In this document: positions 1 to 64,000 of the stretch, piece after piece
How the letters are laid out: each line of letters opens with the position of its first letter
How positions within the stretch are numbered: position 1 is the stretch's first letter
Origin: an uncultured Bacteroidota bacterium
Lineage (GTDB): Bacteria; Bacteroidota; Bacteroidia; Bacteroidales; SZUA-534
Assembly: GCA_946414435.1 (NCBI GenBank)
Contig: CAMKOM010000012.1
Location: 2,980-66,979 of the forward strand
Length of the DNA: 64,000 bases
Direction: 5' to 3'
The notes under the pieces: generated by a model
What the model was told of the DNA's origin: nothing
Databases searched by the model: none
The model's input: only the letters and a program-made list of their open reading frames with translations
Program-made: the position numbers and the translations under genes

Positions 1-1553
1 TACCCGTTAAGCAACAAAATTGCAAACAAGTCAAAATCACATTGAAGTAATGCTGAACACAACAGATACTGGCTTGCCACGCGATTGTTTGTGTTGGCAA
101 GAAACACTTCGACCATGTTGTTTTGCCTACTCTGCATATAGAAATCGCCTTTCGGATGTTGTTTTCTGACATTGTTAACAAAATCTCTATTCAAATCAGT
201 ATCCTCATCACCTTCCATGAAATTACGTCTGTCTGTAACAAACTTTCCGGAAAACATTACGTGCTCATACTTTTCAATAAATTTTTCAGCGGTCTGATAA
301 TCTCCGATAATTATCAGACAATCAATTACCATACGCATAACATAATGGCTTTCCGTGTATGTGGATTGTGCTTCGAATGCAAAATGCAATGCACTTGTTA
401 CAAGTCCCAAATTGTAATAAAACATTGAAACCGGATAACCGATGTTGGTTGCCATCGGTTTGTCAAGAAACAATCCTTGATTACCCAAAAGTTGCGGATA
501 GTAGAATATTTTTTCGGGCAACTGATTGTTTTGTGCTAGAGCCATATCGTAATAGAAATTTACAAAACGGTCATAGTTTGATTTTTCACTCAATTGTTTG
601 TTATTCTTCATATAACGAAGAATCCAATTCCAATCTTTTTGGTACGCGGCAACCTCCATCTTGAATCCGGCTCGTTCAACCGGATTGTCGTGTCGATGTT
701 GGAAAAACACAGTGCCAGCCGCAATCAGCACCACTGCCAATACCGATATTAATATGGCCTTTTTCTCTATTTTGATCCGGTTATAGGCATAGCCAATAGC
801 GATCAATGCGGGCAAACTGATGAAATACCAATAAGGAACAATTGTGTTCTTGAAACTTACAAACATCAGTTTTTGCGGACGAATGTCGTAGAATGCGCCT
901 TCGGGCTTTATTGGCATTATGAGCTTATACACTATCAGTGGCCAAAGAAGAGCAACAGCAATTGTGCCTACTAAGCCGGTCAAGTCTCGTTTATCGACTT
1001 TCAGCGCAAATTGCACAATAACACAGGCTGTATACGTGTAGAGTGCAACGGCACCACACGCATGATAGACAGTCACTGCCAGCAATGGCGCAACAATATT
1101 ATGCCAATTGTATTTTATCAAAGCCTGCTGCAAATTCAAGGCTGCAGCTAGCAACAGAACCTGCATGTTGATGGCAAAGGCGTATTTTATGTCGGACCAA
1201 GCAACAAAGGAAATCGCCACAGGAAGAATATACGCAAGCATTGCCACATAAGGGTTGTCACCAATAAGCTTCCGGACATATCGAGCTATCAGGAATGATG
1301 TTGCAAACAGCTCCGCCACAAGCAACAAAGCTCCAACAAAACGGAACATTGTAAACTGGTCGATGAACATTTGCATATATTCCGACAAACCACCAACCTC
1401 ATTAACAGTTGAACAGAAATAATCGGTTGTGAGCACAAATGCCGGTTGCTGGAAAATATTGTAGCACAATGGATTTATCACGTAATAGACAAACCATGCC
1501 AACAATGCGTATGACACCATAACGGGTATCCAACAAATTGGTTTCTTGATCAT
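1..1553 (-). CDS. multi-pass membrane protein, C-terminal end beyond left window edge; resembles Bacteroidota DUF6057-type proteins (family name from memory, unverified)
   Basis: ATG at 1553-1551. Hand translation MIKKPICWIPVMVSYALLAWFVYYV... stays open to nt 1, and with no stop in the window the ORF track omits it. Several hydrophobic segments are followed by a soluble helical region. The + ORFs 123..428 and 359..664 are shadows of it. Confidence 0.6.
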   Translation of the reverse strand, partial: MIKKPICWIPVMVSYALLAWFVYYVINPLCYNIFQQPAFVLTTDYFCSTVNEVGGLSEYMQMFIDQFTMFRFVGALLLVAELFATSFLIARYVRKLIGDNPYVAMLAYILPVAISFVAWSDIKYAFAINMQVLLLAAALNLQQALIKYNWHNIVAPLLAVTVYHACGAVALYTYTACVIVQFALKVDKRDLTGLVGTIAVALLWPLIVYKLIMPIKPEGAFYDIRPQKLMFVSFKNTIVPYWYFISLPALIAIGYAYNRIKIEKKAILISVLAVVLIAAGTVFFQHRHDNPVERAGFKMEVAAYQKDWNWILRYMKNNKQLSEKSNYDRFVNFYYDMALAQNNQLPEKIFYYPQLLGNQGLFLDKPMATNIGYPVSMFYYNLGLVTSALHFAFEAQSTYTESHYVMRMVIDCLIIIGDYQTAEKFIEKYEHVMFSGKFVTDRRNFMEGDEDTDLNRDFVNNVRKQHPKGDFYMQSRQNNMVEVFLANTNNRVASQYLLCSALLQCDFDLFAILLLNG

Positions 1554-1635
1554 ATTTTCAGTTTTACACAGAGTTGCGAAAATAACCAAATTAAATATCT
1601 GCACAGTTTTTCAACCCGAAAAAACCACCTTCGCT

Positions 1636-2730
1636 CTATTCCGCTTTTGCGTCGCCAATCAGTTTGAAAAATACCTGTTTAGGGCACCGGTAATTGTCGA
1701 AAAGCAAGGGGAAGTTCTTGCGCCCGCGCACCGGATAGTTGTTGAGCCAAGAGTTGCGGTCATCCAAGCCCCAGAAGGTGACGTTTGTAACTACATCGCA
1801 ATTCTTACGCAAGACATCGAAAATCATCTGATATTGTGCGGTCTGCGCGGCCTTTTTCTCATCGTCGTAGATGGTGACCTCGCGGCGGCGCATGGTGCGG
1901 CGATTTGATTCCCACTTGTAAAGCGAAACATCGAGTTGCGTGATATGCACCTGCAAGCCCATCGAGCGGAAGCGCGCAATGGCTGTCTCGAGCTGCTCGC
2001 GCGTAGGCTCGTAAAGCGACCAGTGGCCCTGCATTCCCACTCCGTCGATATGCACACCCTTGTCAATCAGGCGCTGAAGCATCTGACAGGTGCGCTCCAG
2101 CTTGTCGGGACGGTTCAGGTTGTAGTCGTTGTAGAAAAGCAGCGCGGTTGAGTCGGCCTCGTGGGCGCAACGGAAAGCGTGCTCAACATATTCGTCGCCG
2201 GCAATCTGATAGAGCCACGTGTTCTGTCGCAAGATAATAGTGGTGTCGTCAGCTACGGCGTTGCTCACCACATCCCAGCAGTAAACCTTGCCTTGATAGC
2301 GTTGCATAATAGTCTGAATATGAGCCTGCATACGACTGAAAAGCGAGTCTTTCGACGTAATGCGCTCACCGTCGAAGCACATCCAGTCGGGCATCTGGTC
2401 GAAACGGATAAGGCAGTTGCCGCGCACCTTCATATTGTTTCGCTGTGCGAAATCGACCACCTCGTCGGCCACACGCCAGCGGTAGCGGTTCTGCCGAGGG
2501 TGCATAATGGCGGGTGTCATCTCCTCCTCGCACGTCAGGCTATTGTAGTGCTTAATAATAAAATTGGTGTCGTTCATACTGCGCACAATGCTGCGGTTAA
2601 TCAGCACTCCCACAGGAAAATAGTCGGAAAACGACTCGCAAAGGCTCGGTATGCGGTCCTCGTTGGTTGAGCAACTTGCCAACGAGACTGTCAGTGCGGC
2701 CGAAATAGCAAAACAACTTATTTTATTCAT
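1636..2730 (-). CDS. GH10 (xylanase) fold lipoprotein with both catalytic glutamates substituted; probably non-catalytic
   Basis: Likely start is MNKISCFAISAALTVSLASCS (lipobox LASC) at 2730. GH10 landmarks LFYNDYN, IDGVGMQGH and VTFWGLDD are present. However, WDVVNE reads WDVVSN, ITELD reads ITQLD, ENEMKW reads EEEMTP, and RGHTLVWH reads RGNCLIRF. Confidence 0.85.
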   Translation of the reverse strand: MNKISCFAISAALTVSLASCSTNEDRIPSLCESFSDYFPVGVLINRSIVRSMNDTNFIIKHYNSLTCEEEMTPAIMHPRQNRYRWRVADEVVDFAQRNNMKVRGNCLIRFDQMPDWMCFDGERITSKDSLFSRMQAHIQTIMQRYQGKVYCWDVVSNAVADDTTIILRQNTWLYQIAGDEYVEHAFRCAHEADSTALLFYNDYNLNRPDKLERTCQMLQRLIDKGVHIDGVGMQGHWSLYEPTREQLETAIARFRSMGLQVHITQLDVSLYKWESNRRTMRRREVTIYDDEKKAAQTAQYQMIFDVLRKNCDVVTNVTFWGLDDRNSWLNNYPVRGRKNFPLLFDNYRCPKQVFFKLIGDAKAE

Positions 2731-2754
2731 ATACAAATGTTTATTTTTACGTAT

Positions 2755-2780
2755 AGAAGTGCAATGCATTGCGCCTCTAC
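2755..2780 (-). repeat. GTAGAGGCGC-type hairpin after the LRR gene
   Basis: Minus-strand sense reads GTAGAGGCGCAATGCATTGCACTTCT, an imperfect stem of about 10 bp around a TGCA loop. The first 10 nt are identical to the uxuA terminator at 9364. Confidence 0.6.
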
Positions 2781-2789
2781 CTATTACAA

Positions 2790-4508
2790 TCAATCGTTCA
2801 CCATCACCTGTTTGGCAATGTTCCCAACCTTGACAATATAAACACCAGTGCCGTTGACCTGCAATTCGGTGCGAACGCCCGATTCGGCAACCGTAGAGAC
2901 GTTGCGAGCAACGTTTCTACAAACCAATGTGCCCATAACGTTATAAACGCTGATTTCTTCCGTAGCATTCTCAACCACAATGTTTTTGCCGTAGGCATAG
3001 ATGCTAACAGCGTTGGCGGCTGTTTCGGTGACGGGGGTGGCAGTCTGCCATATAATATTTCCTTGATAAATATTATAACGGCTACCGTCCCAATTATAAT
3101 GGGTTCCATCCCAATTATAATCCCAACCATTCGGCCTTTCTTTGAAATCGCAATATATTGTTGCGACACAACCCGCAAATGCATAATAACCAATAGTATC
3201 GACAGTATTAGGTATGGTTACTGATTTCAAATTTGTACAATGGTAGAATGCATATTGACCAATGTTTACAACAGCATCTGGAATAACAATATCGCCACCA
3301 TTGCCTATGTATGCTGTCAAGTGAGTCTTTTCTGCATCGGAATAAACAAAGTCACCTTCAATTATGCCATTTACTGTAAGTGCTCCCCACGGACTGCCTT
3401 CTGCGTTGCCTGAATATATAATATTTTTGGCCATACAGAACGCATCTTCGCCGATGCTTGCAACTGTATTTGGAATGGTTATTGATGAAATGTTATAACA
3501 ATTCCAGAACGCTTCTTTACAGATGCTTGTAACTGAAGTCGGAATGGTTATTGATGTAATGTTATAACAATCATCAAAGGCTCCTTCGCCAATGCTTGTA
3601 ACCGAATTAGGTATTGTAACTGAAGTTAGGCCTCTCCATCCGGCAAAAGTATAATCGCCAATGCTGTCAATTGTGTTTGGAATTTCCAACTCTGTAACTT
3701 CGGTTCCACTTATACACAAACGATGAGCACACGATAGCGGATTAGAATAATAAGATTCAAAATCTATTTCTAACAAATGCTCAATACTTGCAAATTCGGC
3801 TTTTGAAAGATTATCGCAATCCAGAAACGCACCTGTGCCAATGCTCTTTACTGAATTTGGAATAATAACCGAAGTTAGACCACTGCATCCCTCAAAAGCA
3901 TAACTGCCAATTCTGTTAATTGTGTTTGGAATCACAATTTCTGTAACTTCTGTTCCGTTTATATATAGACTATGAGCACTCCATAACGGATTAGCGTAAA
4001 AAGGTCCAAAATCTATTTCTAATAAACTTTCAATACTTGCAAATTCGGCTTTAGTAAGGTTGTCGCAACCTTGAAACGCGCAACGTTCGATATTTTTTAC
4101 GGAACTAGGAATGGTAACTGATGTTAGACTAAGACAATCATCAAAAGCCCACGCGCCAATGCTTTTTACAGAATTAGGAATGGTAACTGATTTTAATTTT
4201 AAGCAACCGGGAAAAGATGATTCTCCGATGCGAGTAACAGTATTAGGGATAATTACTGATGTAAGTTTATTGCAGGCGGCAAAGCCCCCCCAACTTATTT
4301 CAGTAATTGTGTAAGTTACTCCATCATTCTCAACTGTTGAGGGAATGACAAGGTCACCTATAATTTGTGATGTGTCTGCAGCACCAATTGATACATAGTG
4401 TTCTTCTGCATCGATTATTTTGTATTTAAAATTGTCAACAACAAACTCCTGTGCCCACGCCTGCCCTGCAAGCATTACAGCAAACATTAGTGTGAAAATC
4501 TTTCTCAT
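2790..4508 (-). CDS. BspA-type leucine-rich-repeat surface protein with T9SS C-terminal sorting domain
   Basis: The track start at 4544 is TTG. ATG at 4508 gives the signal peptide MRKIFTLMFAVMLAGQAWAQ. About 23-aa repeats of the form IPNSVxSIGxxAFxxCxxLTSVTIP are present. The C-terminus IYAYGKNIVVENATEEISVYNVMGTLV...GVYIVKVG is a typical T9SS CTD. Confidence 0.85.
   Translation of the reverse strand: MRKIFTLMFAVMLAGQAWAQEFVVDNFKYKIIDAEEHYVSIGAADTSQIIGDLVIPSTVENDGVTYTITEISWGGFAACNKLTSVIIPNTVTRIGESSFPGCLKLKSVTIPNSVKSIGAWAFDDCLSLTSVTIPSSVKNIERCAFQGCDNLTKAEFASIESLLEIDFGPFYANPLWSAHSLYINGTEVTEIVIPNTINRIGSYAFEGCSGLTSVIIPNSVKSIGTGAFLDCDNLSKAEFASIEHLLEIDFESYYSNPLSCAHRLCISGTEVTELEIPNTIDSIGDYTFAGWRGLTSVTIPNSVTSIGEGAFDDCYNITSITIPTSVTSICKEAFWNCYNISSITIPNTVASIGEDAFCMAKNIIYSGNAEGSPWGALTVNGIIEGDFVYSDAEKTHLTAYIGNGGDIVIPDAVVNIGQYAFYHCTNLKSVTIPNTVDTIGYYAFAGCVATIYCDFKERPNGWDYNWDGTHYNWDGSRYNIYQGNIIWQTATPVTETAANAVSIYAYGKNIVVENATEEISVYNVMGTLVCRNVARNVSTVAESGVRTELQVNGTGVYIVKVGNIAKQVMVND
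3567..4067 (-). repeat. internal tandem duplication (2 x about 249 nt / 83 aa) in the LRR gene
   Basis: CDNLTKAEFASIESLLEIDFGPFYANPLWSAHSLYINGTEVTEIVIPNTINRIG... is repeated as CDNLSKAEFASIEHLLEIDFESYYSNPLSCAHRLCISGTEVTELEIPNTIDSIG.... Identical DNA runs include caatacttgcaaattcggctt. Confidence 0.8.
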
Positions 4509-4558
4509 AGTTATTGTGTTTAATAGTTCTTTTTGTTCCGACAATAATATTGTAATCG

Positions 4559-4566
4559 CAAATATA
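4559..4566 (-). promoter_or_regulatory. -7 box for the LRR gene
   Basis: Minus strand TATATTTG, 51 nt upstream of the ATG at 4508. Confidence 0.4.
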
Positions 4567-4617
4567 CGAAGTTTTCACTTCCTATTCCGCCCTATCCTGC
4601 CAACGTTGTTAAATTAT

Positions 4618-4645
4618 TTGCAACCGATTGCAACAAATGTTGCAA
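4618..4645. promoter_or_regulatory. candidate LacI-family operator cluster (three TTGCAAC half-sites)
   Basis: TTGCAACcgaTTGCAACaaatGTTGCAA. Positions 4619-4632 (TGCAACCGATTGCA) fit the LacI/GalR consensus TGnAAnCGnTTnCA at every fixed position. Positions 4628-4645 are a 7-bp inverted repeat. The cluster lies just upstream of the lacI -7 box, in the divergent promoter region. Confidence 0.5.
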
Positions 4646-4653
4646 AATTATAT

Positions 4654-4661
4654 TATGTTTG
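4654..4661 (+). promoter_or_regulatory. Bacteroidetes -7 promoter box (TAnnTTTG) for the LacI gene
   Basis: TATGTTTG, 20 nt upstream of the ATG at 4681. Confidence 0.45.
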
Positions 4662-4680
4662 CCTGTCAAACATTCGGAAA

Positions 4681-5697
4681 ATGGAAAAGAGCGAGATAAC
4701 CATCTACGACATTGCCAAAGAGTTAGGCATCTCGGCATCGACCGTGAGCCGCGCGCTGAACAACAACGCAAGCGTGAGCCAGAAAACGCGGCAGGAAGTG
4801 GCCGACTGCGCCGAGCGGCTCGGCTATCGCAACAACCCGTTTGCGGCAAACCTGCGCAAGGGCACAACCAACACCATTGGCGTGATTGTGCACCGCCTGG
4901 ACAGCCTTTTCATATCGGCATTCCTGAGCGGGGCCGAGAAAGCGGCGGCTTCGCGCGGTTACCAACTGATTATTGTTCAGTCGTTTGAAGACTCGAACAA
5001 AGAGATTGCCAACGCCAAGACAATGCTCGAAAAGCGCGTCGACGGACTGCTGGTGGCCGTGGCCAAAAACAGCGACTCGGTGGCGCACTTCAAGCCGTTC
5101 AACAACTTCGGCATCCCGCTCGTATTCTTCGACCGAATCATCCCCAACCTTGACTGCGCAAGTTTCTCGATTGACAACTACTCGGCGGCCTGCAAAGTGG
5201 CCACACACCTTGCCGAGCAAGGCTGCCGCGACATTGTGCACGCCACCATCGAATCAACTTCAATGGTGTATCGCGAGCGCGAGCGCGGATTCAACGAGAC
5301 GCTCGACAGGCTCGGAATCAGGCACCGCACGCTGCTAATGCCGAACATCGATTTTGAATCGGGCAAGGATTTGGCCAACTCACTGAAAGCCAGCGGACAA
5401 ATGCCCGACGGCGTATTCTTCAGCAACGATATGTCGGCCACAGGATTCATTACCGGAGCACAGGAACTTGGGCTGAATGTGCCTGACGATGTGGCAGTTG
5501 TGGGATTCAACAACGACATTACAAGCCGCATTGTGAAACCCAACCTAACAACCATCAACTACCCCGCCAACGAACTCGGCACAATGGCCACCAACCACAT
5601 TATCGACCATCTGCAAGGCATTAACAATCTGTATGTTACCAACCAGGTGGTGCTGAAATCGGATTTGATTGTTAGAGAGTCGTCAGTTAGGATTTAG
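4681..5697 (+). CDS. LacI-family transcriptional regulator
   Basis: ATG at 4681, MEKSEITIYDIAKELGISASTVSRALNN (HTH), followed by a periplasmic-binding-fold sugar domain. The upstream part of track ORF 4420.. is non-coding promoter sequence. Confidence 0.9.
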   Translation: MEKSEITIYDIAKELGISASTVSRALNNNASVSQKTRQEVADCAERLGYRNNPFAANLRKGTTNTIGVIVHRLDSLFISAFLSGAEKAAASRGYQLIIVQSFEDSNKEIANAKTMLEKRVDGLLVAVAKNSDSVAHFKPFNNFGIPLVFFDRIIPNLDCASFSIDNYSAACKVATHLAEQGCRDIVHATIESTSMVYRERERGFNETLDRLGIRHRTLLMPNIDFESGKDLANSLKASGQMPDGVFFSNDMSATGFITGAQELGLNVPDDVAVVGFNNDITSRIVKPNLTTINYPANELGTMATNHIIDHLQGINNLYVTNQVVLKSDLIVRESSVRI

Positions 5698-5761
5698 GAT
5701 TTTTGAATTACGAATTACGATTCACCGAAAAGAAATAATTCACCAATTAAACTATAAGGCA
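5686..5761 (+). repeat. mosaic intergenic element L1 (lacI / GH67 gap)
   Basis: gttaggatttaggattt - gaattacgaattacga - ttcaccg...attcaccaattaaac. The first module contains the lacI stop codon. Confidence 0.8.
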
Positions 5762-7870
5762 ATGAGAATCAAAAATTTAACATCAGTTACATTTGTGGCG
5801 GCGGGGCTGCTGGCTTTGGCTTCGTGCTCAAACAACAACACACGCACAACCATCGGCAACGACGGTCACCTGCTGTGGTTCAACTCGTTACAAATGGAAG
5901 CGCCTGCAACGCTCGGTCCGACGACCTTGCAGATTGCGCAGGAAAACATTGCAAAATATTGGAAATCAGACCGCAAGGTTGAACTGAAACTGAACAACGA
6001 AGCCGTGGCCGAACTAGGAACGGAAGGCTTTGAAATCGATTTTTCGGGCGCAAATATCTGTGCGTCAGCCAATAGCGAAGTTGGTCTGCTCTACGCTTCG
6101 TACGAACTTCTGCGCCTTCAGGAAACCGACGGGCTGGCCGCTCAAAACGGCAAACTGACGAGCGTTCCCGCCTTCGAGCGCCGCGTGCTCAACCACTGGG
6201 ACAACCTTGACGGCACTGTTGAGCGCGGTTTTGCGGGACATTCGCTTTGGAAATGGGACGAAATCAACGCCGACGACGTGGCCGCCAACAGCAACATCTA
6301 CGCCGAATACGCCCGCGCCAACGCATCGGTGGGCATCAACGGAACGGTGCTGAACAACGTGAACGCCAACGCCGACATCCTGACAGAAGATTATCTGCTG
6401 AAAGTGAAGGCTTTAGCCGAAATTTTCCGCCCGTACGGACTGAAGGTCTATCTGTCGCTGAACTTTGCGGCGCCAAAACATCTGGCCAACTTTGAAACAT
6501 CGGACCCACTTGATAATGAAGTGGTTGCGTGGTGGAACGCGAAGGTGGCCGAAATCTACAAACTGATTCCCGATTTTGGCGGTTTTCTGGTGAAAGCCAA
6601 CTCTGAAGGGCAGTCGGGACCGCAAGACTACGGCCGCACGCACGCCGACGGCGCCAATATGATTGCCAAAGCGCTTGAGCCGTTTGGCGGAATTGTTATG
6701 TGGCGCGCCTTTGTGTACGACGCCAAAAGTCCAGACCGCGCTAAACAGGCGGTTGAAGAGTTTATGCCGCTTGACGGCCAATTTGCTGATAATGTGCTGA
6801 TTCAGATAAAGAACGGCCCTGTCGATTTTCAGCCGCGCGAGCCGTTCAGCCCGCTTTTCGGACAGTTTGAGAAGACTCAGGCAATGGTTGAAGTGCAGAT
6901 TACGCAGGAATATCTGGGCCACTCGAACCATCTGGTGTTTATGCACCCAATGTGGAAAGAGTGCTTGGATTCAGACACTTACGAGCGTGGCGAAGGCTCA
7001 ACAGTGGGCGCCATCACCGAAGGCAAGGTTATGCCATATAAATACACGGCCATTGCGGGCGTGAGCAACGTGGGCAACGACCGCAACTGGTGCGGCCACC
7101 ATTTCGCGCAGGCCAACTGGTACGCCTACGGACGAATGGCCTGGAACCCCGAGTTATCATCGGAACAGATTGCAAATGAATGGCTTATGCAGACATTCTC
7201 GAAAGATAAAAAGTTTGTTGAGCCTGTCGGGAAGTTAATGGTGGCATCGCGTGAAGCGTGCGTGAAATACGAAATGCCGCTCGGCCTGCACCACACCTTC
7301 AAAGGCCCCGACCACTACGGACCTGGCCCGTGGGACCGCTCAATCCGTCCCGACTGGGAACCCGCCTACTACCACAAGGCTGCCGCCGACGGCGTGGGCT
7401 TCGACCGCACAATGAATGGCTCGGGCGCCGTGGCGCAATATCACGAACCGCTGAAATCGTTGTACAACGACGTGGCCACCTGCCCCGAAAACCTGATTCT
7501 GTGGTTTCACCACCTGCCGTGGGACTACAAAATGAAGAGCGGACGCACGCTCTGGGACGAGTTGTGCCTGACATTCCAATCGGGTATCGACGATGCCAAA
7601 TCATTCGTCAAGACCTGGAACTCGATTGAACAATACGTTGACCAACTGCGTTTTACCGATGTCAAAATAAAACTTGAGCGCCAGGCGAAGGACGCTATAT
7701 GGTGGCGCGATGCGACAATCCAGTACTTCCAGCAATTCTCGGGAATGAAACTGCCCGACGGCTGCCAGCCGTTCCAGCAGAAACTCGACAAACTTATGAA
7801 GTACCGCATCGGCATCACCAACTACGAGAATCCGAAGATTGAAACGCTGCCTGAGTATAAATTGGATTGA
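5762..7870 (+). CDS. aguA: GH67 alpha-glucuronidase, lipoprotein
   Basis: ATG at 5762, MRIKNLTSVTFVAAGLLALASCS. GH67 motifs RVLNHWDNLDGTVERGFAGHSLW and LVKANSEGQSGP are present, and the length of about 700 aa fits. Confidence 0.9.
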   Translation: MRIKNLTSVTFVAAGLLALASCSNNNTRTTIGNDGHLLWFNSLQMEAPATLGPTTLQIAQENIAKYWKSDRKVELKLNNEAVAELGTEGFEIDFSGANICASANSEVGLLYASYELLRLQETDGLAAQNGKLTSVPAFERRVLNHWDNLDGTVERGFAGHSLWKWDEINADDVAANSNIYAEYARANASVGINGTVLNNVNANADILTEDYLLKVKALAEIFRPYGLKVYLSLNFAAPKHLANFETSDPLDNEVVAWWNAKVAEIYKLIPDFGGFLVKANSEGQSGPQDYGRTHADGANMIAKALEPFGGIVMWRAFVYDAKSPDRAKQAVEEFMPLDGQFADNVLIQIKNGPVDFQPREPFSPLFGQFEKTQAMVEVQITQEYLGHSNHLVFMHPMWKECLDSDTYERGEGSTVGAITEGKVMPYKYTAIAGVSNVGNDRNWCGHHFAQANWYAYGRMAWNPELSSEQIANEWLMQTFSKDKKFVEPVGKLMVASREACVKYEMPLGLHHTFKGPDHYGPGPWDRSIRPDWEPAYYHKAAADGVGFDRTMNGSGAVAQYHEPLKSLYNDVATCPENLILWFHHLPWDYKMKSGRTLWDELCLTFQSGIDDAKSFVKTWNSIEQYVDQLRFTDVKIKLERQAKDAIWWRDATIQYFQQFSGMKLPDGCQPFQQKLDKLMKYRIGITNYENPKIETLPEYKLD

Positions 7871-8121
7871 GGAGTTAGAAGTTAGGAGTTAGAAGTTAGA
7901 AATTTTAGGAATTAGGAGTTAGAAATTAGAAATTAGGATATGAAAATGGTGTTGGGTGCTGGGTGTTAGTTAATTATGAATTACGAATTACGAATTACGA
8001 CCGCTGACTGAAGTCTGTTGTCCGTAGTCTGAAGTCCAAAACTAAACAATTCACCGATTCAACATTCAATCCTTCAGTTATTCAATTAGTCTGTTAATTA
8101 TCAATTAATTATAAAACATAA
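7871..8121 (+). repeat. mosaic intergenic element L2 (GH67 / uxuA gap), archetype
   Basis: The whole 251-nt gap reads as: (TTAGGAG/TTAGAAG/TTAGAAA)x10, ggtgttgggtgctgggtgttag, (gaattacg)x3, ctgactgaagtctgttgtccgtagtctgaagtcc, aaactaaacaattcaccgattcaac, attcaatccttcag. Confidence 0.85.
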
Positions 8122-9342
8122 ATGGCACTAGAAAAAACTTGGCGCTGGTTCGGGTTCAACGACCCAATCACGCTCGACAATTTGGTACAAATGGGTGTTG
8201 AAGGCGTTGTGACGGCCTTGCACCACCTTCCCATCGGCGTTGTATGGGAGAAAGACGAGATTCTGAAAGTGAAGAACGCTATCGAGGCGAAGGGAATGCG
8301 CTGGAGCGTGGTGGAGAGCCTGCCCGTGAGCGAGGCCATCAAAACCTGCTCGGCCGAGCGCGACCTACACATCGAGAACTACAAGAAATCGCTGCAAAAC
8401 CTTGGCGAGTGCGGCATCGACACTGTCTGCTACAACTTCATGCCGGTGCTCGATTGGACGCGTACATCGCTGACATACAAGCATTTTGGCGGTGGCGAAG
8501 GTTTGTATTTCGATTTCACAACGTTTGTGGCGTGGGACTGCTACATTCTCTGCCGCCCCAACGCCGAGAACGAATACCCCGCCGACGTGGTGGCAAAGGC
8601 GAAGGAACTGTTCAAGACCTTCAGCAAGGAGAAATGCGAGGAGTTGACCTACATCATCATTGTGCTGACGCAAGGCTTTGTGAACGGCGTGATTGACGGC
8701 ACTGTGAAGGACCCCAAAGCGCTGTTCCTGAAGTATATATCGACTTACAAAGACATTGACAAGGAGAAGTTGCGTGCCAATATGAAGCGCTTCCTTGACG
8801 ACGTGATTCCGACTTGCGAGAAGTACAACGTGAACCTGTGCGTTCACCCCGACGACCCACCGTATCCTGTTCTGGGAATGCCGCGTATCATCGGCTGTAT
8901 GGACGACTTGGAGTGGCTGCGCAAGGCCAATCCGAGCCTGCGCAACGGCATCACCTACTGCACGGGCTCACTTTCGGGCCGCCCCGACAACGACCTGGTG
9001 GCCATTGCCGAGCGCTTTGCCGACGCCATCCACTTTGTGCACCTGCGCAACACGCAGCACCTGGACGATTTCAGTTTCTACGAGTCGGGCCACCTGAAAG
9101 GCAGCCTTGATATGCCCGCCATTGTTGAGGCCTTGCTCAAGGAGCAGCAGCGCCGCATCAAGGAAGGCCGCAAGGACATTCGTATGCCCTTCCGCCCCGA
9201 CCACGGCATCCGCATTCTGAACGACCTTGACGCCGACAAGAACATCTACAACGCAGGCTACCCGCTCTGCGGCCGTATGCGCGGCCTGGCGGAAATCGCA
9301 GGTCTGATGACGGGTATTGAATATGAGTTGACGAAGAAATAA
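8122..9342 (+). CDS. uxuA: mannonate dehydratase
   Basis: The 406-aa product begins MALEKTWRWFGFNDPITLDNLVQMGVEGVVTALHH, the typical UxuA N-terminus, and the similarity runs the full length. Confidence 0.93.
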   Translation: MALEKTWRWFGFNDPITLDNLVQMGVEGVVTALHHLPIGVVWEKDEILKVKNAIEAKGMRWSVVESLPVSEAIKTCSAERDLHIENYKKSLQNLGECGIDTVCYNFMPVLDWTRTSLTYKHFGGGEGLYFDFTTFVAWDCYILCRPNAENEYPADVVAKAKELFKTFSKEKCEELTYIIIVLTQGFVNGVIDGTVKDPKALFLKYISTYKDIDKEKLRANMKRFLDDVIPTCEKYNVNLCVHPDDPPYPVLGMPRIIGCMDDLEWLRKANPSLRNGITYCTGSLSGRPDNDLVAIAERFADAIHFVHLRNTQHLDDFSFYESGHLKGSLDMPAIVEALLKEQQRRIKEGRKDIRMPFRPDHGIRILNDLDADKNIYNAGYPLCGRMRGLAEIAGLMTGIEYELTKK

Positions 9343-9363
9343 AATATTATAATGTGTTTGATT

Positions 9364-9398
9364 GTAGAGGCGCCACACTTGTGACGCCTCTACTTTTT
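9364..9398 (+). terminator. rho-independent terminator after uxuA (GTAGAGGCG-type hairpin)
   Basis: GTAGAGGCGccacacttgtgaCGCCTCTAC followed by TTTTT. Confidence 0.8.
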
Positions 9399-9410
9399 AT
9401 AATAACACAC

Positions 9411-9432
9411 AAAAAAGCCCGCCGAAGCGGGC
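9411..9432 (-). terminator. rho-independent terminator after alaS
   Basis: Minus strand GCCCGCttcgGCGGGC followed by TTTTTT. Confidence 0.8.
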
Positions 9433-9443
9433 TTTGTCGTTTA

Positions 9444-12059
9444 TCATATCATCCCCACAATCACGTTCACGGCCTTATCCAAACCGTCGGCGTTTTTGCC
9501 GCCAGCTGAAGCAAAGAACGGCTGGCCGCCGCCGCCGCCTTGAATCTCTTTGGCGGCTTCGCGAATCATTTGTGAGGCGTTCAAACCTGTGGCAACCAGC
9601 GCATCGCTCATTGCAATGGTTAGCGACGGTCTGCCGTCGAATTTTGCGCCAGCTACAAACAAGAACTTATCCTTCACCTCACCACGGATTCTGAAGGCCA
9701 AATCCTTCAGTGCGTCGGGGCTCATCTCAATGCCCACAGGCAGACGGAACAGCTTTACATCGCCCTTCGTCTCAGCATTTGCGAGCAAATCGGCTTTTAT
9801 CTTTTGGATTTTCTCCTGCATAAACTTCTCAATGTCGCGCTTCAGTTCGGCGTTCTCGTCAACGGTCTTTTTTATGGTCTGCGCCAAATTGGGCACGTTG
9901 TTGAACATCTCCTTCAGCGAGCGAATGACATCTTGCTGCGTGTCGAACAGGTTTTCTGCCTTTTCGGCGGTCACAGCCTCGATACGGCGCACACCCGCGG
10001 CAACCGAACTCTCCGACACAACCTTTATCAACCCAATCTCACCCGTGGCGTGAACGTGGGTACCGCCGCAAAGCTCAATCGACGGACCGTATTTAATGAC
10101 GCGCACCGTATCGCCGTATTTCTCACCAAACAGCGCCATCGCGCCAAGCGCTTTTGCCTCGGCGATAGGCATATTGCGGTTCTCCTCCAAAATCAAATTC
10201 TGACGTACAAGTTTGTTTGCAATATGCTCGGCCTGACGAATCTCTTCATCGGTAACTTTTTGGAAATGAGAGAAATCGAAGCGCAGGCAATCAGGCGACA
10301 CCATTGAGCCCTTCTGCTCAACGTGAGTGCCAAGCACCTGGCGCAAAGCGTAATGCAGCAAGTGTGTTGCCGTGTGGTTGTTGGCCGTTTGTTGGCGACG
10401 CTCCACATCGACAATGGCACGGAACGTGGCTGTCGGGTCTTTCGGCATCGATTTTGCCAAATGAACGCTCAATTTGTTCTCTTTCTTTGTATCAATAATT
10501 TCAACGCGCTCACCGTTGCACTCCAACCAGCCGGTATCGCCAAGCTGACCGCCCATTTCGGCGTAGAACGGCGTGCGGTTGAGCACAATCTGATATAGCT
10601 CTTGATTCTTCTGTTTCACCTTGCGGTAGCGCAAAATCTCGACATCGGCCTCTAGCAAGTCGTAGCCCACAAACTCCGATTCGCCCTCCTGCAAATAAAC
10701 CCAGTCACCGGTCTCGACGGCAGCGGCGTTGCGGGCGCGTTCCTTCTGCTTCTGCATTTCGGCGTTGAACTCGTCGTTGTTGGCTGTCAGGCCGTTCTCG
10801 CGAAGGATAAGCTCGGTCAGATCGAGCGGAAATCCGTAGGTGTCGTATAGTGTAAAGGCTTCGACGCCAGTAATTTCGGTCTTGCCGGCGGCCTTTGTGT
10901 CGGCCATGATCTTGTCGAGCAGACGGATACCTGTCTCCAATGTGCGAAGGAATGCTTCCTCCTCTTCTTTCATCACCTTCGCAACCAAATCCTGCTGCGC
11001 CAGAAGTTCGGGATAAGCCTCGCCCATAGTATCGTTGAGCACTGGCAGCAGCTTGTACATAAACGCCTTGCGTTGTCCAAGGAACGTGTATCCGTAGCGG
11101 ACGGCGCGGCGCAGAATGCGGCGGATAACATAACCGGCCTTTGCGTTCGATGGCAGCTGACCATCGGTTATCGAGAAAGCAATTGTGCGCACGTGGTCGG
11201 CCACAACGCGCATTGCCACGTCAACCTTCGGGTCTTTGCCGTACTCGCAGTCACAAATGCGGCCTATCTCTTTGATTATGGGTTGGAAAACATCGGTGTC
11301 GTAGTTCGATTTCTTGCCCTGTAGAGCCATACACAGGCGCTCGAAGCCCATTCCCGTATCTACGTGCTTGTGCGGCAGAAGTTCGAGTGAGCCGTCGGCC
11401 TTGCGGTTGTATTGCATAAACACAAGGTTCCAAATCTCGATAACCAGCGGATTGCTTTGGTTCACAAGTTCGCGGCCAGGCAGTTTGGCGCGCTCGGCGT
11501 CATCGCGCAGGTCGATATGAATCTCAGAGCACGGACCGCAGGGGCCTGTAGCTCCCATTTCCCAGAAATTGTCGTGCTTGTTGCCGTGGATTACTCGGTC
11601 TTTTGGCAGATATTGCAGCCAAATCTCTTCGGCTTCGGTGTCAAGGTCAAGGTTTTCCGACGCATCGCCTTCAAACACTGTGGCATACAGACGGTCGACA
11701 GGCAGCTTATACACCTCGGTGAGCAACTCCCACGCCCAGGCAATGGCCTCTTTCTTGAAATAGTCACCAAACGACCAGTTGCCGAGCATCTCGAACATTG
11801 TGTGGTGATAGGTGTCGTGGCCCACTTCTTCAAGGTCGTTGTGCTTGCCCGACACACGCAGGCATTTCTGGCTGTTGGCCACACGCGGCCACTTGCGGGG
11901 CGATATACCAAGGAAAATATCCTTGAACTGGTTCATACCGGCGTTGGTGAACATTAGCGTCGGGTCGTCTTTGATAACCATCGGCGCGCTGCTCACAATC
12001 TGGTGCTGTTTCGATGCAAAGAAATCTTTGAACTGATTGCGTATCTCTTTAGATGTCAT
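9444..12059 (-). CDS. alaS: alanine--tRNA ligase
   Basis: 871 aa. Contains [28 protein letters not shown] and [10 protein letters not shown], the HxxxH editing motif ([13 protein letters not shown]) and a C-terminal DHHA1 region. Confidence 0.97.
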
Positions 12060-12098
12060 ATTGTTATATGTTTAATTGTTTCATTTTACAGAGAGTTG

Positions 12099-12106
12099 CA
12101 AACTTA
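12099..12106 (-). promoter_or_regulatory. -7 box for alaS
   Basis: Minus strand TAAGTTTG, 40 nt upstream of the ATG at 12059. Confidence 0.45.
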
Positions 12107-12119
12107 TTCCTTTTTTCAT

Positions 12120-12127
12120 TAGTTTTG
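12120..12127 (+). promoter_or_regulatory. -7 box for the M23 peptidase gene
   Basis: TAGTTTTG, 30 nt upstream of the ATG at 12157. Confidence 0.45.
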
Positions 12128-12156
12128 CTATGTAAAAATCGTGTTTTCAGAAAATA

Positions 12157-13128
12157 ATGTCAGAACCGAAGTACAGTTTCAATCCGGAAAGTCTGAGTTA
12201 TGATAAAATAACGCTCACTCCCCGACAAAAAATCCTCAAATTTTTAAAGGGAGTTTTGTTATTTGCTTTTGTCTCATTTTTGTTTGTTATAGTACTGTCC
12301 ACACTATTCGACACTCCTGGCGAGAAAATTCAGAAACGCGAGAACAAACAATTGCTTTACCAATACGAACTTTTAAGTAAAAAGGTTGAAAGCATGGAAC
12401 ACAGCATGGATGAAATCCAACAGCATGATGACAATATTTACCGTCACATTTTCGGCATCGACCCGATACCAGAAAGCAAACGAATGGCTGGTGTTGGCGG
12501 TTCAAATCCATATAAGGATCTGGAGCAGTATTCAAAATCGGAATTGTTAATTGAAACATCGAAAAAGATTGACAATCTGGCTCGCAGAATGGTTGTACAG
12601 GCTGAATCGTACGACAACATTATGAAACTGGTTGAAGACAAAGAAAAATTTCTAGCTTCAGTTCCAGCCATATCTCCCATTGCCGACCGCAATTTGCGGC
12701 GATTTGCATCTGGTTACGGCTACCGCATCCACCCCATATACCGTACACTGAAATTGCACAACGGCATTGACCTAACTGCACCAACTGGCACAAAAGTGTA
12801 CGCTACGGGCGGAGGCAAGGTCATCAGTGCGGGATATGCGGCCGGAGGCTACGGCATCAAGGTGATTATTGACCACGGCTATGGCTACAAAACGCTTTAT
12901 GCACATCTTAGCAAGGCAATGGTGAAGGTTGGCAAACGTGTCGCTCGCGGTGATGTGATCGGCGAAGTTGGCAGTACAGGCCGTTCTACGGCACCACACC
13001 TGCACTACGAAGTCCGGAAAAACGACCAGACAGAAAATCCTGTCAACTACTACTATACGGACCTGACGCCAGAAGAATATGAAGAGATGATCAATGTCTC
13101 GAGCCAAATGACAATGAGTTTTGACTAA
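12157..13128 (+). CDS. M23 family metallopeptidase (membrane anchored)
   Basis: N-terminal TM helix and coiled coil, followed by HNGIDLTAPTGTKVYATGGGKV and GSTGRSTAPHLHYEV. Confidence 0.9.
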   Translation: MSEPKYSFNPESLSYDKITLTPRQKILKFLKGVLLFAFVSFLFVIVLSTLFDTPGEKIQKRENKQLLYQYELLSKKVESMEHSMDEIQQHDDNIYRHIFGIDPIPESKRMAGVGGSNPYKDLEQYSKSELLIETSKKIDNLARRMVVQAESYDNIMKLVEDKEKFLASVPAISPIADRNLRRFASGYGYRIHPIYRTLKLHNGIDLTAPTGTKVYATGGGKVISAGYAAGGYGIKVIIDHGYGYKTLYAHLSKAMVKVGKRVARGDVIGEVGSTGRSTAPHLHYEVRKNDQTENPVNYYYTDLTPEEYEEMINVSSQMTMSFD

Positions 13129-13144
13129 CTAATACCTTAATATT

Positions 13145-13480
13145 ATGCCATACAAAGAGAAAAAAATCGAAAAATTGTTCTACACTATCGGTGAAGTAGC
13201 CGAAATGTTTGGAGTGAACACATCGCTAATCCGCTACTGGGAAAAAGAGTTCGACATCATCAAACCACAGCGCAACAAAAAAGGCAACCGTTTGTTCACT
13301 AAAAACGACGTTGACAACTTCTTCATCATCTATCACCTTGTTAAAGAGCGCGGCCTGACACTGGAAGGCGCGAAACGCAAGCTTCACGACAATCGCGAAG
13401 ACACCATCAACAATTTCGAAGTGGTTAAATCTCTCGAATCAATCAAGGATATGCTGATTGAAGTCAAGGATATGCTGTAG
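13145..13480 (+). CDS. MerR-family transcriptional regulator
   Basis: 111 aa. YTIGEVAEMFGVNTSLIRYWEKEFD is a MerR-type HTH. Confidence 0.85.
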   Translation: MPYKEKKIEKLFYTIGEVAEMFGVNTSLIRYWEKEFDIIKPQRNKKGNRLFTKNDVDNFFIIYHLVKERGLTLEGAKRKLHDNREDTINNFEVVKSLESIKDMLIEVKDML

Positions 13481-13517
13481 TTAAGGATTGTATTATTTAT
13501 TTGGTATAAAAAGAAAA

Positions 13518-13541
13518 GGCTGCTTTCATTGGAAAACAGCC
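13518..13541. terminator. bidirectional terminator between the merR-like gene and the DUF1987 gene
   Basis: GGCTGcTTTCattgGAAAaCAGCC, flanked by an A-run upstream and a T-run downstream. Confidence 0.65.
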
Positions 13542-13570
13542 TTTTGTATTTTAACAATTCAATCTTTCAA

Positions 13571-13951
13571 TCATTTGTCAACCGGGAAGAATTTGAACGG
13601 GAGGTCAACTAAATCACGGAAATACTCGCCCTGGTCAAGCATATCTTCGTCGTCCTGCTGATAATACCAATGAATCTCAACATCAGCACCAGTATTGAAT
13701 AAAGAGTTCATTCGTTTAATAATGCTGAAGAACATTTTTGACGATGCAGTGTTGTAGTATTTCATCTTAAATGACATCGTTGTTTTGGGAGCCGGATTCT
13801 TAGCATACTCTTCAATCCATTCAAGCACAGAACCATACAGCAAAGTAGCATTTTCAGGCAGTGATTGTCCGGCAATGGACAACTCTCCTTTTTCTGCGTT
13901 AAATTGCAAATCGGGCTTTTGTTTGCTAGGCGTAATTATCAAATCGTTCAT
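13571..13951 (-). CDS. DUF1987 (SiaC-like) small protein
   Basis: The internal ATG at 13951 gives MNDLIITPSKQKPDLQFNAEKGELSIAGQSLPENATLLYGSVLEWIEEY (126 aa), which resembles DUF1987 proteins from memory. Confidence 0.7.
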   Translation of the reverse strand: MNDLIITPSKQKPDLQFNAEKGELSIAGQSLPENATLLYGSVLEWIEEYAKNPAPKTTMSFKMKYYNTASSKMFFSIIKRMNSLFNTGADVEIHWYYQQDDEDMLDQGEYFRDLVDLPFKFFPVDK

Positions 13952-14143
13952 AGTTCGACCATAATTTTCCCCAAAAATAGCAACTAAACCACAACGAGAG
14001 TAAAATTGCCGAATAATTTTTAACAGAATTATGCACATTTACCCGCAAACGGCTCGTATAGCCGTTTTGGATGCTATCGGCATACAAGAATTACGTATAA
14101 CACTAAAAAAGCCGCACCCCCTGCCGCTATTGAATAAAAAGGT

Positions 14144-14151
14144 TACCTTTG
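14144..14151 (+). promoter_or_regulatory. -7 box for serC
   Basis: TACCTTTG, 37 nt upstream of the ATG at 14188. Confidence 0.45.
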
Positions 14152-14187
14152 CGGCGTTTTTTAGAACAATTATCTACATATTTTATT

Positions 14188-15273
14188 ATGAGAAAGCACA
14201 TCTTTAACGCAGGACCATGTAAGTTGTCCGACATGACTTTGCAGAACACTGCCAAAGCCGTTCTTGAACTTGACAATTGCGGACAATCTATTTTGGAAGT
14301 ATCACACCGCTCAAAAGATTTTCAGGCTGTAATCGACGAGGCCGACGCCTTGTTCCACGAGGTTATGAACATCCCGGCAAACTACCACGTTTTGTTCCTT
14401 GGTGGCGGTGCAAGTACCCAATTCGCTATGCTGCCTTTCAACTTCTTGAAAACTAAGGCCGCATACGTTGACACCGGCACCTGGTCATCCAAAGCAATTA
14501 AAGAAGCAAAACTGTTCGGTGAGGTTGAGATTATAGCATCGTCGGAAGCAGCAAACCATACCTACTACCCGAAACCGGGCTCCTACACTATCCCGACTGA
14601 TGTTGATTATCTGCATATTACAACCAACAACACCATCCGCGGAACAGAGATTCTGACCGACATCGACTCGCCGGTTCCATTGTTCGCCGATATGTCGTCG
14701 GATATTTTGAGCCGCCCTGTCGACGTTAGCAAATACGCTGTAATCTACGCTGGCGCACAAAAGAACGTCGGCCCTGCAGGATGTACGGTTGTCATCATCC
14801 GCGACGATATGCTCGACCGCGTGGTTGCCGACCGCGCCATTCCGTCGATGCTGCGCTACGACATCCATATGAAGAACGGCTCAATGTACAACACACCGCC
14901 GTGCATCAACATCTTCGCCATCCGCGAGACTCTGAAATGGATTAAATCAGTTGGCGGTCTTGAGGCTATGGAAAAACTCGCCATTGAGCGTGCAAACATT
15001 GTTTACGCAGAGATTGAGCGCAACTCGCTCTTCACATCGCCTGTTCAGAAGGATTCACGTTCGCGTATGAACATTCCGTTCGTCTGGACTCCAGGCAACG
15101 AGCAGTATCAGGATGCCTTTATGGATTTCGCAAAGAAATGCAACATTGTCGGTATCAAAGGTCACCGCTCGGTTGGCGGCTTCCGCGCTTCGTGCTACAA
15201 CGCCTGCACCATCGAGGACTGCCAGGCTCTTGTGAACTGTATGGCAGAATTTGAAAAACAAGTTAAAAAGTAA
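14188..15273 (+). CDS. serC: phosphoserine aminotransferase
   Basis: ATG at 14188, MRKHIFNAGPCKL..., with the SerC-type PLP enzyme pattern (SHRSKDF, YAGAQKN) in a product of about 361 aa. Confidence 0.93.
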   Translation: MRKHIFNAGPCKLSDMTLQNTAKAVLELDNCGQSILEVSHRSKDFQAVIDEADALFHEVMNIPANYHVLFLGGGASTQFAMLPFNFLKTKAAYVDTGTWSSKAIKEAKLFGEVEIIASSEAANHTYYPKPGSYTIPTDVDYLHITTNNTIRGTEILTDIDSPVPLFADMSSDILSRPVDVSKYAVIYAGAQKNVGPAGCTVVIIRDDMLDRVVADRAIPSMLRYDIHMKNGSMYNTPPCINIFAIRETLKWIKSVGGLEAMEKLAIERANIVYAEIERNSLFTSPVQKDSRSRMNIPFVWTPGNEQYQDAFMDFAKKCNIVGIKGHRSVGGFRASCYNACTIEDCQALVNCMAEFEKQVKK

Positions 15274-15276
15274 GAA

Positions 15277-16200
15277 ATGAAGACAATATTAGTAGCAACA
15301 GAGAAACCTTTTGCAAAACAGGCTGTTGACGGCATTAAAGAGATTGTCGAGAAATCGGGCAACAAATTCAAACTGCTCGAGAACTACACCGACAAACAGC
15401 AACTGCTTGACGCTGTGGCTGATGCCGATGCAATAATCATCCGCAGCGACAAAGTTACCGATGAGGTGATGGCCGCTGGAAAAAATCTGAAGATTGTTGT
15501 CCGCGCAGGTGCCGGCTACGACAATGTTGACCTTGAGGCCGCAACAAAACGCGGTATCGTGGTGATGAACACACCGGGTCAGAACTCAAACGCTGTGGCT
15601 GAACTTGTGTTTGGTCTGCTTGTGTTTGCCGTTCGTAACTTCTACAATGGCAAATCGGGTACCGAACTCAAAGGCAAGAAACTCGGAATCCTTGCCTTCG
15701 GTCAGGTTGGTCGCAATGTTGCCCGCGTGGCTAAAGGCTTCGATATGGATGTTTACGCCTACGACGCTTTCTGCCCGAAAGAGGCTATTGAGGCCGCTGG
15801 TGTTAAAGCCGTTGACAATCAGGACGCTTTGTTTGAGAATTGCGACATTGTATCGCTTCACATTCCTGCAACTCCTGAGACAAAAGAGAGCATCAACTAC
15901 GCTCTTGTCAACAAGATGAAGAAAGGCGGCATTGTTATCAACACTGCCCGCAAAGAGGTCATCAACGAGGCCGAACTTATTAAACTGATGGAAGAACGCC
16001 AGGATTTGAAATACATCACCGACATTGCTCCTGATGCCGATGCCGATTTCAAAGCGAAATTCGAGGGCCGCTACTTTGCAACCCCGAAAAAGATGGGCGC
16101 ACAGACCGCCGAGGCCAACATCAACGCTGGCTTGGCCGCTGCCAATCAGATTGTCGATTTCTTCGCCACTGGCAACAAGAAATTCCAGGTGAACAAGTAA
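15277..16200 (+). CDS. serA: D-3-phosphoglycerate dehydrogenase (short D-2-hydroxyacid dehydrogenase type)
   Basis: 307 aa. NAD-binding motif GILAFGQVGRNVA. It starts 3 nt after serC, as in Bacteroides serC-serA pairs. Confidence 0.85.
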   Translation: MKTILVATEKPFAKQAVDGIKEIVEKSGNKFKLLENYTDKQQLLDAVADADAIIIRSDKVTDEVMAAGKNLKIVVRAGAGYDNVDLEAATKRGIVVMNTPGQNSNAVAELVFGLLVFAVRNFYNGKSGTELKGKKLGILAFGQVGRNVARVAKGFDMDVYAYDAFCPKEAIEAAGVKAVDNQDALFENCDIVSLHIPATPETKESINYALVNKMKKGGIVINTARKEVINEAELIKLMEERQDLKYITDIAPDADADFKAKFEGRYFATPKKMGAQTAEANINAGLAAANQIVDFFATGNKKFQVNK

Positions 16201-16225
16201 TTCGTTACAAACCGATACAGAAAAA

Positions 16226-16251
16226 GGCTGCTCGTTTGAGTGGCCTTTTTT
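16226..16251 (+). terminator. terminator after serA
   Basis: GGCTGCTCgtttGAGTGGCC followed by TTTTTT. Confidence 0.7.
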
Positions 16252-16437
16252 GTTGGTAGTGGTTTTATTTCGCACAGATGACGCAGAATACACTGATTAA
16301 CACAGAATTATTTGTTCCTATCCGATTTGAGCCGATTGTAACCGGAATCAAAAGATTATTTATACATTCGCACGCTGAAACTAGAAACGTTTCGGTACAA
16401 TAAGACAATTGTAAATCAACAAAATAAACAATAGAAA

Positions 16438-17685
16438 ATGGCAACAGTAAAACCATTCAAAGGCGTTCGTCCGCCGAAAGCGATAATTGAGAAACTGGCG
16501 TGCCTGCCCTACGATGTGATGAACACCGAAGAGGCCGCAAAGATGGCCGCTGGCAAGCCTGAGAGCCTGCTGCACGTCACACGCGCCGAAATTGACTGCC
16601 CCGCTGGCACCGACATCCACTCGGCCACCGTTTACAACAAGGCTGTCGATAACTATAAGATGTTCAAGCAGAAAGGCTGGCTGGTGCAAGATGCCGAGCC
16701 GAAGTTCTACATCTACGCGCAAACAATGAACGGCCGCACGCAGTACGGCATTGTGGGCGCCGCATCGTGTGAGGATTACAACACGGGCATCATCAAGAAG
16801 CACGAACTCACCCGCCCCGACAAAGAGGAAGACCGTATGGTGCTGACTCGCTATCTGAACGCCAACATTGAGCCTGTTTTCTTCTCGTATAAGGCTGTGC
16901 CTGAGATTGATGCCATTGTTGCCAACATTGTCAAGAATCAGAAACCCGACTACGATTTTGTGGCCGAGGACGGATTCGGACACACCTTCTGGCCAGTTAA
17001 CTCACCTGAAACCAACAAGCGGATTGAGGAACTGTTTGCAACCAAGGTGCCGTACTGCTATGTTGCTGATGGTCACCACCGTACGGCTGCCGCAGCCCGC
17101 ATCGGACTTGAGAAGAAAAGCCAGAACCCGAATCATACGGGCAAAGAGGAATACAACTTCTTTATGGCCGTTCATTTTCCTGACAATCAGTTGAATATCA
17201 TCGATTACAACCGTGTTTGCAAAGACCTGAACGGCTTGAGCGAGGCTGAGTTTATGCAGAAACTTGATAAGTGCTTCACTGTCACCAAAATGGGTGCCGA
17301 TATTTACAAGCCAGCACAGTTGCACGAGTTCAGTATGTATATGGACGGCAACTGGTACAAACTCAACTCAAAGCCAGGCACTTACAACGACTCCGACCCG
17401 ATTGGCGTGCTCGACGTAACCATTCTGTCGAACCACGTTTTGGACGAAATTCTGGGCGTGAAAGACCTGCGCACCACCACCCGCGTTGAGTTTGTGGGCG
17501 GAATCCGCGGTCTTGGCGAACTGAAACGCCGAGTTGACAATGGCGAGATGAAATGCGCCTTTGCACTCTACCCCGTCTCAATGAAACAACTCATCGATAT
17601 TGCCGATTCGGGCAACATTATGCCGCCCAAAACCACCTGGTTCGAGCCGAAATTGCGCTCGGGACTGGTGATTCACGAGTTGTAA
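16438..17685 (+). CDS. DUF1015 family protein
   Basis: 415 aa beginning MATVKPFKGVRPPKAIIEKLACLPYDVMNTEEA, the characteristic DUF1015 N-terminus. Confidence 0.85.
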   Translation: MATVKPFKGVRPPKAIIEKLACLPYDVMNTEEAAKMAAGKPESLLHVTRAEIDCPAGTDIHSATVYNKAVDNYKMFKQKGWLVQDAEPKFYIYAQTMNGRTQYGIVGAASCEDYNTGIIKKHELTRPDKEEDRMVLTRYLNANIEPVFFSYKAVPEIDAIVANIVKNQKPDYDFVAEDGFGHTFWPVNSPETNKRIEELFATKVPYCYVADGHHRTAAAARIGLEKKSQNPNHTGKEEYNFFMAVHFPDNQLNIIDYNRVCKDLNGLSEAEFMQKLDKCFTVTKMGADIYKPAQLHEFSMYMDGNWYKLNSKPGTYNDSDPIGVLDVTILSNHVLDEILGVKDLRTTTRVEFVGGIRGLGELKRRVDNGEMKCAFALYPVSMKQLIDIADSGNIMPPKTTWFEPKLRSGLVIHEL

Positions 17686-17711
17686 CACATCAGAACATTA
17701 GCGTACCTGAT

Positions 17712-17751
17712 TGCCCATCAATGATTTCCAACCTTTGGTGGGCATTTTTTT
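17712..17751 (+). terminator. terminator after the DUF1015 gene
   Basis: TGCCCA...TGGGCA stem followed by TTTTTTT. The loop is long, so this is a weaker call. Confidence 0.5.
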
Positions 17752-17792
17752 GTCAACAATAAATAAAAATGTTCGCGTTTTGGCGATTTTTA

Positions 17793-17800
17793 TATTTTTG
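17793..17800 (+). promoter_or_regulatory. -7 box for purU
   Basis: TATTTTTG, 23 nt upstream of the ATG at 17823. Confidence 0.4.
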
Positions 17801-17822
17801 GTCGATTTGAAAAAACAAGTAA

Positions 17823-18689
17823 ATGAATAAAACAGTTAACACTGCCACAATTCTTATGCACTGCGATGACCAGATAGGCATTGTGGCAAAAGTTACGGAA
17901 TTTATACAGAACAATCGGGGCAACATTCTGGCTCTCGACCAGCACGTTGACCACGAGGAAGGCCAGTTCTTTATGCGCATTATGTGGGATTTGGCCGAAT
18001 TTGCCATTCCGAAAGACAAGATTCAAGACTATTTCCAGACGCTGATTGCATCGGCCTACAATATGCAGTTCAAGGTTTATTTCTCTGAAGACAAGCCGCG
18101 TATGGCGCTGTTTGTGTCGAAGATGGACCACTGCCTGTTCGATATTCTGGCGCGCTACCAGGGCCGCGAATGGAACGTTGAGATTCCGCTCGTAATCAGC
18201 AATCACGAGGATTTGCGCTCGGTGGTTGAGCAGTTCGGAATACCCTTCTACTGCTTCCCCATCACCAAAGATAACAAGGAAGCGCAGGAAGCCAAAGAAT
18301 TGGAACTGCTTGAAAAATACAACATTACGTTTGTTGTGCTGGCGCGATATATGCAGATAATCTCGCCAGAATTCATCAGCAAGTATCCGAACAAGATTAT
18401 CAATATCCACCACTCTTTCCTACCCGCTTTCACTGGCGCGAAACCCTATCACGCAGCCTACAAGCGCGGTGTGAAGATTATCGGCGCCACATCGCACTAT
18501 GTTACAACCGACCTTGACGAGGGACCGATTATTGAGCAGGACGTTACCCGCATCACCCACCGCGACACGGTTGATGACCTTGTGCTGAAGGGCCGTGATT
18601 TGGAAAAAATTGTACTTTCACGGGCAATAAATCTGCACATTCAGCGCAAGACACTTGTGTATAACAATAAAACAATTGTATTTTCGTAA
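17823..18689 (+). CDS. purU: formyltetrahydrofolate deformylase
   Basis: 288 aa. N-terminal ACT domain followed by a formyltransferase core (INIHHSFLPAFTGAKPYHAAYKRGVKIIGATSHYVT). Confidence 0.92.
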   Translation: MNKTVNTATILMHCDDQIGIVAKVTEFIQNNRGNILALDQHVDHEEGQFFMRIMWDLAEFAIPKDKIQDYFQTLIASAYNMQFKVYFSEDKPRMALFVSKMDHCLFDILARYQGREWNVEIPLVISNHEDLRSVVEQFGIPFYCFPITKDNKEAQEAKELELLEKYNITFVVLARYMQIISPEFISKYPNKIINIHHSFLPAFTGAKPYHAAYKRGVKIIGATSHYVTTDLDEGPIIEQDVTRITHRDTVDDLVLKGRDLEKIVLSRAINLHIQRKTLVYNNKTIVFS

Positions 18690-18723
18690 TAACAATATCA
18701 CTAATCACTTAAACTTTAAAAAG

Positions 18724-19428
18724 ATGAAACACTTATTATCAATTGCATTGGTTGCCATGGCATTGAGTCTGAACGCTCAAACCACTGAAGCACCAGAAGA
18801 TTTTGTCAACAAAGGCAACGCCGCTGTCCAACTGAAGGACTACAAAGGCGCCTTTGAGAACTATCAGAAGGCTTTTACGCTGTATGAGAAACAGGGCAAG
18901 GCTAAAGACATCGCCCCCGAAACCATCTACAACGCTGGCTACTGCGCTCACAAGGCAAATCTGCACGACGATGCCATCACCTATCTGAAAAAGGCCATCG
19001 AACTTAACGTGAAGGAAGCTCGTCCTTACCAGAACCTTGCTGAAACTTACAAGGCAAAGAAAGACAACGAAATGTATGAAAAGACTCTTGAAGAAGGCTT
19101 GGCCAAATATCCAAACGACAAGGCTCTTAACAAGCTGATGGCAAACTTGTATGTTCAAAAAGCTAACGTTTTCTACAAAAAGGGCAACGAAATCAAGAAG
19201 GCTGCCAACGATAGCGGCTTGAGCCAAACCGACGCAGATGCATACAATGCTGAGCTCGACAAATCGAAAGCCGAGTTTGAACAGGCTCTTCCGCTTGTAG
19301 AGAAAGCCTACAAGTATGACAGCAAGAACAAGAACGCTCTGAAAATTATGCAAAACGTCTACACTGCACTCGACCGTCCGGAAGATGCAGAGAAAATCAA
19401 AGCAGAACTTGATGCTTTGCAGAAATAA
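18724..19428 (+). CDS. secreted TPR-repeat protein
   Basis: ATG at 18724 gives the signal peptide MKHLLSIALVAMALSLNAQ, followed by TPR-like helices (YNAGYCAHKANLHDDAITYLKKAIEL). Confidence 0.75.
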   Translation: MKHLLSIALVAMALSLNAQTTEAPEDFVNKGNAAVQLKDYKGAFENYQKAFTLYEKQGKAKDIAPETIYNAGYCAHKANLHDDAITYLKKAIELNVKEARPYQNLAETYKAKKDNEMYEKTLEEGLAKYPNDKALNKLMANLYVQKANVFYKKGNEIKKAANDSGLSQTDADAYNAELDKSKAEFEQALPLVEKAYKYDSKNKNALKIMQNVYTALDRPEDAEKIKAELDALQK

Positions 19429-19455
19429 TTGACTAATAATCTGCTAACAGATAAT

Positions 19456-19487
19456 CCCCTGTGGCCTATGGCTGCAGGGGATTTTTT
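19456..19487 (+). terminator. terminator after the TPR gene (shared with convergent wbqC)
   Basis: CCCCTGTGGCCtatGGCTGCAGGGG followed by ATTTTTT. Confidence 0.75.
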
Positions 19488-19505
19488 CTATGTATAGTTG
19501 TTGTT

Positions 19506-20144
19506 TTATTTGACACTGCTTTGTAGCACCGCTTTCGCATCTGGTCCGCAGTTCATTACAAGGTCGATGATTGACAGATTAGGAATAAAGCCGAATCGCT
19601 CGCCGAAAACCTGCGTGTAAGGCTGCGGCGCAAAGTGCGGGTCGGCCGATTGGTGCGACTGCTTCGGGTGGATTGTGTTGCGATAGTCGGGACAATCGGG
19701 CGTGTGTACGTAATCGGCGGTCAAGACCGTGTTATCGGGCATTTTCAGCCATTTTAAGCACACTTCGAGTATTGCACGGTTATAGTCAAGCAGAAAATCG
19801 AAACGGCGCTCGTAGAACGGCAGAATGTCGTCGGCATAATAGTCGAAAAACGGCGACGACTTGTAGAGCGACCGAATGGTGTTGAAATGGTTCTTCTGCC
19901 ACGGCGTTTGGTAGGCTATGCGAATGTCACGCGTCATTGGGTTGTGCGTATCGCTCTTAAGGATAGGCACCTGCAGCGTCTGAATGCAGTTGGGTCCATA
20001 GAGTGCGCAACGGTTGCGGTAACTCTGCTTTGGAAAGGTCTCGAACTGCTCAATCAGCACCTGGCTGTGGTTGACAATCTTTGTAAACCATTGAACTGGC
20101 GGCCAATAGGCGGTGCTTAATAAGCAAGTGCTGGTGTCGGACAT
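19506..20144 (-). CDS. WbqC-family protein
   Basis: 212 aa. The STAYWPPVQWF...PKQSYRNRC pattern is typical of WbqC-like proteins (from memory). Confidence 0.75.
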   Translation of the reverse strand: MSDTSTCLLSTAYWPPVQWFTKIVNHSQVLIEQFETFPKQSYRNRCALYGPNCIQTLQVPILKSDTHNPMTRDIRIAYQTPWQKNHFNTIRSLYKSSPFFDYYADDILPFYERRFDFLLDYNRAILEVCLKWLKMPDNTVLTADYVHTPDCPDYRNTIHPKQSHQSADPHFAPQPYTQVFGERFGFIPNLSIIDLVMNCGPDAKAVLQSSVK

Positions 20145-20422
20145 AGTTTGTTGTTTTGGTGAATCGGTGAATTAGTTAGTGTTTAGCGCTTCGCTGTTGA
20201 GAAGGTTTAGTTTAAGGTTTAATGGGTTTAACAGGTTTAAAATGGACTTCAGACTACAGACAAATTTGAGTATTGAGTAATGAGTAATGTTTAACGTGTA
20301 ATGATAATTCTCTAATGCCTAGTGTCTAATGCCTAAAACCTTGTTTTAAGTGTAAAGTGTAATGAATCGTAACTCGTAATTCATAATTCGTAATTCACTA
20401 GTGCCTAATCCCTAACACCATA
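20145..20422 (-). repeat. mosaic intergenic element L3 (glucokinase / wbqC gap)
   Basis: The same module words as L2 in reverse complement on the + strand, so sense-oriented for the minus-strand genes: ctaacacc, cctaatgcc, tcgtaattc, gtgtaaagtgtaatg, gagtaatgagtaatg, ggacttcagactacagac, ggtttaa, ggtgaatcggtgaat. Confidence 0.85.
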
Positions 20423-21370
20423 TTACAAATTAGCCAAGACAAGAGCGCTGGCGCCGAGAATTGCCGCATTGTCGCCCAACTGCGACGGCAGCACCTGCGT
20501 TTTGTTCTTGAAGATATTCAGCATATTGGCTTCCATTGCGCGGCGTGTGGGCTCAAAGAGAATCTCGCCTGCCTTTGCCAAACCGCCAAACAGGAATATG
20601 GCTTGCGGACTTGTAATTGCCACAAAATCAGCCAAGGCACGGCCCAACATTTCGCCTGTGAACTCAAAAACTTCTCGTGCAATGGCGTCGCCCCGAGCGG
20701 CCGCCTGCGACACTTTCAAAGCCGTCAGTTCGCTGTTGGGAATCGAGCGTAACTCGCTGTCAATATTGCGTTTAGCCAACAGTTCGGTTGCTGTGCGCAC
20801 CACGCCCGTAGCCGACACGTAGGTCTCAAGGCAGCCTTTGCGCCCGCAGCCGCAGTCGCGCCCGCCACGCTCAACAATCACGTGGCCGCACTCGCCTGCA
20901 AAGCCGTCGTGGCCGTAGAGCATCTTGCCGCCCGTCACTATGCCGCTGCCAAGGCCCGTTCCAAGGGTAATCTCAATGAAATCGGTCATTCCCTTTGCGC
21001 CGCCGTACACCATCTCGCCAATGGCGGCGGCGTTGGCGTCGTTGGTCAGGAATACTGGCACACCGAACTGTTTCTTAAAGGTTTCCACAATCTTCACCAC
21101 GCCCTTCCACGGCAGGTTGGCGGCATTCTCAATGCAACCACTGAAGTAGTTGCCGTTGGCCGCACCAATGCCAATGCCCACAAGCTTGCAAGGCTGTTCA
21201 ATCGTGCCAAGCAATTGCCTTATGCCTTCGGAAACGGCGTTGGCAAACGCCTGAAAATCAGCGTGACCGCTAGTGGGTATGCTGCTTTGGGCGAGTATCT
21301 CGCCATTGTCGGTCACAAGACCGAAAGCGGTGTTTGTGCCGCCAATATCGATTCCAACTGAAAGATTCAT
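20423..21370 (-). CDS. ROK-family glucokinase
   Basis: 315 aa. DIGGTNTAFG ATP motif and the ROK zinc motif GHVIVERGGRDCGCGRKGCLE. Confidence 0.88.
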   Translation of the reverse strand: MNLSVGIDIGGTNTAFGLVTDNGEILAQSSIPTSGHADFQAFANAVSEGIRQLLGTIEQPCKLVGIGIGAANGNYFSGCIENAANLPWKGVVKIVETFKKQFGVPVFLTNDANAAAIGEMVYGGAKGMTDFIEITLGTGLGSGIVTGGKMLYGHDGFAGECGHVIVERGGRDCGCGRKGCLETYVSATGVVRTATELLAKRNIDSELRSIPNSELTALKVSQAAARGDAIAREVFEFTGEMLGRALADFVAITSPQAIFLFGGLAKAGEILFEPTRRAMEANMLNIFKNKTQVLPSQLGDNAAILGASALVLANL

Positions 21371-21603
21371 ATTTTTAAAAGTTTAGAGTTGAGACGTTTA
21401 GAGTTTAGTTTTGGACTTCAGACTTCAGACCACGGACTACAGACAAATTTGAGTAATGAGTAATGTATAAAGTGTAATGATTCATAATTCACTAATGCTT
21501 AATGCCTAGTGCCTAACACCTAATTTCCAAATCCTAAATCTTAATTCCTAATTTCTAAATCCTAACTCCTAATTCCTAATTCCTAATTCCTAAATCCAAA
21601 TTA
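21371..21603 (-). repeat. mosaic intergenic element L4 (MFS / glucokinase gap)
   Basis: Contains (cctaatt/cctaaat)xn, aacacctaa, cactaatgcttaatgcctagtgcc, gtgtaatg, gagtaatgagtaatg, ggacttcagacttcagaccacggactacagac and gtttagag. It shares the 21-nt run gactacagacaaatttgagta with L3. Confidence 0.85.
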
Positions 21604-22878
21604 TTAACTCTTCACGTGCTTATATTTGAATATCAACGCGAACGAAACGGCCACAGCCAATGCGAACGCGGCGAAAATGTACCAAGCAACTGACCAACCC
21701 TGCATCATATCGAACGACGGGTCGCCTAATCGGTTGTAAACGAAGCGATTGACCACCATCTGCGAAAGCAGCGAGCCTACCGTTGCGCCAAGGCCGTTGG
21801 TCATCATCATAAACACGCCCTGCGCGCTCGAGCGAATGTCGTCGGTGGTGTTCAGGTCGACAAAAAGCGAGCCGCTGATATTGAAAAAGTCGAACGCAAC
21901 GCCGTAAACAATCATCGAAAGGACGAAAAGCCAAACGCCGCCTTCGGGGTCACCCAAACCGAAGAATCCGAAGCGGCAAACCCACGCCAACATCGAAATC
22001 AGCATCACCTTTTTAATACCTAACCGCTTCAGAAAGAATGGGATAAGAAGAATACAAAGCGTCTCGGAAACCTGCGAGAGCGAACTCAGCATTATGTTGT
22101 GGCGCACTGCGAAGGCGTCCGCATAGTCGGGATTTTGACCGAAGTCGCTCATAAAAGTGCCCGCAAAACCGAACGTCACCTGAAGGCACATTCCGAGCAT
22201 AAACGAGAAAATGAAGAACTGCCGCATCTGGCGGTTGCCGAAGAGCGTGAACGCCCGCAGCCCCAGCGCTTCAACTATCGACGCCGAGCGTTTGCCGCCG
22301 CTTGTTGGGCAGTTGGGCAGCGTGAAGGCATAAACGGCCAACACAAGCGACCACGCCGCCGAAATGAACAACTGGCGGTAATCTTCCTTAAAATCAGTCA
22401 AATCGACAATCCACATCGACACAATGAAACCTATGGTACCGAAAACGCGAATTGGCGGATAGGCGCTCATCGTGTCCATCCCCGCGCGCTCTAACGCATT
22501 GTACGACACCGAGATTCCCAGCGCTACTGTCGGCATAAAGAACGCCACGCTGGCGGCATAGAACGGGAATATCTGCGCGAAAGTGACATCGGCGCCATAT
22601 CGCAGTCCCATCAATCCTGCCATAGCCATAAAGACTGCGGCCAATCCCTGGCACATTCCGAGCAGCCGCTGGGCAGGAATCCATTTGTCGGCCACAATGC
22701 CCATCAAGGCTGGCATAAAAAGCGACACAATGCCCTGCACGGCGAAAAAGGCGCCAATGCTTGTGCCCATCCCGATATTGCCCAAATAGATACCGAGCGA
22801 ACTCAGATATGCACCCCACACGGCGTATATCATCAGGTTCATTGCAATGAGACGAATCTTTAAACTTAAATTATTCAT
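21604..22878 (-). CDS. MFS transporter, nucleoside:H+ symporter-like
   Basis: 424 aa with about 12 predicted TM segments. The N-terminus LKIRLIAMNLMIYAVWGAYLSSLG resembles the NupG/XapB-type family. Confidence 0.8.
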   Translation of the reverse strand: MNNLSLKIRLIAMNLMIYAVWGAYLSSLGIYLGNIGMGTSIGAFFAVQGIVSLFMPALMGIVADKWIPAQRLLGMCQGLAAVFMAMAGLMGLRYGADVTFAQIFPFYAASVAFFMPTVALGISVSYNALERAGMDTMSAYPPIRVFGTIGFIVSMWIVDLTDFKEDYRQLFISAAWSLVLAVYAFTLPNCPTSGGKRSASIVEALGLRAFTLFGNRQMRQFFIFSFMLGMCLQVTFGFAGTFMSDFGQNPDYADAFAVRHNIMLSSLSQVSETLCILLIPFFLKRLGIKKVMLISMLAWVCRFGFFGLGDPEGGVWLFVLSMIVYGVAFDFFNISGSLFVDLNTTDDIRSSAQGVFMMMTNGLGATVGSLLSQMVVNRFVYNRLGDPSFDMMQGWSVAWYIFAAFALAVAVSFALIFKYKHVKS

Positions 22879-22914
22879 TTATTGTTGTTTTAAGTAGTTA
22901 TTTAAAGCAAGAGT

Positions 22915-23085
22915 TCAATTCTGTTGGCAGGTACCATCAGCACTTTTGCAAGCATTTGCCGACGGTTGCTGTGGTGCGCTTGCGGTTCGTTTCGGCCTGT
23001 ATTTGCCAAGTTTTTTCGCCTTTTCCCAAGCGGCTTTTTTGGCTTCGTACTCTTCGTAGTGCCGTTCTAAATAATTGTCTGCCAT
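22915..23085 (-). CDS. small conserved basic protein (hypothetical)
   Basis: The internal ATG at 23085 gives MADNYLERHYEEYEAKKAAWEKAKKLGKYRPKR (56 aa). Small MADNYLE... proteins recur in Bacteroidales (from memory). Confidence 0.5.
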   Translation of the reverse strand: MADNYLERHYEEYEAKKAAWEKAKKLGKYRPKRTASAPQQPSANACKSADGTCQQN

Positions 23086-23259
23086 AATGATAATAATCAA
23101 TAATAGAACTATATGTATCAACCATTACGATTTAAAGACAAATAAACTTAAATTTTTTTCTTTTCACACGAGCAATAATGATAATCGCTGTAAAAAACTA
23201 TGCATATTAAGCAAAAAACGTAAAATGCCGGAGCTATTCGAAAGCTGCCTCATTATTGC

Positions 23260-23267
23260 TATCTTTG
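23260..23267 (+). promoter_or_regulatory. -7 box for the acn-icd-gltA cluster
   Basis: TATCTTTG, 137 nt upstream of the ATG at 23404. This implies a long leader, which contains the hairpin GGGAAGAatgcaTCTTCCC at 23367-23385. Confidence 0.4.
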
Positions 23268-23403
23268 CAGTTTAATATCGGTGTTTCACATTTATGCAGA
23301 AAGGTTGCATAAATATTTGAAAATCTGATTTTGAGAAAAGGTTTAAAACGTTGATTTACAACAATCGGGAAGAATGCATCTTCCCAACAAACACAAATAA
23401 ATA

Positions 23404-25674
23404 ATGCTATTCGATTTAGAGATGATTGAGCAATTCTACAGCGAATTGCCCGCTAAAGTGGCCGCGGCACGCAAAATGCTGGGCCGTCCGATGACTTTGA
23501 GTGAGAAAATCCTATACGCGCACCTGTCGCCTGAGGCCGATGTCCGCAAATACACACGCGGGGCCGACTACGCACTGTTTGCGCCCAACCGCGTGGCTAT
23601 GCAGGACGCCACCGCACAAATGGCTCTGCTGCAGTTTATGAACGCTGGCAAGAGCCGCACAATGGTACCGTCAACTGTTCACTGCGACCACCTGATTCAG
23701 GCCAATGTGGGCGCCGAGAAGGACCTTGCCGTGGCCAACGACCAAAACCGCGAGGTTTACGGCTTCCTGCACGACGTGGCCGCCAAATACGGAATCGGAT
23801 TCTGGAAACCTGGAGCAGGAATTATCCACCAAGTGCTGCTTGAGAACTACGCCTTCCCTGGCGGAATGATGATTGGCACCGACTCGCACACAGTGAACGC
23901 TGGCGGCTTGGGAATGGTGGCTATTGGTGTTGGCGGCGCCGACGCTGTCGACGTAATGGTTGGTCTACCGTGGGAACTGAAAATGCCGAAACTTATCGGC
24001 ATCCGCCTGACGGGAAAACTCAACGGCTGGGCATCGCCGAAGGATATTATTCTGAAGGTGGCTGGACTGCTCACCGTGAAGGGCGGAACGGGCTGCATTG
24101 TGGAGTATTTCGGCGAGGGAGCCGCCACGCTGTCGGCAACGGGCAAGGGCACCATTTGTAATATGGGCGCCGAAATCGGGGCAACCACTTCAATCTTCGC
24201 CTTCGACAAGAAAATGCACGAATACCTTTGCGCCACTGGCCGCGAGAAGATTGCCGCCCTGGCCGAGAAGAACGCCGCCAATCTGGCAAGCGACCCCGAG
24301 GTTTACGCCAATCCCGAGAATTTCTACGACCAAATCATCGATATAAATCTCTCAGAAATAGAGCCTTACGTGAACGGACCGTTCTCGCCCGACCTTGCAA
24401 CGCCTATCTCGCAGTTTGCCGATTACATCCGCAAAAACAACTATCCTGAGAAAATGGAAGTTGGCTTGATTGGCTCGTGCACTAACTCATCGTACGAGGA
24501 TTTGGACCGCGCCGCATCGGTGGCTCGTCAGGCTAAAGAGAAGAATATCAAGGTGAAAGCCGAATTTATTGTGAGTCCTGGCTCGACTCAGGTGAAGAAA
24601 ACCACCGACCGCGACGGTCAGATTGCCGCCTTCAAGGAGATTGGCGCGCTTGTTATGGCCAACGCCTGCGGCCCGTGCATTGGTCAGTGGGCACGCCACA
24701 CCGACGACCCGACGGCCAAGAACAGCATCATTCACTCGTTCAACCGCAACTTTGCCAAACGCACCGACGGCAACCCCAACACCCACGGGTTTGTGGCTTC
24801 GCCCGAACTGGTTACGGCAATGGCAATTTCGGGCTCAATGCTGTTCAACCCACTGAAAGACAAACTTTTGACCGAAGACGGCCGCGAGGTTATGCTCGAC
24901 GCGCCTGTTGGCGACGAACTGCCTGCAAAGGGCTTCATCACCGACCCCGAGGGCTTTATAGCACCGCCTGTCGACGGCTCGAAAATCGAGATTAAGGTGG
25001 ACCCGAAGAGCGAGCGTCTGCAACTGCTGGAGCCGTTTGCCGAGTGGGACGGCAAGGATTTCGACAATCTGCAACTGCTCATCAAGGCCAAAGGCAAATG
25101 CACAACCGACCATATCAGTATGGCTGGCAAGTGGCTGCGCTTCCGCGGACATCTCGACAACATCAGCAACAACCTTCTGATTGGCGCCATCAACGCGTTC
25201 AACGGCGAGGCCAACAAGGTGCTCGACACCGCAACTGGCTCATACACAGCCGTTCCCGACCTTGCACGCTCGTACAAGGCGCGCGGGCTGCGCAGCATAA
25301 TCATTGGCGACGAGAACTACGGCGAGGGTTCGAGCCGCGAGCACGCCGCTATGGAGCCGCGTCATCTGGGTGCGGCGGTGGTTCTGGCAAAATCTTTCGC
25401 TCGAATCCACGAGACCAACCTGAAGAAACAGGGTATGCTGGCGCTCACATTCGCCGACAAGGCCGATTATGAAAAAATCCGCGAGAACGACACATTCGCC
25501 ATCAGCGGCCTGACATCGTTCAGCGCTGGCGTGCCGTTGAAAATGACCATCCGCCACGCCGACGGAACTCAGGAGCAAATAACTGTAAATCACACTTATA
25601 ACGCGGCTCAAATTGAATGGTTCAAGGTGGGCGGCGCATTGAATCAAATTCGTAAACAATCTAAAAACAAATAA
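23404..25674 (+). CDS. acn: aconitate hydratase (mitochondrial-type, about 750 aa)
   Basis: 756 aa with Fe-S ligand context IGSCTNSS and [11 protein letters not shown]. Gene order acn-icd-gltA matches that known in Bacteroides fragilis. Confidence 0.95.
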
Positions 25675-25678
25675 AACT

Positions 25679-26941
25679 ATGGCAGAGAAAATCACAATCA
25701 GCAACGGTAAACTCAACGTTCCTAACAACCCCGTAATCCCCTTCATCGAGGGCGACGGAATCGGCCGCGACATCTGGCCTGCATCGCAAAAAGTAATGGA
25801 CGCGGCTGTGGAGAAATACTACGGCGGCAAGCGCAAAATTGAGTGGAAAGAGGTTCTGGCGGGCGAGAAAGCCTTCAACGCCACTGGCAGTTGGCTTCCC
25901 GACGAGACTCTGGACGCTTTCCGCGAATATCTGGTGGGCATCAAGGGCCCGCTGACAACCCCGATTGGCGGCGGCATCCGCTCGCTCAACGTGGCTCTGC
26001 GTCAGACTCTCGACCTTTACGTATGCCTGCGCCCCGTGCAGTATTACGAGGGCACACCGTCGCCTGTGAAGCGCCCCGAGTTGGTTGATATGTGCATCTT
26101 CCGCGAGAACACCGAGGATATTTACGCTGGCATTGAATATATGAACGGCACGCCTGAAAATCTGAAAATCAAGAAGTTCCTGATTGAGGAAATGGGCGTT
26201 AAGAAGATTCGCTTCCCCGAATCGTCGAGCATCGGCATCAAGCCTGTGAGTCAGGAAGGCACGGAGCGCCTTGTCCGCGCGGCCATTCAGTACGCCATCG
26301 ACCACAAGAAACCGTCGGTGACGTTTGTGCACAAGGGCAACATTATGAAGTTCACCGAGGGCGCGTTCAAGATTTGGGGCTACGAACTGGCCGAGCGCGA
26401 GTTCGCCGACAAGGTTTACACCTGGAACCAATGGGAGGCCCGCAAGAAGGAAGTTGGCGAGGAGACAGCCAACGCCGAAATGGACGCTGCCGCAAAAGCC
26501 GGCAAAATCATCATAAAAGATTGTATTGCTGACGCTTTCCTGCAACAGATTCTTACCCGTCCGGCCGAGTATTCGGTAATTGCAACGCTGAACCTGAACG
26601 GCGACTATATTTCAGACGCTCTGGCAGCCTGCGTGGGCGGCATCGGCATTGCACCTGGAGCCAACATCAACTATCAGAGCGGCTACGCCATTTTTGAGGC
26701 AACACACGGAACGGCGCCTAAATACACTGGCAAGAACGTGTCGAACCCTGGCTCGCTGCTGCTTTCGGGCGCAATGATGCTCGACTATTTGGGCTGGACC
26801 GAGGCTGCCGACGGCATCCGCAAGGCTATGAGCAAAACCATCTCGCAGAAAACCGTAACCTACGACCTGCACCGAATGATGGAAGGCGCCACAAAACTCT
26901 CGACATCGGAATTTGCTGACGCGCTGATTAAAAATTTGTAA
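25679..26941 (+). CDS. icd: NADP-dependent isocitrate dehydrogenase
   Basis: 420 aa with [20 protein letters not shown] and [13 protein letters not shown] motifs. Confidence 0.95.
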
Positions 26942-27115
26942 TTAGGCATTAGGCACTAGCCATTAGGCATTAGATTAAAGAGTTTTGAATAACGAATATG
27001 TAAATGGTATTTGGTATTGGGTGTTAGGTGTTGGTAGGGACGCGATTCATCGCGTCTGAATTGCCGAAACAACCGATTCACCAATTAAACAGTTAAACGA
27101 TTAAACAACAAGAAA
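26939..27115 (+). repeat. mosaic intergenic element L5 (icd / gltA gap)
   Basis: taattaggcattaggcactagccattaggcattag, gaataacgaatatg, ggtatttggtattgggtgttaggtgttg, hairpin gtagggacgcgattcatcgcgtc, ccgattcaccaattaaacagttaaacgattaaac. Confidence 0.85.
27034..27056 (+). repeat. GTAGGGACGCG hairpin (in L5)
   Basis: gtagggACGCGATtcATCGCGTc, with stem GACGCGAT/ATCGCGTC. Confidence 0.7.
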
Positions 27116-28459
27116 ATGGAGAATTTCATTTCCGACGTTTCAAGATTAGTTGGCCAATCGTGCCAAATCGACAAGGACCTGTTCGACAAGTACAACGTTA
27201 AGCGCGGTCTGCGCAATGCCGACGGTTCGGGCGTTCTGGTCGGGCTGACAAGCATCGGCGATGTGGTTGGCTACCGCCGCGAGGGCGACACGCTGATACC
27301 CACCGAAGGCGACCTGCGCTACCGCGGATTCCCAATCCGTGAGTTGGTGAAGGGCTTTCAGAAGGAGAACCGCCACGGCTTTGAGGAGACAACCTTCCTG
27401 CTGCTCACTGGCAAACTGCCCACATCGCTGCAATTGGCCGAAATGACAACCCATCTGGCAAGCAAGCGCGATTTGGACGACTCGTTTGTCAATATGATTC
27501 TCACCCTTCGCGGCCGCGACCTGATGAATATGCTGTCGCGTTCGGTACTGATTCTCTACACTTTGGACGATACGGCCGAAGACTATTCGCTGCCGTCGCT
27601 CGTCAAACAGTCGCTCAACCTGATTGCCAAACTGCCGATAATTGTGGCTTACTCGTATCAGGGAATGCGCCACTCGTTCTATCGCAAATCGCTGGTAATC
27701 AGACACCCACAGGCCAATCTGTCAGCAGCGGAGAACTTCCTGTATCTGCTCAAGGGCAACAAATACACGCCGCTCGAGGCCGAGATTCTCGACCTGATGA
27801 TGATTCTGCACGCAGAGCACGGCGGCGGCAACAACTCAACGTTCACAATGCGCCTTGTGTCGTCGGCAATGACCGACACCTATTCGGCCACAGCCGCAGC
27901 CATCGGCTCGCTGAAAGGCCGCTTGCACGGCGGCGCCAACCTTCAGGTTCTGGAGATGATGACCAACATCAAGAAGAACGTGAAGAACTGGAACGACAAG
28001 GAGGAGATTAAGTCGTACTTGATGAAGATTCTGCGCAAGGAGGCTTACGACCGTTCGGGCAAGATATACGGCATCGGACACGCCGTTTACACACTGTCGG
28101 ACCCGCGCGCCCAACTGCTGAAAACCAAAGCAATAGAACTTGCCAAGGCCAAAGGTCTGGAAGCCGAACTGCAACTCTATCTGAACATTGAGGAACTGGC
28201 GCCCAAAGCACTCGCCGAGTACAAGAACGGCAACGTGAAGCCCGTCTGCGCCAATGTCGATTTCTTCAGCGGCTTTGTGTATGAGGCCATCGAGATTCCG
28301 CACGAACTGTTCACGCCAATGTTCGCCATCGCACGTATGTCGGGCTGGGCTGCCCACCGCCTTGAGGAGATGACCTTCGCATCGCGCCGCATCATCCGCC
28401 CGGCTTACAAGAACATCCTGCAGAACGAGTACCATTATGTGCCGCTGCAGGACAGGTAA
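27116..28459 (+). CDS. gltA: citrate synthase
   Basis: 447 aa. Contains ILHAEHGGGNNSTF, GHAVY and DFFSG catalytic-region motifs. Confidence 0.93.
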   Translation: MENFISDVSRLVGQSCQIDKDLFDKYNVKRGLRNADGSGVLVGLTSIGDVVGYRREGDTLIPTEGDLRYRGFPIRELVKGFQKENRHGFEETTFLLLTGKLPTSLQLAEMTTHLASKRDLDDSFVNMILTLRGRDLMNMLSRSVLILYTLDDTAEDYSLPSLVKQSLNLIAKLPIIVAYSYQGMRHSFYRKSLVIRHPQANLSAAENFLYLLKGNKYTPLEAEILDLMMILHAEHGGGNNSTFTMRLVSSAMTDTYSATAAAIGSLKGRLHGGANLQVLEMMTNIKKNVKNWNDKEEIKSYLMKILRKEAYDRSGKIYGIGHAVYTLSDPRAQLLKTKAIELAKAKGLEAELQLYLNIEELAPKALAEYKNGNVKPVCANVDFFSGFVYEAIEIPHELFTPMFAIARMSGWAAHRLEEMTFASRRIIRPAYKNILQNEYHYVPLQDR

Positions 28460-28481
28460 AATGTTGATATAATAAACAAAA

Positions 28482-28520
28482 CAGCCGCAACAGGGAAACC
28501 TGTTGCGGCTGTTTTGTTTT
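28482..28520. terminator. bidirectional terminator between gltA and the convergent barrel gene
   Basis: CAGCCGCAACAGGgaaaCCTGTTGCGGCTG, a 13-bp perfect stem, followed by TTTTGTTTT. An A-rich run lies on the other side. Confidence 0.85.
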
Positions 28521-28533
28521 GATGCTTGTGCAT

Positions 28534-29112
28534 TTATTTTCGTTTGCCCCAATCGAGTGTGACACCAAATGCTATTGAGTTGTAATTTGTCAACGTCTTC
28601 TTATTGTCGCGACCGGTTATCTTCTTGTCCTGCAAAAGATTGTAGCCACACCAAAGACTGATGTGCGACAGGCGTACACCCACCGACGGCAGAACATAAA
28701 GACCACAGGCGTCACCCACGGAATAACCAAGTTTCAAATCGGCAAAGGGCGCTATGCGGCCCGAGGAAAACTCATAGTTGGCGTTGATGAAGAACGGCAT
28801 CACAAAATCCAATTCTTCGTCGTAGCTGTAGTAGTGATAATCACCGTTTTCATCGTAGTAGCCACTTTCGCTGTTAGTGTTGGTTACAAACTGCATCGAC
28901 GCACCAATGCCGACAAAAAGCTGGTCGGCCTGGAAACCGTGTACAGTGGTGACAGCAAAGCGGTCGAATGGCTGGTCACCAAGGCCGGTGAAAACATTCA
29001 GTCCGGCAAAACCGCGATAGCCATCGGCCGGCGCTGCCGAGAAACCTGATTCCTGAGCCGCAACCGTCATACACATTGCTGCTGCGGCAATTGTCATTAA
29101 AAACTTTTTCAT
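28534..29112 (-). CDS. small outer-membrane beta-barrel protein
   Basis: 192 aa. Signal peptide MKKFLMTIAAAAMCMTVAAQ, followed by alternating aromatic/Gly beta-strand patterns. Confidence 0.7.
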   Translation of the reverse strand: MKKFLMTIAAAAMCMTVAAQESGFSAAPADGYRGFAGLNVFTGLGDQPFDRFAVTTVHGFQADQLFVGIGASMQFVTNTNSESGYYDENGDYHYYSYDEELDFVMPFFINANYEFSSGRIAPFADLKLGYSVGDACGLYVLPSVGVRLSHISLWCGYNLLQDKKITGRDNKKTLTNYNSIAFGVTLDWGKRK

Positions 29113-29166
29113 AATCGTCTAAGTTTAGTTTTACATTAAATATTGGTAAGCGATTGTTTCGTATGC

Positions 29167-29174
29167 CAAATGTA
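29167..29174 (-). promoter_or_regulatory. -7 box for the small OM barrel gene
   Basis: Minus strand TACATTTG, 55 nt upstream of the ATG at 29112. Confidence 0.35.
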
Positions 29175-29324
29175 AGACAATTTTCGATGCCTTTACCCTA
29201 CCCGATGATTTGTGTTTTTTGGGGGAAATTGGCAATTTATAGTCCAAATTGGTGCAGATTTTTGGCGTTAACCAGTTCTTTCCGATTCTAACCGATTTTT
29301 ATCCATTGCGGCTTGAGCCGCTAC

Positions 29325-29358
29325 AAAAAAAATATCCCGCAGCAATGTGTGCCGCAGG
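29325..29358 (-). terminator. terminator after gyrB
   Basis: Minus strand CCUGCGGCacacauuGCUGCGGG (8 bp including 2 G-U pairs) followed by AUAUUUUUUUU. Confidence 0.6.
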
Positions 29359-29388
29359 ACATTTTCATATCAAGTAAACAAAGCCGTT

Positions 29389-31365
<1,977 letters not shown>

Positions 31366-31396
31366 TTAAAATTTTGTGTTTCAATTAATTAATTGG

Positions 31397-31404
31397 CAAA
31401 ATTA
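31397..31404 (-). promoter_or_regulatory. -7 box for gyrB
   Basis: Minus strand TAATTTTG, 35 nt upstream of the ATG at 31362. Confidence 0.45.
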
Positions 31405-31510
31405 CACCTTCGCCAAAACAAACAAATATACCAAAAACGGGGGTGCACAAAAGCTCGCGGCAAGTGCATTTTCCGCTATTTGTTAACACGAAATTGACAA
31501 TTTTTAAGGG

Positions 31511-31610
31511 ATAATCGGTGAATTGGTGAATCGGTGAATTGGTAAATCGTTTAATGTTTAACAGGTTATTACCAACCCTCAACACCTAACACCCAACCCC
31601 AAACACCTAA
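31511..31610 (-). repeat. mosaic intergenic element L6 (upstream of gyrB promoter)
   Basis: aatcggtgaattggtgaatcggtgaattggtaaatcg, tttaatgtttaac, caaccctcaacacctaacacccaaccccaaacacctaa. Confidence 0.8.
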
Positions 31611-31768
31611 TTCTCTCTATTCTTCAGCAATTTAGCCATTTTGGCAAGACGGTCGGCTGACGAGAAGATGCCCACTTCGGCAAGTTTGCGTCTGTGCTGC
31701 TCTTCGACAGCGGTTTCCGGCTGAATATCGGTTATGGCAACTCTCTTTTTAAATATCCGTAATTTCAT
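31607..31768 (-). CDS. hypothetical small protein (doubtful)
   Basis: ATG at 31768 gives MKLRIFKKRVAITDIQPETAVEEQHRRKLAEVGIFSSADRLAKMAKLLKNREN (53 aa). I recognise no family. The ORF is flanked by mosaic repeat modules, and its TAG stop lies inside one. Confidence 0.25.
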   Translation of the reverse strand: MKLRIFKKRVAITDIQPETAVEEQHRRKLAEVGIFSSADRLAKMAKLLKNREN

Positions 31769-31775
31769 AATTGAC

Positions 31776-31826
31776 AATCTGTTATTCAATCCTTCAATCC
31801 TTCACGCATTCAATCCTTCAATCAAA
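31776..31826. repeat. mosaic module L7 (attcaatccttcaatcc words), overlaps stop of the barrel gene
   Basis: ttattcaatccttcaatccttcacgcattcaatccttcaatc. The same word occurs at 8063-8085. Its orientation relative to transcription is the exception in the family. Confidence 0.6.
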
Positions 31827-33522
31827 ACGTGTACGTCAGTCCCAACATAAAATTGAACCGCTGATTGGCGTATTGGTTCCACTCGTAGTAGCGCTGTCCG
31901 GCAATGTTGTTCAGGTCGAGAAACGACGAGAAACGCTTTGTGATGCGGTATTCGAGCCCAAGATTGGCGTCAATCACGCCCTTCAGCTCTTTTGATTCGG
32001 GCAGGTTCTCGCCTTTGTCGTTGATGTGGTCGATGCGGGCGTAGCGCTTGCTGATGGCGTAAACGTTGACGCGCGCAATAATCTTATTCTCAAGATTATA
32101 GCTTGCGTCAAGGCTAACGGTGTAGGTCGGCAGATGCCAAGCCTCAATCTCGTGCGACATATCGTAAATGAAATAGTTGCCCTTCAGCCCCATCTTGAAT
32201 TTGTCGCTCATCTTGTATGAAATCTCGCCCAAAATGCGGGTGCGCATAATCTCGTCGTAGGCCACCGTAAATTTCTTGTGCAAATCGCTATTTATATCGT
32301 TTACAAACAGATACTGATTGTCGATTTTGGCGTATTCGGCGCGGACGTTGAAGGCAACCTTCGAGCTGACATTGCCGCGGAATCCGGCTGCAAGGTTCCA
32401 TCGCGTCTTGGTCGGGTTGATGTTCAGGTCGGAACGCACAAACGGGTTCTCGCCGTACATCTCGCGGTAGCTGTGCACATCGTAGTTGCCGTTCACCTCA
32501 ATGTACGGCAGCAGGAAGTAGTCGATGATGTTGTACTGCATACTGATGTCGGGGAAGAACCAAAACTTCGAGTTGCGCTGGTCGTAGAAGGTGCTCGCGC
32601 CCACCTTCACGCGCCATTTTCGGCCGTAGGCGCCAATCCACGGATTGAAGTTGACCACAGCCGCGCTGATGTCGCCTTTACCATTGATATTCAGGCCTTT
32701 GGTGCTGTAATTGTCAATCACCACATTCAGGCCCATAAACTCTTTGTCCAATATGTAGCTCAGGAATGCATCAACGTGCAGAATGTTGTCGCCCTTGCTG
32801 TCTTTGGTCTTTATTCCGCTGTAGTTCAGCGCAATGCGATAGTCCAACTTCGATGAATCGAGATTGGTGGTGCCGAATGACGCGCCAATCGAATAGTAGT
32901 TAAGCGATTGTTTTTCAATGTCTTTCTTCTTCAGTGGAAGCGAGTCGTCGGCAATTTTCAGGTTGGTGTCGTAACCATAATAATAATTGGCGCGATAGCC
33001 GTAACCGGCATCAATGCTGGCTGCAAGGTCTTTCTTGAAGATGCGTCGCACCTGCCCGCCCACATCGAAACGCGACAGACCGGCGTAAACGTGCTCGTCG
33101 GCTTCGTTCTTCACCTTGCCGTTGCTCGACAGATAGTTGGCGTTGGCATTCCAAATCCATTTTTCAGAGCGCTGGCTGCCCGTGTAGATGTTCAGCATTG
33201 GCGACGCGTACGACCCGAAACCGCCCTTCACATAGGCGTAATAGAGCTTGGGCAGCGGCTCTGCCACCAATTTGGCCGGCTTCAGCTGCTTCGGCTGATA
33301 TTTGGTTGGATACATCTCAAGCTCGCCCTCGTCGTACTCAAAAGTTGGCGTAACTTTGATTGTATCAACAATTTTCGGCAGCGAACTGATTTTGTATGCG
33401 TCGTTGATGACTGGCTCATACGATTTTATGACCTTCACCTCTTGATTCAGGTTGTTCTGCGCCATTACGGTGCACGAACCTAACATTGTCAGAATCAGGA
33501 TATTTCGTTTCAAACGTATCAT
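31822..33522 (-). CDS. outer-membrane beta-barrel protein (putative porin type)
   Basis: 566 aa. Signal peptide MIRLKRNILILTMLGSCTVMAQ, strand-like Y/G-rich repeats and a C-terminal LGLTYTF ending in an aromatic residue. It starts 14 nt downstream of the TPR gene. Confidence 0.75.
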   Translation of the reverse strand: MIRLKRNILILTMLGSCTVMAQNNLNQEVKVIKSYEPVINDAYKISSLPKIVDTIKVTPTFEYDEGELEMYPTKYQPKQLKPAKLVAEPLPKLYYAYVKGGFGSYASPMLNIYTGSQRSEKWIWNANANYLSSNGKVKNEADEHVYAGLSRFDVGGQVRRIFKKDLAASIDAGYGYRANYYYGYDTNLKIADDSLPLKKKDIEKQSLNYYSIGASFGTTNLDSSKLDYRIALNYSGIKTKDSKGDNILHVDAFLSYILDKEFMGLNVVIDNYSTKGLNINGKGDISAAVVNFNPWIGAYGRKWRVKVGASTFYDQRNSKFWFFPDISMQYNIIDYFLLPYIEVNGNYDVHSYREMYGENPFVRSDLNINPTKTRWNLAAGFRGNVSSKVAFNVRAEYAKIDNQYLFVNDINSDLHKKFTVAYDEIMRTRILGEISYKMSDKFKMGLKGNYFIYDMSHEIEAWHLPTYTVSLDASYNLENKIIARVNVYAISKRYARIDHINDKGENLPESKELKGVIDANLGLEYRITKRFSSFLDLNNIAGQRYYEWNQYANQRFNFMLGLTYTF

Positions 33523-33536
33523 ATCTGTATGTCGGT

Positions 33537-34110
33537 TTATTCTTGTTCTTGAATTGTGTTTTCTTCGGCCGGTGTTTCGGCATTCTCTTCTGAATCAGAA
33601 GGTTCAGCCGGTTCATCGGATGGTTCAGTAGCGGGTTCTTCAGCTGCAGGCTCTTCTGCCGGTTCGCTTACGGGCTCTGCGGCTTCAGGCTCTGCCTCGG
33701 TGGTTGACGCCGGTTCTTCAATCACAGCTTCCTCCACCTGCGGCGCACTCTCCTGCCCGTTTTGCGGCTCTGGCGCGTAGGTTGCGCCCGATTCTGTTGT
33801 TGGCGCTTCCGTCTGCTGCGGCTCTACGGCCTTGCTATTGTTATCGTTATTGTTTGTGTCTGGGTTTTCGTTTGAGTCTGTGTCTGTGTTTGTGTTTTCG
33901 TTTGAGTCTGCGTTTGTGTCTTCGTTATCGTTATAGTAATTGTTTTCGTTGTCGTTACCGCCGCTCATATCAATCGTTACTTCAACTTCCTGTTTCGAGT
34001 TGTCGTCAACAAACTTGGTGCTCTCCTCGTCCACAATCAGTTTCAGTTTGGCGTTGGCTTCAGCCACAATGCCATCGCTGTCGTCGCCGTAGTTGTCGAT
34101 AACGCTCTGC
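33537..34110 (-). repeat. low-complexity coding tail (D/N/T-rich then P/E/A-rich) of the TPR protein
   Basis: ...NYYNDNEDTNADSNENTNTDTDSNENPDTNNNDNN...EEPASTTEAEPEAAEPVSEPAEEPAAEEPATEPSDEPAEPSDSEE. At the DNA level gttttcgtttgagtctg occurs twice. Confidence 0.75.
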
Positions 34111-37043
34111 AGGTTGGCTTTGGCCTGGAAGCGGTCGTTGCGGCTCATACAGATGTCGGATAGCAGGAAGAACGATTTGGCAATCCAATAAATATGCGGC
34201 GTGCCTGAGCCGATAAGGTTGTTAATCTCATCTTCTGACTTCTGCAACTCGTTCTGTTCAAACAACATACGAGCAACCATATACTGTGCCTCGGCACCTT
34301 CGCGGCTGTTCATATCCTGCGCAAGAATGCGGAACTGTGTGATGGCCGGGTCCAATTGGTTTGTCTGATAGTAACTTACGGCCATAATGTGGCGTGCGGT
34401 GCGCACCTGCTCGTCCGAGACCTTGTCGGTTATAAGCAGCTTGCGTGCCGACTCAAGCGCGTTATTGAAGTTGCTGTCGGCAAAGGCCGTTTTCATCTGC
34501 CCCTCGCGCGCAATCATCAAGTTCGACTTCACTTCGGCATTGTCTTCCAACTGTTTATAAAGGTCGTATGCCTGCTTGTAATCCTTGTCGTTCTCGGCCA
34601 AGGTGGCTGACGAGAGCAGCGCCGCCTCGGTGAAGGTGTTTTTCTGTTTCCCGGCCACGGCAATAAAGTCGGCTTTGGCCTCGCTGTTCTTGTGCAGTTT
34701 CAGGTTGCAGTCGCCGCGATAGTAGGTGGCGTTGAGCGAGAAACGGCCGGCTGGGAACTTGTCCAAATAGCTGTCGAACAGGCCTGCGGCTTCAGTCCAA
34801 TTGCCTGACATATAGACTTTTTCGGCCGATGCGTAGGTAAGTGAGTCACGCTCGTTCTGGTCGATGTTGCCAAGGTTGCCCTTGCTCTGCACGTAGTCGA
34901 AATAGTCGTCAACCTTGTTCATATCCACATAGACGTTCTTCAAAGCGAACAGCGCCTCGTCGGCTTCCGATGAGCCCGGGTACTTCTCAATCACGTTTTT
35001 GAAGTTGTCGATTGCCAAATAGTTCTGACCATCAGCATAGTAAAGCAAGCCCGTTTGAAGCATTGATTTAACCACATAAGAGCTGTTCGGATAGGTCTTC
35101 GCCAACGAGCGGAAATCGCTGATTGCCAACTGTGTGGAATCGAGAATCGTATAGGCGCGGCCACGCTCGAAAAGTGCGTCGGCGGCGTATTTCGATTTCG
35201 GGTATCGCGCAAGCAAATCGCTCATTGCCAAAATCTTACCGTGAAGATTCTTGTCAAGTCCCATTGCAAAACCCTTCTGGAAAAGCGCGTATTCGGCATC
35301 GAACTTGTCAAGGTCGGCGGCCATTCCGTAGAACATCACGGCATCATTGAATTTCGACGTAACAAAGTAGCAGTCGCCAATGCGGATGTAGCTGTCGGCA
35401 AGCTTTGCGGTGTCGGCCTCGGCGGGTTTTTCAACGTATTTGCGGAACCAATCGGCCGACTTGGTGTACTCCTTGGTCTTGAAATAGCAGTAGCCGATGT
35501 TGTAGTAGCACGTTTTGTACTCGGGCATTGTGTAGGCGCCGGGCGTTGTGAGCAGCTGGTTGTAGGCGTCGGCGGCATCGTGGTAGCGCTCCTGGCGGTA
35601 GAGAGCCTCGGCCTTCCAATAGCTTGCCAAGGCGCGTATCTCCTTGTCGTACGCTTTAAGCGATATGGCCTGGTTGAACGCCTCCACCGACTCGTCGAAC
35701 TTCAGGTTGTTGAAGAGCTCAAGGCCGCGGAAATAGGCCACGCGCTGCCACGCCGACTGCATCTCAGCCGTCTTGTTCTCGATTTTGGCCAACGATTCGA
35801 GCGCCGCCTGATAGTTTTTCGACGACAGGTAGGCCTTCACCAAATAGCCGTAGGCCTCGTCGCGGTGAATCGATTTGGGGTATTTCTCCAAATACTTGTT
35901 AAAGGCGCGCACCGTCTCGTTAAACGGCGAGTACGACAGCTCGTACGACAGTTTGGCGTAGTTGAGCAGCGCCTGCTCCTGAATGCGAGCGTTGAAATCG
36001 TATTTTGCCGCAGCCTCAAAAGCCATTCGGGCCTGCTCCTTCTGCTCAATCTTCATATTCGCGTAAGCGATGTGGAAATAGGCGTTCTGCGTGAGCGCGT
36101 CGTCAAGGTTCGTCACGTTCGACATTGTGCTCACCGTTTTCTCAAACTCGCCGGTCTTGAAATATGCGTAGCCCAACTGGTAGATGTCCTCGCGGGTGTA
36201 GTTGCTGGCGTTGCTCTTGTAGGTTTCAAGATAAGGCACCGCCTCGGCGTAGAGCTCCTTGTTGTAGAGCGCTTCGCCCACTATGCGCGACATTTCGGCC
36301 TGACGCTTGGCGTCGCCCTGGTCGAGCAGCTCCTTGCCCAACTCAAGCACCTTGTCGTCTTTCCCCTGAAGGAAGTAAATCTGCACCCTGTAGTACGGCA
36401 CGATGGGCGCAAAAGCCGGGTCGTTCTCGATTTTGGCAAAATTGTTGAGCGCCGTCTCATAATTCTTATTGGTGTAGGCCAAATGCGCGTAGAAATAGAT
36501 GGCCGGCGCCGAATATTTGTTGTTCTTGTCAATCAGCTCGTAGAACATTTTCTGCGCCTTCTCGGTCTGCCCAAGCTTGAAGTAGCTGTAGCCCTTCTTG
36601 AAGTATAGTTCGGCCTGCTGGTCGCGGTTCAAGTGCTGCTTCCACACCTTGTCGAAGTACTCGATGGCCTCACGGTAGTGGTTCACGCGGTACTGGTAGC
36701 GGCCCATCTCGAAGTAAGCCGTGCGCGTGCGCGGACTCTCGGGATAGTCGTTGATGAACTTGCCAATGCGGTATTCAGCATCGTTGTTGAACAGTTCAAG
36801 GGCACAAAGCGCGGCGTAGTATTCGGCGTCGGCCTTGATGTCGGCAAACTCGTTGCCGTAGCGCGCCACAACCCGCTCAAAGAACTCCTGAGCCTGCGAA
36901 TAATGCTGCTTGCTGAACAAATCGACGCCTACGCGGTAATCGTAGTCATCGTCGTTATAGATTATCGATTTCTGTGCCGAAGCACTTAAAGCCGTTAGTG
37001 AGATAACAGCCGCCAAACATTTGGCTAATAATTTTCTACGCAT
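33537..37043 (-). CDS. giant secreted TPR-repeat protein with acidic low-complexity C-terminal tail
   Basis: The internal ATG at 37043 gives MRRKLLAKCLAAVISLTALSASAQ. About 950 aa of TPR-like helices follow, then a D/N/T-rich and a P/E/A-rich tail. Confidence 0.85.
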   Translation of the reverse strand: MRRKLLAKCLAAVISLTALSASAQKSIIYNDDDYDYRVGVDLFSKQHYSQAQEFFERVVARYGNEFADIKADAEYYAALCALELFNNDAEYRIGKFINDYPESPRTRTAYFEMGRYQYRVNHYREAIEYFDKVWKQHLNRDQQAELYFKKGYSYFKLGQTEKAQKMFYELIDKNNKYSAPAIYFYAHLAYTNKNYETALNNFAKIENDPAFAPIVPYYRVQIYFLQGKDDKVLELGKELLDQGDAKRQAEMSRIVGEALYNKELYAEAVPYLETYKSNASNYTREDIYQLGYAYFKTGEFEKTVSTMSNVTNLDDALTQNAYFHIAYANMKIEQKEQARMAFEAAAKYDFNARIQEQALLNYAKLSYELSYSPFNETVRAFNKYLEKYPKSIHRDEAYGYLVKAYLSSKNYQAALESLAKIENKTAEMQSAWQRVAYFRGLELFNNLKFDESVEAFNQAISLKAYDKEIRALASYWKAEALYRQERYHDAADAYNQLLTTPGAYTMPEYKTCYYNIGYCYFKTKEYTKSADWFRKYVEKPAEADTAKLADSYIRIGDCYFVTSKFNDAVMFYGMAADLDKFDAEYALFQKGFAMGLDKNLHGKILAMSDLLARYPKSKYAADALFERGRAYTILDSTQLAISDFRSLAKTYPNSSYVVKSMLQTGLLYYADGQNYLAIDNFKNVIEKYPGSSEADEALFALKNVYVDMNKVDDYFDYVQSKGNLGNIDQNERDSLTYASAEKVYMSGNWTEAAGLFDSYLDKFPAGRFSLNATYYRGDCNLKLHKNSEAKADFIAVAGKQKNTFTEAALLSSATLAENDKDYKQAYDLYKQLEDNAEVKSNLMIAREGQMKTAFADSNFNNALESARKLLITDKVSDEQVRTARHIMAVSYYQTNQLDPAITQFRILAQDMNSREGAEAQYMVARMLFEQNELQKSEDEINNLIGSGTPHIYWIAKSFFLLSDICMSRNDRFQAKANLQSVIDNYGDDSDGIVAEANAKLKLIVDEESTKFVDDNSKQEVEVTIDMSGGNDNENNYYNDNEDTNADSNENTNTDTDSNENPDTNNNDNNSKAVEPQQTEAPTTESGATYAPEPQNGQESAPQVEEAVIEEPASTTEAEPEAAEPVSEPAEEPAAEEPATEPSDEPAEPSDSEENAETPAEENTIQEQE

Positions 37044-37257
37044 AAAAGAATGAACTAAATGGGAACGCTCCCGCTCCCCGTTTCTATTCCAATTTTCGGC
37101 CGAATCGGTGCCGTTTTCCGCCCAAATCCGACTCTTTTTATCCGAAACAAATAAAATCGTTTTCAGCCACACGCAATTTGCGCGGCAAAGGTTTTAATTA
37201 ACAAGTGAGTGTTTATTAAATGCACCGCCCATTGCACCCTTTGAACACTCTAAATAA

Positions 37258-37265
37258 TACTTTTG
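37258..37265 (+). promoter_or_regulatory. -7 box for the ftsE-like gene
   Basis: TACTTTTG, 79 nt upstream of the ATG at 37344. Confidence 0.35.
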
Positions 37266-37343
37266 AATTTTGTATGGAAGGCACCGTTTGGGGTGCTGCA
37301 ATCGCATAATTCAATTTGGAAAATCAATAAAAACAGTGATACG

Positions 37344-38057
37344 ATGGACACAATGGACACCAAAATTCAACTGACCGACGCAACAATTGCGCAGCCTGAC
37401 AACGTGATTCTCACCAACATAAACCTGAAAATCGACAGCGGTGAGTTGGTTTATCTTATCGGGCGCACCGGCAGCGGCAAGAGCAGTCTGCTCAAAACGC
37501 TCTACGCCGACCTTCCGCTGGCAAAAGGCAGTGGCACGGTGGCGGGCTTCCAACTCGAAAGTCTGCGTCGCAAGCAAATCCCCTACCTGCGCCGCAAGTT
37601 GGGCATTGTGTTTCAGGACTTTCAACTGCTCATCGACCGCAATGTGCACGAGAATCTGCTTTTTGTGCTCAAGGCCACGGGCTGGAAGAACAAAATCGAG
37701 ATTGAGAACCGCATTCAGGACGTGCTGAACAAGGTTGGGCTGTCGCAGAAGGGCTACAAGATGCCCAACGAACTGTCGGGCGGCGAACAGCAGCGTGTGG
37801 TGATTGCGCGCGCTCTGCTCAACAACCCCGAAATCATTCTGGCCGACGAGCCCACTGGCAATCTCGACCCCGAAACGTCGCGCGGCATTCTGACGCTGCT
37901 CACCGAAATCAGCCACAACGGCCGCGCAGTGATCATCGCCACACACGACTACTCGCTGATTAAGGAATTCCCCGGCCGCATTATCAAATGCGACCACGAA
38001 TCGCTTGTGGAACTGAAAAACGACGATGTGTTTGATTTTAGCGATATCGACAAGTAA
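37344..38057 (+). CDS. ftsE: FtsE-like ABC transporter ATP-binding protein
   Basis: ATG at 37344. Walker A GRTGSGKSS, signature LSGGEQQR, Walker B ILADEPTGNLD. At about 237 aa it matches FtsE size. Confidence 0.85.
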   Translation: MDTMDTKIQLTDATIAQPDNVILTNINLKIDSGELVYLIGRTGSGKSSLLKTLYADLPLAKGSGTVAGFQLESLRRKQIPYLRRKLGIVFQDFQLLIDRNVHENLLFVLKATGWKNKIEIENRIQDVLNKVGLSQKGYKMPNELSGGEQQRVVIARALLNNPEIILADEPTGNLDPETSRGILTLLTEISHNGRAVIIATHDYSLIKEFPGRIIKCDHESLVELKNDDVFDFSDIDK

Positions 38058-38114
38058 CAGATTATCACGAAATCAAATCATACGCCTGATTGTTGCTCAT
38101 AAAAACAACTGATT

Positions 38115-38951
38115 ATGAAAATTATTGTTGAAGCTGGTGGCACGAAATGCAAATGGGGATTGATTAACAATGATTTACAAATAATCAAAACTTCAGGATT
38201 TAACCCGAACATATCGCCAGCTTCTGTCCTTTTGTCTTTGTGCCACAATGTGCAACCCAAGATCACCGAAAACATCGATACTATCACATATTATGGCGCA
38301 GGCTGCTATGCAGAAACAAACAAAAAAATGGTTGCCGACACTCTGTCTTCAGCCTTTAATTGCGCAGATATTAAAGTCCTTACCGATTTGGAAGGCTCTG
38401 CAGTTGCGTTGTTTGGAAACCGCCCTGGCATTGCTGCCATTTTGGGTACTGGCGCAGCAGCAGGGTACTATAACGGGCAACGAATCGAACGCCAGACACC
38501 ATCATTAGGCTATCTGATTGGGGACGAAGGCAGCGGTGCATATATAGGTAAAATATTAATTGCCAAAGCTATACGTGGTGAATTCTCGAAAGAATTATGT
38601 AAAAAATTCTTTGATTTTACGGGACTATCCTCTGCTGAACTGATTAAAAACGTATATTCTGAACATCCCATAAACAGTTATCTCGCCAATTTCGTGCCTT
38701 TTGCATGTGCAAATATTACCGAACCAGAAATTGCGACACTCATCAATGACGCATTCTATTCATTCCACACAAAGCACATTGAGCCATTAAAAATGAAGGA
38801 TTTACCAATAGGCTTTGTTGGCGGTGTGGCATGGCAATTCAGCAGCCAACTCCGCGAATTCTATGCTCGGCACAATTTGGAAATAACCATTTTGAAAGAT
38901 GCTTTTGGACAACTTTGCAAATATCTTAGTAGTCCAAATTTATCTGAATAA
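38115..38951 (+). CDS. BadF/BadG/BcrA/BcrD-type ATPase (N-acetylglucosamine kinase-like)
   Basis: 278 aa. Contains MKIIVEAGGTKCKW, ILGTGAAAGY and IGDEGSGAYIG motifs. GC content is visibly lower than in neighbouring genes. Confidence 0.8.
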   Translation: MKIIVEAGGTKCKWGLINNDLQIIKTSGFNPNISPASVLLSLCHNVQPKITENIDTITYYGAGCYAETNKKMVADTLSSAFNCADIKVLTDLEGSAVALFGNRPGIAAILGTGAAAGYYNGQRIERQTPSLGYLIGDEGSGAYIGKILIAKAIRGEFSKELCKKFFDFTGLSSAELIKNVYSEHPINSYLANFVPFACANITEPEIATLINDAFYSFHTKHIEPLKMKDLPIGFVGGVAWQFSSQLREFYARHNLEITILKDAFGQLCKYLSSPNLSE

Positions 38952-38993
38952 ATAAGTTGTCTTACAAATCAACCATATTTTGTTTTGTGCAAC

Positions 38994-39023
38994 AAAAAAA
39001 AGGCCACCCGAATCTGGATGGCC
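38994..39023 (-). terminator. terminator after the 667-aa secreted protein gene
   Basis: Minus strand GGCCATCCagattcGGGTGGCC followed by TTTTTTTT. Confidence 0.75.
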
Positions 39024-39065
39024 TTAAATGCGCAAAGCGCATTTTATTTGTGTGTGAAAACAAAA

Positions 39066-41069
39066 TTACAATCCTAGTTTGAACACCACAATATCGGCGT
39101 CGTTGTAGGTGGCGCTCACCCAGACTGAATTGTCGGCGGCAGATGCTGCCAAACCATTGAAGGCCACTTGTTTCGAGCCGTCGAATGTTTTTGCGAAAAC
39201 AATCTTGCCGTTGGCGTCAATCTTAACCAGAACCATTGCGTTGCCGAATGTACCGCCGCTCACAACCGAGCCGTCGGGCATTACGCAGCTTTGAGTGAAG
39301 CAACCGTCGGCAGGCAGCTCAAATGTGGCTTCAGAGAGTTTTTTGCCGTTAGCATCCACGGTCATTGTGTAGCCCTGACTTTCTTTAGTGCCGGTGTAAA
39401 CAGTTTTGCCATTTGCTATTGCTGCAGCTGACAGCTTACAGCCTTCTGCCAATATATCCCATTTTATATAGCCGAGTTCATCAATCTGCATCACCCAGTT
39501 GCCGTTGAAGGCAATGCTACATACGTTGCCATTACTAGCCATCGATGTAACCTTATTGCCTGGCGCATAGGTACGTGTCCAGAGCTTACGGCCTTGTGCG
39601 TTCAGTTTGGTGATGAGCGGTGTCGGCAATGCGGTATCAGCAGTCTGCAGATAACCACCAAGCAGCGATTTGCCGTCCTCGTAAACCACCATTGAAAGCA
39701 CCTCGTTGCCCTCAAACTTGGCGTTGCAGACGTTCTTTCCCTGCGGGTTCATCTTGAAGAACCACGATTGGCCCGGCACGTTTCCGCGGATGGCGTTGGT
39801 GAGACCGGCGCCGTAGAGCGCGCCCGCTTTGTCAATATAAGCGGTGTTAACACGGTCGTCGAAATCGTTGCCCAAGATGTCGTTCTTAATCATCTTGCCT
39901 GTGGCATCGAGTTTAATCATCCACACATCATCCATATCATCGTTGAGCGACGGCGTGTTTGCAATAACCAGCAGAGAGCCGTCAGTGTAGGTTGCAATTG
40001 CACCACCATAGTCGCGTGCCTGCTTGTTGTCGAATCCGCGGATTACCTTGTAGTTTTCCATCGGCAGATCGGCAGCGATAGACTGCCCCAGAGCGGCAGA
40101 TTTAAGGTTGAAAATATCGATAAACATCTCACCTTCAGGATATTGCGACACAAACTTGTTGTATGCTTCAAGGCTGTTGACCGATTTAGCCCACTCAAAA
40201 AGCAACTGACGCTTCATAATCTTGGCATCGGGCATTTTGGGCGAGTTGGGATACTGCTCCATAAACTGCTCAATGGCTTCGAGAGTGTGCTTTTTGGCGG
40301 CCTCGTCGAACGCCAGAATACCCAGTTTCTTCTTGGCTTCCTCATACTGAACGGCATCAGGATAGTTGTCAACAAAATTTTTATATGCTGCAAACGTGTT
40401 AGCCTCTTGTGTCAGCTTGTAAGCCAATGCGTTACGCTCCTCGGCGGCGATTTTTGTTTGTGCTGCTTCAGGATACTTATTCAAGAAGTAGTTGAAAGCC
40501 TCTACAGTTCCTGCGTTCTCAGCCTTACGGAACTCAATGTAGTTGCGGATGTGAACCACATTGTTGTAGTATTTCGAATCGGGAAATTCCTCTAGGAATT
40601 TTTCGGCATATTGCAGATTATTCTCCTCACGAACGAACTTTATCAGCTTCTCTTCCACTGACTTACGCTCAATCTCCATATTCTTGTCGATTGGCTTGCC
40701 GCGACGCTCGAGTTTCTGCGCCATGAAATATCCGTCAAGCACCTTCTTGTCGTCAGGCGTGAAGGTTGATATTCCTGCATCGGCCTTTTTAAAATAGTGC
40801 CAGCCTCGGAAATAGTCTTTCTGCGAATATGCGTCGTATGACAGAATAATCGACATACCAAGGTTTGCCATGGCATTGCTGGCGTCCTTTGCAAGAACTT
40901 TCTCGAGAGTGGCGCGTGCCTTGTTCATGTTGTTATCCACATCGGGCTGACGCTCTTTGGCTTTCACACCGGCAATAATGTCTTCAAAAGCCTTGTCGGG
41001 TTTCTGAGCCAATGCCGGCATTGCAACAGCCGCCGACAATAGTATTGTAAATATAAAACGCTTGTTCAT
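39066..41069 (-). CDS. secreted hypothetical protein: N-terminal helical repeats plus C-terminal beta-rich (propeller-like) half
   Basis: 667 aa. Signal peptide MNKRFIFTILLSAAVAMPALAQ. Five repeats of the type F(L/V/M)xxYP(D/E/N)(S/A): FLEEFPDSKY, FLNKYPEAAQ, FVDNYPDAVQ, FMEQYPNSPK, FVSQYPEGEM. Confidence 0.75.
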   Translation of the reverse strand: MNKRFIFTILLSAAVAMPALAQKPDKAFEDIIAGVKAKERQPDVDNNMNKARATLEKVLAKDASNAMANLGMSIILSYDAYSQKDYFRGWHYFKKADAGISTFTPDDKKVLDGYFMAQKLERRGKPIDKNMEIERKSVEEKLIKFVREENNLQYAEKFLEEFPDSKYYNNVVHIRNYIEFRKAENAGTVEAFNYFLNKYPEAAQTKIAAEERNALAYKLTQEANTFAAYKNFVDNYPDAVQYEEAKKKLGILAFDEAAKKHTLEAIEQFMEQYPNSPKMPDAKIMKRQLLFEWAKSVNSLEAYNKFVSQYPEGEMFIDIFNLKSAALGQSIAADLPMENYKVIRGFDNKQARDYGGAIATYTDGSLLVIANTPSLNDDMDDVWMIKLDATGKMIKNDILGNDFDDRVNTAYIDKAGALYGAGLTNAIRGNVPGQSWFFKMNPQGKNVCNAKFEGNEVLSMVVYEDGKSLLGGYLQTADTALPTPLITKLNAQGRKLWTRTYAPGNKVTSMASNGNVCSIAFNGNWVMQIDELGYIKWDILAEGCKLSAAAIANGKTVYTGTKESQGYTMTVDANGKKLSEATFELPADGCFTQSCVMPDGSVVSGGTFGNAMVLVKIDANGKIVFAKTFDGSKQVAFNGLAASAADNSVWVSATYNDADIVVFKLGL

Positions 41070-41080
41070 AGTCGGTTAGA

Positions 41081-42487
41081 TTACTTTTTTAACACAAAAA
41101 ATTCAACTCGGCGATTATTGCTCTTGCCCTGTTCGGTCAGATTGGTGTCAATTGGGCGCGTTTTGCCGTAGCCTTTGGCTTGCAGCATGTTAGCGTTTAT
41201 TCCTTTCGATACCAGATAGTTAACCACGGCTTGTGCACGTGCCTGGCTCAACTTCTGATTAACTTCGTCGGACCCCACATTATCAGTGTGGCCGCTGATT
41301 TCAATCTGACTTACAGTTCCTTCGGCCAGGAAGGCTGCAACCTTGTCAAGCTCGGCGTTCGACTGCGGCAGAAGCGTGCTCTTGCCCGTCTCGAAGAAGA
41401 TGTTATTCAGAATTAGCGCCGAACCTTCCTCAATGTTGCGCAAACCATCAGTAAACGGGTCTTCGGGTATTTCAGGCTTCACAAAAACGACCTTGCCGCT
41501 GTTGTGGCAGTTGTTCTGGTCCGATACATTATAAGTATAGGTGCCAGCCGGCAGATTTGTCAGCTTCTGCCCTGTCGCACCGTTCGACCACTCGACTTTG
41601 TACGGCGGTGTTCCACCCGAAATGCCAAGGCTGATGACTCCATCGTCGATAATACGCTGGATTTTGCCCGTCACGGGATCCAAACCGCCTGTGTAAACCG
41701 AGTCAACTATTACAGTCTCAAGTCCTTTCGGGACGCAAGCGCAAACATCGCAATTGGTGAGCGGACGAATCTCAAAATCATCGAAGAAATAATATGCGTA
41801 TTTCTTGCCCTTTTTGTTCTGCACGTCCTTGCCGGTAACCACGTAATTAGTGTTGTCGTAATTCTTGAAGTTGCCAACAATAAAGAACGACTCGTTGCCA
41901 GAAGCAGTATAGAGCATGCAGTAGTGCTTCCACTCTTCGGTATTATCAAGAAACAGTCCCGACTCGTTGTTCAGCTGCGCGTTATAACTCAGGAACGTAT
42001 TGTTGCCGTTTTCAATCTTCTGTTCGGTAAAGTAGATGCTCATCTGGTCGACAGCAAACATCGAACCGTTGGCTAATTTGTACCAGAACGACACGCAGTA
42101 AACTTGTCCCGACTTCATTGGTGTTTTCAATTCTCCTTGAAAATACTCACGGTAATCACGGTCTGTACCGGTCAGGATTGCGCCCATATAGCCTTTCCCG
42201 CTGTGCGGCTGGCTGTAACCGGCAAAATTATCGGGCACACGCACCTCGCCGGTGCTGCACTTGTTGAAGTAGTCGGGCGTGGTGAACGACGGGTATGTCC
42301 AATGCGGTATCAGCCGGTGCGACTTGTCGTTGTAAATGTAGCCTTCTGGGCACTTCTCATACTGTTCGAAGCTCGGATTGAATACCATATTAGTTTCATC
42401 TTCAACATCTTGCGCCACAAGAAGCGCCGGACATGCGCACAAGATTCCGAGCAAATTGATAAATCTTTTGTTCATCGGTATTTTCAT
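41081..42487 (-). CDS. OmpA-family protein with N-terminal jelly-roll-like domain and a SprB-type repeat
   Basis: The C-terminus EISGHTDNVGSDEVNQKLSQARAQAVVNYL...NRRVEF is an OmpA peptidoglycan-binding domain. GGTPPYKVEWSNGATGQKLTNLPAGTYTYNVSDQNNC resembles a SprB repeat. An alternative ATG lies at 42475. Confidence 0.85.
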   Translation of the reverse strand: MKIPMNKRFINLLGILCACPALLVAQDVEDETNMVFNPSFEQYEKCPEGYIYNDKSHRLIPHWTYPSFTTPDYFNKCSTGEVRVPDNFAGYSQPHSGKGYMGAILTGTDRDYREYFQGELKTPMKSGQVYCVSFWYKLANGSMFAVDQMSIYFTEQKIENGNNTFLSYNAQLNNESGLFLDNTEEWKHYCMLYTASGNESFFIVGNFKNYDNTNYVVTGKDVQNKKGKKYAYYFFDDFEIRPLTNCDVCACVPKGLETVIVDSVYTGGLDPVTGKIQRIIDDGVISLGISGGTPPYKVEWSNGATGQKLTNLPAGTYTYNVSDQNNCHNSGKVVFVKPEIPEDPFTDGLRNIEEGSALILNNIFFETGKSTLLPQSNAELDKVAAFLAEGTVSQIEISGHTDNVGSDEVNQKLSQARAQAVVNYLVSKGINANMLQAKGYGKTRPIDTNLTEQGKSNNRRVEFFVLKK

Positions 42488-42639
42488 TTTTTTCGATTCA
42501 AAAAAGTGGGGTCAAGATACACAAAAACACATTGCTTGTATCGTTTTTCATACAGATAAAACTAACAACCATAATTGTTGTAAAGTGATTATTATATAGC
42601 AGTTAGGATTAAATTTCAAATGACGGTTAACAATTATTT

Positions 42640-42735
42640 ATGCATTTTACACTCCCCAACCTTTACACATTATACTTTCATCATTACTCTTTACTCTTTC
42701 CACTTTACTCTTTCCACTTTACTCCTTACTTTTGC
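42640..42735 (+). repeat. mosaic element L8 (upstream of HAD hydrolase)
   Basis: cattttacac..ctttacac, cattactctttactctttccactttactctttccactttactcc. These are the sense forms of the gtgtaaag and gagtaatg words. Confidence 0.75.
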
Positions 42736-42744
42736 GGCCGAATA

Positions 42745-43482
42745 ATGAGTAGTGAGATGATTCATACTGCCATACAAGACTATCTGTCGAAAACCGGCCA
42801 TGAAAGCCTGAATGTTAAGGCCATAATGTTTGATATGGACGGCGTTATCTTCAACAGCATGCCCCTTCACGCAAATGCGTGGGTAAAGGCCTTCTCAGAA
42901 ATAGGCATTCAATTTTCTGAATATCAAGTCTATTTGAACGAAGGCCGTACGGGTGCATCCACTATTGACGAACAGTTTCTTAAATATTTCAATCGCCACA
43001 GCACCACCGATGAACAACATGAAATCTACCGCATCAAAAGCGGTTTTTTTCGTCAGATGCCTTCCCCAGAACTCATTTGTAACATCACCGATGTGGTTGA
43101 CTATCTTGCCCAAAACGACATTGCCCGAACCATTGTCACCGGTTCTGGTGAGAGCTCGACACTTGACCGTGTTGAAAAACTATTCAACGGCCAATTCCGC
43201 CGCGAACTGATGGTTACAGCACACGATGTCACATACGGCAAACCCAACCCTGAGCCGTATTTGATGGGCTTACGTAAACTCGGCGTAGCGCCCAACGAAG
43301 CCTTGGTTGTGGAAAACGCACCTCTTGGTATTATGGCTGGTGTTGCAGCCGGTGTGTTTACAATTGGCGTCAACACGGGTATTCTCACCAAATCCGACTT
43401 AGCATCCGCCGGCGCTAATATTGTGTTCGACAATATGCTTCAACTGCTTGACGCACTGCCAGTTTTAACTGGCACACAATAA
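42745..43482 (+). CDS. HAD-superfamily hydrolase (beta-phosphoglucomutase-like)
   Basis: ATG at 42745. Motif I is MFDMDGVIFNS, and the later HAD motifs TGSG and GKPNPEPY are present. The upstream part of track ORF 42640.. is repeat DNA. Confidence 0.85.
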   Translation: MSSEMIHTAIQDYLSKTGHESLNVKAIMFDMDGVIFNSMPLHANAWVKAFSEIGIQFSEYQVYLNEGRTGASTIDEQFLKYFNRHSTTDEQHEIYRIKSGFFRQMPSPELICNITDVVDYLAQNDIARTIVTGSGESSTLDRVEKLFNGQFRRELMVTAHDVTYGKPNPEPYLMGLRKLGVAPNEALVVENAPLGIMAGVAAGVFTIGVNTGILTKSDLASAGANIVFDNMLQLLDALPVLTGTQ

Positions 43483-43588
43483 TTATCCGGAATGCATATT
43501 TATTGTTATACAATACAAAACAAATGATTATAATTGAAAAATGGATATACAACATATTTTTCAGTAAGAATAATCAACGTTAAGCTAT

Positions 43589-45595
43589 ATGAAACTATTG
43601 AGACAAAGCCTTTTAGCAATAGCAACCTTGTTTGCTTTCGCAGCCAACGCGCAAATCCAGAATCCAGTCAAATGGACCGTCAGCAGCCAAAAACTTTCCG
43701 ACACCGAGTATCAGATTGATTTCAAAGCACAAATCGATGCCAGCTGGCACATCTTTGCGCAATATCTGCCCAAAGGCAACTACTCGCTGCCGACAAGTTT
43801 TATATTTGAGCAACTAACTGATGTTGAGCGCGTTGACACGGTGCGCGAGTTGTCAAAAGTGACTGAAGAGAAAGACGAGATTGCTGGCGCAATGGTACGT
43901 TTCTTCGTCAATGAAGCCGTTTTCGCGCAGACTGTCAAAGTGACCGGCCCCGCCCCCACGGTAAGCGGCAAAATTGAGTACCAGACTTGTTCCGACGAGA
44001 TGTGCGTGATGGGCGACCAAGAGTTCAGCCTGTCGCTGCTGGACGGCGGACAGAGCGCTGTTCCTGCCCCATCCGAGCCGAGCAACGATGCAAAAATTAT
44101 TGAAAGTGAGCCTGTGGTGCACACAGCCAATTCTAATTCGCTCTGGAAAGTGATTCTCGAAGCCATTCTGTGGGGCTTTGCCGCGCTGCTCACACCGTGC
44201 GTCTTCCCAATGGTGCCGATGACCGTATCGTTCTTCCTGAAAAACGAGCAGAACAAAGGCCGTTCGCGCTCAATGGCATCAGCTTTCGGGTTGGCGATTG
44301 TGGCGCTCTACACCATTCCCATCGCAATCATCATTTTAGCCACATATCTAATTGGCGGACAATCGGTTACGGCCGATATTTTTAATTGGCTCTCAACGCA
44401 TTGGCTGCCTAACGTGTTGTTTTTCATCATTTTTATGGTGTTTGCGGCATCGTTTCTGGGCGCGTTTGAGATTGTACTGCCAAATTCGCTAATCAACAAA
44501 GCCGACTCGAACTCGAACCGCGGCGGACTGGTGGGCGTGCTCTTTATGGCTCTAACGCTGGTTTTGGTGTCGTTCTCGTGCACCGGCCCCATTGTGGGCA
44601 CCATCCTTGTGAAATCAACTCAAGGCGACATTTGGGAACCGATTATCACAATGTTGGCCTTCTCGGCGGCCTTTGCGTTGCCGTTCACTCTGTTGGCGTT
44701 TTTCCCGTCGTGGCTCACAAAACTGCCAAAATCAGGCAGTTGGCTCAACACGGTTAAGGTGACTTTAGGCTTTATCGAGATTGCGCTCGGCCTGAAATTC
44801 CTGAGCGTGGCCGACCAAACCTACCACTGGGGCATTCTTGACCGCGAAGTCTATCTGGCCATTTGGATTGCCGTTTTCGCCCTGCTGAGCCTGTTTCTGC
44901 TTGGAAAACTGCAGATTGGCGAAACAAAAAACGAGCCTCCGAAAGTGTTCCGTCTATTGCTTGGACTGCTCACAACGGCCTTCACCATCTACCTGATTCC
45001 CGGAATGTGGGGTGCGCCTTTGAAGGCCCTTTCGGGATATTTGCCGCCGCAAACGACCATCGATTTCGACCTTTCGGCGAAAGCCACAGCTGTCGCAGAC
45101 GACTACGAATCATCGCTTTGCGAAACGCCCAAATATGCCGACCTGCTGCATCTGCCGCACGGACTGCAAGGCTATTTCGACTATAATCAAGCACTTGAGT
45201 GTGCCCGCGAGCAGGGCAAGCCGCTGTTTATCGATTTTACCGGCCACGGCTGCGTCAACTGCCGCGAGATGGAAGCCCGCGTGTGGGCCGACGCCGAAGT
45301 GCTCGACCGCTTGCGCAATGACTATATTGTTGTGGCACTGTATGTTGACGACAAAACCGAACTGCCTGAATCGGAATGGGTGACATCAGACTACGATGGC
45401 AAGCTGAAGAAAAGCATCGGCAAGGTGAACGCCGATTTTCAAATCAGCCGCTTCAAAATCAACGCCCAGCCCTACTACTGCCTGCTCGACACCGACGGCA
45501 ACCTACTTGCCGACCCAATGGGTTACAACCTGAATGTCAGCGAGTTTGTGAATTTTTTGGATGAAGGAATCGGTCGTTTTGAAGAGAATAATTAG
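43589..45595 (+). CDS. dsbD: DsbD-family thiol:disulfide reductase
   Basis: 668 aa. Signal peptide, N-terminal DsbD-alpha-like domain, TM core with TPCVFPMVP and SCTGPIVG, and a C-terminal thioredoxin domain GHGCVNCREME. Confidence 0.9.
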   Translation: MKLLRQSLLAIATLFAFAANAQIQNPVKWTVSSQKLSDTEYQIDFKAQIDASWHIFAQYLPKGNYSLPTSFIFEQLTDVERVDTVRELSKVTEEKDEIAGAMVRFFVNEAVFAQTVKVTGPAPTVSGKIEYQTCSDEMCVMGDQEFSLSLLDGGQSAVPAPSEPSNDAKIIESEPVVHTANSNSLWKVILEAILWGFAALLTPCVFPMVPMTVSFFLKNEQNKGRSRSMASAFGLAIVALYTIPIAIIILATYLIGGQSVTADIFNWLSTHWLPNVLFFIIFMVFAASFLGAFEIVLPNSLINKADSNSNRGGLVGVLFMALTLVLVSFSCTGPIVGTILVKSTQGDIWEPIITMLAFSAAFALPFTLLAFFPSWLTKLPKSGSWLNTVKVTLGFIEIALGLKFLSVADQTYHWGILDREVYLAIWIAVFALLSLFLLGKLQIGETKNEPPKVFRLLLGLLTTAFTIYLIPGMWGAPLKALSGYLPPQTTIDFDLSAKATAVADDYESSLCETPKYADLLHLPHGLQGYFDYNQALECAREQGKPLFIDFTGHGCVNCREMEARVWADAEVLDRLRNDYIVVALYVDDKTELPESEWVTSDYDGKLKKSIGKVNADFQISRFKINAQPYYCLLDTDGNLLADPMGYNLNVSEFVNFLDEGIGRFEENN

Positions 45596-45651
45596 AAAAA
45601 AAACAATCGGTAAGATAATTTATTATATTTATGGCTTGTTGGCAACTGGCG

Positions 45652-48234
45652 ATGAAGAGACTTTCGATTATAACGATTTTACTCAGCCTGACTTTCTGCT
45701 GTCGGGCCACAATTGTCTTGACCGAAGCCAACTACAACAATCAGATTGACCTTTCCGAAAACATCTTCTACTACGAAGACCCCACCGGTGCGCTGACGTT
45801 CGAAACAACCATGTCGGAAAAATTCTTCCGCAACTACAACCAGTTGCAAAACAGCATTGTGACCATTGGTGGCAACAGAGGCAATCTTTGGCTTCTTATG
45901 GAAGTAAAAAACAACACAAAACGGGCACAGTCGTACTTCCTGAGCCTGAAAAACCCAATGATTGAAGAAGTTGTGCTGTTCTCGTCGACAGACTCAAGCT
46001 ATTTCAATACCGGTGTCCGCTACCCTTTCAAGCAACGCCCTGACGAATCGAAATACTACAATTTCATAATAAAAATAAACCCAGCAGAAACCGCAAAATA
46101 CTGCATAAGATTGTCGGCCCAACGCCATGTGCAACATGTTCCAATCGAGATGAAACCCGGCCGCAAGTATTTTGGCGATGGCAATTTCAATCAGATGATG
46201 AACGGACTGGTGTATGCACTAGCCCTGCTCACCATTCTTGCAATGCTGCTGCTTTACATCTCAGAAAAAGACAAAGTCTACATCAGTTGCCTTTTACTGA
46301 TGTGCGCTATCACAGCACTCCTGCTATGGTACGACCTCACAATATACAAGTTCGTTGTACCCAACTCGCCTGGCGATAATGTGCTGATAGGAAAAATCCT
46401 TCTGCCGTTGGCACTCACCGCGTTCATCTATTACGTGAAACAAAGCATGCCGCCGCGTCCTATCGCCAGGCTAAAAGCCGACATATCGAACATTATGCTG
46501 CTAATAGGAGCACTTGTGACATTTTTGTCGATGCTGTCGTTCGAATACAACGTCCGCCAAATCATACTATTCATATTTATCTTCCTAATTATAGGATATT
46601 TCGCCTACTGTACTGCCACAAGTGAACGCAGGAAATCTGTAGGCTTCAAGTTCAGGTTTGCCGTGTCGGCAACAATATTCATAACGTTAGTATACAAAAC
46701 TTTCATCAACAAAGAGTACGGAATGCTGGTTTACACCAACGAGCACTACGCCAAAATTGCCTTGATGACATTGGCCGCCTTGTCTTTGGTTGAATTCGGG
46801 CGTAAATTCATCAAATCTCGCACTGAATACCACGAGATGAGCATAAACATGGAGAAAAGCATCAGCAAACGTACCGAACTGATTAATCAACAGAACGATG
46901 AGCTGAACTCACAACGCGAAGAACTGATTCAACAGAAAAACGCGCTTCAAGACCAACGCGAAGAGTTGCGGGCACAAAAGGAACTTCTTCAAATGAAAAA
47001 CAATGAGTTGAACAAAATATCGCAGGTGACCAATCTGTCGAACAACCGCATATCGATATTCCAACCAAATGGTGAGATTGACTGGTTCAACGCGGCGTTT
47101 GCAAAACTCATCAACACTGAGCTAGAAGAATACAAATCAGGATCCGCAAAGAATATTGTCGACATCAGCAGCAACCCCGACAGTCTGCGCGAAGCTATCT
47201 CAACCTGCCTCACGCAGAAAGAAGCCTCGTCGTACGAATCAGAAGAAATCAACGAAAATGAAGAAAGCGTCTGGATGCAGACGACCCTCACCCCTATTCT
47301 GGATGCGAAAGAGAACGTGACACTCATAATCGCCGTGGACACCGACATCACGCAGCTGAAACTATATGAAAAGAATATTGAGCTGCAAAAAGCCGAAGCC
47401 GAGAAGCAACGCAATCTTGCCTTGCTACAAAAAGATGAGATTGAAGCCAAGCAGAACGAAATTTTTGGCAGCATACGATACGCCAAGCGAATACAAACCG
47501 CAATGATGCCGAAAATCAAACAGATACAACGCGATTTCAGCGACAGTTTCGTACTCTTTATGCCGAAAGACATTGTGAGTGGCGACTTCTACTGGTACCA
47601 CCGAATCGACAACAAATATTTTATTGCCGCCGTCGATTGCACCGGGCACGGAGTTCCTGGCGCATTCCTGTCAATCATTGGAAGTTATCTGCTAAACTCG
47701 ATTGTGATACACAATGCAGTATACCGTCCTGCCGACATTTTGAAACATCTGAACCGGAAAATCAAAATATCGCTGAAAAGCGAAGGAATGCTCGACCAAA
47801 ACAACGACGGAATGGACATCGCTATGGCCGTTATCGACAAAGAAAAGCACTCTATTGAATATGCTGGTGCACTGCGTCCGATGTATATGTTCAGTAACGG
47901 TGAATTTGTTGAGCTCAAAGGCGATAAAATTCCAATTTCAAGCAATATTCCGGGAACATCGATAAACAATAACTACACAAATCACGAGCACTCTTTTAAC
48001 CCCGGCGACCAATTCTACATCTTCTCCGATGGTATTATCGACCAATTTGGCGGCGGCGATGGCAAGAAATATCTTACCAAACGTTTCAAAGACTTACTTG
48101 AAGGGATTAAAGACCTGCCCATGAAAGAACAGAAAGAACTGATCAAGAAGGATCACGATGAATGGCGCGGCCGCTACGACCAGGTTGACGACATTCTGGT
48201 TATCGGTATCAGATACAGCTCGCAGGACCTTTGA
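45652..48234 (+). CDS. 7TM-DISM sensor fused to coiled coil, PAS-like region and PP2C/SpoIIE phosphatase
   Basis: ATG at 45652 gives signal-like MKRLSIITILLSLTFCCRA. An extracellular domain is followed by about 7 TM helices, the heptad region LINQQNDELNSQREELIQQKNALQDQREEL, and a C-terminal GDFYWY...DCTGHGVPGA...DGMD...SDG PP2C pattern. Confidence 0.85.
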   Translation: MKRLSIITILLSLTFCCRATIVLTEANYNNQIDLSENIFYYEDPTGALTFETTMSEKFFRNYNQLQNSIVTIGGNRGNLWLLMEVKNNTKRAQSYFLSLKNPMIEEVVLFSSTDSSYFNTGVRYPFKQRPDESKYYNFIIKINPAETAKYCIRLSAQRHVQHVPIEMKPGRKYFGDGNFNQMMNGLVYALALLTILAMLLLYISEKDKVYISCLLLMCAITALLLWYDLTIYKFVVPNSPGDNVLIGKILLPLALTAFIYYVKQSMPPRPIARLKADISNIMLLIGALVTFLSMLSFEYNVRQIILFIFIFLIIGYFAYCTATSERRKSVGFKFRFAVSATIFITLVYKTFINKEYGMLVYTNEHYAKIALMTLAALSLVEFGRKFIKSRTEYHEMSINMEKSISKRTELINQQNDELNSQREELIQQKNALQDQREELRAQKELLQMKNNELNKISQVTNLSNNRISIFQPNGEIDWFNAAFAKLINTELEEYKSGSAKNIVDISSNPDSLREAISTCLTQKEASSYESEEINENEESVWMQTTLTPILDAKENVTLIIAVDTDITQLKLYEKNIELQKAEAEKQRNLALLQKDEIEAKQNEIFGSIRYAKRIQTAMMPKIKQIQRDFSDSFVLFMPKDIVSGDFYWYHRIDNKYFIAAVDCTGHGVPGAFLSIIGSYLLNSIVIHNAVYRPADILKHLNRKIKISLKSEGMLDQNNDGMDIAMAVIDKEKHSIEYAGALRPMYMFSNGEFVELKGDKIPISSNIPGTSINNNYTNHEHSFNPGDQFYIFSDGIIDQFGGGDGKKYLTKRFKDLLEGIKDLPMKEQKELIKKDHDEWRGRYDQVDDILVIGIRYSSQDL

Positions 48235-48783
48235 TTACAAATCCAGTTTCAACTCACCCGACTCGTATTCTTTGAACTTGGCCGAGAGCGCGTTAAGCCA
48301 TGCCATAAGCTCGGCAACTGCGGCAGCTGTGCCTTTCGACACCTGCGCGCCTTTGAGCCGCAGAATGGTGAAGCCGTAAATGGTATTCAAGGCGAGGTGC
48401 AAGTCGTTGATCGATTGGGCGTCCTGCTTTTGGCGCAACTCGGCAATAATTGGCTCTATCTTGGAAAACCGCATCTGATAGGCAACTTCTTTCGGGTTGT
48501 TCTGTAGGTAGAGATGAAAATCGAACACTTCGTCGATTTTATTAGTGAGCGAGATTAAATGTCCGTTTTGTTGGATATGCTCTTCTTCCATTTGATCGGC
48601 CAAACCTGAATACCATTGCCCTACTTCTGTTTGTACGGACGGTTCGCTTGGATATTTTGGCAGCAATGTAGCTTTTATAAGACTCTTGTCGCACTTGCAT
48701 GCGCGGATAAGGTCTTCAATTTGAAACATATAGAGGAAATACTCGCAGATGTTCTCTTTTTTTTTCTGATATGCCACGTACAT
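48235..48783 (-). CDS. DUF4924 family protein
   Basis: 182 aa. ICEYFLYMFQIEDLIRACKCD matches the remembered DUF4924 N-terminal signature. Its stop codon directly abuts the stop of the convergent gene. Confidence 0.7.
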   Translation of the reverse strand: MYVAYQKKKENICEYFLYMFQIEDLIRACKCDKSLIKATLLPKYPSEPSVQTEVGQWYSGLADQMEEEHIQQNGHLISLTNKIDEVFDFHLYLQNNPKEVAYQMRFSKIEPIIAELRQKQDAQSINDLHLALNTIYGFTILRLKGAQVSKGTAAAVAELMAWLNALSAKFKEYESGELKLDL

Positions 48784-48894
48784 TCTTTATTCGATTAACA
48801 AGTTGGCACAAAGGTCTTTTCAACTAAAAAATTTTGTCAGGAACAATCTTTTCGTTTTTGCTAATATAACTAAAAACTTCTTTACTCAAAAATA

Positions 48895-48927
48895 GGAAAA
48901 CCCCTGCAAACAATTGTCTGACAGAGG
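48895..48927 (-). terminator. possible terminator after tRNA-Arg
   Basis: Minus strand CCTCTG...CAGGGG stem followed by TTTTCCTATTTTT. Confidence 0.35.
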
Positions 48928-48940
48928 TTTGAAAAACTTG

Positions 48941-49014
48941 TGACCCCGGCGGGATTCTAACCCACAACCTTTTGATCCGTAGTCAAATGCTCTATACAGT
49001 TGAGCTACGGGGCC
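48941..49014 (-). tRNA. tRNA-Arg (anticodon ACG)
   Basis: The reverse complement GGCCCCGTAGCTCAACTGTATAGAGCATTTGACTACGGATCAAAAGGTTGTGGGTTAGAATCCCGCCGGGGTCA folds as a cloverleaf. Stems are acceptor 7 bp, D GCTC/GAGC, anticodon TTTGA/TCAAA with loop CTACGGA, and T GTGGG/CCCGC. No CCA is encoded. Confidence 0.9.
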
Positions 49015-49114
49015 CTAAAGCGGTTGCAAATATAGGTACTTTTTCAATTGTTGCAACTCAAGAAATGCTTTTTTGAAATAAAATTTCAAATCGGCATAAT
49101 AAGTTGTTATACAA

Positions 49115-49999
49115 TTATTTGATAGTATCGTTCAGCACTTTTATCTTCTCATACAGCCCATCGCTCACCGTTGCAAGCGGCAGACGGACCACATTTTTTG
49201 CCTTGCCTTGCAGTTCAAGCCAGGCTTTTACGCCCGACGGACTGCCTTCGGCAAACAGTGTGTCGATGACTGGCAGGAACTTCAGATGCTGCTCGCGGGC
49301 TTCACTGAAACGGCCGTCGAGAGCAAGGTGCACAATCTTGCTGAACTGAGCGGGGAACGCGTTCTGAAGCACCGAAATCACGCCTGAGAATCCGCAGGCA
49401 ATGAGCGGCAGAGTCAGAGCGTCGTCGCCCGAAATGAGCAGAAAATCCTTCGGACAACGGCTGGCAAGTTGCATACACTGTGCCACATTGCCCGACGCCT
49501 CTTTCACGCCCACAATGTTGCGGCAGTCGTTGGCAAGGCTCACAACCACGTCGGGCGAAATGTTGATGCCCGTGCGGCCAGGCACGTTATAGAGAATTAT
49601 CGGTTTGTCAACATTGTCGGCCAAAGCCTTGAAATGGGCGTACACGCCGCGCTGATTGGGCTTGTTGTAGAACGGCGCAACCGAAAGCAGAGCCGCGATT
49701 TTGTCGTTTTTGGCGTATTCCTTGGCCTGCACAATCACATCGGCGGTGTTGTTGCCGCCACAGCCCACCACAATCGGGATGCGGCCCGCGACCTTGCCGA
49801 TAATGAAGTCGAGCAACTCGTCTTTCTCTGATTTTGAGAGAGTTGCAGGTTCGCCTGTGGTTCCTAACGCCACAATGTAATCGGTGCCGTTGGCCACTTG
49901 CGACTCAATAATGTTTCCAAGTGCCTGATAATCAATTTTTCCATCGGTGCTGAATGGCGTTACCATTGCCACGCCCACACCTCGCAATTGTTGCATCAT
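49115..49999 (-). CDS. dapA: 4-hydroxy-tetrahydrodipicolinate synthase
   Basis: The track start at 50011 is TTG. ATG-ATG at 49999/49996 gives MMQQLRGVGVAMVTPF. The GTTGE motif is present and the DapA-type similarity runs the full length. Confidence 0.93.
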   Translation of the reverse strand: MMQQLRGVGVAMVTPFSTDGKIDYQALGNIIESQVANGTDYIVALGTTGEPATLSKSEKDELLDFIIGKVAGRIPIVVGCGGNNTADVIVQAKEYAKNDKIAALLSVAPFYNKPNQRGVYAHFKALADNVDKPIILYNVPGRTGINISPDVVVSLANDCRNIVGVKEASGNVAQCMQLASRCPKDFLLISGDDALTLPLIACGFSGVISVLQNAFPAQFSKIVHLALDGRFSEAREQHLKFLPVIDTLFAEGSPSGVKAWLELQGKAKNVVRLPLATVSDGLYEKIKVLNDTIK

Positions 50000-50007
50000 A
50001 TTGATAA

Positions 50008-50544
50008 TCAATTAAATTTCTTTAGATAAAACTGTATCTGTTCAAAATAGTATTTCGCGTCTTTTGTGTCGTCGATGCTCAACATCAGGTCGAACGGCTG
50101 ACGCTCGGCAAAGCGGCCGATGCGGAATCGGGCGGCCGTGCGGTGCAGCATCAGCCTTGTCGGATAGTAATCGGCCGAATTCAGGTCGATGAGAATGTCG
50201 AACGCTGTTGCCTCGAAATCGGCCACCAAACCGCTTTTGGGGCGGTACAGAAAGTCAAGGTCGGCATCGGTGAACAGGTTGAAATGGCACTGTTGCTGAT
50301 AGGCCGACAGTTCCTTGCGGTTCGGCACGTAGCCCAAAGCCGTCACACCTGCCTTGAAACCTGTGAGTTGGCTGTAGACGTTGTTGGCGTCGGCAAGGTC
50401 GGAATCTGACGAAACGGCAAACAGCAGCCCCACTCGTGCGGCCTTCTCGAGCGGGCACGGAACGGCCACGCGATTGGGCGCATCGTGCTCACCAACAATG
50501 AGTTGGCTCAATTTCAGCCGAATGGGATTGTACCGTTTCTGCAT
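50008..50544 (-). CDS. conserved hypothetical protein (between secA and dapA)
   Basis: 178 aa with an ATG start. Gaps are 7 nt to secA and 8 nt to dapA, so it is probably co-transcribed with them. I recognise no motif. Confidence 0.65.
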   Translation of the reverse strand: MQKRYNPIRLKLSQLIVGEHDAPNRVAVPCPLEKAARVGLLFAVSSDSDLADANNVYSQLTGFKAGVTALGYVPNRKELSAYQQQCHFNLFTDADLDFLYRPKSGLVADFEATAFDILIDLNSADYYPTRLMLHRTAARFRIGRFAERQPFDLMLSIDDTKDAKYYFEQIQFYLKKFN

Positions 50545-50551
50545 ATTGCTG

Positions 50552-53500
50552 TTATTCAGGCAGATTCATTCCGTGGCAGTTTTTGAACTTCTTGCCGCTG
50601 CCGCAGGGGCACGGATCGTTGCGGCCAACCTTCTTGTCCACTCTCACGGGCTGCACTTTGCGGTCCTCGGGGCGTTGGCCCTGACCTTGCTCGGTGCGAC
50701 CTGTGTTGAAGCGGCTCATATCGAGTTGGCGGCGCTGCTCAACCTGACGAACCTGCTCGGGGTCCTGAATTGGCAGATTACCCTTCATAATTATCGAAAC
50801 AAGTTCGGAATTTATCTTCTCAATCATCGCCTTGAACAGGTTGAACGACTCGAATTTGTAAATCAAAAGCGGGTCTTTCTGCTCGTAGGTAGCGTTCTGC
50901 ACGCTCTGCTTCAGGTCGTCCATCTCACGCAAGTGCTCGCGCCAAGCGTCATCAATAGTCAACAGGCTGATACTCTTTTCGATAGATGTTACCAAATCTT
51001 TGCCTTCCGACTCGTAGGCGCGTTTCAGATTGGTTACGATGTTGTACGTCTTGCGGCCGTCGGTAATCGGAATCACAATGTTGGTATATGTCTGACCCTG
51101 TGTCTCATACACATTCTTGATGACAGGCCAAACGCGCTGCTGTATCTGCTGCGATTTGCGTTTGTAGGCGTCGATGGCAGCCTGATAGAGTTGGTTGGCC
51201 AGTTCGGCGGCACTCTCGCGGTTGAATGTTTCCTCGTCAAACGGCGTGTCGATTGAGAGTGTGCGCACGTTCGAGAGTTTCAGTTCCTCGTAGTCGTTGG
51301 CGTCCTTGTACTCGTTGGCCATCTGCTCGCACACGTCGTAGATGTTGTTCACGATGTCCACCTGCAGGCGGTCGCCGAACAGAGCGTGGCGGCGGCGCTT
51401 GTAGATTACCTCGCGTTGGTTGTTCATCACGTCGTCGTACTCGAGCAGGCGCTTACGGATGCCGAAGTTGTTCTCTTCCACCTTCTTCTGCGCGCGTTCG
51501 ATTGATTTCGAAATCATTGAGTGCTGAATCACTTCGCCTTCCTCAAGTCCCATCTTGTCCATCAGGCCAGCAATGCGGTCAGAGCCGAAGAGTCGCATCA
51601 GATTGTCTTCGAGCGAAACGAAGAACTGCGACGAACCAGGGTCGCCCTGACGTCCGGCACGACCACGCAACTGACGGTCGACGCGGCGTGACTCGTGGCG
51701 CTCGGTGCCCAGAATGGCCAAACCGCCCGCCTCACGCACTTCAGGCGTCAGTTTGATGTCGGTACCACGGCCCGCCATATTGGTGGCGATGGTCACTGTG
51801 CCGCGTTTACCAGCCTCGGCCACAATCTCGGCCTCACGTTGGTGCTGCTTGGCATTCAGCACGTTATGCTTGATGCCACGCATTTTCAGCATTCGGCTCA
51901 AAAGTTCTGAAATCTCGACCGATGTGGTACCCACAAGCACAGGGCGGCCAGCCTCGTTGAGTTTCACAATCTCGTTGATGACGGCGTTGTACTTCTCGCG
52001 GGCCGTTTTGTAAACCAAATCGTCGTAGTCGATACGCTGCACGGGGCGGTTGGTCGGGATGACCACAACATCGAGTTTGTAAATGTTCCAGAACTCACCA
52101 GCCTCGGTCTCGGCAGTACCAGTCATACCCGCAAGTTTCTTATACATACGGAAATAGTTCTGCAGCGTAATGGTTGCGTAGGTCTGCGTTGCTGCCTCGA
52201 CCTTCACGTTTTCCTTGGCCTCGATGGCTTGGTGCAAACCGTCGGAATAGCGGCGGCCTTCCATAATACGGCCCGTCTGCTCGTCCACAATCTTCACCTT
52301 GTTGTCCACAACCACATACTCAACGTCGCGCTCAAACATCGCGTAAGCCTTAAGCAACTGATTTATAGTGTGGATACGCTCGGTTTTTATTGAGTAATCC
52401 TGCAGCAGTTTGTCTTTTTTCTCAACAAGTTCGGCTGTTGGCAGATTCTGATGCTCAAGTTCGGCAATCTCGGCGCCCACATCGGGCATCACAAAGAAAT
52501 TCTTATCTTCCAAATCGCTCGAAATCAAATCGATACCTTTATCTGTAAGTTCTATGGCGTTCTGCTTCTCTTCAATGATGAAATACAGGTCGTCAGTAAT
52601 CAAGTACATATTCTTGCTGTTGTCCTGCATATAGAAGTTCTCGGTCTTCTGCATCATCACCTTCACGCCAGGCTCGCTCAGGTAGCGGATGAGCGGCTTG
52701 TGCTTCGGCAGACCTTTGTTGGCGCGCAGCAGCAGTTTTCCGCCCTCTTCCTCGTTGCCTTCGGCGATGAGTTTCTTGGCGTCGGCCAGAAGTTTCGTAA
52801 CCAGGTCGCGCTGAGCCTGATAGAGTTTCATCACCTGCGGCTTGAATTGGTCGAACAGTTGGTTGTCGCCCTTTGGCACGGGGCCTGATATAATAAGTGG
52901 TGTACGGGCGTCGTCAATCAACACCGAGTCCACCTCATCGACGATGGCGTAGTTGTGGCGGCGCTGCACAAGGTCGTCGGGGCTGATGGCCATATTGTCG
53001 CGCAGATAGTCGAAACCGAACTCGTTGTTGGTTCCGAAGGTCACATCGGCCTGATAAGCCTTGCGGCGCGGCTCGCTGTTGGGCTCGTGCTTGTCGATGC
53101 AGTCCACGCGAAGACCGTGGAATTCGTAGAGCGTGCCCATCCATTCGGCGTCACGTTTTGCCAGATAGTCGTTCACGGTGACCATATGCACGCCTCTGTG
53201 TGTCAGTGCGTTAAGGAACACGGGCAGAGTGGCCACAAGAGTCTTGCCCTCGCCAGTGGCCATCTCGGCAATCTTGCCTTTGTGCAGAGCCACACCGCCG
53301 ATAAGTTGCACGTCGTAGTGCACCATATCCCACGTGATTGGCGAGCCGCCAGCGGTCCAGGTGTTGAACCAGATGGCCTTGTCGCCGCGGATTTCAACGC
53401 TGTCGCGGACGGCGGCAATGTCGCGGTCGAACTGTGTTGCCGTAACCTCGACCTCGGTGTGCTCTTTGAACCTGCGCGCGGTGTCCTTGATGATGGCGAA

Positions 53501-53836
53501 AGCGCGTGGCAGCAACTCGTCGAGCACATCGGCAATTTTGGTGTCGATGGTTTCCTCAATCTTATCTATCTGATTGTAAAGATTTTCCTTCTTTTCGATG
53601 TCTTCCTCTTGCTCAATCTGCTGACGCAACTCGGCAATCTGCTTGTTCTCATCGCTGATGCGGTCTTGTATAATCTGTTGAAGTTCAATGCTTTGTTGAC
53701 GCAACTCGTCGTTCGAGAGATTAGCCAGTTTGGCGTATTCCTCGTTGGTTGCGATAACGTATGGCATTATCTCTTTGATGTCTCGGTCGGATTTGTTCCC
53801 GAACAACTTTGTCAGGAAGCCGTCAATTATTCCCAT
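50552..53836 (-). CDS. secA: preprotein translocase ATPase SecA
   Basis: 1094 aa. Contains [33 protein letters not shown] and the C-terminal zinc motif [14 protein letters not shown]. Confidence 0.97.
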
Positions 53837-53901
53837 ATATTATTGTAATTATTTGTTTATCAAATGATTAATTATCAAATACATATTTTTTGCAAATACG
53901 G

Positions 53902-53909
53902 CAAAAGTA
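53902..53909 (-). promoter_or_regulatory. -7 box for secA
   Basis: Minus strand TACTTTTG, 66 nt upstream of the ATG at 53836. Confidence 0.4.
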
Positions 53910-53940
53910 AAAGAATTTTGGTACGAAAAGCCAACAGAAC

Positions 53941-54075
53941 AAAGATTAAAGTGTAAAGTGTGATTTGCGCAAGGTGGAAAGCGATAGAAAATAGCCGACA
54001 ATGTGGCAAAGAGCACACCTCAAGCCGCCCGTTGTCCGTAGTCTGATGTCCGTAGTCCGTAGTCCGAAAATCAGC
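53941..54075 (-). repeat. mosaic element L9 (mltG / secA gap)
   Basis: Module words lie at both ends, ttaaagtgtaaagtgtgat and gtccgtagtctgatgtccgtagtccgtagtccg, with unique sequence between them. Confidence 0.7.
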
Positions 54076-54078
54076 CAG

Positions 54079-55182
54079 CTATCTATATATCCTGTTCTTG
54101 TTCAGCGCCTTACGATACTTTTCGGCATTGGCGTTGTGCTCAATCAGCGTGCGGGCAAATGCGTGATAGCCCGAAAAATCGTCTTTCGCACAGAAATACA
54201 AGTACTTATGCTTGTTGTGGTTAAGCACGGCGTCAATCGACGATTTCGACGGAATGCAAATCGGTCCCGGTGGTAATCCTTTGTGTTTGTATGTGTTATA
54301 CGGGCTTTCAACTTCAAGATGGCGGTTCAGAATGCGCTTGATTTCGAAATCACCGACAGCGAATTTCACCGTCGGGTCGGCCTGCAGCGGCATTCCAATG
54401 CGGATGCGGTTCAGATAGACGCCGGCCACATCGGGTTTCTCATCGTTTTTGATGGTCTCTTCTTCCACAATCGACGCCAGCGTGTAAGCTTCGTCGGGTG
54501 TGAGATTGACGGCTTTGGCCTTCTCGCGGCGGCTGTCGTTCCAGAATTTGACCGACTCGGCATACATCCGCTCAACAAACTGCTCGGCGCTTGTGTTCCA
54601 GTTGAAATGATAGGTGTCGGTAATGAACAGCGTGAAAGCCGTCTCTTTTGTTTTGCCGAATTTTGCCAGATAATTGTTGTCAGTCAGCAACATATACAGT
54701 TCGGCATCGTTCATTTCGAGCTTGTTGCCAACCAGTTCGGCAAGCCGCTTGATTGAGCGCACCTTGCCAATGGTAATCTTCACGGGCTCTTGCGCGCCGC
54801 TTCGCAACAGATTGATTAACTGATTGTTGCTCATTCCGTTGCGAATTTTAAACCGTCCGGCTTTGACCAGTTGCGGGTAGTTTTTCTGTCGCGCCACCCA
54901 GTCGAACGATTCTGCATCGACAATAAAACTGCTGTCTTTCAGCATCTTGAGAACATCGGCATAACGGCTGCCGGTTTTTATGCATAGATAGGCCGTCTTG
55001 CGCCCGTCGAGTTTCACGTTCGGCCGCTGCACTTCACCATATATATGATAGGCCATAACCGCGAAGACAATCGCCCCCGCCAAGCCGCTCAGCGCCAGCC
55101 ACCGGCCAAATTTTTTCTTACTTTTTTTTGCCACGATTGATATTTTTTCTGTGAGCGGCAAAGGTAAGGGAATTTTTGTCAA
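54079..55182 (-). CDS. mltG: endolytic murein transglycosylase MltG (YceG-like)
   Basis: N-terminal TM anchor. ASIVEEE and YNTYKHKGLPPGPICIPS are YceG motifs. The start is uncertain: TTG at 55182 or GTG at 55134. Confidence 0.88.
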   Translation of the reverse strand: MTKIPLPLPLTEKISIVAKKSKKKFGRWLALSGLAGAIVFAVMAYHIYGEVQRPNVKLDGRKTAYLCIKTGSRYADVLKMLKDSSFIVDAESFDWVARQKNYPQLVKAGRFKIRNGMSNNQLINLLRSGAQEPVKITIGKVRSIKRLAELVGNKLEMNDAELYMLLTDNNYLAKFGKTKETAFTLFITDTYHFNWNTSAEQFVERMYAESVKFWNDSRREKAKAVNLTPDEAYTLASIVEEETIKNDEKPDVAGVYLNRIRIGMPLQADPTVKFAVGDFEIKRILNRHLEVESPYNTYKHKGLPPGPICIPSKSSIDAVLNHNKHKYLYFCAKDDFSGYHAFARTLIEHNANAEKYRKALNKNRIYR

Positions 55183-55243
55183 GAGAATTGTATTTTTGCA
55201 ACAGACAGGCTGTTACACTTTAGATATAAACAAACTTTTGATT

Positions 55244-55651
55244 ATGAACGCGATAGACATAATGAACGAACGCTGCAAAGGCACAATGATGGAATTCTTG
55301 GGGATTCGGTTCACCAACTGTGGCGACGGTTTTCTTGAGGCCACAATGCCGATTAACGAGCGCAGTTGCACACCGGCAAAAATCGGGCACGGCGGTGCGC
55401 TGATGGCTTTGGCCGAGACGGTTGGCAGCGGACTGTCGTTTCTAAATGTCGATACAACCAAACAGGATGTTCGCGGATTGGAAATCAAAGGCAACCACCT
55501 AAAAGCCGCCATCGGCACTGTTACAGCACGCGCTACGCTGCTGCACAAAGGCCGCACTACTCACGTATGCGAGATTAAAATAACCAATGAAAACGGCGAG
55601 CTTGTGAATGTGAGCCAAATGACGAATATTGTGGTGGATGTTAGGCACTAG
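55244..55651 (+). CDS. PaaI/hotdog-fold thioesterase (candidate DHNA-CoA thioesterase)
   Basis: ATG at 55244, MNAIDIMNERCKGTMMEFLGIRF...HGGALMALAETVGS. It lies next to the men genes (convergent with menE). Confidence 0.8.
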   Translation: MNAIDIMNERCKGTMMEFLGIRFTNCGDGFLEATMPINERSCTPAKIGHGGALMALAETVGSGLSFLNVDTTKQDVRGLEIKGNHLKAAIGTVTARATLLHKGRTTHVCEIKITNENGELVNVSQMTNIVVDVRH

Positions 55652-55702
55652 GCATTATTAGGCATTAGGCACTAGGTATTAGGTGTTAGGTGTTATGTTG
55701 GG
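55637..55702 (+). repeat. mosaic element L10 (3' end of thioesterase gene)
   Basis: gttaggcactaggcattattaggcattaggcactaggtattaggtgttaggtgttatgttgggtg. It begins inside the CDS and contains its TAG stop. Confidence 0.8.
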
Positions 55703-55780
55703 TGCGACGTGAACGTCGCTCGCTTGACGGACAATTTTCCTTTATCCACATTACACTTGACACAAAAAAGCGCATTTTGT

Positions 55781-55804
55781 GGACGCGGCGCGCCACGTCC
55801 CTAC
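55781..55804 (-). repeat. GTAGGGACG hairpin after menE stop
   Basis: Sense reads GTAGGGACGTGGCGCGCCGCGTCC. It starts 2 nt after the menE stop and is followed by acaaaatgcgcttttttg. Confidence 0.6.
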
Positions 55805-55806
55805 AA

Positions 55807-56787
55807 TTATCTCTGATTTAAAAATTCTGCTGCTAACCGTTGTGCTTCGGCACGGGCGGGCTTGCCTGTGGCGGTTGTGGGCAACTTGCTGACAATCAGA
55901 TAGTGACGCGGACGCCAATAGCGCGGAAGGTGCTCTGCGCAGATTTGGCGCAGGGTGTCGGTGTCGGGCGACTCGGTGAGCAGGACAACGCACTCTCCTA
56001 ACCTCTCATCGGGGAACTTGGTGATAATCAAAGGAATATCAGTGTGCTTTGCGAGTTCACGCTCCACTTCTTCAATCTGAATTTTTATGCCGCCGGAACA
56101 AATCACATTGTCGCGGCGACCGATAATGCGAAACCTACCATCAGAGGAAATCTCGGCTATATCGTTGGTAACAAGCGTGTTGGCGCACACTTCGGGCGCA
56201 TCGATAACCAGACAGCCATCGCCATTGAGCGACACACGAACCGAATTGAACGGTGCGTACCAGTCGGTTGCGCCGCTACCACTAATCCGCCGCAGAGCAA
56301 TGTGCGACAGCGTCTCGGTCATTCCGTAGGTACTCCAGACATTGTTTGGGAAACCTCGCAATTCGGCTGCCAGTCTGTCGTTGACGGCACCACCACCAAT
56401 AATCAAGTGCCTGATTGACTCCAACCGCCGACGTTCCTCGTTGGTTTGCAGCGAGTTATAAACCTGCATAGGCGTCATTGCCGCAAAATCAATGTTTTCA
56501 AATATTGACAGACACGGGTGTCCCGTTGGTTCAATACTGATTAGCCGCAAGTTACACGTCAAGGCACGAACAACCATCATTTTGCCGGCAATATAGTCGA
56601 GCGGAAGGCAAAGCAGTGCGATATGGCCCGGTTTAAGCCCCAAAAAGTTGCACGTAATGCGTGCCGAGGCTTCCATCCGGCGTTTCTCAACGCGCATTGG
56701 TTTTGGGGCGCCTGTCGAGCCGCTAGTGCGCACCAGGACGGTGTCGGCTGCGTTGTTCCATTCCGCTAAAAAATCGTCGAGAGACAT
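55807..56787 (-). CDS. menE: o-succinylbenzoate--CoA ligase (short form)
   Basis: 326 aa. AMP-binding P-loop TSGSTGAPK near the N-terminus, plus YGMTE and a C-terminal KLPTTATGK. It sits in a men operon context. Confidence 0.8.
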   Translation of the reverse strand: MSLDDFLAEWNNAADTVLVRTSGSTGAPKPMRVEKRRMEASARITCNFLGLKPGHIALLCLPLDYIAGKMMVVRALTCNLRLISIEPTGHPCLSIFENIDFAAMTPMQVYNSLQTNEERRRLESIRHLIIGGGAVNDRLAAELRGFPNNVWSTYGMTETLSHIALRRISGSGATDWYAPFNSVRVSLNGDGCLVIDAPEVCANTLVTNDIAEISSDGRFRIIGRRDNVICSGGIKIQIEEVERELAKHTDIPLIITKFPDERLGECVVLLTESPDTDTLRQICAEHLPRYWRPRHYLIVSKLPTTATGKPARAEAQRLAAEFLNQR

Positions 56788-57025
56788 TGGGGGATTGTTT
56801 AATTGGTGAATTGTTTAATCGGTGAATCGGTGAATCGTTTAATAGGTGAATTGTTTGTCGGACTACGGACTTCAGACAACAGACTTCAGTCAGTGGTCAT
56901 AATTCAAATAAACCAACGTTCCTAATTTAATTATGGCGGACGCGATTAATCGCGTCCCTACAAACACCTTTCATATTCATATCTAAATCCTAATTTCCAA
57001 CTTCTAATTCCTAAATCCTAAATTA
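56788..57025 (-). repeat. mosaic intergenic element L11 (menC / menE gap, inside the men operon)
   Basis: ggtgaatcggtgaatcg, gtttaat, cggactacggacttcagacaacagacttcagtcag, hairpin ggacgcgattaatcgcgtccctac, ctaaatcctaatttccaacttctaattcctaaatcctaaatt. It shares 19 nt (ctgactgaagtctgttgtc in sense) with L2 and overlaps the last 7 codons of menC. Confidence 0.85.
56938..56961 (-). repeat. GTAGGGACGCG hairpin (in L11)
   Basis: Sense reads GTAGGGACGCGATTAATCGCGTCC, with a 9-bp stem GGACGCGAT/ATCGCGTCC. It differs from the L5 copy only in the loop base. Confidence 0.7.
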
Positions 57026-58044
57026 TCAATGCTTTCAATGCCGCCTTTCAGCCATAGCTTCTCGCCTACGACTTGCAGCGGCAAATCGATATTGTTGGTG
57101 TAGAGAGCGCCGGTGCCGAGCCCTTGAGGAATGTTAATTCCAAGCCCTGCCGCCCAAAGCGCAATGTACAAAAGTCCGATATTTGACTCCAGCGCCGACG
57201 TGGCCCAAAAGCCGATTCCGCGTTCGCGGGCAAGCCGAATCCACTCGTTGCAACCGCTCAAACCGCCGTGCAGCGTGGGTTTCAGGATAATGTACTGCGG
57301 TTTAATGGCATCTAAAAGTTCGATTTTGCGCCGTGTGTCGTTTATGCCGATAAGCTCTTCATCCAAAGCGATTGGAATTGGCGACGTGCGGCACAAATCG
57401 GCCATTGCAGCCCATTGTCCGGCCTTTATGGGCTGCTCAATTGAGTGAATGTCAAGCCGTGCCAGCCGCTCCAATTTCTGCGGCGCGTTGTCGGGACTGA
57501 AACCGCCGTTGGCATCGACGCGAATGGTTATCTTATCGGCCGGAAAACGCTGACGCACAAGTCGTAACAGCTCATATTCCTTCTCAAAATCAATGGCGCC
57601 TATCTTTATTTTTATGCAACTGAAACCTTGCCGCAGCTTCTCCTCGACCCGTGCGCTCATCTCGTCGAAACTGCCCATCCACACCAAGCCGTTGATTTTT
57701 ATGCCATCGGCACCAGTGGCGAATGGTGTGGTTAAATCCATCGCAGCAAACTGATTACAAGCCATTTGCGCGCACTCCAATCCGAACAGAATCGACGGAT
57801 AGTTGCGTAGTCGCTCGTAGTCGATTGTGCCGTTGAAAGTGGCCGCCACATCGGGCAGAACCGTCTCAAAATCAGGCACATCGTCGCAGCTTAGGTTCGG
57901 CAGCGGCGCCACCTCGCCCCAGCCAACGCGACCTTGGTCGTCCTGCATCCGCAGAAACCAAACCTTGTGTTCGGTGTAAACACCCCGCGAAGTGCCCGCA
58001 GGTTGCTTAAAATGAAGCGTATATGGAATTACCGTGAGTTGCAT
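57004..58044 (-). CDS. menC: o-succinylbenzoate synthase (enolase superfamily)
   Basis: 346 aa. IKIKIG, RVDANGGF and LDEEL metal-ligand motifs, in a men operon context. Confidence 0.85.
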   Translation of the reverse strand: MQLTVIPYTLHFKQPAGTSRGVYTEHKVWFLRMQDDQGRVGWGEVAPLPNLSCDDVPDFETVLPDVAATFNGTIDYERLRNYPSILFGLECAQMACNQFAAMDLTTPFATGADGIKINGLVWMGSFDEMSARVEEKLRQGFSCIKIKIGAIDFEKEYELLRLVRQRFPADKITIRVDANGGFSPDNAPQKLERLARLDIHSIEQPIKAGQWAAMADLCRTSPIPIALDEELIGINDTRRKIELLDAIKPQYIILKPTLHGGLSGCNEWIRLARERGIGFWATSALESNIGLLYIALWAAGLGINIPQGLGTGALYTNNIDLPLQVVGEKLWLKGGIESIDNLGFRN

Positions 58045-58067
58045 TTATTCCGTTTTTGATTTCTTCC

Positions 58068-59186
58068 CTATCCCAAATCCACATCGGGCGAAATGAAAAC
58101 TTCATATCCGGGGAAGGCTTCGCTGACCTCTTTACAGAGAATTGCCGCGCCTTCTTCAGCCACAATGTCGAAACTCATCACAACATCGAAGCGCATAGTG
58201 CGTTCATTCATATCAACATAGAAGCCGTGCATCTGCAAAGCCCAAGGGTGCGATTTGACAATTTTCACGACTTTACTTCGGATTTCTGCCGCATCGTCGT
58301 TCTTTGTGTTGTAAGAATATACACCCACACCTGCAAGAATAACGCCAGTCTCTTTGAAAACACGATTTTGCAGTTTACGGGTCAGCGTATCCAGTTCTTC
58401 AACGGTCATATTATCAGGCAATTCCAAATGAACCGAACCTATATATTTGTTCGGGCCGTAATCGTTCAGAATCAGGTCGTAGGCGCCACGCACGGGTTCT
58501 TCGGCTGTGAGAATCGCCTTGATGTGTTTGGCCATTTCCTTGTCGGCGCGCTTGCCCAGAATATCGTCCAATGTATCCTTAAGCATTTCAACTCCCGCCT
58601 TGATGATGAACAGCGATATTGCAACGCCCACATAGGCTTCGAGCGAAACGCCCGTTGTCAGGAACACGATAGCAGATGCCAGCACCGAAAACGACAGAAT
58701 GGCGTCGAACAGCGCATCGGCACCAGATGCCACCAAAGCGCCCGAATTCACGCGCTCGCCCTGACGCTTCACATACTTGCCCAGCACCAGTTTTACAACA
58801 ACCGCTGCAGCGATAATCACAAGCGAAACGGTGCTGTAATCGGCCTCTGCGGGATTTATAATCTTCTTGACAGACTCCACAGCCGATGTGCCGCCAGCAT
58901 ACAGCACAATAGCCGCCACAATCATAGCGCTCAAATACTCTATGCGGCCGTAGCCAAGCGGATGCTTCTTGTTTGGGCGTCTGTTCGACAGTTTTGCGCC
59001 CACTATCGTTATCACCGACGAGAGTGCGTCGGAAAGGTTGTTCACAGCGTCGAGCGTAACGGCAATTGAGCCCGTCACAAAGCCGACAACCGCTTTGAAT
59101 GCAGAAAGCACCACGTTGGTTGCAATGCCAACAATGCTTGTGCGTACAATAACCTTACTGCGATTTTCAATTTCGTTCTCGACCAT
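58068..59186 (-). CDS. cation diffusion facilitator (CDF) transporter
   Basis: 372 aa. Six TM helices, the LDAVNNLSDALSS motif and a C-terminal cytoplasmic dimerisation domain. Confidence 0.9.
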   Translation of the reverse strand: MVENEIENRSKVIVRTSIVGIATNVVLSAFKAVVGFVTGSIAVTLDAVNNLSDALSSVITIVGAKLSNRRPNKKHPLGYGRIEYLSAMIVAAIVLYAGGTSAVESVKKIINPAEADYSTVSLVIIAAAVVVKLVLGKYVKRQGERVNSGALVASGADALFDAILSFSVLASAIVFLTTGVSLEAYVGVAISLFIIKAGVEMLKDTLDDILGKRADKEMAKHIKAILTAEEPVRGAYDLILNDYGPNKYIGSVHLELPDNMTVEELDTLTRKLQNRVFKETGVILAGVGVYSYNTKNDDAAEIRSKVVKIVKSHPWALQMHGFYVDMNERTMRFDVVMSFDIVAEEGAAILCKEVSEAFPGYEVFISPDVDLG

Positions 59187-59218
59187 TTGAATATCTTAAT
59201 AAGTTCTTTTTATGCAAG

Positions 59219-60034
59219 TTACGGCAGTTTCGGGTATTTTTTGAAATCGGGTTTGCGTTTTTCGAGGAATGCGCGACCGCCTTCCTGAGCCTCGTCAAGG
59301 AAATAGTAGAGCATTGTGGCGTCGCCTGCAAGTTCTTGAATACCAGCCTGTCCGTCGAGTTCTGCGTTCAGTCCGGCCTTAATCATCCGTAGTGCCAGCG
59401 GCGAGCGCTCCATCATTGTCTCGGCCCACTCAACGCATTCATCCTCAAGGCGTTCGAGTGGCACAACCTTGTTCACAAGTCCCATCCGCTCGGCCTCCTG
59501 CGCCGAATACTGACGGCAAAGGAACCAGATTTCGCGGGCTTTCTTCTGCCCCACAATCCGCGCCAGATACGACGCGCCAAAGCCTGCGTCGAACGAGCCG
59601 ACCTTGGGCCCCGTCTGTCCGAAAATGGCGTTTTCAGAAGCGATTGTCAGGTCGCAAACCAGGTGCAGCACGTGGCCGCCGCCAATGGCGTAGCCGTTGA
59701 CCATTGCAATGACCGGCTTTGGCAGGCGGCGGATTTGCATCTGCACGTCGAGCACGCTCAAACGCGGCACGCCGGCCTCGTCGATATAGCCGCCGCGTCC
59801 TTTCACGTGCATATCGCCGCCGCTGCAGAACGCCTTGTCGCCGGCGCCCGTAAGTATCACAACACTAATGTCTTGCATCTCGCGGCAAAGCGTGAAGGCC
59901 TGCGACAGCTCCCACGTTGTTTTTGGTGTGAAAGCGTTGCGGTAGCGCGGCCGGTTAATGGTTATCTTGGCAATTCCGTTGTACTCCTCAAACAGAATCT
60001 CCTCAAACTCGCGAATTGTTTTCCATTCTCTCAT
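59219..60034 (-). CDS. menB: 1,4-dihydroxy-2-naphthoyl-CoA synthase
   Basis: 271 aa crotonase-fold protein with [12 protein letters not shown] and [13 protein letters not shown]. Confidence 0.95.
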
Positions 60035-60079
60035 AATAATATGTTTTTCTGATTGTTATCGATTGTTATTTAAAGTAAT

Positions 60080-61693
60080 TTATCGGAAGTTTTTTTCGTC
60101 GGTCTGCGCCGAAGTAAGCACTTCGAGCAGTATCGGTCTGTCGCTCTGCAATGTGAACAGCTCGTCGAGACCGGCGGCAAGTTCGTACTGATTGTGTGCT
60201 GAAAGGTATAAAACATTGTTCTGCTGACAGATACCCATTGCCGTTGTGTTGTGTTCGGCCGCCACGAAACGGTTGCGAGCGGCACTTTTGTCGAGACCGG
60301 GCAGTTGGTTGAAAATTGCGCCACATCCATTGTTAATCAGCAATATACGGAAGTTTCCCTTTAGGTTTTGGTTCCAAAGGGCGTTTTGGTCGTAGAAGAA
60401 ACTCAGGTCGCCAATGACGCAGAAGGTGGTTTTGTCGGTCGCGGCCGAAAAGCCCGCAGCCGTCGAGAGCGAGCCCTCGATACCGTTCACGCCACGGTTG
60501 CACCAGACAAAATGGTTGGCGTAAATATTTGCCAATCTGACAGATATTGAGTTTGCATAATGCACAAAACAATCGGCGGCAGCCTGCTCAAATTTCTGCT
60601 CAAAGAGCTTTACGGCCATTACCTGCGAATAGTCGAGATTGTAGGCCAGCGATTTGGTGCGTGCGTCGGAAATGGTTGTGCGCCAAGCGTTTGCAAAATC
60701 AGCATCGGTATCGGTGCAAGCCTTGACAGCACGCCAAACCTCAGGCATAACGCTCTCGGGGCGGCCGACAATAATGCCGCACAGGTTTTGGAATGTATCT
60801 TCGACGTTGCCGTCGGCACTCACACGCCACGTCTTCGCCCCTGCCGACTTGCGCACAAAGGCTTTCAGGCGCTTGCTCACAATGGCGTCGCCGGCGTAAA
60901 CCACAAGGTCGGGCCGCAAGGTGTCGGGCGTTGCTCCGGCCAGCGCCTCATCGACATTGCAAGTGCGGTTGAAAACCGACAGCGCCTCGTGCAAAACTAT
61001 CGGCGCATCGGGTTCGTCGATATTGATATTCAGCGGTTTGCTGCATTGACCAACGATAATCAGCGGCCGGTGCGAGTGGCGCAAATCGGTCAGAAAATCG
61101 TCCGGCAAACGGACATCTGCACTCGGAAAATAGCGGCGAATGACGCGTTCGGCGGGCAACTGCGGCACATCGAAACAGAAAAGCGGCTCGGTAATGGGCA
61201 CGTTGATATGGACGGGCCCCTGCTGCGCCTCAATCAGCGCTTCGTTCACAAGGCGGTTGCAATACCAGCGCTCGTCGGCATTGGCGGGCTCGGGCAGCTG
61301 CACCGTTTTCCGCACAAAGCAGCCCAGAGCGCCGGGCTGCGGAAGCGTTTGACCGTCGAGTTGGTCAATCCACTGCTGCGGACGGTCGGCCGAAACAACA
61401 ATCAACGGAACGTGCTGATAATGAGCTTCGGCCACAGCCGGTGCCAGGTTCAGCAACGCCGACCCCGAAGTGACGCAGACCGCCACCGCCTCGCCGGTTG
61501 CCTGCGCAATGCCAATGGCGAAAAATCCGGCCGAGCGCTCATCGGTAACCGGAAAGCACTCAATATCAGGACATTCGTTCAGATTGTGGACAATAGCGGC
61601 GTTGCGGCTTCCGGGGCAGACAACCGCCCGGCGCACGCCGTGAGCCACCAGCAGCGACGTGAGTATGTTTACATTTGTTTTGTTGCAATACAT
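60080..61693 (-). CDS. menD: SEPHCHC synthase (2-succinyl-5-enolpyruvyl-6-hydroxy-3-cyclohexene-1-carboxylate synthase)
   Basis: I prefer the ATG at 61693, MYCNKTNVNILTSLLVAHGVRRAVVCPGSRN; an upstream ATG at 61732 is also possible. ThDP motif GDLSFFYDQNAL...NNGCGAIF. It overlaps the menF 3' end by 25 nt. Confidence 0.92.
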   Translation of the reverse strand: MYCNKTNVNILTSLLVAHGVRRAVVCPGSRNAAIVHNLNECPDIECFPVTDERSAGFFAIGIAQATGEAVAVCVTSGSALLNLAPAVAEAHYQHVPLIVVSADRPQQWIDQLDGQTLPQPGALGCFVRKTVQLPEPANADERWYCNRLVNEALIEAQQGPVHINVPITEPLFCFDVPQLPAERVIRRYFPSADVRLPDDFLTDLRHSHRPLIIVGQCSKPLNINIDEPDAPIVLHEALSVFNRTCNVDEALAGATPDTLRPDLVVYAGDAIVSKRLKAFVRKSAGAKTWRVSADGNVEDTFQNLCGIIVGRPESVMPEVWRAVKACTDTDADFANAWRTTISDARTKSLAYNLDYSQVMAVKLFEQKFEQAAADCFVHYANSISVRLANIYANHFVWCNRGVNGIEGSLSTAAGFSAATDKTTFCVIGDLSFFYDQNALWNQNLKGNFRILLINNGCGAIFNQLPGLDKSAARNRFVAAEHNTTAMGICQQNNVLYLSAHNQYELAAGLDELFTLQSDRPILLEVLTSAQTDEKNFR

Positions 61694-62709
61694 TTTCGCA
61701 TTGTTTCGAGTTTCGCTTCGGTTTCCTGCCATTCCGTTGCCTCGTTGCTCTCGGTGAGCAGTCCGCCGCCAGCGTACAGATTATATTGATTGTCAATTAT
61801 TTTCATACAGCGTAGCGATACGTACAAATGAGTTTCACCGCCAATGCCCAGCGGACCTGTGAAGCCGCTGTAGTAAAGGCGCGGCGTGTGTTCGTTGTTG
61901 AGAATGAAGTCGAACGTTTCGGCCTTCGGAAGTCCGCACACAGCCGGCGTCGGGTGCAGCCGGTCGAGCAGGCCGCCCATTGCGCTTGGGTCCATATCGA
62001 AGGCGAAATCGCTGCGCAAATGCACCAGATTGGCCACACGCACGGTGCGCGGGCCGTTTTCGGTGTAATCGATATTGAACTGCTTCAGGCACTCGCCAAC
62101 ATACGAGGCCACATAGCGCTGTTCCTGAATATTCTTGGTTGACCAATGGATTTGCTCGCCTTCGCCATTCAGCTCATTCTCATCGAGTTGCATTGTTCCG
62201 GCCAGGGCAATAGTGAGCCAGTGGCCGCCGGCGTTCTCGAGCAGGATTTCGGGCGAGGCAATGAGCCACATTCCGCTCTGCGGCGTGTTTACAAGTGCGA
62301 TATAAAGCCTCGGATAGAGCCTGCACGCGCGTTGAAACAACTCTATCGGTGGTATGTAAGCCGACGTCTGCTCGGTGGCACATCGCGCCAGCACAATCTT
62401 GCGGAAGCGCCCCTGCACCAGCTGACTATGAAAACGCTCAAAGTCAACCGAATATTCCTGTCTGCGGACAACCGCCGGCAGCATATCGGCATCGGTCAAA
62501 GAGCCCAATTCGACAGGCATTTCGGTCACCTTGTCGGGATTGATAAGCACAATGGGCTTGTCCTGCTCGACACAGAATGGCGCCACAACAAAACCACGGC
62601 GGCCGTCAAGCTCGGTGCACGATGTAAGCGTTGCGGGCTCGCCTGTCGTCTGCTCAATGAGCGTGCAGCTTTCGGCGTGCGGCAACCGGTATATTGCAAA
62701 ACTGTTCAT
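61669..62709 (-). CDS. menF: isochorismate synthase
   Basis: I prefer the ATG at 62709 (MNSFAIYRLP); the track start at 62742 is TTG. The chorismate-binding C-terminus reads LHPTPAVCGLP...YYSGFTGP...YAGGGL. Confidence 0.88.
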   Translation of the reverse strand: MNSFAIYRLPHAESCTLIEQTTGEPATLTSCTELDGRRGFVVAPFCVEQDKPIVLINPDKVTEMPVELGSLTDADMLPAVVRRQEYSVDFERFHSQLVQGRFRKIVLARCATEQTSAYIPPIELFQRACRLYPRLYIALVNTPQSGMWLIASPEILLENAGGHWLTIALAGTMQLDENELNGEGEQIHWSTKNIQEQRYVASYVGECLKQFNIDYTENGPRTVRVANLVHLRSDFAFDMDPSAMGGLLDRLHPTPAVCGLPKAETFDFILNNEHTPRLYYSGFTGPLGIGGETHLYVSLRCMKIIDNQYNLYAGGGLLTESNEATEWQETEAKLETMRKCIATKQM

Positions 62710-62730
62710 TGCATACGAAAATTCAGCGGT

Positions 62731-62738
62731 CAAATATA
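62731..62738 (-). promoter_or_regulatory. -7 box for the men operon (menF)
   Basis: Minus strand TATATTTG, 22 nt upstream of the ATG at 62709. Confidence 0.45.
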
Positions 62739-62814
62739 CCAAAAGTCGGGAAGATTAGTTGCTATTCTCTACTTGCCACCAACGTATGCCTAACGTTAAC
62801 AAAACGTATCGTGA

Positions 62815-64000
62815 TTAAAAATTAATCACAATTCGTTTAACCACGCTACCGGTTTTTACAATGTAAACGCCTGCGCTTGCCACACGGAATTCTGCGCTGA
62901 CGCGTGCCGCATCCCTACAGATTAATTTGCCCATTGCATCATAAACAAAGATTTCCTCTGTAGCATTCTCAACCACAATGGTATTGTCATAGGCATAGAT
63001 ATTAATGGCGTTAGCGGCATATTCGGCAACGGCAGTACCCTTCTCCGGCGTTTCTGCCAGTTTTGTGCCAGCCGCAGTGCGGGTGTCGGTTTCACCGCAG
63101 CCGCGCTCGCAAACGGCAGTCTCTGTGCCGTCTGCCGTAGTGGTGGCATCGTTGTTATAAGTGTATTTTTCAAACTTGTGGCCTATAGCCACAACATCTT
63201 CTTGCGCAACCAATACAGCATTGCATACCGAACAATGCTTGCCTTCAGTTTTGCCTGCAGTAGTGCAAGTGGCTGCCACAGCGGCGTCCACAACTTCATT
63301 GTGGCCAGTTGCGGCAACTTCTTGCTGTGCCACAAGTGTTTCATTGCAAACTGAGCAATGCTTGCCTTCGGTTTTGCCGGCGATTGTGCAAGTGGCGGCA
63401 ATGGCGGCATCCACAACCTCAGTGTGGCCAAGAGCAGCAACAGTATCAATGTAAATGACATCGTTGCAGCGCGCACAGGTAAGTTCTTTATAGCCCAAAT
63501 TGGTGCAGGTTGATGCATGAGACACAGTGTCGTAGGCATGACCTAAAGCGGGAATTGCAAGAGTATAATGAAAATAATCACAATGACAAACCGGGCAAAA
63601 AATCACAGAATCTTTTGAACCAGCAGTCGTACATGTTGCAGAAATAATATTCTCTATTTTATATGTTTGCGTACATGCTTCAAATGATGCAGTATATGTT
63701 TTACTTTCTGTAACGTTTACAGTAAGGGGATTTCCACCCCCGGCTTCTCCCCAACTAACATTGTTAAGATGGTATCCTGCCGCAGCTTTTGTCGCTCTTA
63801 ATGTAACAGTACCATTTGTGGTTTCTGCCAAATACCACAGAGAGCCATCTGTGCTCTCCACAGCATAATTTTCGCCAGTAAGCGTTATTTCTCCAATATG
63901 GGAATTCTCGTTTTTAATTCTAATTACTTTACACCCCCAATTACCATTCCCTTGACATTTTGTAGACCAATTTGCGGGTTTTTCTTTTGCTTCACTATAG
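62815..64000 (-). CDS. T9SS-sorted surface protein with Cys-rich tandem repeats, N-terminus beyond right window edge
   Basis: The frame stays open upstream of the track's GTG at 63861 all the way to nt 64000. There are four to five repeats of the type GH..VVDAA.AATCT.AGKTEGKHCSVCN. The C-terminal CTD is INIYAYDNTIVVENATEEIFVYDAMGKLIC...GVYIVKTG. Confidence 0.8.
   Translation of the reverse strand, partial: YSEAKEKPANWSTKCQGNGNWGCKVIRIKNENSHIGEITLTGENYAVESTDGSLWYLAETTNGTVTLRATKAAAGYHLNNVSWGEAGGGNPLTVNVTESKTYTASFEACTQTYKIENIISATCTTAGSKDSVIFCPVCHCDYFHYTLAIPALGHAYDTVSHASTCTNLGYKELTCARCNDVIYIDTVAALGHTEVVDAAIAATCTIAGKTEGKHCSVCNETLVAQQEVAATGHNEVVDAAVAATCTTAGKTEGKHCSVCNAVLVAQEDVVAIGHKFEKYTYNNDATTTADGTETAVCERGCGETDTRTAAGTKLAETPEKGTAVAEYAANAINIYAYDNTIVVENATEEIFVYDAMGKLICRDAARVSAEFRVASAGVYIVKTGSVVKRIVINF
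63094..63654 (-). repeat. Cys-rich tandem repeats (about 38-41 aa; the best pair is 123 nt) in T9SS cargo gene
   Basis: TEVVDAAIAATCTIAGKTEGKHCSVCNETLVAQQEVAATGH is followed by NEVVDAAVAATCTTAGKTEGKHCSVCNAVLVAQEDVVAIGH. Two more diverged copies lie upstream and a partial copy lies downstream. Confidence 0.8.

What the first reader, a model, noticed from the sequence alone, without database searches (positions are those of the whole stretch)
1636..2730. GH10-fold lipoprotein lacking both catalytic glutamates: likely a pseudo-xylanase
Seen in sequence: the fold landmarks of family GH10 are retained (LFYNDYN, IDGVGMQGH, VTFWGLDD).
- The acid/base motif WDVVNE reads WDVVSN. Codons at 2265-2260 are AGC AAC.
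- The nucleophile motif ITELD reads ITQLD. The codon at 1938-1936 is CAA, one nucleotide away from GAA.
- Further conserved -1 subsite residues are changed: ENEMKW reads EEEMTP, and RGHTLVWH reads RGNCLIRF.
- The ORF is intact and has a lipoprotein signal (LASC). It sits next to a LacI regulator, a GH67 alpha-glucuronidase and uxuA.

Established knowledge: GH10 enzymes are retaining glycosidases that need these two glutamates.

Inference: the protein is probably non-hydrolytic. It may have been repurposed as a surface xylan or xylo-oligosaccharide binding protein (SGBP-like) or as a sensor component.
Basis: partly seen in the sequence, partly recalled or inferred. Interest (0 to 1): 0.65.

Follow-up and report, generated by a model that had tools for sequence, protein, structure and literature searches.

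The report
Catalytically dead GH10 xylanase-like lipoprotein
A rumen Bacteroidales bacterium keeps, under strong selection, a lipoprotein that has a xylanase's fold but has lost both catalytic glutamates and five other sugar-contacting residues, so it most likely binds xylan fragments rather than cutting them; one unrelated example of this kind is already known.

Summary
ORF 1636-2730 (-) is a full-length GH10 (Pfam E=5e-82; AF2 pLDDT 90.7; TM 0.87-0.96 to xylanase IXT6). The acid/base Glu is Asn157 and the nucleophile Glu is Gln265. N44, K47, H80, W84 and N126 (Cex numbering) are also replaced.

All 106 active relatives keep these seven residues, and 0 of 24 clade members do. The clade is monophyletic, has a long stem (0.54 subs/site), and forms a single 50%-identity cluster among 1.84 billion representatives. 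It was found only in ruminant-foregut Bacteroidales MAGs.

It is not a decaying gene. All ORFs are intact, and dN/dS is 0.10, the same as the neighbouring GH67. The old catalytic face is as constrained as the rest of the protein. Gln265 is encoded by both CAA and CAG. Fragments appear in six metatranscriptomes.

The context is always xylan-related but never a SusC/D PUL: LacI-GH67-UxuA here, GH43-CBM6 elsewhere, and an HTCS sensor directly upstream in the deepest branches.

Best reading: a non-catalytic xylan or xylo-oligosaccharide-binding lipoprotein. Whether it faces the surface or the periplasm is unresolved. Precedent exists: BACOVA_03431, an inactive GH10 SGBP (Rogowski 2015). This looks like an independent, more extensively remodelled origin. 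No binding data exist.

The parts
1636..2730 (-). Pseudo-GH10 lipoprotein gene (364 aa plus stop)
   Evidence: Intact ORF. PF00331 E=5.3e-82. AF2 pLDDT 90.7, TM 0.87/0.96 to IXT6. dN/dS about 0.10.
2671..2730 (-). Signal peptide II with lipobox L-A-S-C (Cys20 at 2673-2671)
   Evidence: Read directly from the sequence. A lipobox is present in 24 of 24 clade members.
2653..2670 (-). S-T-N-E-D-R, a clade-conserved polar and acidic motif after the lipidated Cys; a possible lipoprotein export signal
   Evidence: An acidic pair is present in 21 of 24 clade members against 2 of 38 active lipoprotein relatives. It lies at +5/+6, later than the published C-X-K-(D/E)2 (PMC5080379) and CS(D/E)2 (PMC6222051) signals.
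2515..2529 (-). E68-E69-E70-M71-T72, replacing the ENxMK motif (N44 to E, K47 to T; -2/-1 subsites)
   Evidence: Position 69 is acidic in 24 of 24 clade members and N in 106 of 106 actives. Position 72 varies in the clade and is K in 106 of 106 actives.
2404..2418 (-). N105-C-L-I-R109, replacing H-T-L-V-W (H80 to N, W84 to R; -1 subsite)
   Evidence: N in 20 of 24 and R in 21 of 24 clade members. H and W in 106 of 106 actives.
2260..2265 (-). S156-N157, replacing N126 and E127 (the catalytic acid/base)
   Evidence: N157 in 22 of 24, encoded by both AAC and AAT.
1936..1938 (-). Q265 (CAA), replacing the catalytic nucleophile Glu
   Evidence: Q in 24 of 24, encoded by CAA in 4 and CAG in 7 of 11 DNA sequences.
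2751..2780 (-). Degenerate REP-like hairpin between the BspA gene and the pseudo-GH10
   Evidence: Perfect copies (GAGACGCAATGCATTGCGTCTC) occupy the same place in L001, L004-L006 and L008.
2790..4508 (-). BspA-type LRR gene, a low-GC variable insert between LacI and the pseudo-GH10
   Evidence: PF13306. GC is 37-38% against about 54% in the flanks. Identity between species is 35-68%, and the gene is absent in L010.
4628..4645 (+). Perfect palindrome TTGCAACAAATGTTGCAA, a likely LacI operator just upstream of a TAnnTTTG-type -7 box (4654-4661)
   Evidence: It is the only exact copy in the window. The same site lies in the LacI/pseudo-GH10 divergent spacer of L010. A metatranscriptome contig starts at 4675.
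4681..5697 (+). LacI-family regulator
   Evidence: PF00356 and PF13377. 92-99% identical in orthologous loci.
5762..7870 (+). GH67 alpha-glucuronidase, a lipoprotein (LALASC) with no acidic motif after the Cys
   Evidence: PF07488 and PF07477. Transcribed in runs X2, X3 and X6.
8122..9342 (+). UxuA mannonate dehydratase
   Evidence: PF03786.
3..1553 (-). DUF6057 membrane protein (runs off the window), the most constant downstream neighbour of the pseudo-GH10
   Evidence: PF19529. It follows the gene in every locus that extends past its 3' end (L001-L008, L013-L017) except L009 and L010. L011 and L012 end at or inside the pseudo-GH10 gene.

Best explanation
The gene encodes an outer-membrane-anchored lipoprotein that descends from a small IXT6-like GH10 xylanase of a xylan-utilisation cluster. 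One ancestral event in a ruminant-foregut Bacteroidales lineage removed the hydrolytic machinery: nucleophile Glu to Gln265, acid/base Glu to Asn157, plus N44, K47, H80, W84 and N126. The (beta/alpha)8 barrel and half of the cleft were kept (Y200, N201, Y203, Q234, H236, W237, D267, and mostly W320 and W328).

Since then the protein has been held by purifying selection. It most likely works as a non-catalytic carbohydrate-binding protein. It would hold xylan or decorated xylo-oligosaccharides in the remodelled cleft without cleaving them, in support of the xylan-debranching and uronate genes it travels with (GH67, GH43-CBM6, GH51, UxuA).

Shown here:
- loss of the catalytic residues;
- a single origin;
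- constraint on the protein, including the former catalytic face;
- in vivo RNA fragments;
- the xylan-linked gene context.

Inferred, not shown:
- absence of activity;
- ligand binding and its specificity;
- cell-surface versus periplasmic orientation.
For: (1) Catalytic loss. The alignments agree, and 7 positions invariant in 106 of 106 active relatives are changed in 24 of 24 clade members.
(2) Fold kept. PF00331 matches full length. pLDDT is 90.7. TM is 0.87/0.96 with rmsd 1.6 A to IXT6. Of 77 positions conserved in at least 97% of actives, 57 are kept.
(3) Selection. All 11 complete ORFs with DNA are intact; L012 is cut by its contig end. Median dN/dS is 0.10 over 45 pairs, against GH67 0.096, LacI 0.069 and DUF6057 0.145. 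The catalytic-face codons give 0.073 against 0.082 for the rest.
(4) The replacement residues are themselves fixed and survive synonymous change: Q265 CAA/CAG, N157 AAC/AAT, R109 CGT/CGC, E69 GAG/GAA. Seven positions are re-fixed to a new residue.
(5) One origin with a burst of change. The clade has SH-aLRT 100 and a stem of 0.54 subs/site, the longest internal branch.
(6) Context. UxuA-GH67-LacI lies beside it here and in L001, L004-6, L010, L012 and L017. GH43-CBM6 lies directly upstream in L008, and GH51 is in the L010 cluster. Its GC (54%) matches the GH67 cluster and not the low-GC flanks.
(7) RNA. Fragments occur in X3, X6, X7, X8 and X12, and an 8.2-kb contig in X2.
(8) Precedent. The inactive GH10 BACOVA_03431 binds xylan on the cell surface (PMC4491172). 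The engineered E140Q/E248Q CbXyn10C binds xyloheptaose (PDB 5OFK title).
(9) Lipobox in 24 of 24 and a conserved acidic pair after the Cys in 21 of 24.
Against: - There is no binding or activity measurement.
- No SusC/D pair is found in the window or any of the 17 clade loci, unlike known SGBPs.
- The acidic pair is at +5/+6, while published export signals have it at +3/+4 or +4/+5 and position mattered in C. canimorsus. Surface exposure is therefore uncertain.
- The changes hit exactly the residues that hydrogen-bond the -1 and -2 xyloses.
- A 6-of-24 subclade has also lost both -1 subsite tryptophans (W320S, W328R). Xylan binding through the old minus subsites is therefore not assured, and the ligand could be something else.
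- Metatranscriptome contigs are low-depth and DNA carry-over cannot be excluded.
- The rest of the genome could not be searched.
Confidence: 0.55

Rival explanations
1. It is a periplasm-facing ligand-binding partner of a sensor. [quoted passage not shown] This would resemble the way a periplasmic chitin-oligosaccharide-binding protein controls the ChiS sensor in Vibrio (recalled from memory).
For: The HTCS gene is immediately upstream on the same strand in all three deepest lineages: a 4-nt ATGA overlap in L011, a 14-nt gap in L014 and a 28-nt gap in L016. The HTCS proteins are orthologous across that split, at 58% identity over 974 aa. The closest active relative sits in an HTCS-headed xylan cluster. 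Small IXT6-like GH10s of Bacteroidota clusters mostly lack an export-signal-like motif (2 of 38), so the ancestor was probably periplasmic. The clade's acidic pair is off-register for known export signals.
Against: Adjacency to an HTCS is what any regulated target gene would show. HTCS sensors bind their oligosaccharide directly and no accessory lipoprotein is known. The crown group, including this window, has lost the adjacency yet keeps the gene under the same constraint. The clade-specific conserved acidic motif after the Cys argues for surface export.
Confidence: 0.15
2. It has a non-carbohydrate role. The barrel would be kept as a scaffold for protein-protein interaction or envelope function, for example with the DUF6057 membrane protein that nearly always follows it.
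For: DUF6057 lies downstream in every locus that reaches past the 3' end of the gene except L009 and L010. The sugar-contacting residues of the -1 and -2 subsites are gone, and two more tryptophans are lost in a subclade. The clade is unusually Cys-rich, with a median of 7 against 2, and has an invariant clade-specific C188.
Against: The catalytic-face loops are at least as constrained as the rest of the protein (dN/dS 0.073 against 0.082). Plus-subsite and several -1 residues are kept (Y203, Q234, H236, W237). The upstream partners change but are always xylan-related. DUF6057, a PD40-repeat gene and an aminotransferase gene follow in the same order from basal to crown members (L001 and L014), which looks like backbone synteny rather than functional coupling. 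DUF6057 evolves much faster, at 51-61% identity.
Confidence: 0.12
3. It is still an enzyme, with new chemistry. Re-fixed residues (E/D69, R109, N105, N157, Q265, conserved Cys) would form a different active site, or catalysis would be substrate-assisted on uronic-acid-decorated substrates.
For: Seven formerly invariant positions are re-fixed to specific new residues rather than drifting. Position 69 is always acidic. The stem-branch burst followed by constraint is the signature of neofunctionalisation. The gene is linked to GH67 and uronate genes.
Against: No retaining GH10 works without the nucleophile carboxylate (established GH10 and Clan GH-A mechanism). E-to-Q nucleophile mutants are used as inactive crystallographic tools (5OFK). 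Position 69 lies at the -2 subsite, away from the scissile bond. The acid/base position tolerates N, C and G.
Confidence: 0.07
4. It is a decaying pseudogene or an assembly or strain artefact.
For: None beyond the loss of the catalytic residues.
Against: There are 24 distinct intact sequences from independent assemblies, hosts and countries. dN/dS is about 0.1. Synonymous codon turnover occurs at the substituted sites. RNA fragments are present.
Confidence: 0.02

Closest known systems
BACOVA_03431 of Bacteroides ovatus PUL-XylL, the 'inactive GH10' surface glycan-binding protein (Rogowski et al. 2015, PMC4491172)
   Same: It is a lipoprotein with GH10 similarity that has lost the catalytic nucleophile and has a disrupted -2 subsite. 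It is inactive on xylans and was shown to bind xylan. It is a Bacteroidota xylan-utilisation accessory. It offers the best analogy for how the present protein probably works.
   Different: It lies inside a SusC/D 'core xylan utilisation cluster' of a PUL (PMC4855328), whereas no clade locus has SusC/D. [quoted passage not shown] It comes from a human-gut Bacteroides, and this clade from a rumen lineage. None of the 149 representative clusters nearest to this clade lacks the nucleophile, so this is very probably an independent origin. Its surface location and binding were measured; here they were not.
IXT6 (Geobacillus stearothermophilus, PDB 2q8x/1n82) and XynB (Paenibacillus barcinonensis, 3emc), small single-domain 'intracellular' GH10 xylanases
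   Same: They are the closest solved structures (E about 3e-88, about 40-45% identity, TM 0.87/0.96, rmsd 1.6 A). They have the same size and barrel, and are linked to alpha-glucuronidase clusters that process oligosaccharides (the last point from memory).
   Different: They are active enzymes with both glutamates and the full NKHWNEQHEWW signature. They are cytoplasmic and not lipoproteins.
Engineered double mutant CbXyn10C E140Q/E248Q in complex with xyloheptaose (PDB 5OFK)
   Same: It is a GH10 barrel whose two catalytic Glu are amides. It still binds a long xylo-oligosaccharide across the cleft (entry title). The natural N157/Q265 pair mimics this.
   Different: It is laboratory-made and all other subsite residues are intact. 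In the natural clade five further -1/-2 residues have changed.
GH18 chitinase-like lectins (chi-lectins), named by Rogowski et al. as the conceptual parallel
   Same: They are TIM-barrel glycoside hydrolase descendants that lost catalytic residues and persist as glycan-binding proteins.
   Different: They belong to a different family and mechanism and are eukaryotic. The resemblance is conceptual only.

Membership tests
GH10 (sequence and fold family, Pfam PF00331) | Full-length match to the family profile above the curated threshold | tested here: met
   276 bits against a cutoff of 22.1, residues 30-356 matched to profile 2-307/311.
GH10 (sequence and fold family, Pfam PF00331) | (beta/alpha)8 barrel superposable on solved GH10 enzymes | tested here: met
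   AF2 pLDDT 90.7 and pTM 0.87. All top 50 Foldseek hits are GH10 entries (nearly all natural xylanases, plus one designed GH10-fold enzyme), the best with TM 0.87/0.96 and rmsd 1.6 A.
GH10 retaining endo-xylanase (functional enzyme) | Catalytic acid/base Glu at the end of beta-4 (WDVVNE) | tested here: not met
   It is Asn157. The clade has N in 22, C in 1 and G in 1, while 106 of 106 actives have E.
GH10 retaining endo-xylanase (functional enzyme) | Catalytic nucleophile Glu at the end of beta-7 (TELD) | tested here: not met
   It is Gln265. The clade has Q in 24 of 24, while 106 of 106 actives have E.
GH10 retaining endo-xylanase (functional enzyme) | Conserved -1/-2 subsite residues N44, K47, H80, W84, N126 (Cex numbering, from memory) | tested here: not met
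   All five are replaced in 24 of 24 clade members and kept in 106 of 106 actives.
GH10 retaining endo-xylanase (functional enzyme) | Measurable xylanase activity | not testable with these tools
   This needs a recombinant protein assay.
Inactive-GH10 surface glycan-binding protein (BACOVA_03431 type) | GH10-like lipoprotein lacking the nucleophile | tested here: met
   Lipobox LASC and Q265.
Inactive-GH10 surface glycan-binding protein (BACOVA_03431 type) | Encoded in a xylan PUL next to SusC/SusD | tested here: not met
   There is no SusC/D in the 64-kb window or in the 17 clade loci L001-L017.
Inactive-GH10 surface glycan-binding protein (BACOVA_03431 type) | Surface exposure | tested here: inconclusive
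   A conserved acidic pair follows the Cys in 21 of 24 members, but at +5/+6 rather than +3/+4 or +4/+5.
Inactive-GH10 surface glycan-binding protein (BACOVA_03431 type) | Binds xylan | not testable with these tools
   This needs ITC, affinity gels or a glycan array.
Inactive-GH10 surface glycan-binding protein (BACOVA_03431 type) | Common descent with BACOVA_03431 | tested here: inconclusive
   The sequence was not obtainable with these tools. Indirectly, the clade is one isolated 50% cluster and none of the next 149 clusters lacks the nucleophile, which argues for an independent origin.
Pseudogene | Disrupted frame or neutral evolution (dN/dS near 1) | tested here: not met
   The ORF is intact in all complete copies. 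dN/dS ranges from 0.047 to 0.155.

The most novel reading that the evidence does not exclude
The dead xylanase is an enzyme-derived periplasmic co-sensor. In the ancestral HTCS / pseudo-GH10 / DUF6057 cassette it would capture a specific decorated xylo-oligosaccharide, possibly uronic-acid-bearing, through the re-fixed Arg109, Asn105 and Glu69 pocket. It would then gate the hybrid two-component system. This would be the first accessory ligand-binding lipoprotein described for a Bacteroidota HTCS.
Probability: 0.1. Interest if true: 0.8.

Novelty: new variant of a known kind. Interest (0 to 1): 0.55.

Why it matters
- **A second natural inactive GH10.** In 2015 Rogowski et al. wrote that no other naturally inactive GH10 had been described, and a full-text search for the phrase 'inactive GH10' found only papers referring to that one. 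This clade would be a second and apparently independent case. It is also more thoroughly remodelled: both glutamates and five subsite residues are changed, and seven positions are re-fixed. That gives a natural experiment in turning a glycosidase cleft into a lectin site, and a candidate binding module with possibly new specificity for decorated xylan.
- **An annotation error in rumen surveys.** JGI names one clade member 'endo-1,4-beta-xylanase', and the best NCBIfam hit is a xylanase/feruloyl-esterase model, though far below its cutoff. The gene will therefore tend to be counted as a xylanase, and CAZyme inventories of these abundant ruminant MAGs may overstate their xylanolytic capacity.
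- **A testable regulatory hypothesis.** The HTCS adjacency in the deep branches suggests how non-PUL Bacteroidales might couple glycan binding to sensing.

Tried and rejected
- **Misalignment hiding glutamates elsewhere.** Rejected. Three independent alignments agree and are ungapped at the motifs: phmmer to PDB, MAFFT of 130 sequences, and hmmalign of 165 domains. My first hmmalign read-out used a wrong column offset and was discarded.
- **Sequencing error or strain-specific mutation.** Rejected by 24 sequences from independent assemblies and by CAA/CAG turnover.
- **Decaying pseudogene.** Rejected.
- **Canonical PUL SGBP.** No SusC/D was found anywhere.
- **A LacI operator directly upstream of the gene in this window.** Not found. 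The only exact palindrome is at 4628-4645, 1.9 kb away beyond the BspA insert. It abuts the pseudo-GH10 promoter only in L010.
- **Run X1 as expression evidence.** Rejected. Coverage is uniform across all genes and the library is labelled GENOMIC.
- **Anionic-ligand idea from the clade-specific arginines.** Support is weak. Median pI is 8.4 against 7.3 and net charge +3 against 0, but the R-for-K swap (31/13 against 17/29) may be compositional.
- **Rfam scan of 1-12500.** Only one sub-threshold rsmX hit, probably chance.
- **DUF6057.** No PDB or NCBIfam relative was found.
- **A second GH10 copy in the window or loci.** None found.
- **Direct comparison with BACOVA_03431.** The sequence was not retrievable with the available collections.
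Full report
**1. The observation**

Window 1636-2730 (minus strand) is an intact 364-codon ORF ending in TAG. Its N-terminus, MNKISCFAISAALTVSLASC, is a signal peptide II with lipobox L-A-S-C.

Pfam GH10 (PF00331) matches residues 30-356 to profile positions 2-307 of 311, at E=5.3e-82. The best solved relatives are the small 'intracellular' xylanases XynB (3emc) and IXT6 (2q8x, 1n82), at E about 3e-88. Their alignments are ungapped around every motif:
- WDVVSN lies opposite WDV(V/I)NE.
- ITQLD lies opposite (V/I)TELD.
- TCEEEMT lies opposite TAEN(Q/H)MK.
- RGNCLIRF lies opposite RGHTLVWH.

An AlphaFold2 model built on 30 sequences is a confident barrel (pLDDT 90.7, pTM 0.87). It superposes on IXT6 with TM 0.87/0.96 and rmsd 1.6 A, and the top 50 PDB matches are all GH10 entries.

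**2. It is a clade, not an accident**

A search of 5.8 billion proteins found 14 clusters at 66-95% identity, followed by a gap down to 50% or less. A scan of GTDB species representatives found the gene in 10 genomes. All are ruminant-foregut MAGs (cattle, sheep, water buffalo, yak) labelled Salinivirgaceae or uncultured Bacteroidales.

I aligned 24 distinct clade sequences with 106 active relatives. N44, K47, H80, W84, H85, Q87, N126, E127, Q203, H205, E233, W273 and W281 (Cex numbering, from memory; anchored here by motif) are invariant in all 106 actives. None of the 24 clade members keeps N44, K47, H80, W84, N126, E127 or E233.

The clade has instead fixed its own residues:

| Position | Residue in clade | Count |
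|---|---|---|
| 265 (nucleophile) | Gln | 24/24 |
| 157 (acid/base) | Asn | 22/24 |
| 69 (N44) | Glu or Asp | 24/24 |
| 109 (W84) | Arg | 21/24 |
| 105 (H80) | Asn | 20/24 |

Of the 77 positions conserved in at least 97% of actives, 57 are kept, 7 are re-fixed to a different residue and 13 vary.

The clade is monophyletic (SH-aLRT 100), so a single loss is enough to explain it. Its stem of 0.54 substitutions per site is the longest internal branch of the tree.

A profile search of 1.84 billion 50%-identity representatives returns the clade as one cluster (681 bits), and the next hit scores 417 bits. Among 165 GH10 domains in the next 149 clusters, none lacks the nucleophile and only three lack the acid/base residue, which is Gly in each.

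**3. It is functional**

All complete copies are open. Nei-Gojobori dN/dS is 0.047-0.155 with a median of 0.10 over 45 pairs. That cannot be told apart from the neighbouring GH67 (0.096), and it lies between LacI (0.069) and DUF6057 (0.145).

Codons of the former catalytic face (strand ends plus beta-alpha loops) give 0.073, against 0.082 for the rest of the mature protein. The cleft side is therefore still constrained.

The replacement residues persist through synonymous change: Q265 is CAA in 4 and CAG in 7 sequences, N157 is AAC or AAT, and R109 is CGT or CGC.

Fragments of the gene occur in true metatranscriptomes X3, X6, X7, X8 and X12, with little or nothing on the flanking BspA and DUF6057 genes. 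X2 holds an 8.2-kb contig spanning BspA, the pseudo-GH10 and DUF6057 in a relative about 93% identical. Run X1 looks like DNA and was disregarded. This is modest evidence for transcription in vivo.

**4. Context**

In the window the order is DUF6057 (3-1553, -), pseudo-GH10, BspA-type LRR gene (2790-4508, -), then on the plus strand LacI (4681-5697), GH67 (5762-7870) and UxuA (8122-9342). The rest of the 64 kb holds housekeeping genes, with no SusC/D pair.

The pseudo-GH10 shares the 52-57% GC of the LacI-GH67-UxuA block, whereas BspA has 37-38%. BspA varies between species (35-68% identity) and is absent in L010. There the pseudo-GH10 is directly divergent from LacI-GH67-SDR-UxuA-GH51.

A perfect palindrome, TTGCAACAAATGTTGCAA (4628-4645), is the only exact copy in the window. 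It sits just upstream of a TAnnTTTG-type box and of the point where a metatranscriptome contig begins (4675). The same site lies in the shared spacer of L010. It is probably the LacI operator.

In L008 the upstream gene is a GH43-CBM6. In the three deepest branches the upstream gene is a hybrid two-component system on the same strand:
- P0013 in L014/L015, with a 14-nt gap;
- P0011 in L016, with a 28-nt gap;
- the P0015-like gene in L011, with a 4-nt ATGA overlap.

These HTCS proteins are orthologous across that split, at 58% identity. The closest active relative, P0017, lies in an HTCS-MFS-GH10-GH43-GH10-GH115 cluster.

So the gene descends from a xylanase of an HTCS-regulated xylan cluster and has stayed with xylan-debranching or xylan-sensing genes ever since, but never in a SusC/D PUL. 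DUF6057 follows it in every locus that reaches past its 3' end except L009 and L010. DUF6057, a PD40-repeat gene and an aminotransferase gene keep the same order from basal to crown members. I read that as backbone synteny.

**5. How it most likely works**

Established GH10 chemistry needs the beta-7 carboxylate as nucleophile and the beta-4 carboxylate as acid/base. With both gone, and with the residues that grip the -1 xylose (K47, H80, N126, W84) also gone, hydrolysis at this centre is not credible.

What remains is a barrel with an open cleft that keeps Y200, N201, Y203, Q234, H236, W237 and D267, and in 18 of 24 members W320 and W328. It now carries an Arg, an Asn and an acidic residue where W84, H80 and N44 used to be.

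A laboratory E-to-Q/E-to-Q GH10 binds xyloheptaose (5OFK). The natural inactive GH10 BACOVA_03431 binds xylans on the B. ovatus surface. I therefore favour a non-catalytic xylan or xylo-oligosaccharide-binding lipoprotein (0.55).

Orientation is open. The clade-specific C-[ST]-T-N-[DE]-[DE]-R motif is present in 21 of 24 members against 2 of 38 active lipoprotein relatives. It resembles a lipoprotein export signal, but it is one to two residues out of register with the published ones.

The HTCS adjacency keeps a periplasmic co-sensor role alive (0.15). A subclade that has also lost both tryptophans warns that the old minus subsites may not be the binding site.

**6. Comparison and novelty**

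The kind is known. Rogowski et al. (2015) described BACOVA_03431 as an inactive GH10 acting as an SGBP and noted that no other natural case was known. A full-text search for 'inactive GH10' found only papers that refer to that one.

The present clade differs in several ways. It has no PUL context, it has lost both glutamates and five more subsite residues, it belongs to a different (IXT6-like) GH10 lineage, and it lives in the rumen. It is probably an independent origin, so I rate it a new variant of a known kind.

It fails the functional tests for a GH10 xylanase while passing the fold and sequence tests. It also fails one defining feature of the BACOVA_03431-type SGBP, the PUL context, and two more features are untestable here.

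**7. Limits**

There is no biochemistry. Earlier scan notes say the genome also has a GH10-esterase fusion and a GH8 elsewhere, which I could not verify.

Noticed in passing
L014:2-4195, L016:64-2931, L011:1-2922: In the three deepest branches of the clade, a hybrid two-component system gene ends 14 nt or 28 nt before the pseudo-GH10 start codon, or overlaps it by 4 nt. The HTCS proteins are orthologous (58% identity). The crown group, including this window, has lost the adjacency.
   Followed up: partly
window 3-1553 and L001-L008, L013-L017: DUF6057, a polytopic membrane protein with no PDB or NCBIfam relative, is the most constant neighbour of the pseudo-GH10 but evolves fast (51-61% identity, low GC). 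Whether the two are functionally coupled is unknown.
   Followed up: partly
window 7870-8000: The GH67-uxuA spacer is made of low-complexity TTAGGAGTTAGAAG-type repeats. It shows very high summed depth (up to about 210) in all four RNA runs. This is probably a repeat shared by many organisms and not a highly expressed RNA.
   Followed up: no
window 2751-2780; L001, L004-L006, L008 upstream of the gene; also L009, L013: A family of REP-like palindromes (GTAGAGACGCAATGCATTGCGTCTCTAC and variants) recurs in intergenic spacers of these genomes. The window copy is degenerate.
   Followed up: no
window 2790-4508: The BspA-type LRR gene has 37-38% GC against about 54% in its flanks. It is 35-68% identical between species and absent in L010, so it is a variable, probably acquired insert that splits the LacI/pseudo-GH10 divergent pair.
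   Followed up: partly
P0005, P0008, P0009, P0010, P0014, L013: A subclade replaces FWGLDDRNSWLNNYPV with FSGLDDRSYRQ..., losing both -1 subsite tryptophans. P0005 is 92% identical to the window protein overall but carries this C-terminal patch, which suggests recombination between alleles.
   Followed up: no
P0242 (domain 2), P0239, P0224: Three other GH10 representative domains, unrelated to this clade, have Gly at the acid/base position but keep the nucleophile. They are possible further natural GH10 variants with altered or lost activity.
   Followed up: no
P0001 residues 118, 188 and others: The clade is Cys-rich, with a median of 7 against 2 in active relatives. C188 is invariant where 85% of actives have Tyr, and C118 stands where actives have Phe.
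   Followed up: no
window 5762-5830: The GH67 is itself a lipoprotein (LALASC) and has no acidic residue until about 13 residues after the Cys. It is probably periplasm-facing, in contrast with the acidic motif of the pseudo-GH10.
   Followed up: no

Follow-up and report, generated by a model that had tools for sequence, protein, structure and literature searches.

Polar mosaics of heptamer words between co-directional genes of a rumen Bacteroidales lineage

Intergenic DNA assembled from small repeated parts is familiar in several guises. The BOX elements of Streptococcus pneumoniae and the BIMEs of enterobacteria are modular intergenic mosaics of variable unit number, often co-transcribed and orientation-biased, whose modules are 35-60-nt units forming stable stem-loops, and heterocystous cyanobacteria carry the heptamers STRR1-3 (CCCCAGT, TTGGTCA and CAACAGT). 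Cyanobacterial STRRs are 7-bp tandem repeats between co-transcribed genes, e.g. hupS-hupL, with proposed roles in transcript stability or translational coupling and with stabilising hairpins also proposed (PMC2670836). Long simple-sequence repeats (LSSRs), as far as the later accounts of them go, are intergenic tandem heptamers longer than chance would give, and their length polymorphism was put down to polymerase slippage (Mrazek et al. 2007 via PMC4679880, PMC4692102). TAACTGA repeats, found in Beggiatoaceae, Cyanobacteria and five Bacteroidetes, are mostly intergenic and stand 'forward' just before start codons, and some Bacteroidetes mix in other heptamers (MacGregor 2015, PMC4679880). GGGAATC and GGGGAYT heptamer repeats occur in Xanthomonas and Nostoc (PMC4692102).

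How does the DNA considered here, a window of 64,000 nt from an uncultured rumen Bacteroidales MAG lineage, compare? A preliminary description held that its intergenic word repeats match no described class. That has to be given up: the gaps are an unusually elaborate form of the known heptanucleotide LSSR/STRR, TAACTGA-repeat kind (PMC4679880, PMC4692102, PMC2670836), and only the multi-word polar mosaic appears to be undescribed. As in LSSRs, whose units of 1-11 nt stand head to tail beyond chance length, the units are tandem, 7 nt long, intergenic and polymorphic by whole-unit copy number among close relatives; here, instead, several words are joined in fixed order, polar from C-poor to G-poor, and cassettes are swapped between strains. 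With STRRs they have in common 7-bp tandem repeats between co-transcribed genes, but phylum and words differ, and STRRs are hairpin-capable as reported whereas the arrays here are unstructured. The TAACTGA family likewise consists of intergenic heptamer direct repeats, forward before start codons, but with one dominant word, and modular order, polarity and cassette replacement are not described for it; tandem TAACTGA is absent from the window, where isolated copies lie mostly within genes, while the relatives L006 and L007 carry (ATTAACTG)8, which contains it. The G-tracts of the GGGAATC/GGGGAYT repeats form G-quadruplexes, whereas the words here are without G-runs. BOX and BIME are modular, and often co-transcribed and orientation-biased, as here, but units of 7-8 nt without structure are not the palindromes of REP, BIME or BOX (fold z-scores -0.5 to +3.0; 27 of 28 adjacent arrays non-complementary). 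Nor, being 7-8 nt long and abutting, are they the 24-48-nt repeats with unique spacers of CRISPR.

Vocabulary, order and orientation

Of the 6,023 intergenic nt of the window, 702 (11.7%) lie in period-7/8 arrays with a copy number of 2.8 or more, as against 47 of 55,028 coding nt (0.09%), a ~137-fold difference, and dinucleotide shuffles of the intergenic DNA yield a mean coverage of 3.4 nt (maximum 58; ~0.05%) where the real sequence yields 666. Single words, too, are far from equally frequent in genes, being 2- to 90-fold commoner per nt in the intergenic than in the coding DNA of the window. The longest TRF period-7/8 array has 14.6 copies, and arrays take up 8-12 nt per kb in the host lineage vs 1.6-2.6 in other Bacteroidota. 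All eleven gaps first singled out as built of 7-8-nt words have the content described for them, with TRF period-7/8 arrays at each. The features are as follows.

5686..5761, + strand: lacI-GH67 spacer, (TTAGGAT)2, (GAATTACG)2, ATTCACC twice and TTAAAC; its first 12 nt (5686-5697) are within the upstream ORF's end
7871..7939, + strand: L2 module A, some nine copies of the heptamer TTAGRAR directly after the GH67 stop codon
7948..7969, + strand: L2 module B, GGTGTTR/GGGTGCT heptamers
7976..8000, + strand: L2 module C, (GAATTAYG)3-4, with another copy number in L001
8004..8037, + strand: L2 module E, GWWGTCY heptamers, containing a 19-nt core found again at 56875-56893
8038..8085, + strand: L2 module F, the G-poor words TAAAC, ATTCACCG, ATTCAAC and CAATCCTT
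8086..8121, + strand: L2 leader, A/T-rich and non-repeat, directly 5' of the uxuA ATG; kept in L001, L003 and L004 although the arrays there vary
20145..20422, - strand: spacer between the ROK kinase and WbqC-like genes, in which GGCAYTA-GAATTAYG-CATTACAC occurs twice over, followed by CATTACTC, GTCTGTAGTCTGAAGTC, TTAAAC, a mini-hairpin motif (GCGAAGC) and ATTCACC
21371..21603, - strand: nucleoside symporter to ROK spacer, ~12 TTAGGAA/TTAGGAT copies, then GGCAYTA, GAATTATG, CATTACAC/CATTACTC, GWWGTCY and CTAAAC
26942..27115, + strand: icd-gltA spacer, allele A, (TTAGGCA)4, GGTATT/GGTGTT, a hairpin (27034-27062, terminator-like, without U-tract), ATTCACC and (TTAAACR)3
31776..31821, - strand: C-free (AAGGATTG)n, between the stop codon of the gene at 31822-33522 and a 53-aa ORF (~31607-31768) that separates it from the next array
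31511..31610, - strand: (GGTGTTR)n followed by (TTAAAC)/(ATTCACCR)n, downstream of that small ORF and 5' of the gyrB promoter motif TATATTTG; RNA fold z = -1.2
42640..42735, + strand: divergent gap whose CTTTACAC/CTTTACTC arrays, poor in G, lead into the TAnnTTTG motif TACTTTTG at 42727-42734
53941..54075, - strand: mixed gap, GGACTAC heptamers (antisense of GTAGTCC) after the stop codon, CACTTTACAC beyond them, then a promoter motif
55637..55702, + strand: (TTAGGCA/TTAGGTG)n, two hairpins next (~55705-55725 and ~55779-55806); gene context ambiguous
56788..57003, - strand: menC-menE spacer, TTAGGA, GGTGTT, the hairpin GTAGGGACGCGATTAATCGCGTCC (56935-56963, terminator-like, without U-tract), GAATTATG, GWWGTCY and (ATTCACCG/TTAAAC)n; varies between strains

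Exact words of 14-22 nt are common to 20 gap pairs in the window, and one vocabulary, with exact cores of that length, is common to ten gaps. Two identical cores reported at the outset are exactly where they were placed, CTGACTGAAGTCTGTTGTC (19 nt) at 8004-8022 (+) and 56875-56893 (-), and GACTACAGACAAATTTGAGTA at 20252-20272 and 21435-21455. The order of word classes, TTAGRA before GGCAYTA/GGTGTT and, at about the same rank, GAATTAYG, then CATTACAC-type words, GWWGTCY and lastly TTAAAC/ATTCACC/CAATCC, is kept in every one of the 12 gaps tested (Kendall tau 0.65-0.89), half of them from other strains and absent from the data on which the fixed order had been proposed. Vocabulary, order and exact cores in common bear out the view that the gaps belong to a single element class as related copies.

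Orientation had been said to follow transcription, and as a strong bias this stands: word matches in six clean co-directional gaps, three per strand, number 84 sense and 0 antisense, and cassette direction equals gene direction at ~11 junctions and is opposite at one. As a rule it does not, for a related strain has an inverted whole cassette between two + genes (L211 7199-7335), and orientation at 53941-54075 and 55637-55702 is mixed or ambiguous.

Operon setting and composition

The array gaps separate co-directional, functionally linked genes (lacI-GH67-uxuA, acn-icd-gltA, menB-menC-menE, symporter-ROK-wbqC), and the six clean ones are plausibly the interior of operons, with which the gene functions fit; an exact-protein look-up of the ROK kinase returned no record. 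Metatranscriptome contigs, from unstranded assemblies in which DNA carry-over is possible, cross the lacI-GH67, GH67-uxuA and icd-gltA gaps (X2 record 1 the first, with a 24-nt unit-type insertion there; X2 record 9 and X8 record 27 the last). A location in mRNA between cistrons, as first proposed, is supported by linked genes and three bridged gaps, but some arrays are outside operon interiors, either in a 3' UTR ahead of a genuine terminator or 5' of a promoter, and the companion claim that the gaps lie between co-directional genes holds for the six clean gaps but not for 42640-42735, where the gap is divergent and a promoter motif follows.

Promoters were sought as matches to the -7 box motif of Bacteroidetes, a sigma-70 scanner being unsuited to the phylum. 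TAnnTTTG is absent from all six clean gaps, as is any terminator (hairpin plus U-tract); co-directional gaps without word arrays (17686, 29113, 48784) have TAnnTTTG 29-110 nt before the ATG. Since these signals are absent, the insulator or terminator-promoter cassettes once suggested are unlikely, and terminator-promoter cassettes are rejected for the six clean gaps.

Gaps without a hairpin (z of -0.5 to +3.0) fold no better than shuffles, and L2 RNA is significantly less structured than they are (z = +3.0). Three of four non-array co-directional gaps, which have terminator-like hairpins, give z of -1.7 to -3.0, and the fourth gives -0.8. Searched against Rfam 15 at the gathering threshold, the whole window matched tRNA-Arg alone, and an E-value search of 19400-27200 gave two sub-threshold matches, both beyond the arrays; the Rfam search proposed in the preliminary description thus left the arrays without a match, and on this and the fold results a structured RNA is rejected.

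Base composition changes along each clean gap. In all six the initial 40% has G in excess of C (e.g. 33:1, 26:1) and the final 40% C in excess of G, so that a C-poor start gives way to a G-poor, A-rich end; the first 100 nt of L2 (modules A and B and the opening part of C) have 33 G and 1 C, with TAG in every frame. The 3' blocks are unstructured, with C/G of 1.8-3.4 across ~70-110 nt. From -40 to -1 before array-preceded starts there is 48% A and 5% G, where other starts have 37% A and 15.5% G, an exaggerated form of the low-GC leaders without structure that have been described in Bacteroidetes (PMC3155529, PMC6847099). Predicted start-codon accessibility at array-preceded starts is 0.60 vs 0.52-0.55, in the expected direction and not significant (p = 0.14). 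The strong C-poverty after the stop codon has no obvious account in selective filtering of the kind considered below.

Variation between strains and polarity across taxa

The comparison of orthologous gaps that had been advised shows how labile the arrays are. Strains with 96-98% identical flanks have, at the same junction, whole-unit indels, unrelated cassettes or no cassette. In icd-gltA allele A strains differ for the most part by indels close to whole units in length (8, 8, 13 and 21 nt, with two 1-nt gaps besides), and substitutions are few; inserted units in RNA and DNA contigs include ATTCACCA, CTAATGC and CCTAACA, RNA contigs show unit-size indels in the 20145..20422 spacer, and menB-menC gaps have 3 or 9 copies of GAATTAYG by strain. 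Replacement is as evident. Three unrelated icd-gltA gap alleles occur among ten strains whose GltA proteins are identical and whose flanks are 95-98% identical; after menB the window has 32 nt and a cation-efflux gene vs arrays of 313-410 nt in other strains; and upstream of gyrB the cassettes differ between the window and L206/L208. At any one junction a cassette is dispensable and replaceable.

Adjacent arrays also have a polarity beyond this lineage, the G-rich one of a pair being 5' in 13:0 cases in Bacteroidota and 62:13 in metagenome contigs, and likewise in phage contigs, by counts that are strand-symmetric and independent of gene calls. Being strand-symmetric, this passage from C-poor to G-poor is by itself no marker of transcription direction. 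A gene-call orientation test on 120 metagenome loci with ATTCACCGATTCACCG (++ 16, -- 12) was too noisy and was set aside for strand-symmetric tests, because the matches were often coding DNA from unrelated phyla and the ORF calls crude. No statement of the polarity rule was found in the literature searched; it is simple and testable. G-rich-first polarity in phages and other phyla is not explained by selective filtering. Identity of words across phyla is weakened as evidence of horizontal transfer because scrambled-word controls also form arrays: in viral contigs two scrambled heptamers give 19 and 3 array matches vs 41 for TTAGGAG.

How such gaps may arise and what they may do

The account towards which we lean, as somewhat better than an even prospect, is of repeat mosaics made by slippage, reshuffled by recombination and kept where mRNA without Shine-Dalgarno sites tolerates them as variable, unstructured spacers. 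Slipped-strand mispairing would generate the arrays, a step suggested by the indel pattern. Replacement of arrays is observed, and recombination between strains or loci would be its probable route; ectopic recombination among gaps with common end words would also spread and homogenise a cassette. Most arrays appear to be inside operons, in non-coding spacers, and so are probably transcribed within polycistronic mRNA. Selection would let persist the harmless variants, those without promoter motif, terminator or stable RNA structure, with a C-poor, stop-codon-rich block after the upstream stop codon and, before the next start, a G-poor, A-rich block such as Bacteroidetes initiation without Shine-Dalgarno needs; filtering by tolerance would yield a transcription-biased vocabulary and a fixed order. 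The effect would be intercistronic or UTR spacers of variable length and no structure, which may tune expression of the downstream gene.

Might the words instead be read by a protein? A platform on which 7-8-nt words recruit an S1, cold-shock-domain or RRM-type protein, or else Rho, with the G-poor/C-rich 3' block a rut-like loading site and the C-free 5' block an anti-rut, and ongoing transcription dependent on translation of the next gene, is on the whole unlikely. A restricted vocabulary in fixed order at many unlinked junctions speaks for it, as do the unstructured 3' blocks, which in composition alone are like rut sites (~70-80 nt, unstructured, C-rich, G-poor), and the YC dinucleotide in most G-poor units (ATTCACC, CAATCC and CATTACTC types; TTAAAC is without one); strand-symmetric polarity fits a device handling transcripts from either side, and a like proposal exists for TAACTGA repeats (PMC4679880). 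Yet the cassettes can be lost or exchanged, close relatives use other words (before uxuA, L005-L007 have for instance CTTGTAA, TTATTCA and ATCTGTTA), and arrays of scrambled heptamers are common in viral contigs too. Loss and exchange, together with a composite make-up of conserved internal order, occurrence in both orientations (the inverted L211 cassette) and exact 19-22-nt cores common to loci, would suit a dispersed mobile mosaic of BIME, BOX or MITE type inserting between genes as a unit. We consider this quite improbable: comparisons of icd-gltA and menB-menC alleles revealed neither terminal inverted repeats nor target-site duplications and no fixed ends, the cassettes' limits fall at stop and start codons, content varies continuously, and the simple tandem units drift in copy number one at a time. 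In an inspection not aimed at such genes, neither a transposase nor a RAYT-like gene came to light beside any cassette, and the common 3' end TTAAACGATTAAACAA of the icd-gltA junction cassettes is what recombination, rather than insertion, is expected to give.

It is about as doubtful that the gaps are degenerate forms of hairpins made by inverted heptamer arrays, serving as weak terminators, attenuators or processing/stability elements between cistrons. Exact inverted complements are frequent among adjacent pairs elsewhere (8 of 14 in other Bacteroidota, 44 of 92 in phage contigs), with the same polarity, G-rich arm first, and some precede T-runs; two window gaps have terminator-like hairpins lacking a U-tract; and stabilising hairpins were proposed for STRRs (PMC2670836). 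In the host clade, however, 27 of 28 adjacent pairs are different, non-complementary words, array gaps fold no better than shuffles, L2 least of all, and RNA contigs read through. Action at the DNA level, whether as phase-variable contingency loci whose copy number switches a neighbouring gene or as nucleoid-protein binding or curvature sites, has polymorphic copy number in natural populations in its favour, and the position of the 42640-42735 and 31511-31610 arrays just 5' of promoter motifs, but is very improbable: most arrays are intercistronic or in UTRs and not between promoter elements or in ORFs, where SSR phase variation operates, the neighbours are housekeeping and metabolic genes (TCA cycle, menaquinone, sugar catabolism) and not surface or contingency genes, and word bias follows transcription direction.

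A bolder combination, that array order is a general strand-symmetric grammar of Bacteroidota, phages and other phyla, that it works as a bidirectional untranslated-RNA device, and that rumen bacteria hold a library of its cassettes, is distinctly unlikely when taken as one. If true, the device would control untranslated RNA between genes, e.g. where Rho or ribosomes load, and recombining intercistronic cassettes would set operon stoichiometry without Shine-Dalgarno sites. If length or words tune translation or Rho-dependent polarity, operon gene ratios would be heritable and rapidly adjustable in a phylum without Shine-Dalgarno; if the gaps are mere filler, they are still an example of how long, ordered, fast-changing spacers can be built by slippage and recombination in essential operons of abundant rumen bacteria. 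The arrays also break metagenome assemblies and attract multi-mapping reads. The restricted vocabulary at many loci could reflect a sequence-specific binding factor instead of filtering. Depletion of ATG on the sense strand is modest (11 vs 20).

Word arrays at operon junctions

All eleven gaps for which the preliminary description claimed tandem word repeats read as it stated, TRF finding period-7/8 arrays at each; these are simple-sequence repeats. Counted on a gene map checked by hand, with an array taken as a 7/8-nt period in at least 2.8 copies, they cover 702 nt of the 6,023 that are intergenic in the window and 47 nt of the 55,028 that are coding; dinucleotide shuffling of the intergenic DNA leaves on average 3.4 nt covered (at most 58), versus 666 in the real sequence. 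The arrays are restricted to non-coding sequence and cluster at the junctions of operons. The words are indeed an intergenic vocabulary, 2- to 90-fold denser outside genes in the window, both cores reported as shared between loci were recovered in place, and exact words of 14–22 nt are common to twenty gap pairs.

Is the order of modules also fixed, as had been claimed? With six word classes (A, TTAGRA; B, GGCAYTA/GGTGTT; C, GAATTAYG; D, CATTACAC-type; E, GWWGTCY; F, TTAAAC/ATTCACC/CAATCC), class rank correlates with position in 12/12 gaps tested (Kendall tau 0.65–0.89), half of them gaps or alleles of other strains that the preliminary description had not covered, and the claim stands. That orientation follows transcription holds as a strong bias and not as a rule, since a hand count of distinct junctions in the window and relatives gives about 11 sense cassettes and one fully inverted (two-sided p ~0.006, our binomial arithmetic on that count); the latter, at 7199–7335 of the related-strain contig L211, is flanked by two credible plus-strand genes. 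Word matches in the six clean gaps, i.e., those array-filled between co-directional genes, three per strand, number 84 sense and 0 antisense. These gaps are intercistronic, as proposed, and the co-directional genes they separate have linked functions.

Linked gene sets
LacI-family regulator, GH67 alpha-glucuronidase, UxuA
Aconitase, Icd, GltA
MenB, MenC, MenE
Nucleoside symporter, ROK kinase, WbqC-like protein

Contigs of the metatranscriptome runs X2 and X8 bridge three gaps and so support co-transcription through them, the contigs being unstranded and DNA carry-over possible.

Gaps crossed by metatranscriptome contigs
lacI-GH67: X2 record 1
GH67-uxuA: X2 record 3, via a shorter allele
icd-gltA: X2 record 9 and X8 record 27

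Arrays also lie outside operon interiors: C-free (AAGGATTG)n stands between the gltA stop and a genuine terminator in several strains, and the arrays at 42640–42735 and 31511–31610 are located 5′ of promoter motifs. Window positions 21502–21649 have an apparent depth of ~900 in X8, versus ~10 over the flanking genes, the excess being many unrelated contigs that match the TTAGGAA array; such arrays will draw multi-mapping reads and break assemblies.

Structure and composition of the gaps

The arrays are unstructured and without promoter or terminator signals. Sense-strand RNA of array gaps folds no more stably than dinucleotide shuffles (z −0.2, +3.0, −0.5 and +0.2, with −1.9 and −1.2 for two containing a discrete hairpin); of four co-directional gaps that were folded and have no array, three have z −1.7 to −3.0 because of terminator-like hairpins inside, and the fourth −0.8. 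Element 31505–31615 has z −1.2. The Rfam search that had been recommended gave no match within arrays, and with folds no better than shuffles a structured RNA is rejected. The Bacteroidetes −7 motif TAnnTTTG is found in 0/6 clean gaps, and 29–110 nt 5′ of the ATG in three co-directional gaps (17686, 29113, 48784) that have no word array. The earlier suggestion of an insulator or terminator-promoter cassette is unlikely, the clean gaps being free of promoter and terminator signals.

There is compositional polarity. The clean gaps start C-poor (G:C in the first 40% of 4:2, 33:1, 23:15, 26:1, 15:7 and 22:9) and end G-poor (in the last 40%, 2:5, 8:20, 9:31, 11:20, 9:16 and 8:26). The 40 nt 5′ of array-preceded starts have 48% A and 5% G; other starts have 37% and 15.5%, and coding DNA has 25.5% G. 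The 40 nt 3′ of array-followed stops have 7.8% C versus 18% elsewhere. Bacteroidetes leaders are low-GC, unstructured and A-rich, with initiation not involving Shine-Dalgarno pairing (PMC3155529, PMC6847099), and given the composition before array-preceded starts, the 3′ block is an exaggerated form of such a leader. Predicted start-codon accessibility is 0.60 for array-preceded starts, 0.52–0.55 for other starts and 0.43 for internal ATGs, the gain over other starts not being significant (p = 0.14).

Variation between strains and possible origin

The source lineage is an uncultured rumen Bacteroidales. UxuA (8122–9342) is 94–99% identical to proteins of MAGs recovered from ruminants, yak and buffalo among them, and these MAGs bear the labels ‘uncultured Bacteroidetes’ or ‘Salinivirgaceae bacterium RGIG’; the same protein is on a JGI rumen metagenome contig, and the runs containing the region are gut metagenomes of sheep, bovine and goat. 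Ten contigs encode an identical GltA, with flanking coding DNA 95–98% identical to the window, and despite this the icd-gltA gap has three unrelated alleles.

Alleles of the icd-gltA gap
A: TTAGGCA, GGTGTT, hairpin, ATTCACC, TTAAAC
B: TTAGGAG, GAATTAYG, GTCTGAAGTC, ATTCACC, TTAAAC
C: AGAGTTG-type words, CAACAGCGAAGCG motif, TTAAAC

Strains that share allele A differ almost exclusively by indels (8, 8, 13 and 21 nt, and two gaps of 1 nt). Between GH67 and uxuA the gap measures 251 nt in the window, 272 nt in one relative (L001) and 120–142 nt in two others (L003, L004) that are without modules B and E. At a third site the window has, 3′ of menB, a cation-efflux gene with junctions of 32 and 23 nt and no arrays.

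Gene between menB and menC
58068–59186, minus strand: cation-efflux (CDF) gene

It is present also in L321/L325 and missing from L318–L320, L322 and L326; strains without it have a canonical cassette of 313–410 nt there, with 3 or 9 GAATTAYG copies and alternating 3′ module sets. The cassette 5′ of gyrB in the window differs from that in L206/L208. From these four sites, the cassettes are hypervariable by unit slippage, block-replaceable and dispensable at any single junction; whole-unit variation, replaceability and enrichment in the lineage are directly observed. A long spacer as such is maintained at some junctions: icd-gltA has one in 11/11 strains, and acn-icd is always 4–10 nt.

How might such gaps arise? 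Slipped-strand mispairing would make and resize the arrays, and recombination, possibly with other strains or ectopically among gaps having common end words such as TTAGG... and ...ATTCACC/TTAAAC, would spread, homogenise and swap cassettes. Selection on the mRNA would purge G-rich leaders, stable structure, promoters and terminators, which we propose as the reason for the sense-biased vocabulary. The net function would be that of a variable unstructured spacer uncoupling adjacent cistrons, and it may tune the downstream one. Ranked below this spacer are a sequence-specific role, in which the words would serve a candidate RNA-binding protein or Rho loading or anti-loading; a mobile element of mosaic make-up; an attenuator or hairpin that has degenerated; and phase variation at the DNA level.

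Wider distribution, known families and associated elements

Arrays take up 11.7 nt of each kb of the window; the figure is 7.8 for species whose UxuA is at least 94% identical, 11.2 for the GltA strains and 1.6–2.6 for 74 other Bacteroidota loci picked by uxuA only. Heptamer arrays occur across Bacteroidota, e.g., immediately 5′ of uxuA in Dyadobacter and Emticicia; (ATTCACCG)2 was matched in a wide range of habitats, on 120 or more metagenome contigs, and among viral contigs (TTAGGAG)3 is on 41 and (GAATTACG)3 on 42. As scrambled-word controls also match (19 and 3), many different words commonly form arrays, TTAGGAG being a preferred one and not the only one. This breadth agrees with the literature on long SSRs, heptanucleotide repeats being, according to Mrazek et al. 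2007 as cited in PMC4679880 and PMC4692102, the most abundant long class in many genomes, with polymerase slippage the proposed cause.

A C-poor block followed by a G-poor one reads the same on either strand and so defines no direction. Polarity was therefore counted, gene calls unused, over adjacent 7/8-nt array pairs.

Array-pair polarity (5′-G-richer : 3′-G-richer)
Window: 5:0, p 0.06
Close relatives: 4:0, p 0.13
GltA strains: 5:1, p 0.22
Bacteroidota loci picked only by uxuA: 13:0, p 2e-4
Metagenome loci: 62:13, p 8e-9

The three within-clade sets have the same direction, none individually significant. (CTCCTAA)n partners lie 3′ of (TTAGGAG)n in 9:0, and (GGTGAAT)n partners 5′ of (ATTCACCG)n in 14:1. 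Exact inverted-complement pairs, i.e., hairpins with heptamer-built arms, make up 8/14 in other Bacteroidota and 44/92 on phage contigs; 27/28 pairs in the window's clade are of different words, and the window's cassettes thus seem to elaborate a widespread architecture of two arrays, using several words and without pairing. Inverted pairs (TTAGGAG)n...(CTCCTAA)n are present on phage contigs of diverse habitats (IMG/VR, L213–L295), and on some (TTAGGAG)n adjoins an ATG, where it would give stop codons and a Shine-Dalgarno-like AGGAG.

The earlier view that this is no described repeat class has to be given up, since the elements are heptanucleotide LSSRs by definition. They resemble cyanobacterial STRRs (PMC2670836) in being intercistronic 7-mers, and TAACTGA repeats, also found in some Bacteroidetes (PMC4679880), in being forward-oriented heptamers 5′ of starts; in both cases the words differ. 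Its exclusion of REP, BIME and CRISPR was sound: the elements have neither the palindromic modules defining REP/BIME/BOX nor the defining features of CRISPR arrays or any Rfam family. MITE hallmarks were not seen where alleles were compared at the icd-gltA and menB-menC junctions. Multi-word ordered polar cassettes and the polarity rule were not found described in the literature searched, whose incomplete coverage limits any novelty claim to a variant form of known heptanucleotide repeats. In related species, (ATTAACTG)8 and (TGATTGAC)n arrays lie 3′ of a stop codon (L006 9390–9454, L007 9395–9511), the former including TAACTGA, a heptamer reported from Beggiatoaceae and Cyanobacteria (PMC4679880).

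A hairpin family with stem GTAG(A/G)G(A/G)CG...CG(C/T)C(C/T)CTAC recurs, with a T-run as the local intrinsic terminator, e.g., 3′ of uxuA, and without one within two array cassettes. The perfect 16-nt palindrome CCCGATAGCTATCGGG, inside array cassettes of some strains, has no copy in the window; it interrupts a CAGCGAAGC motif in L319 and could be one of a dispersed set of small hairpin elements. Cassettes repeatedly contain the motif CAACAGCGAAGCG(C/A)T (window 20184–20200, minus strand; L208, L210, L318, L319), whose GCGAAGC core matches the very stable GNA mini-hairpin. A 53-aa ORF, with no Pfam match on record, is called also in L206 and L208. The ORF at 2790–4544 (minus strand) is a leucine-rich-repeat protein gene (LRR_5, BspA-like).

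Elements in and near cassettes, and coding-region repeats
Window 9364–9395, 27034–27062, 55779–55806, 56935–56963; L003–L006 3′ of uxuA: hairpin with the GTAG(A/G)G(A/G)CG stem
L205 5356–5371, L206 8640–8655, L207 5356–5371, L212 3293–3308, L319/L320 3641–3656: palindrome CCCGATAGCTATCGGG
Window ~31607–31768, minus strand: 53-aa ORF (MKLRIFKKRVAITDIQPETAVEEQ...), between two array patches
Window 3436–4163, minus strand: tandem repeats of 69 and 249 nt, 75–80% identity, inside ORF 2790–4544
Window 33851–33957, minus strand: TGTTTG-type hexamer/12-mer/30-mer array, inside ORF 33537–37172
Window 63219–63441: coding-region 123-nt tandem duplication
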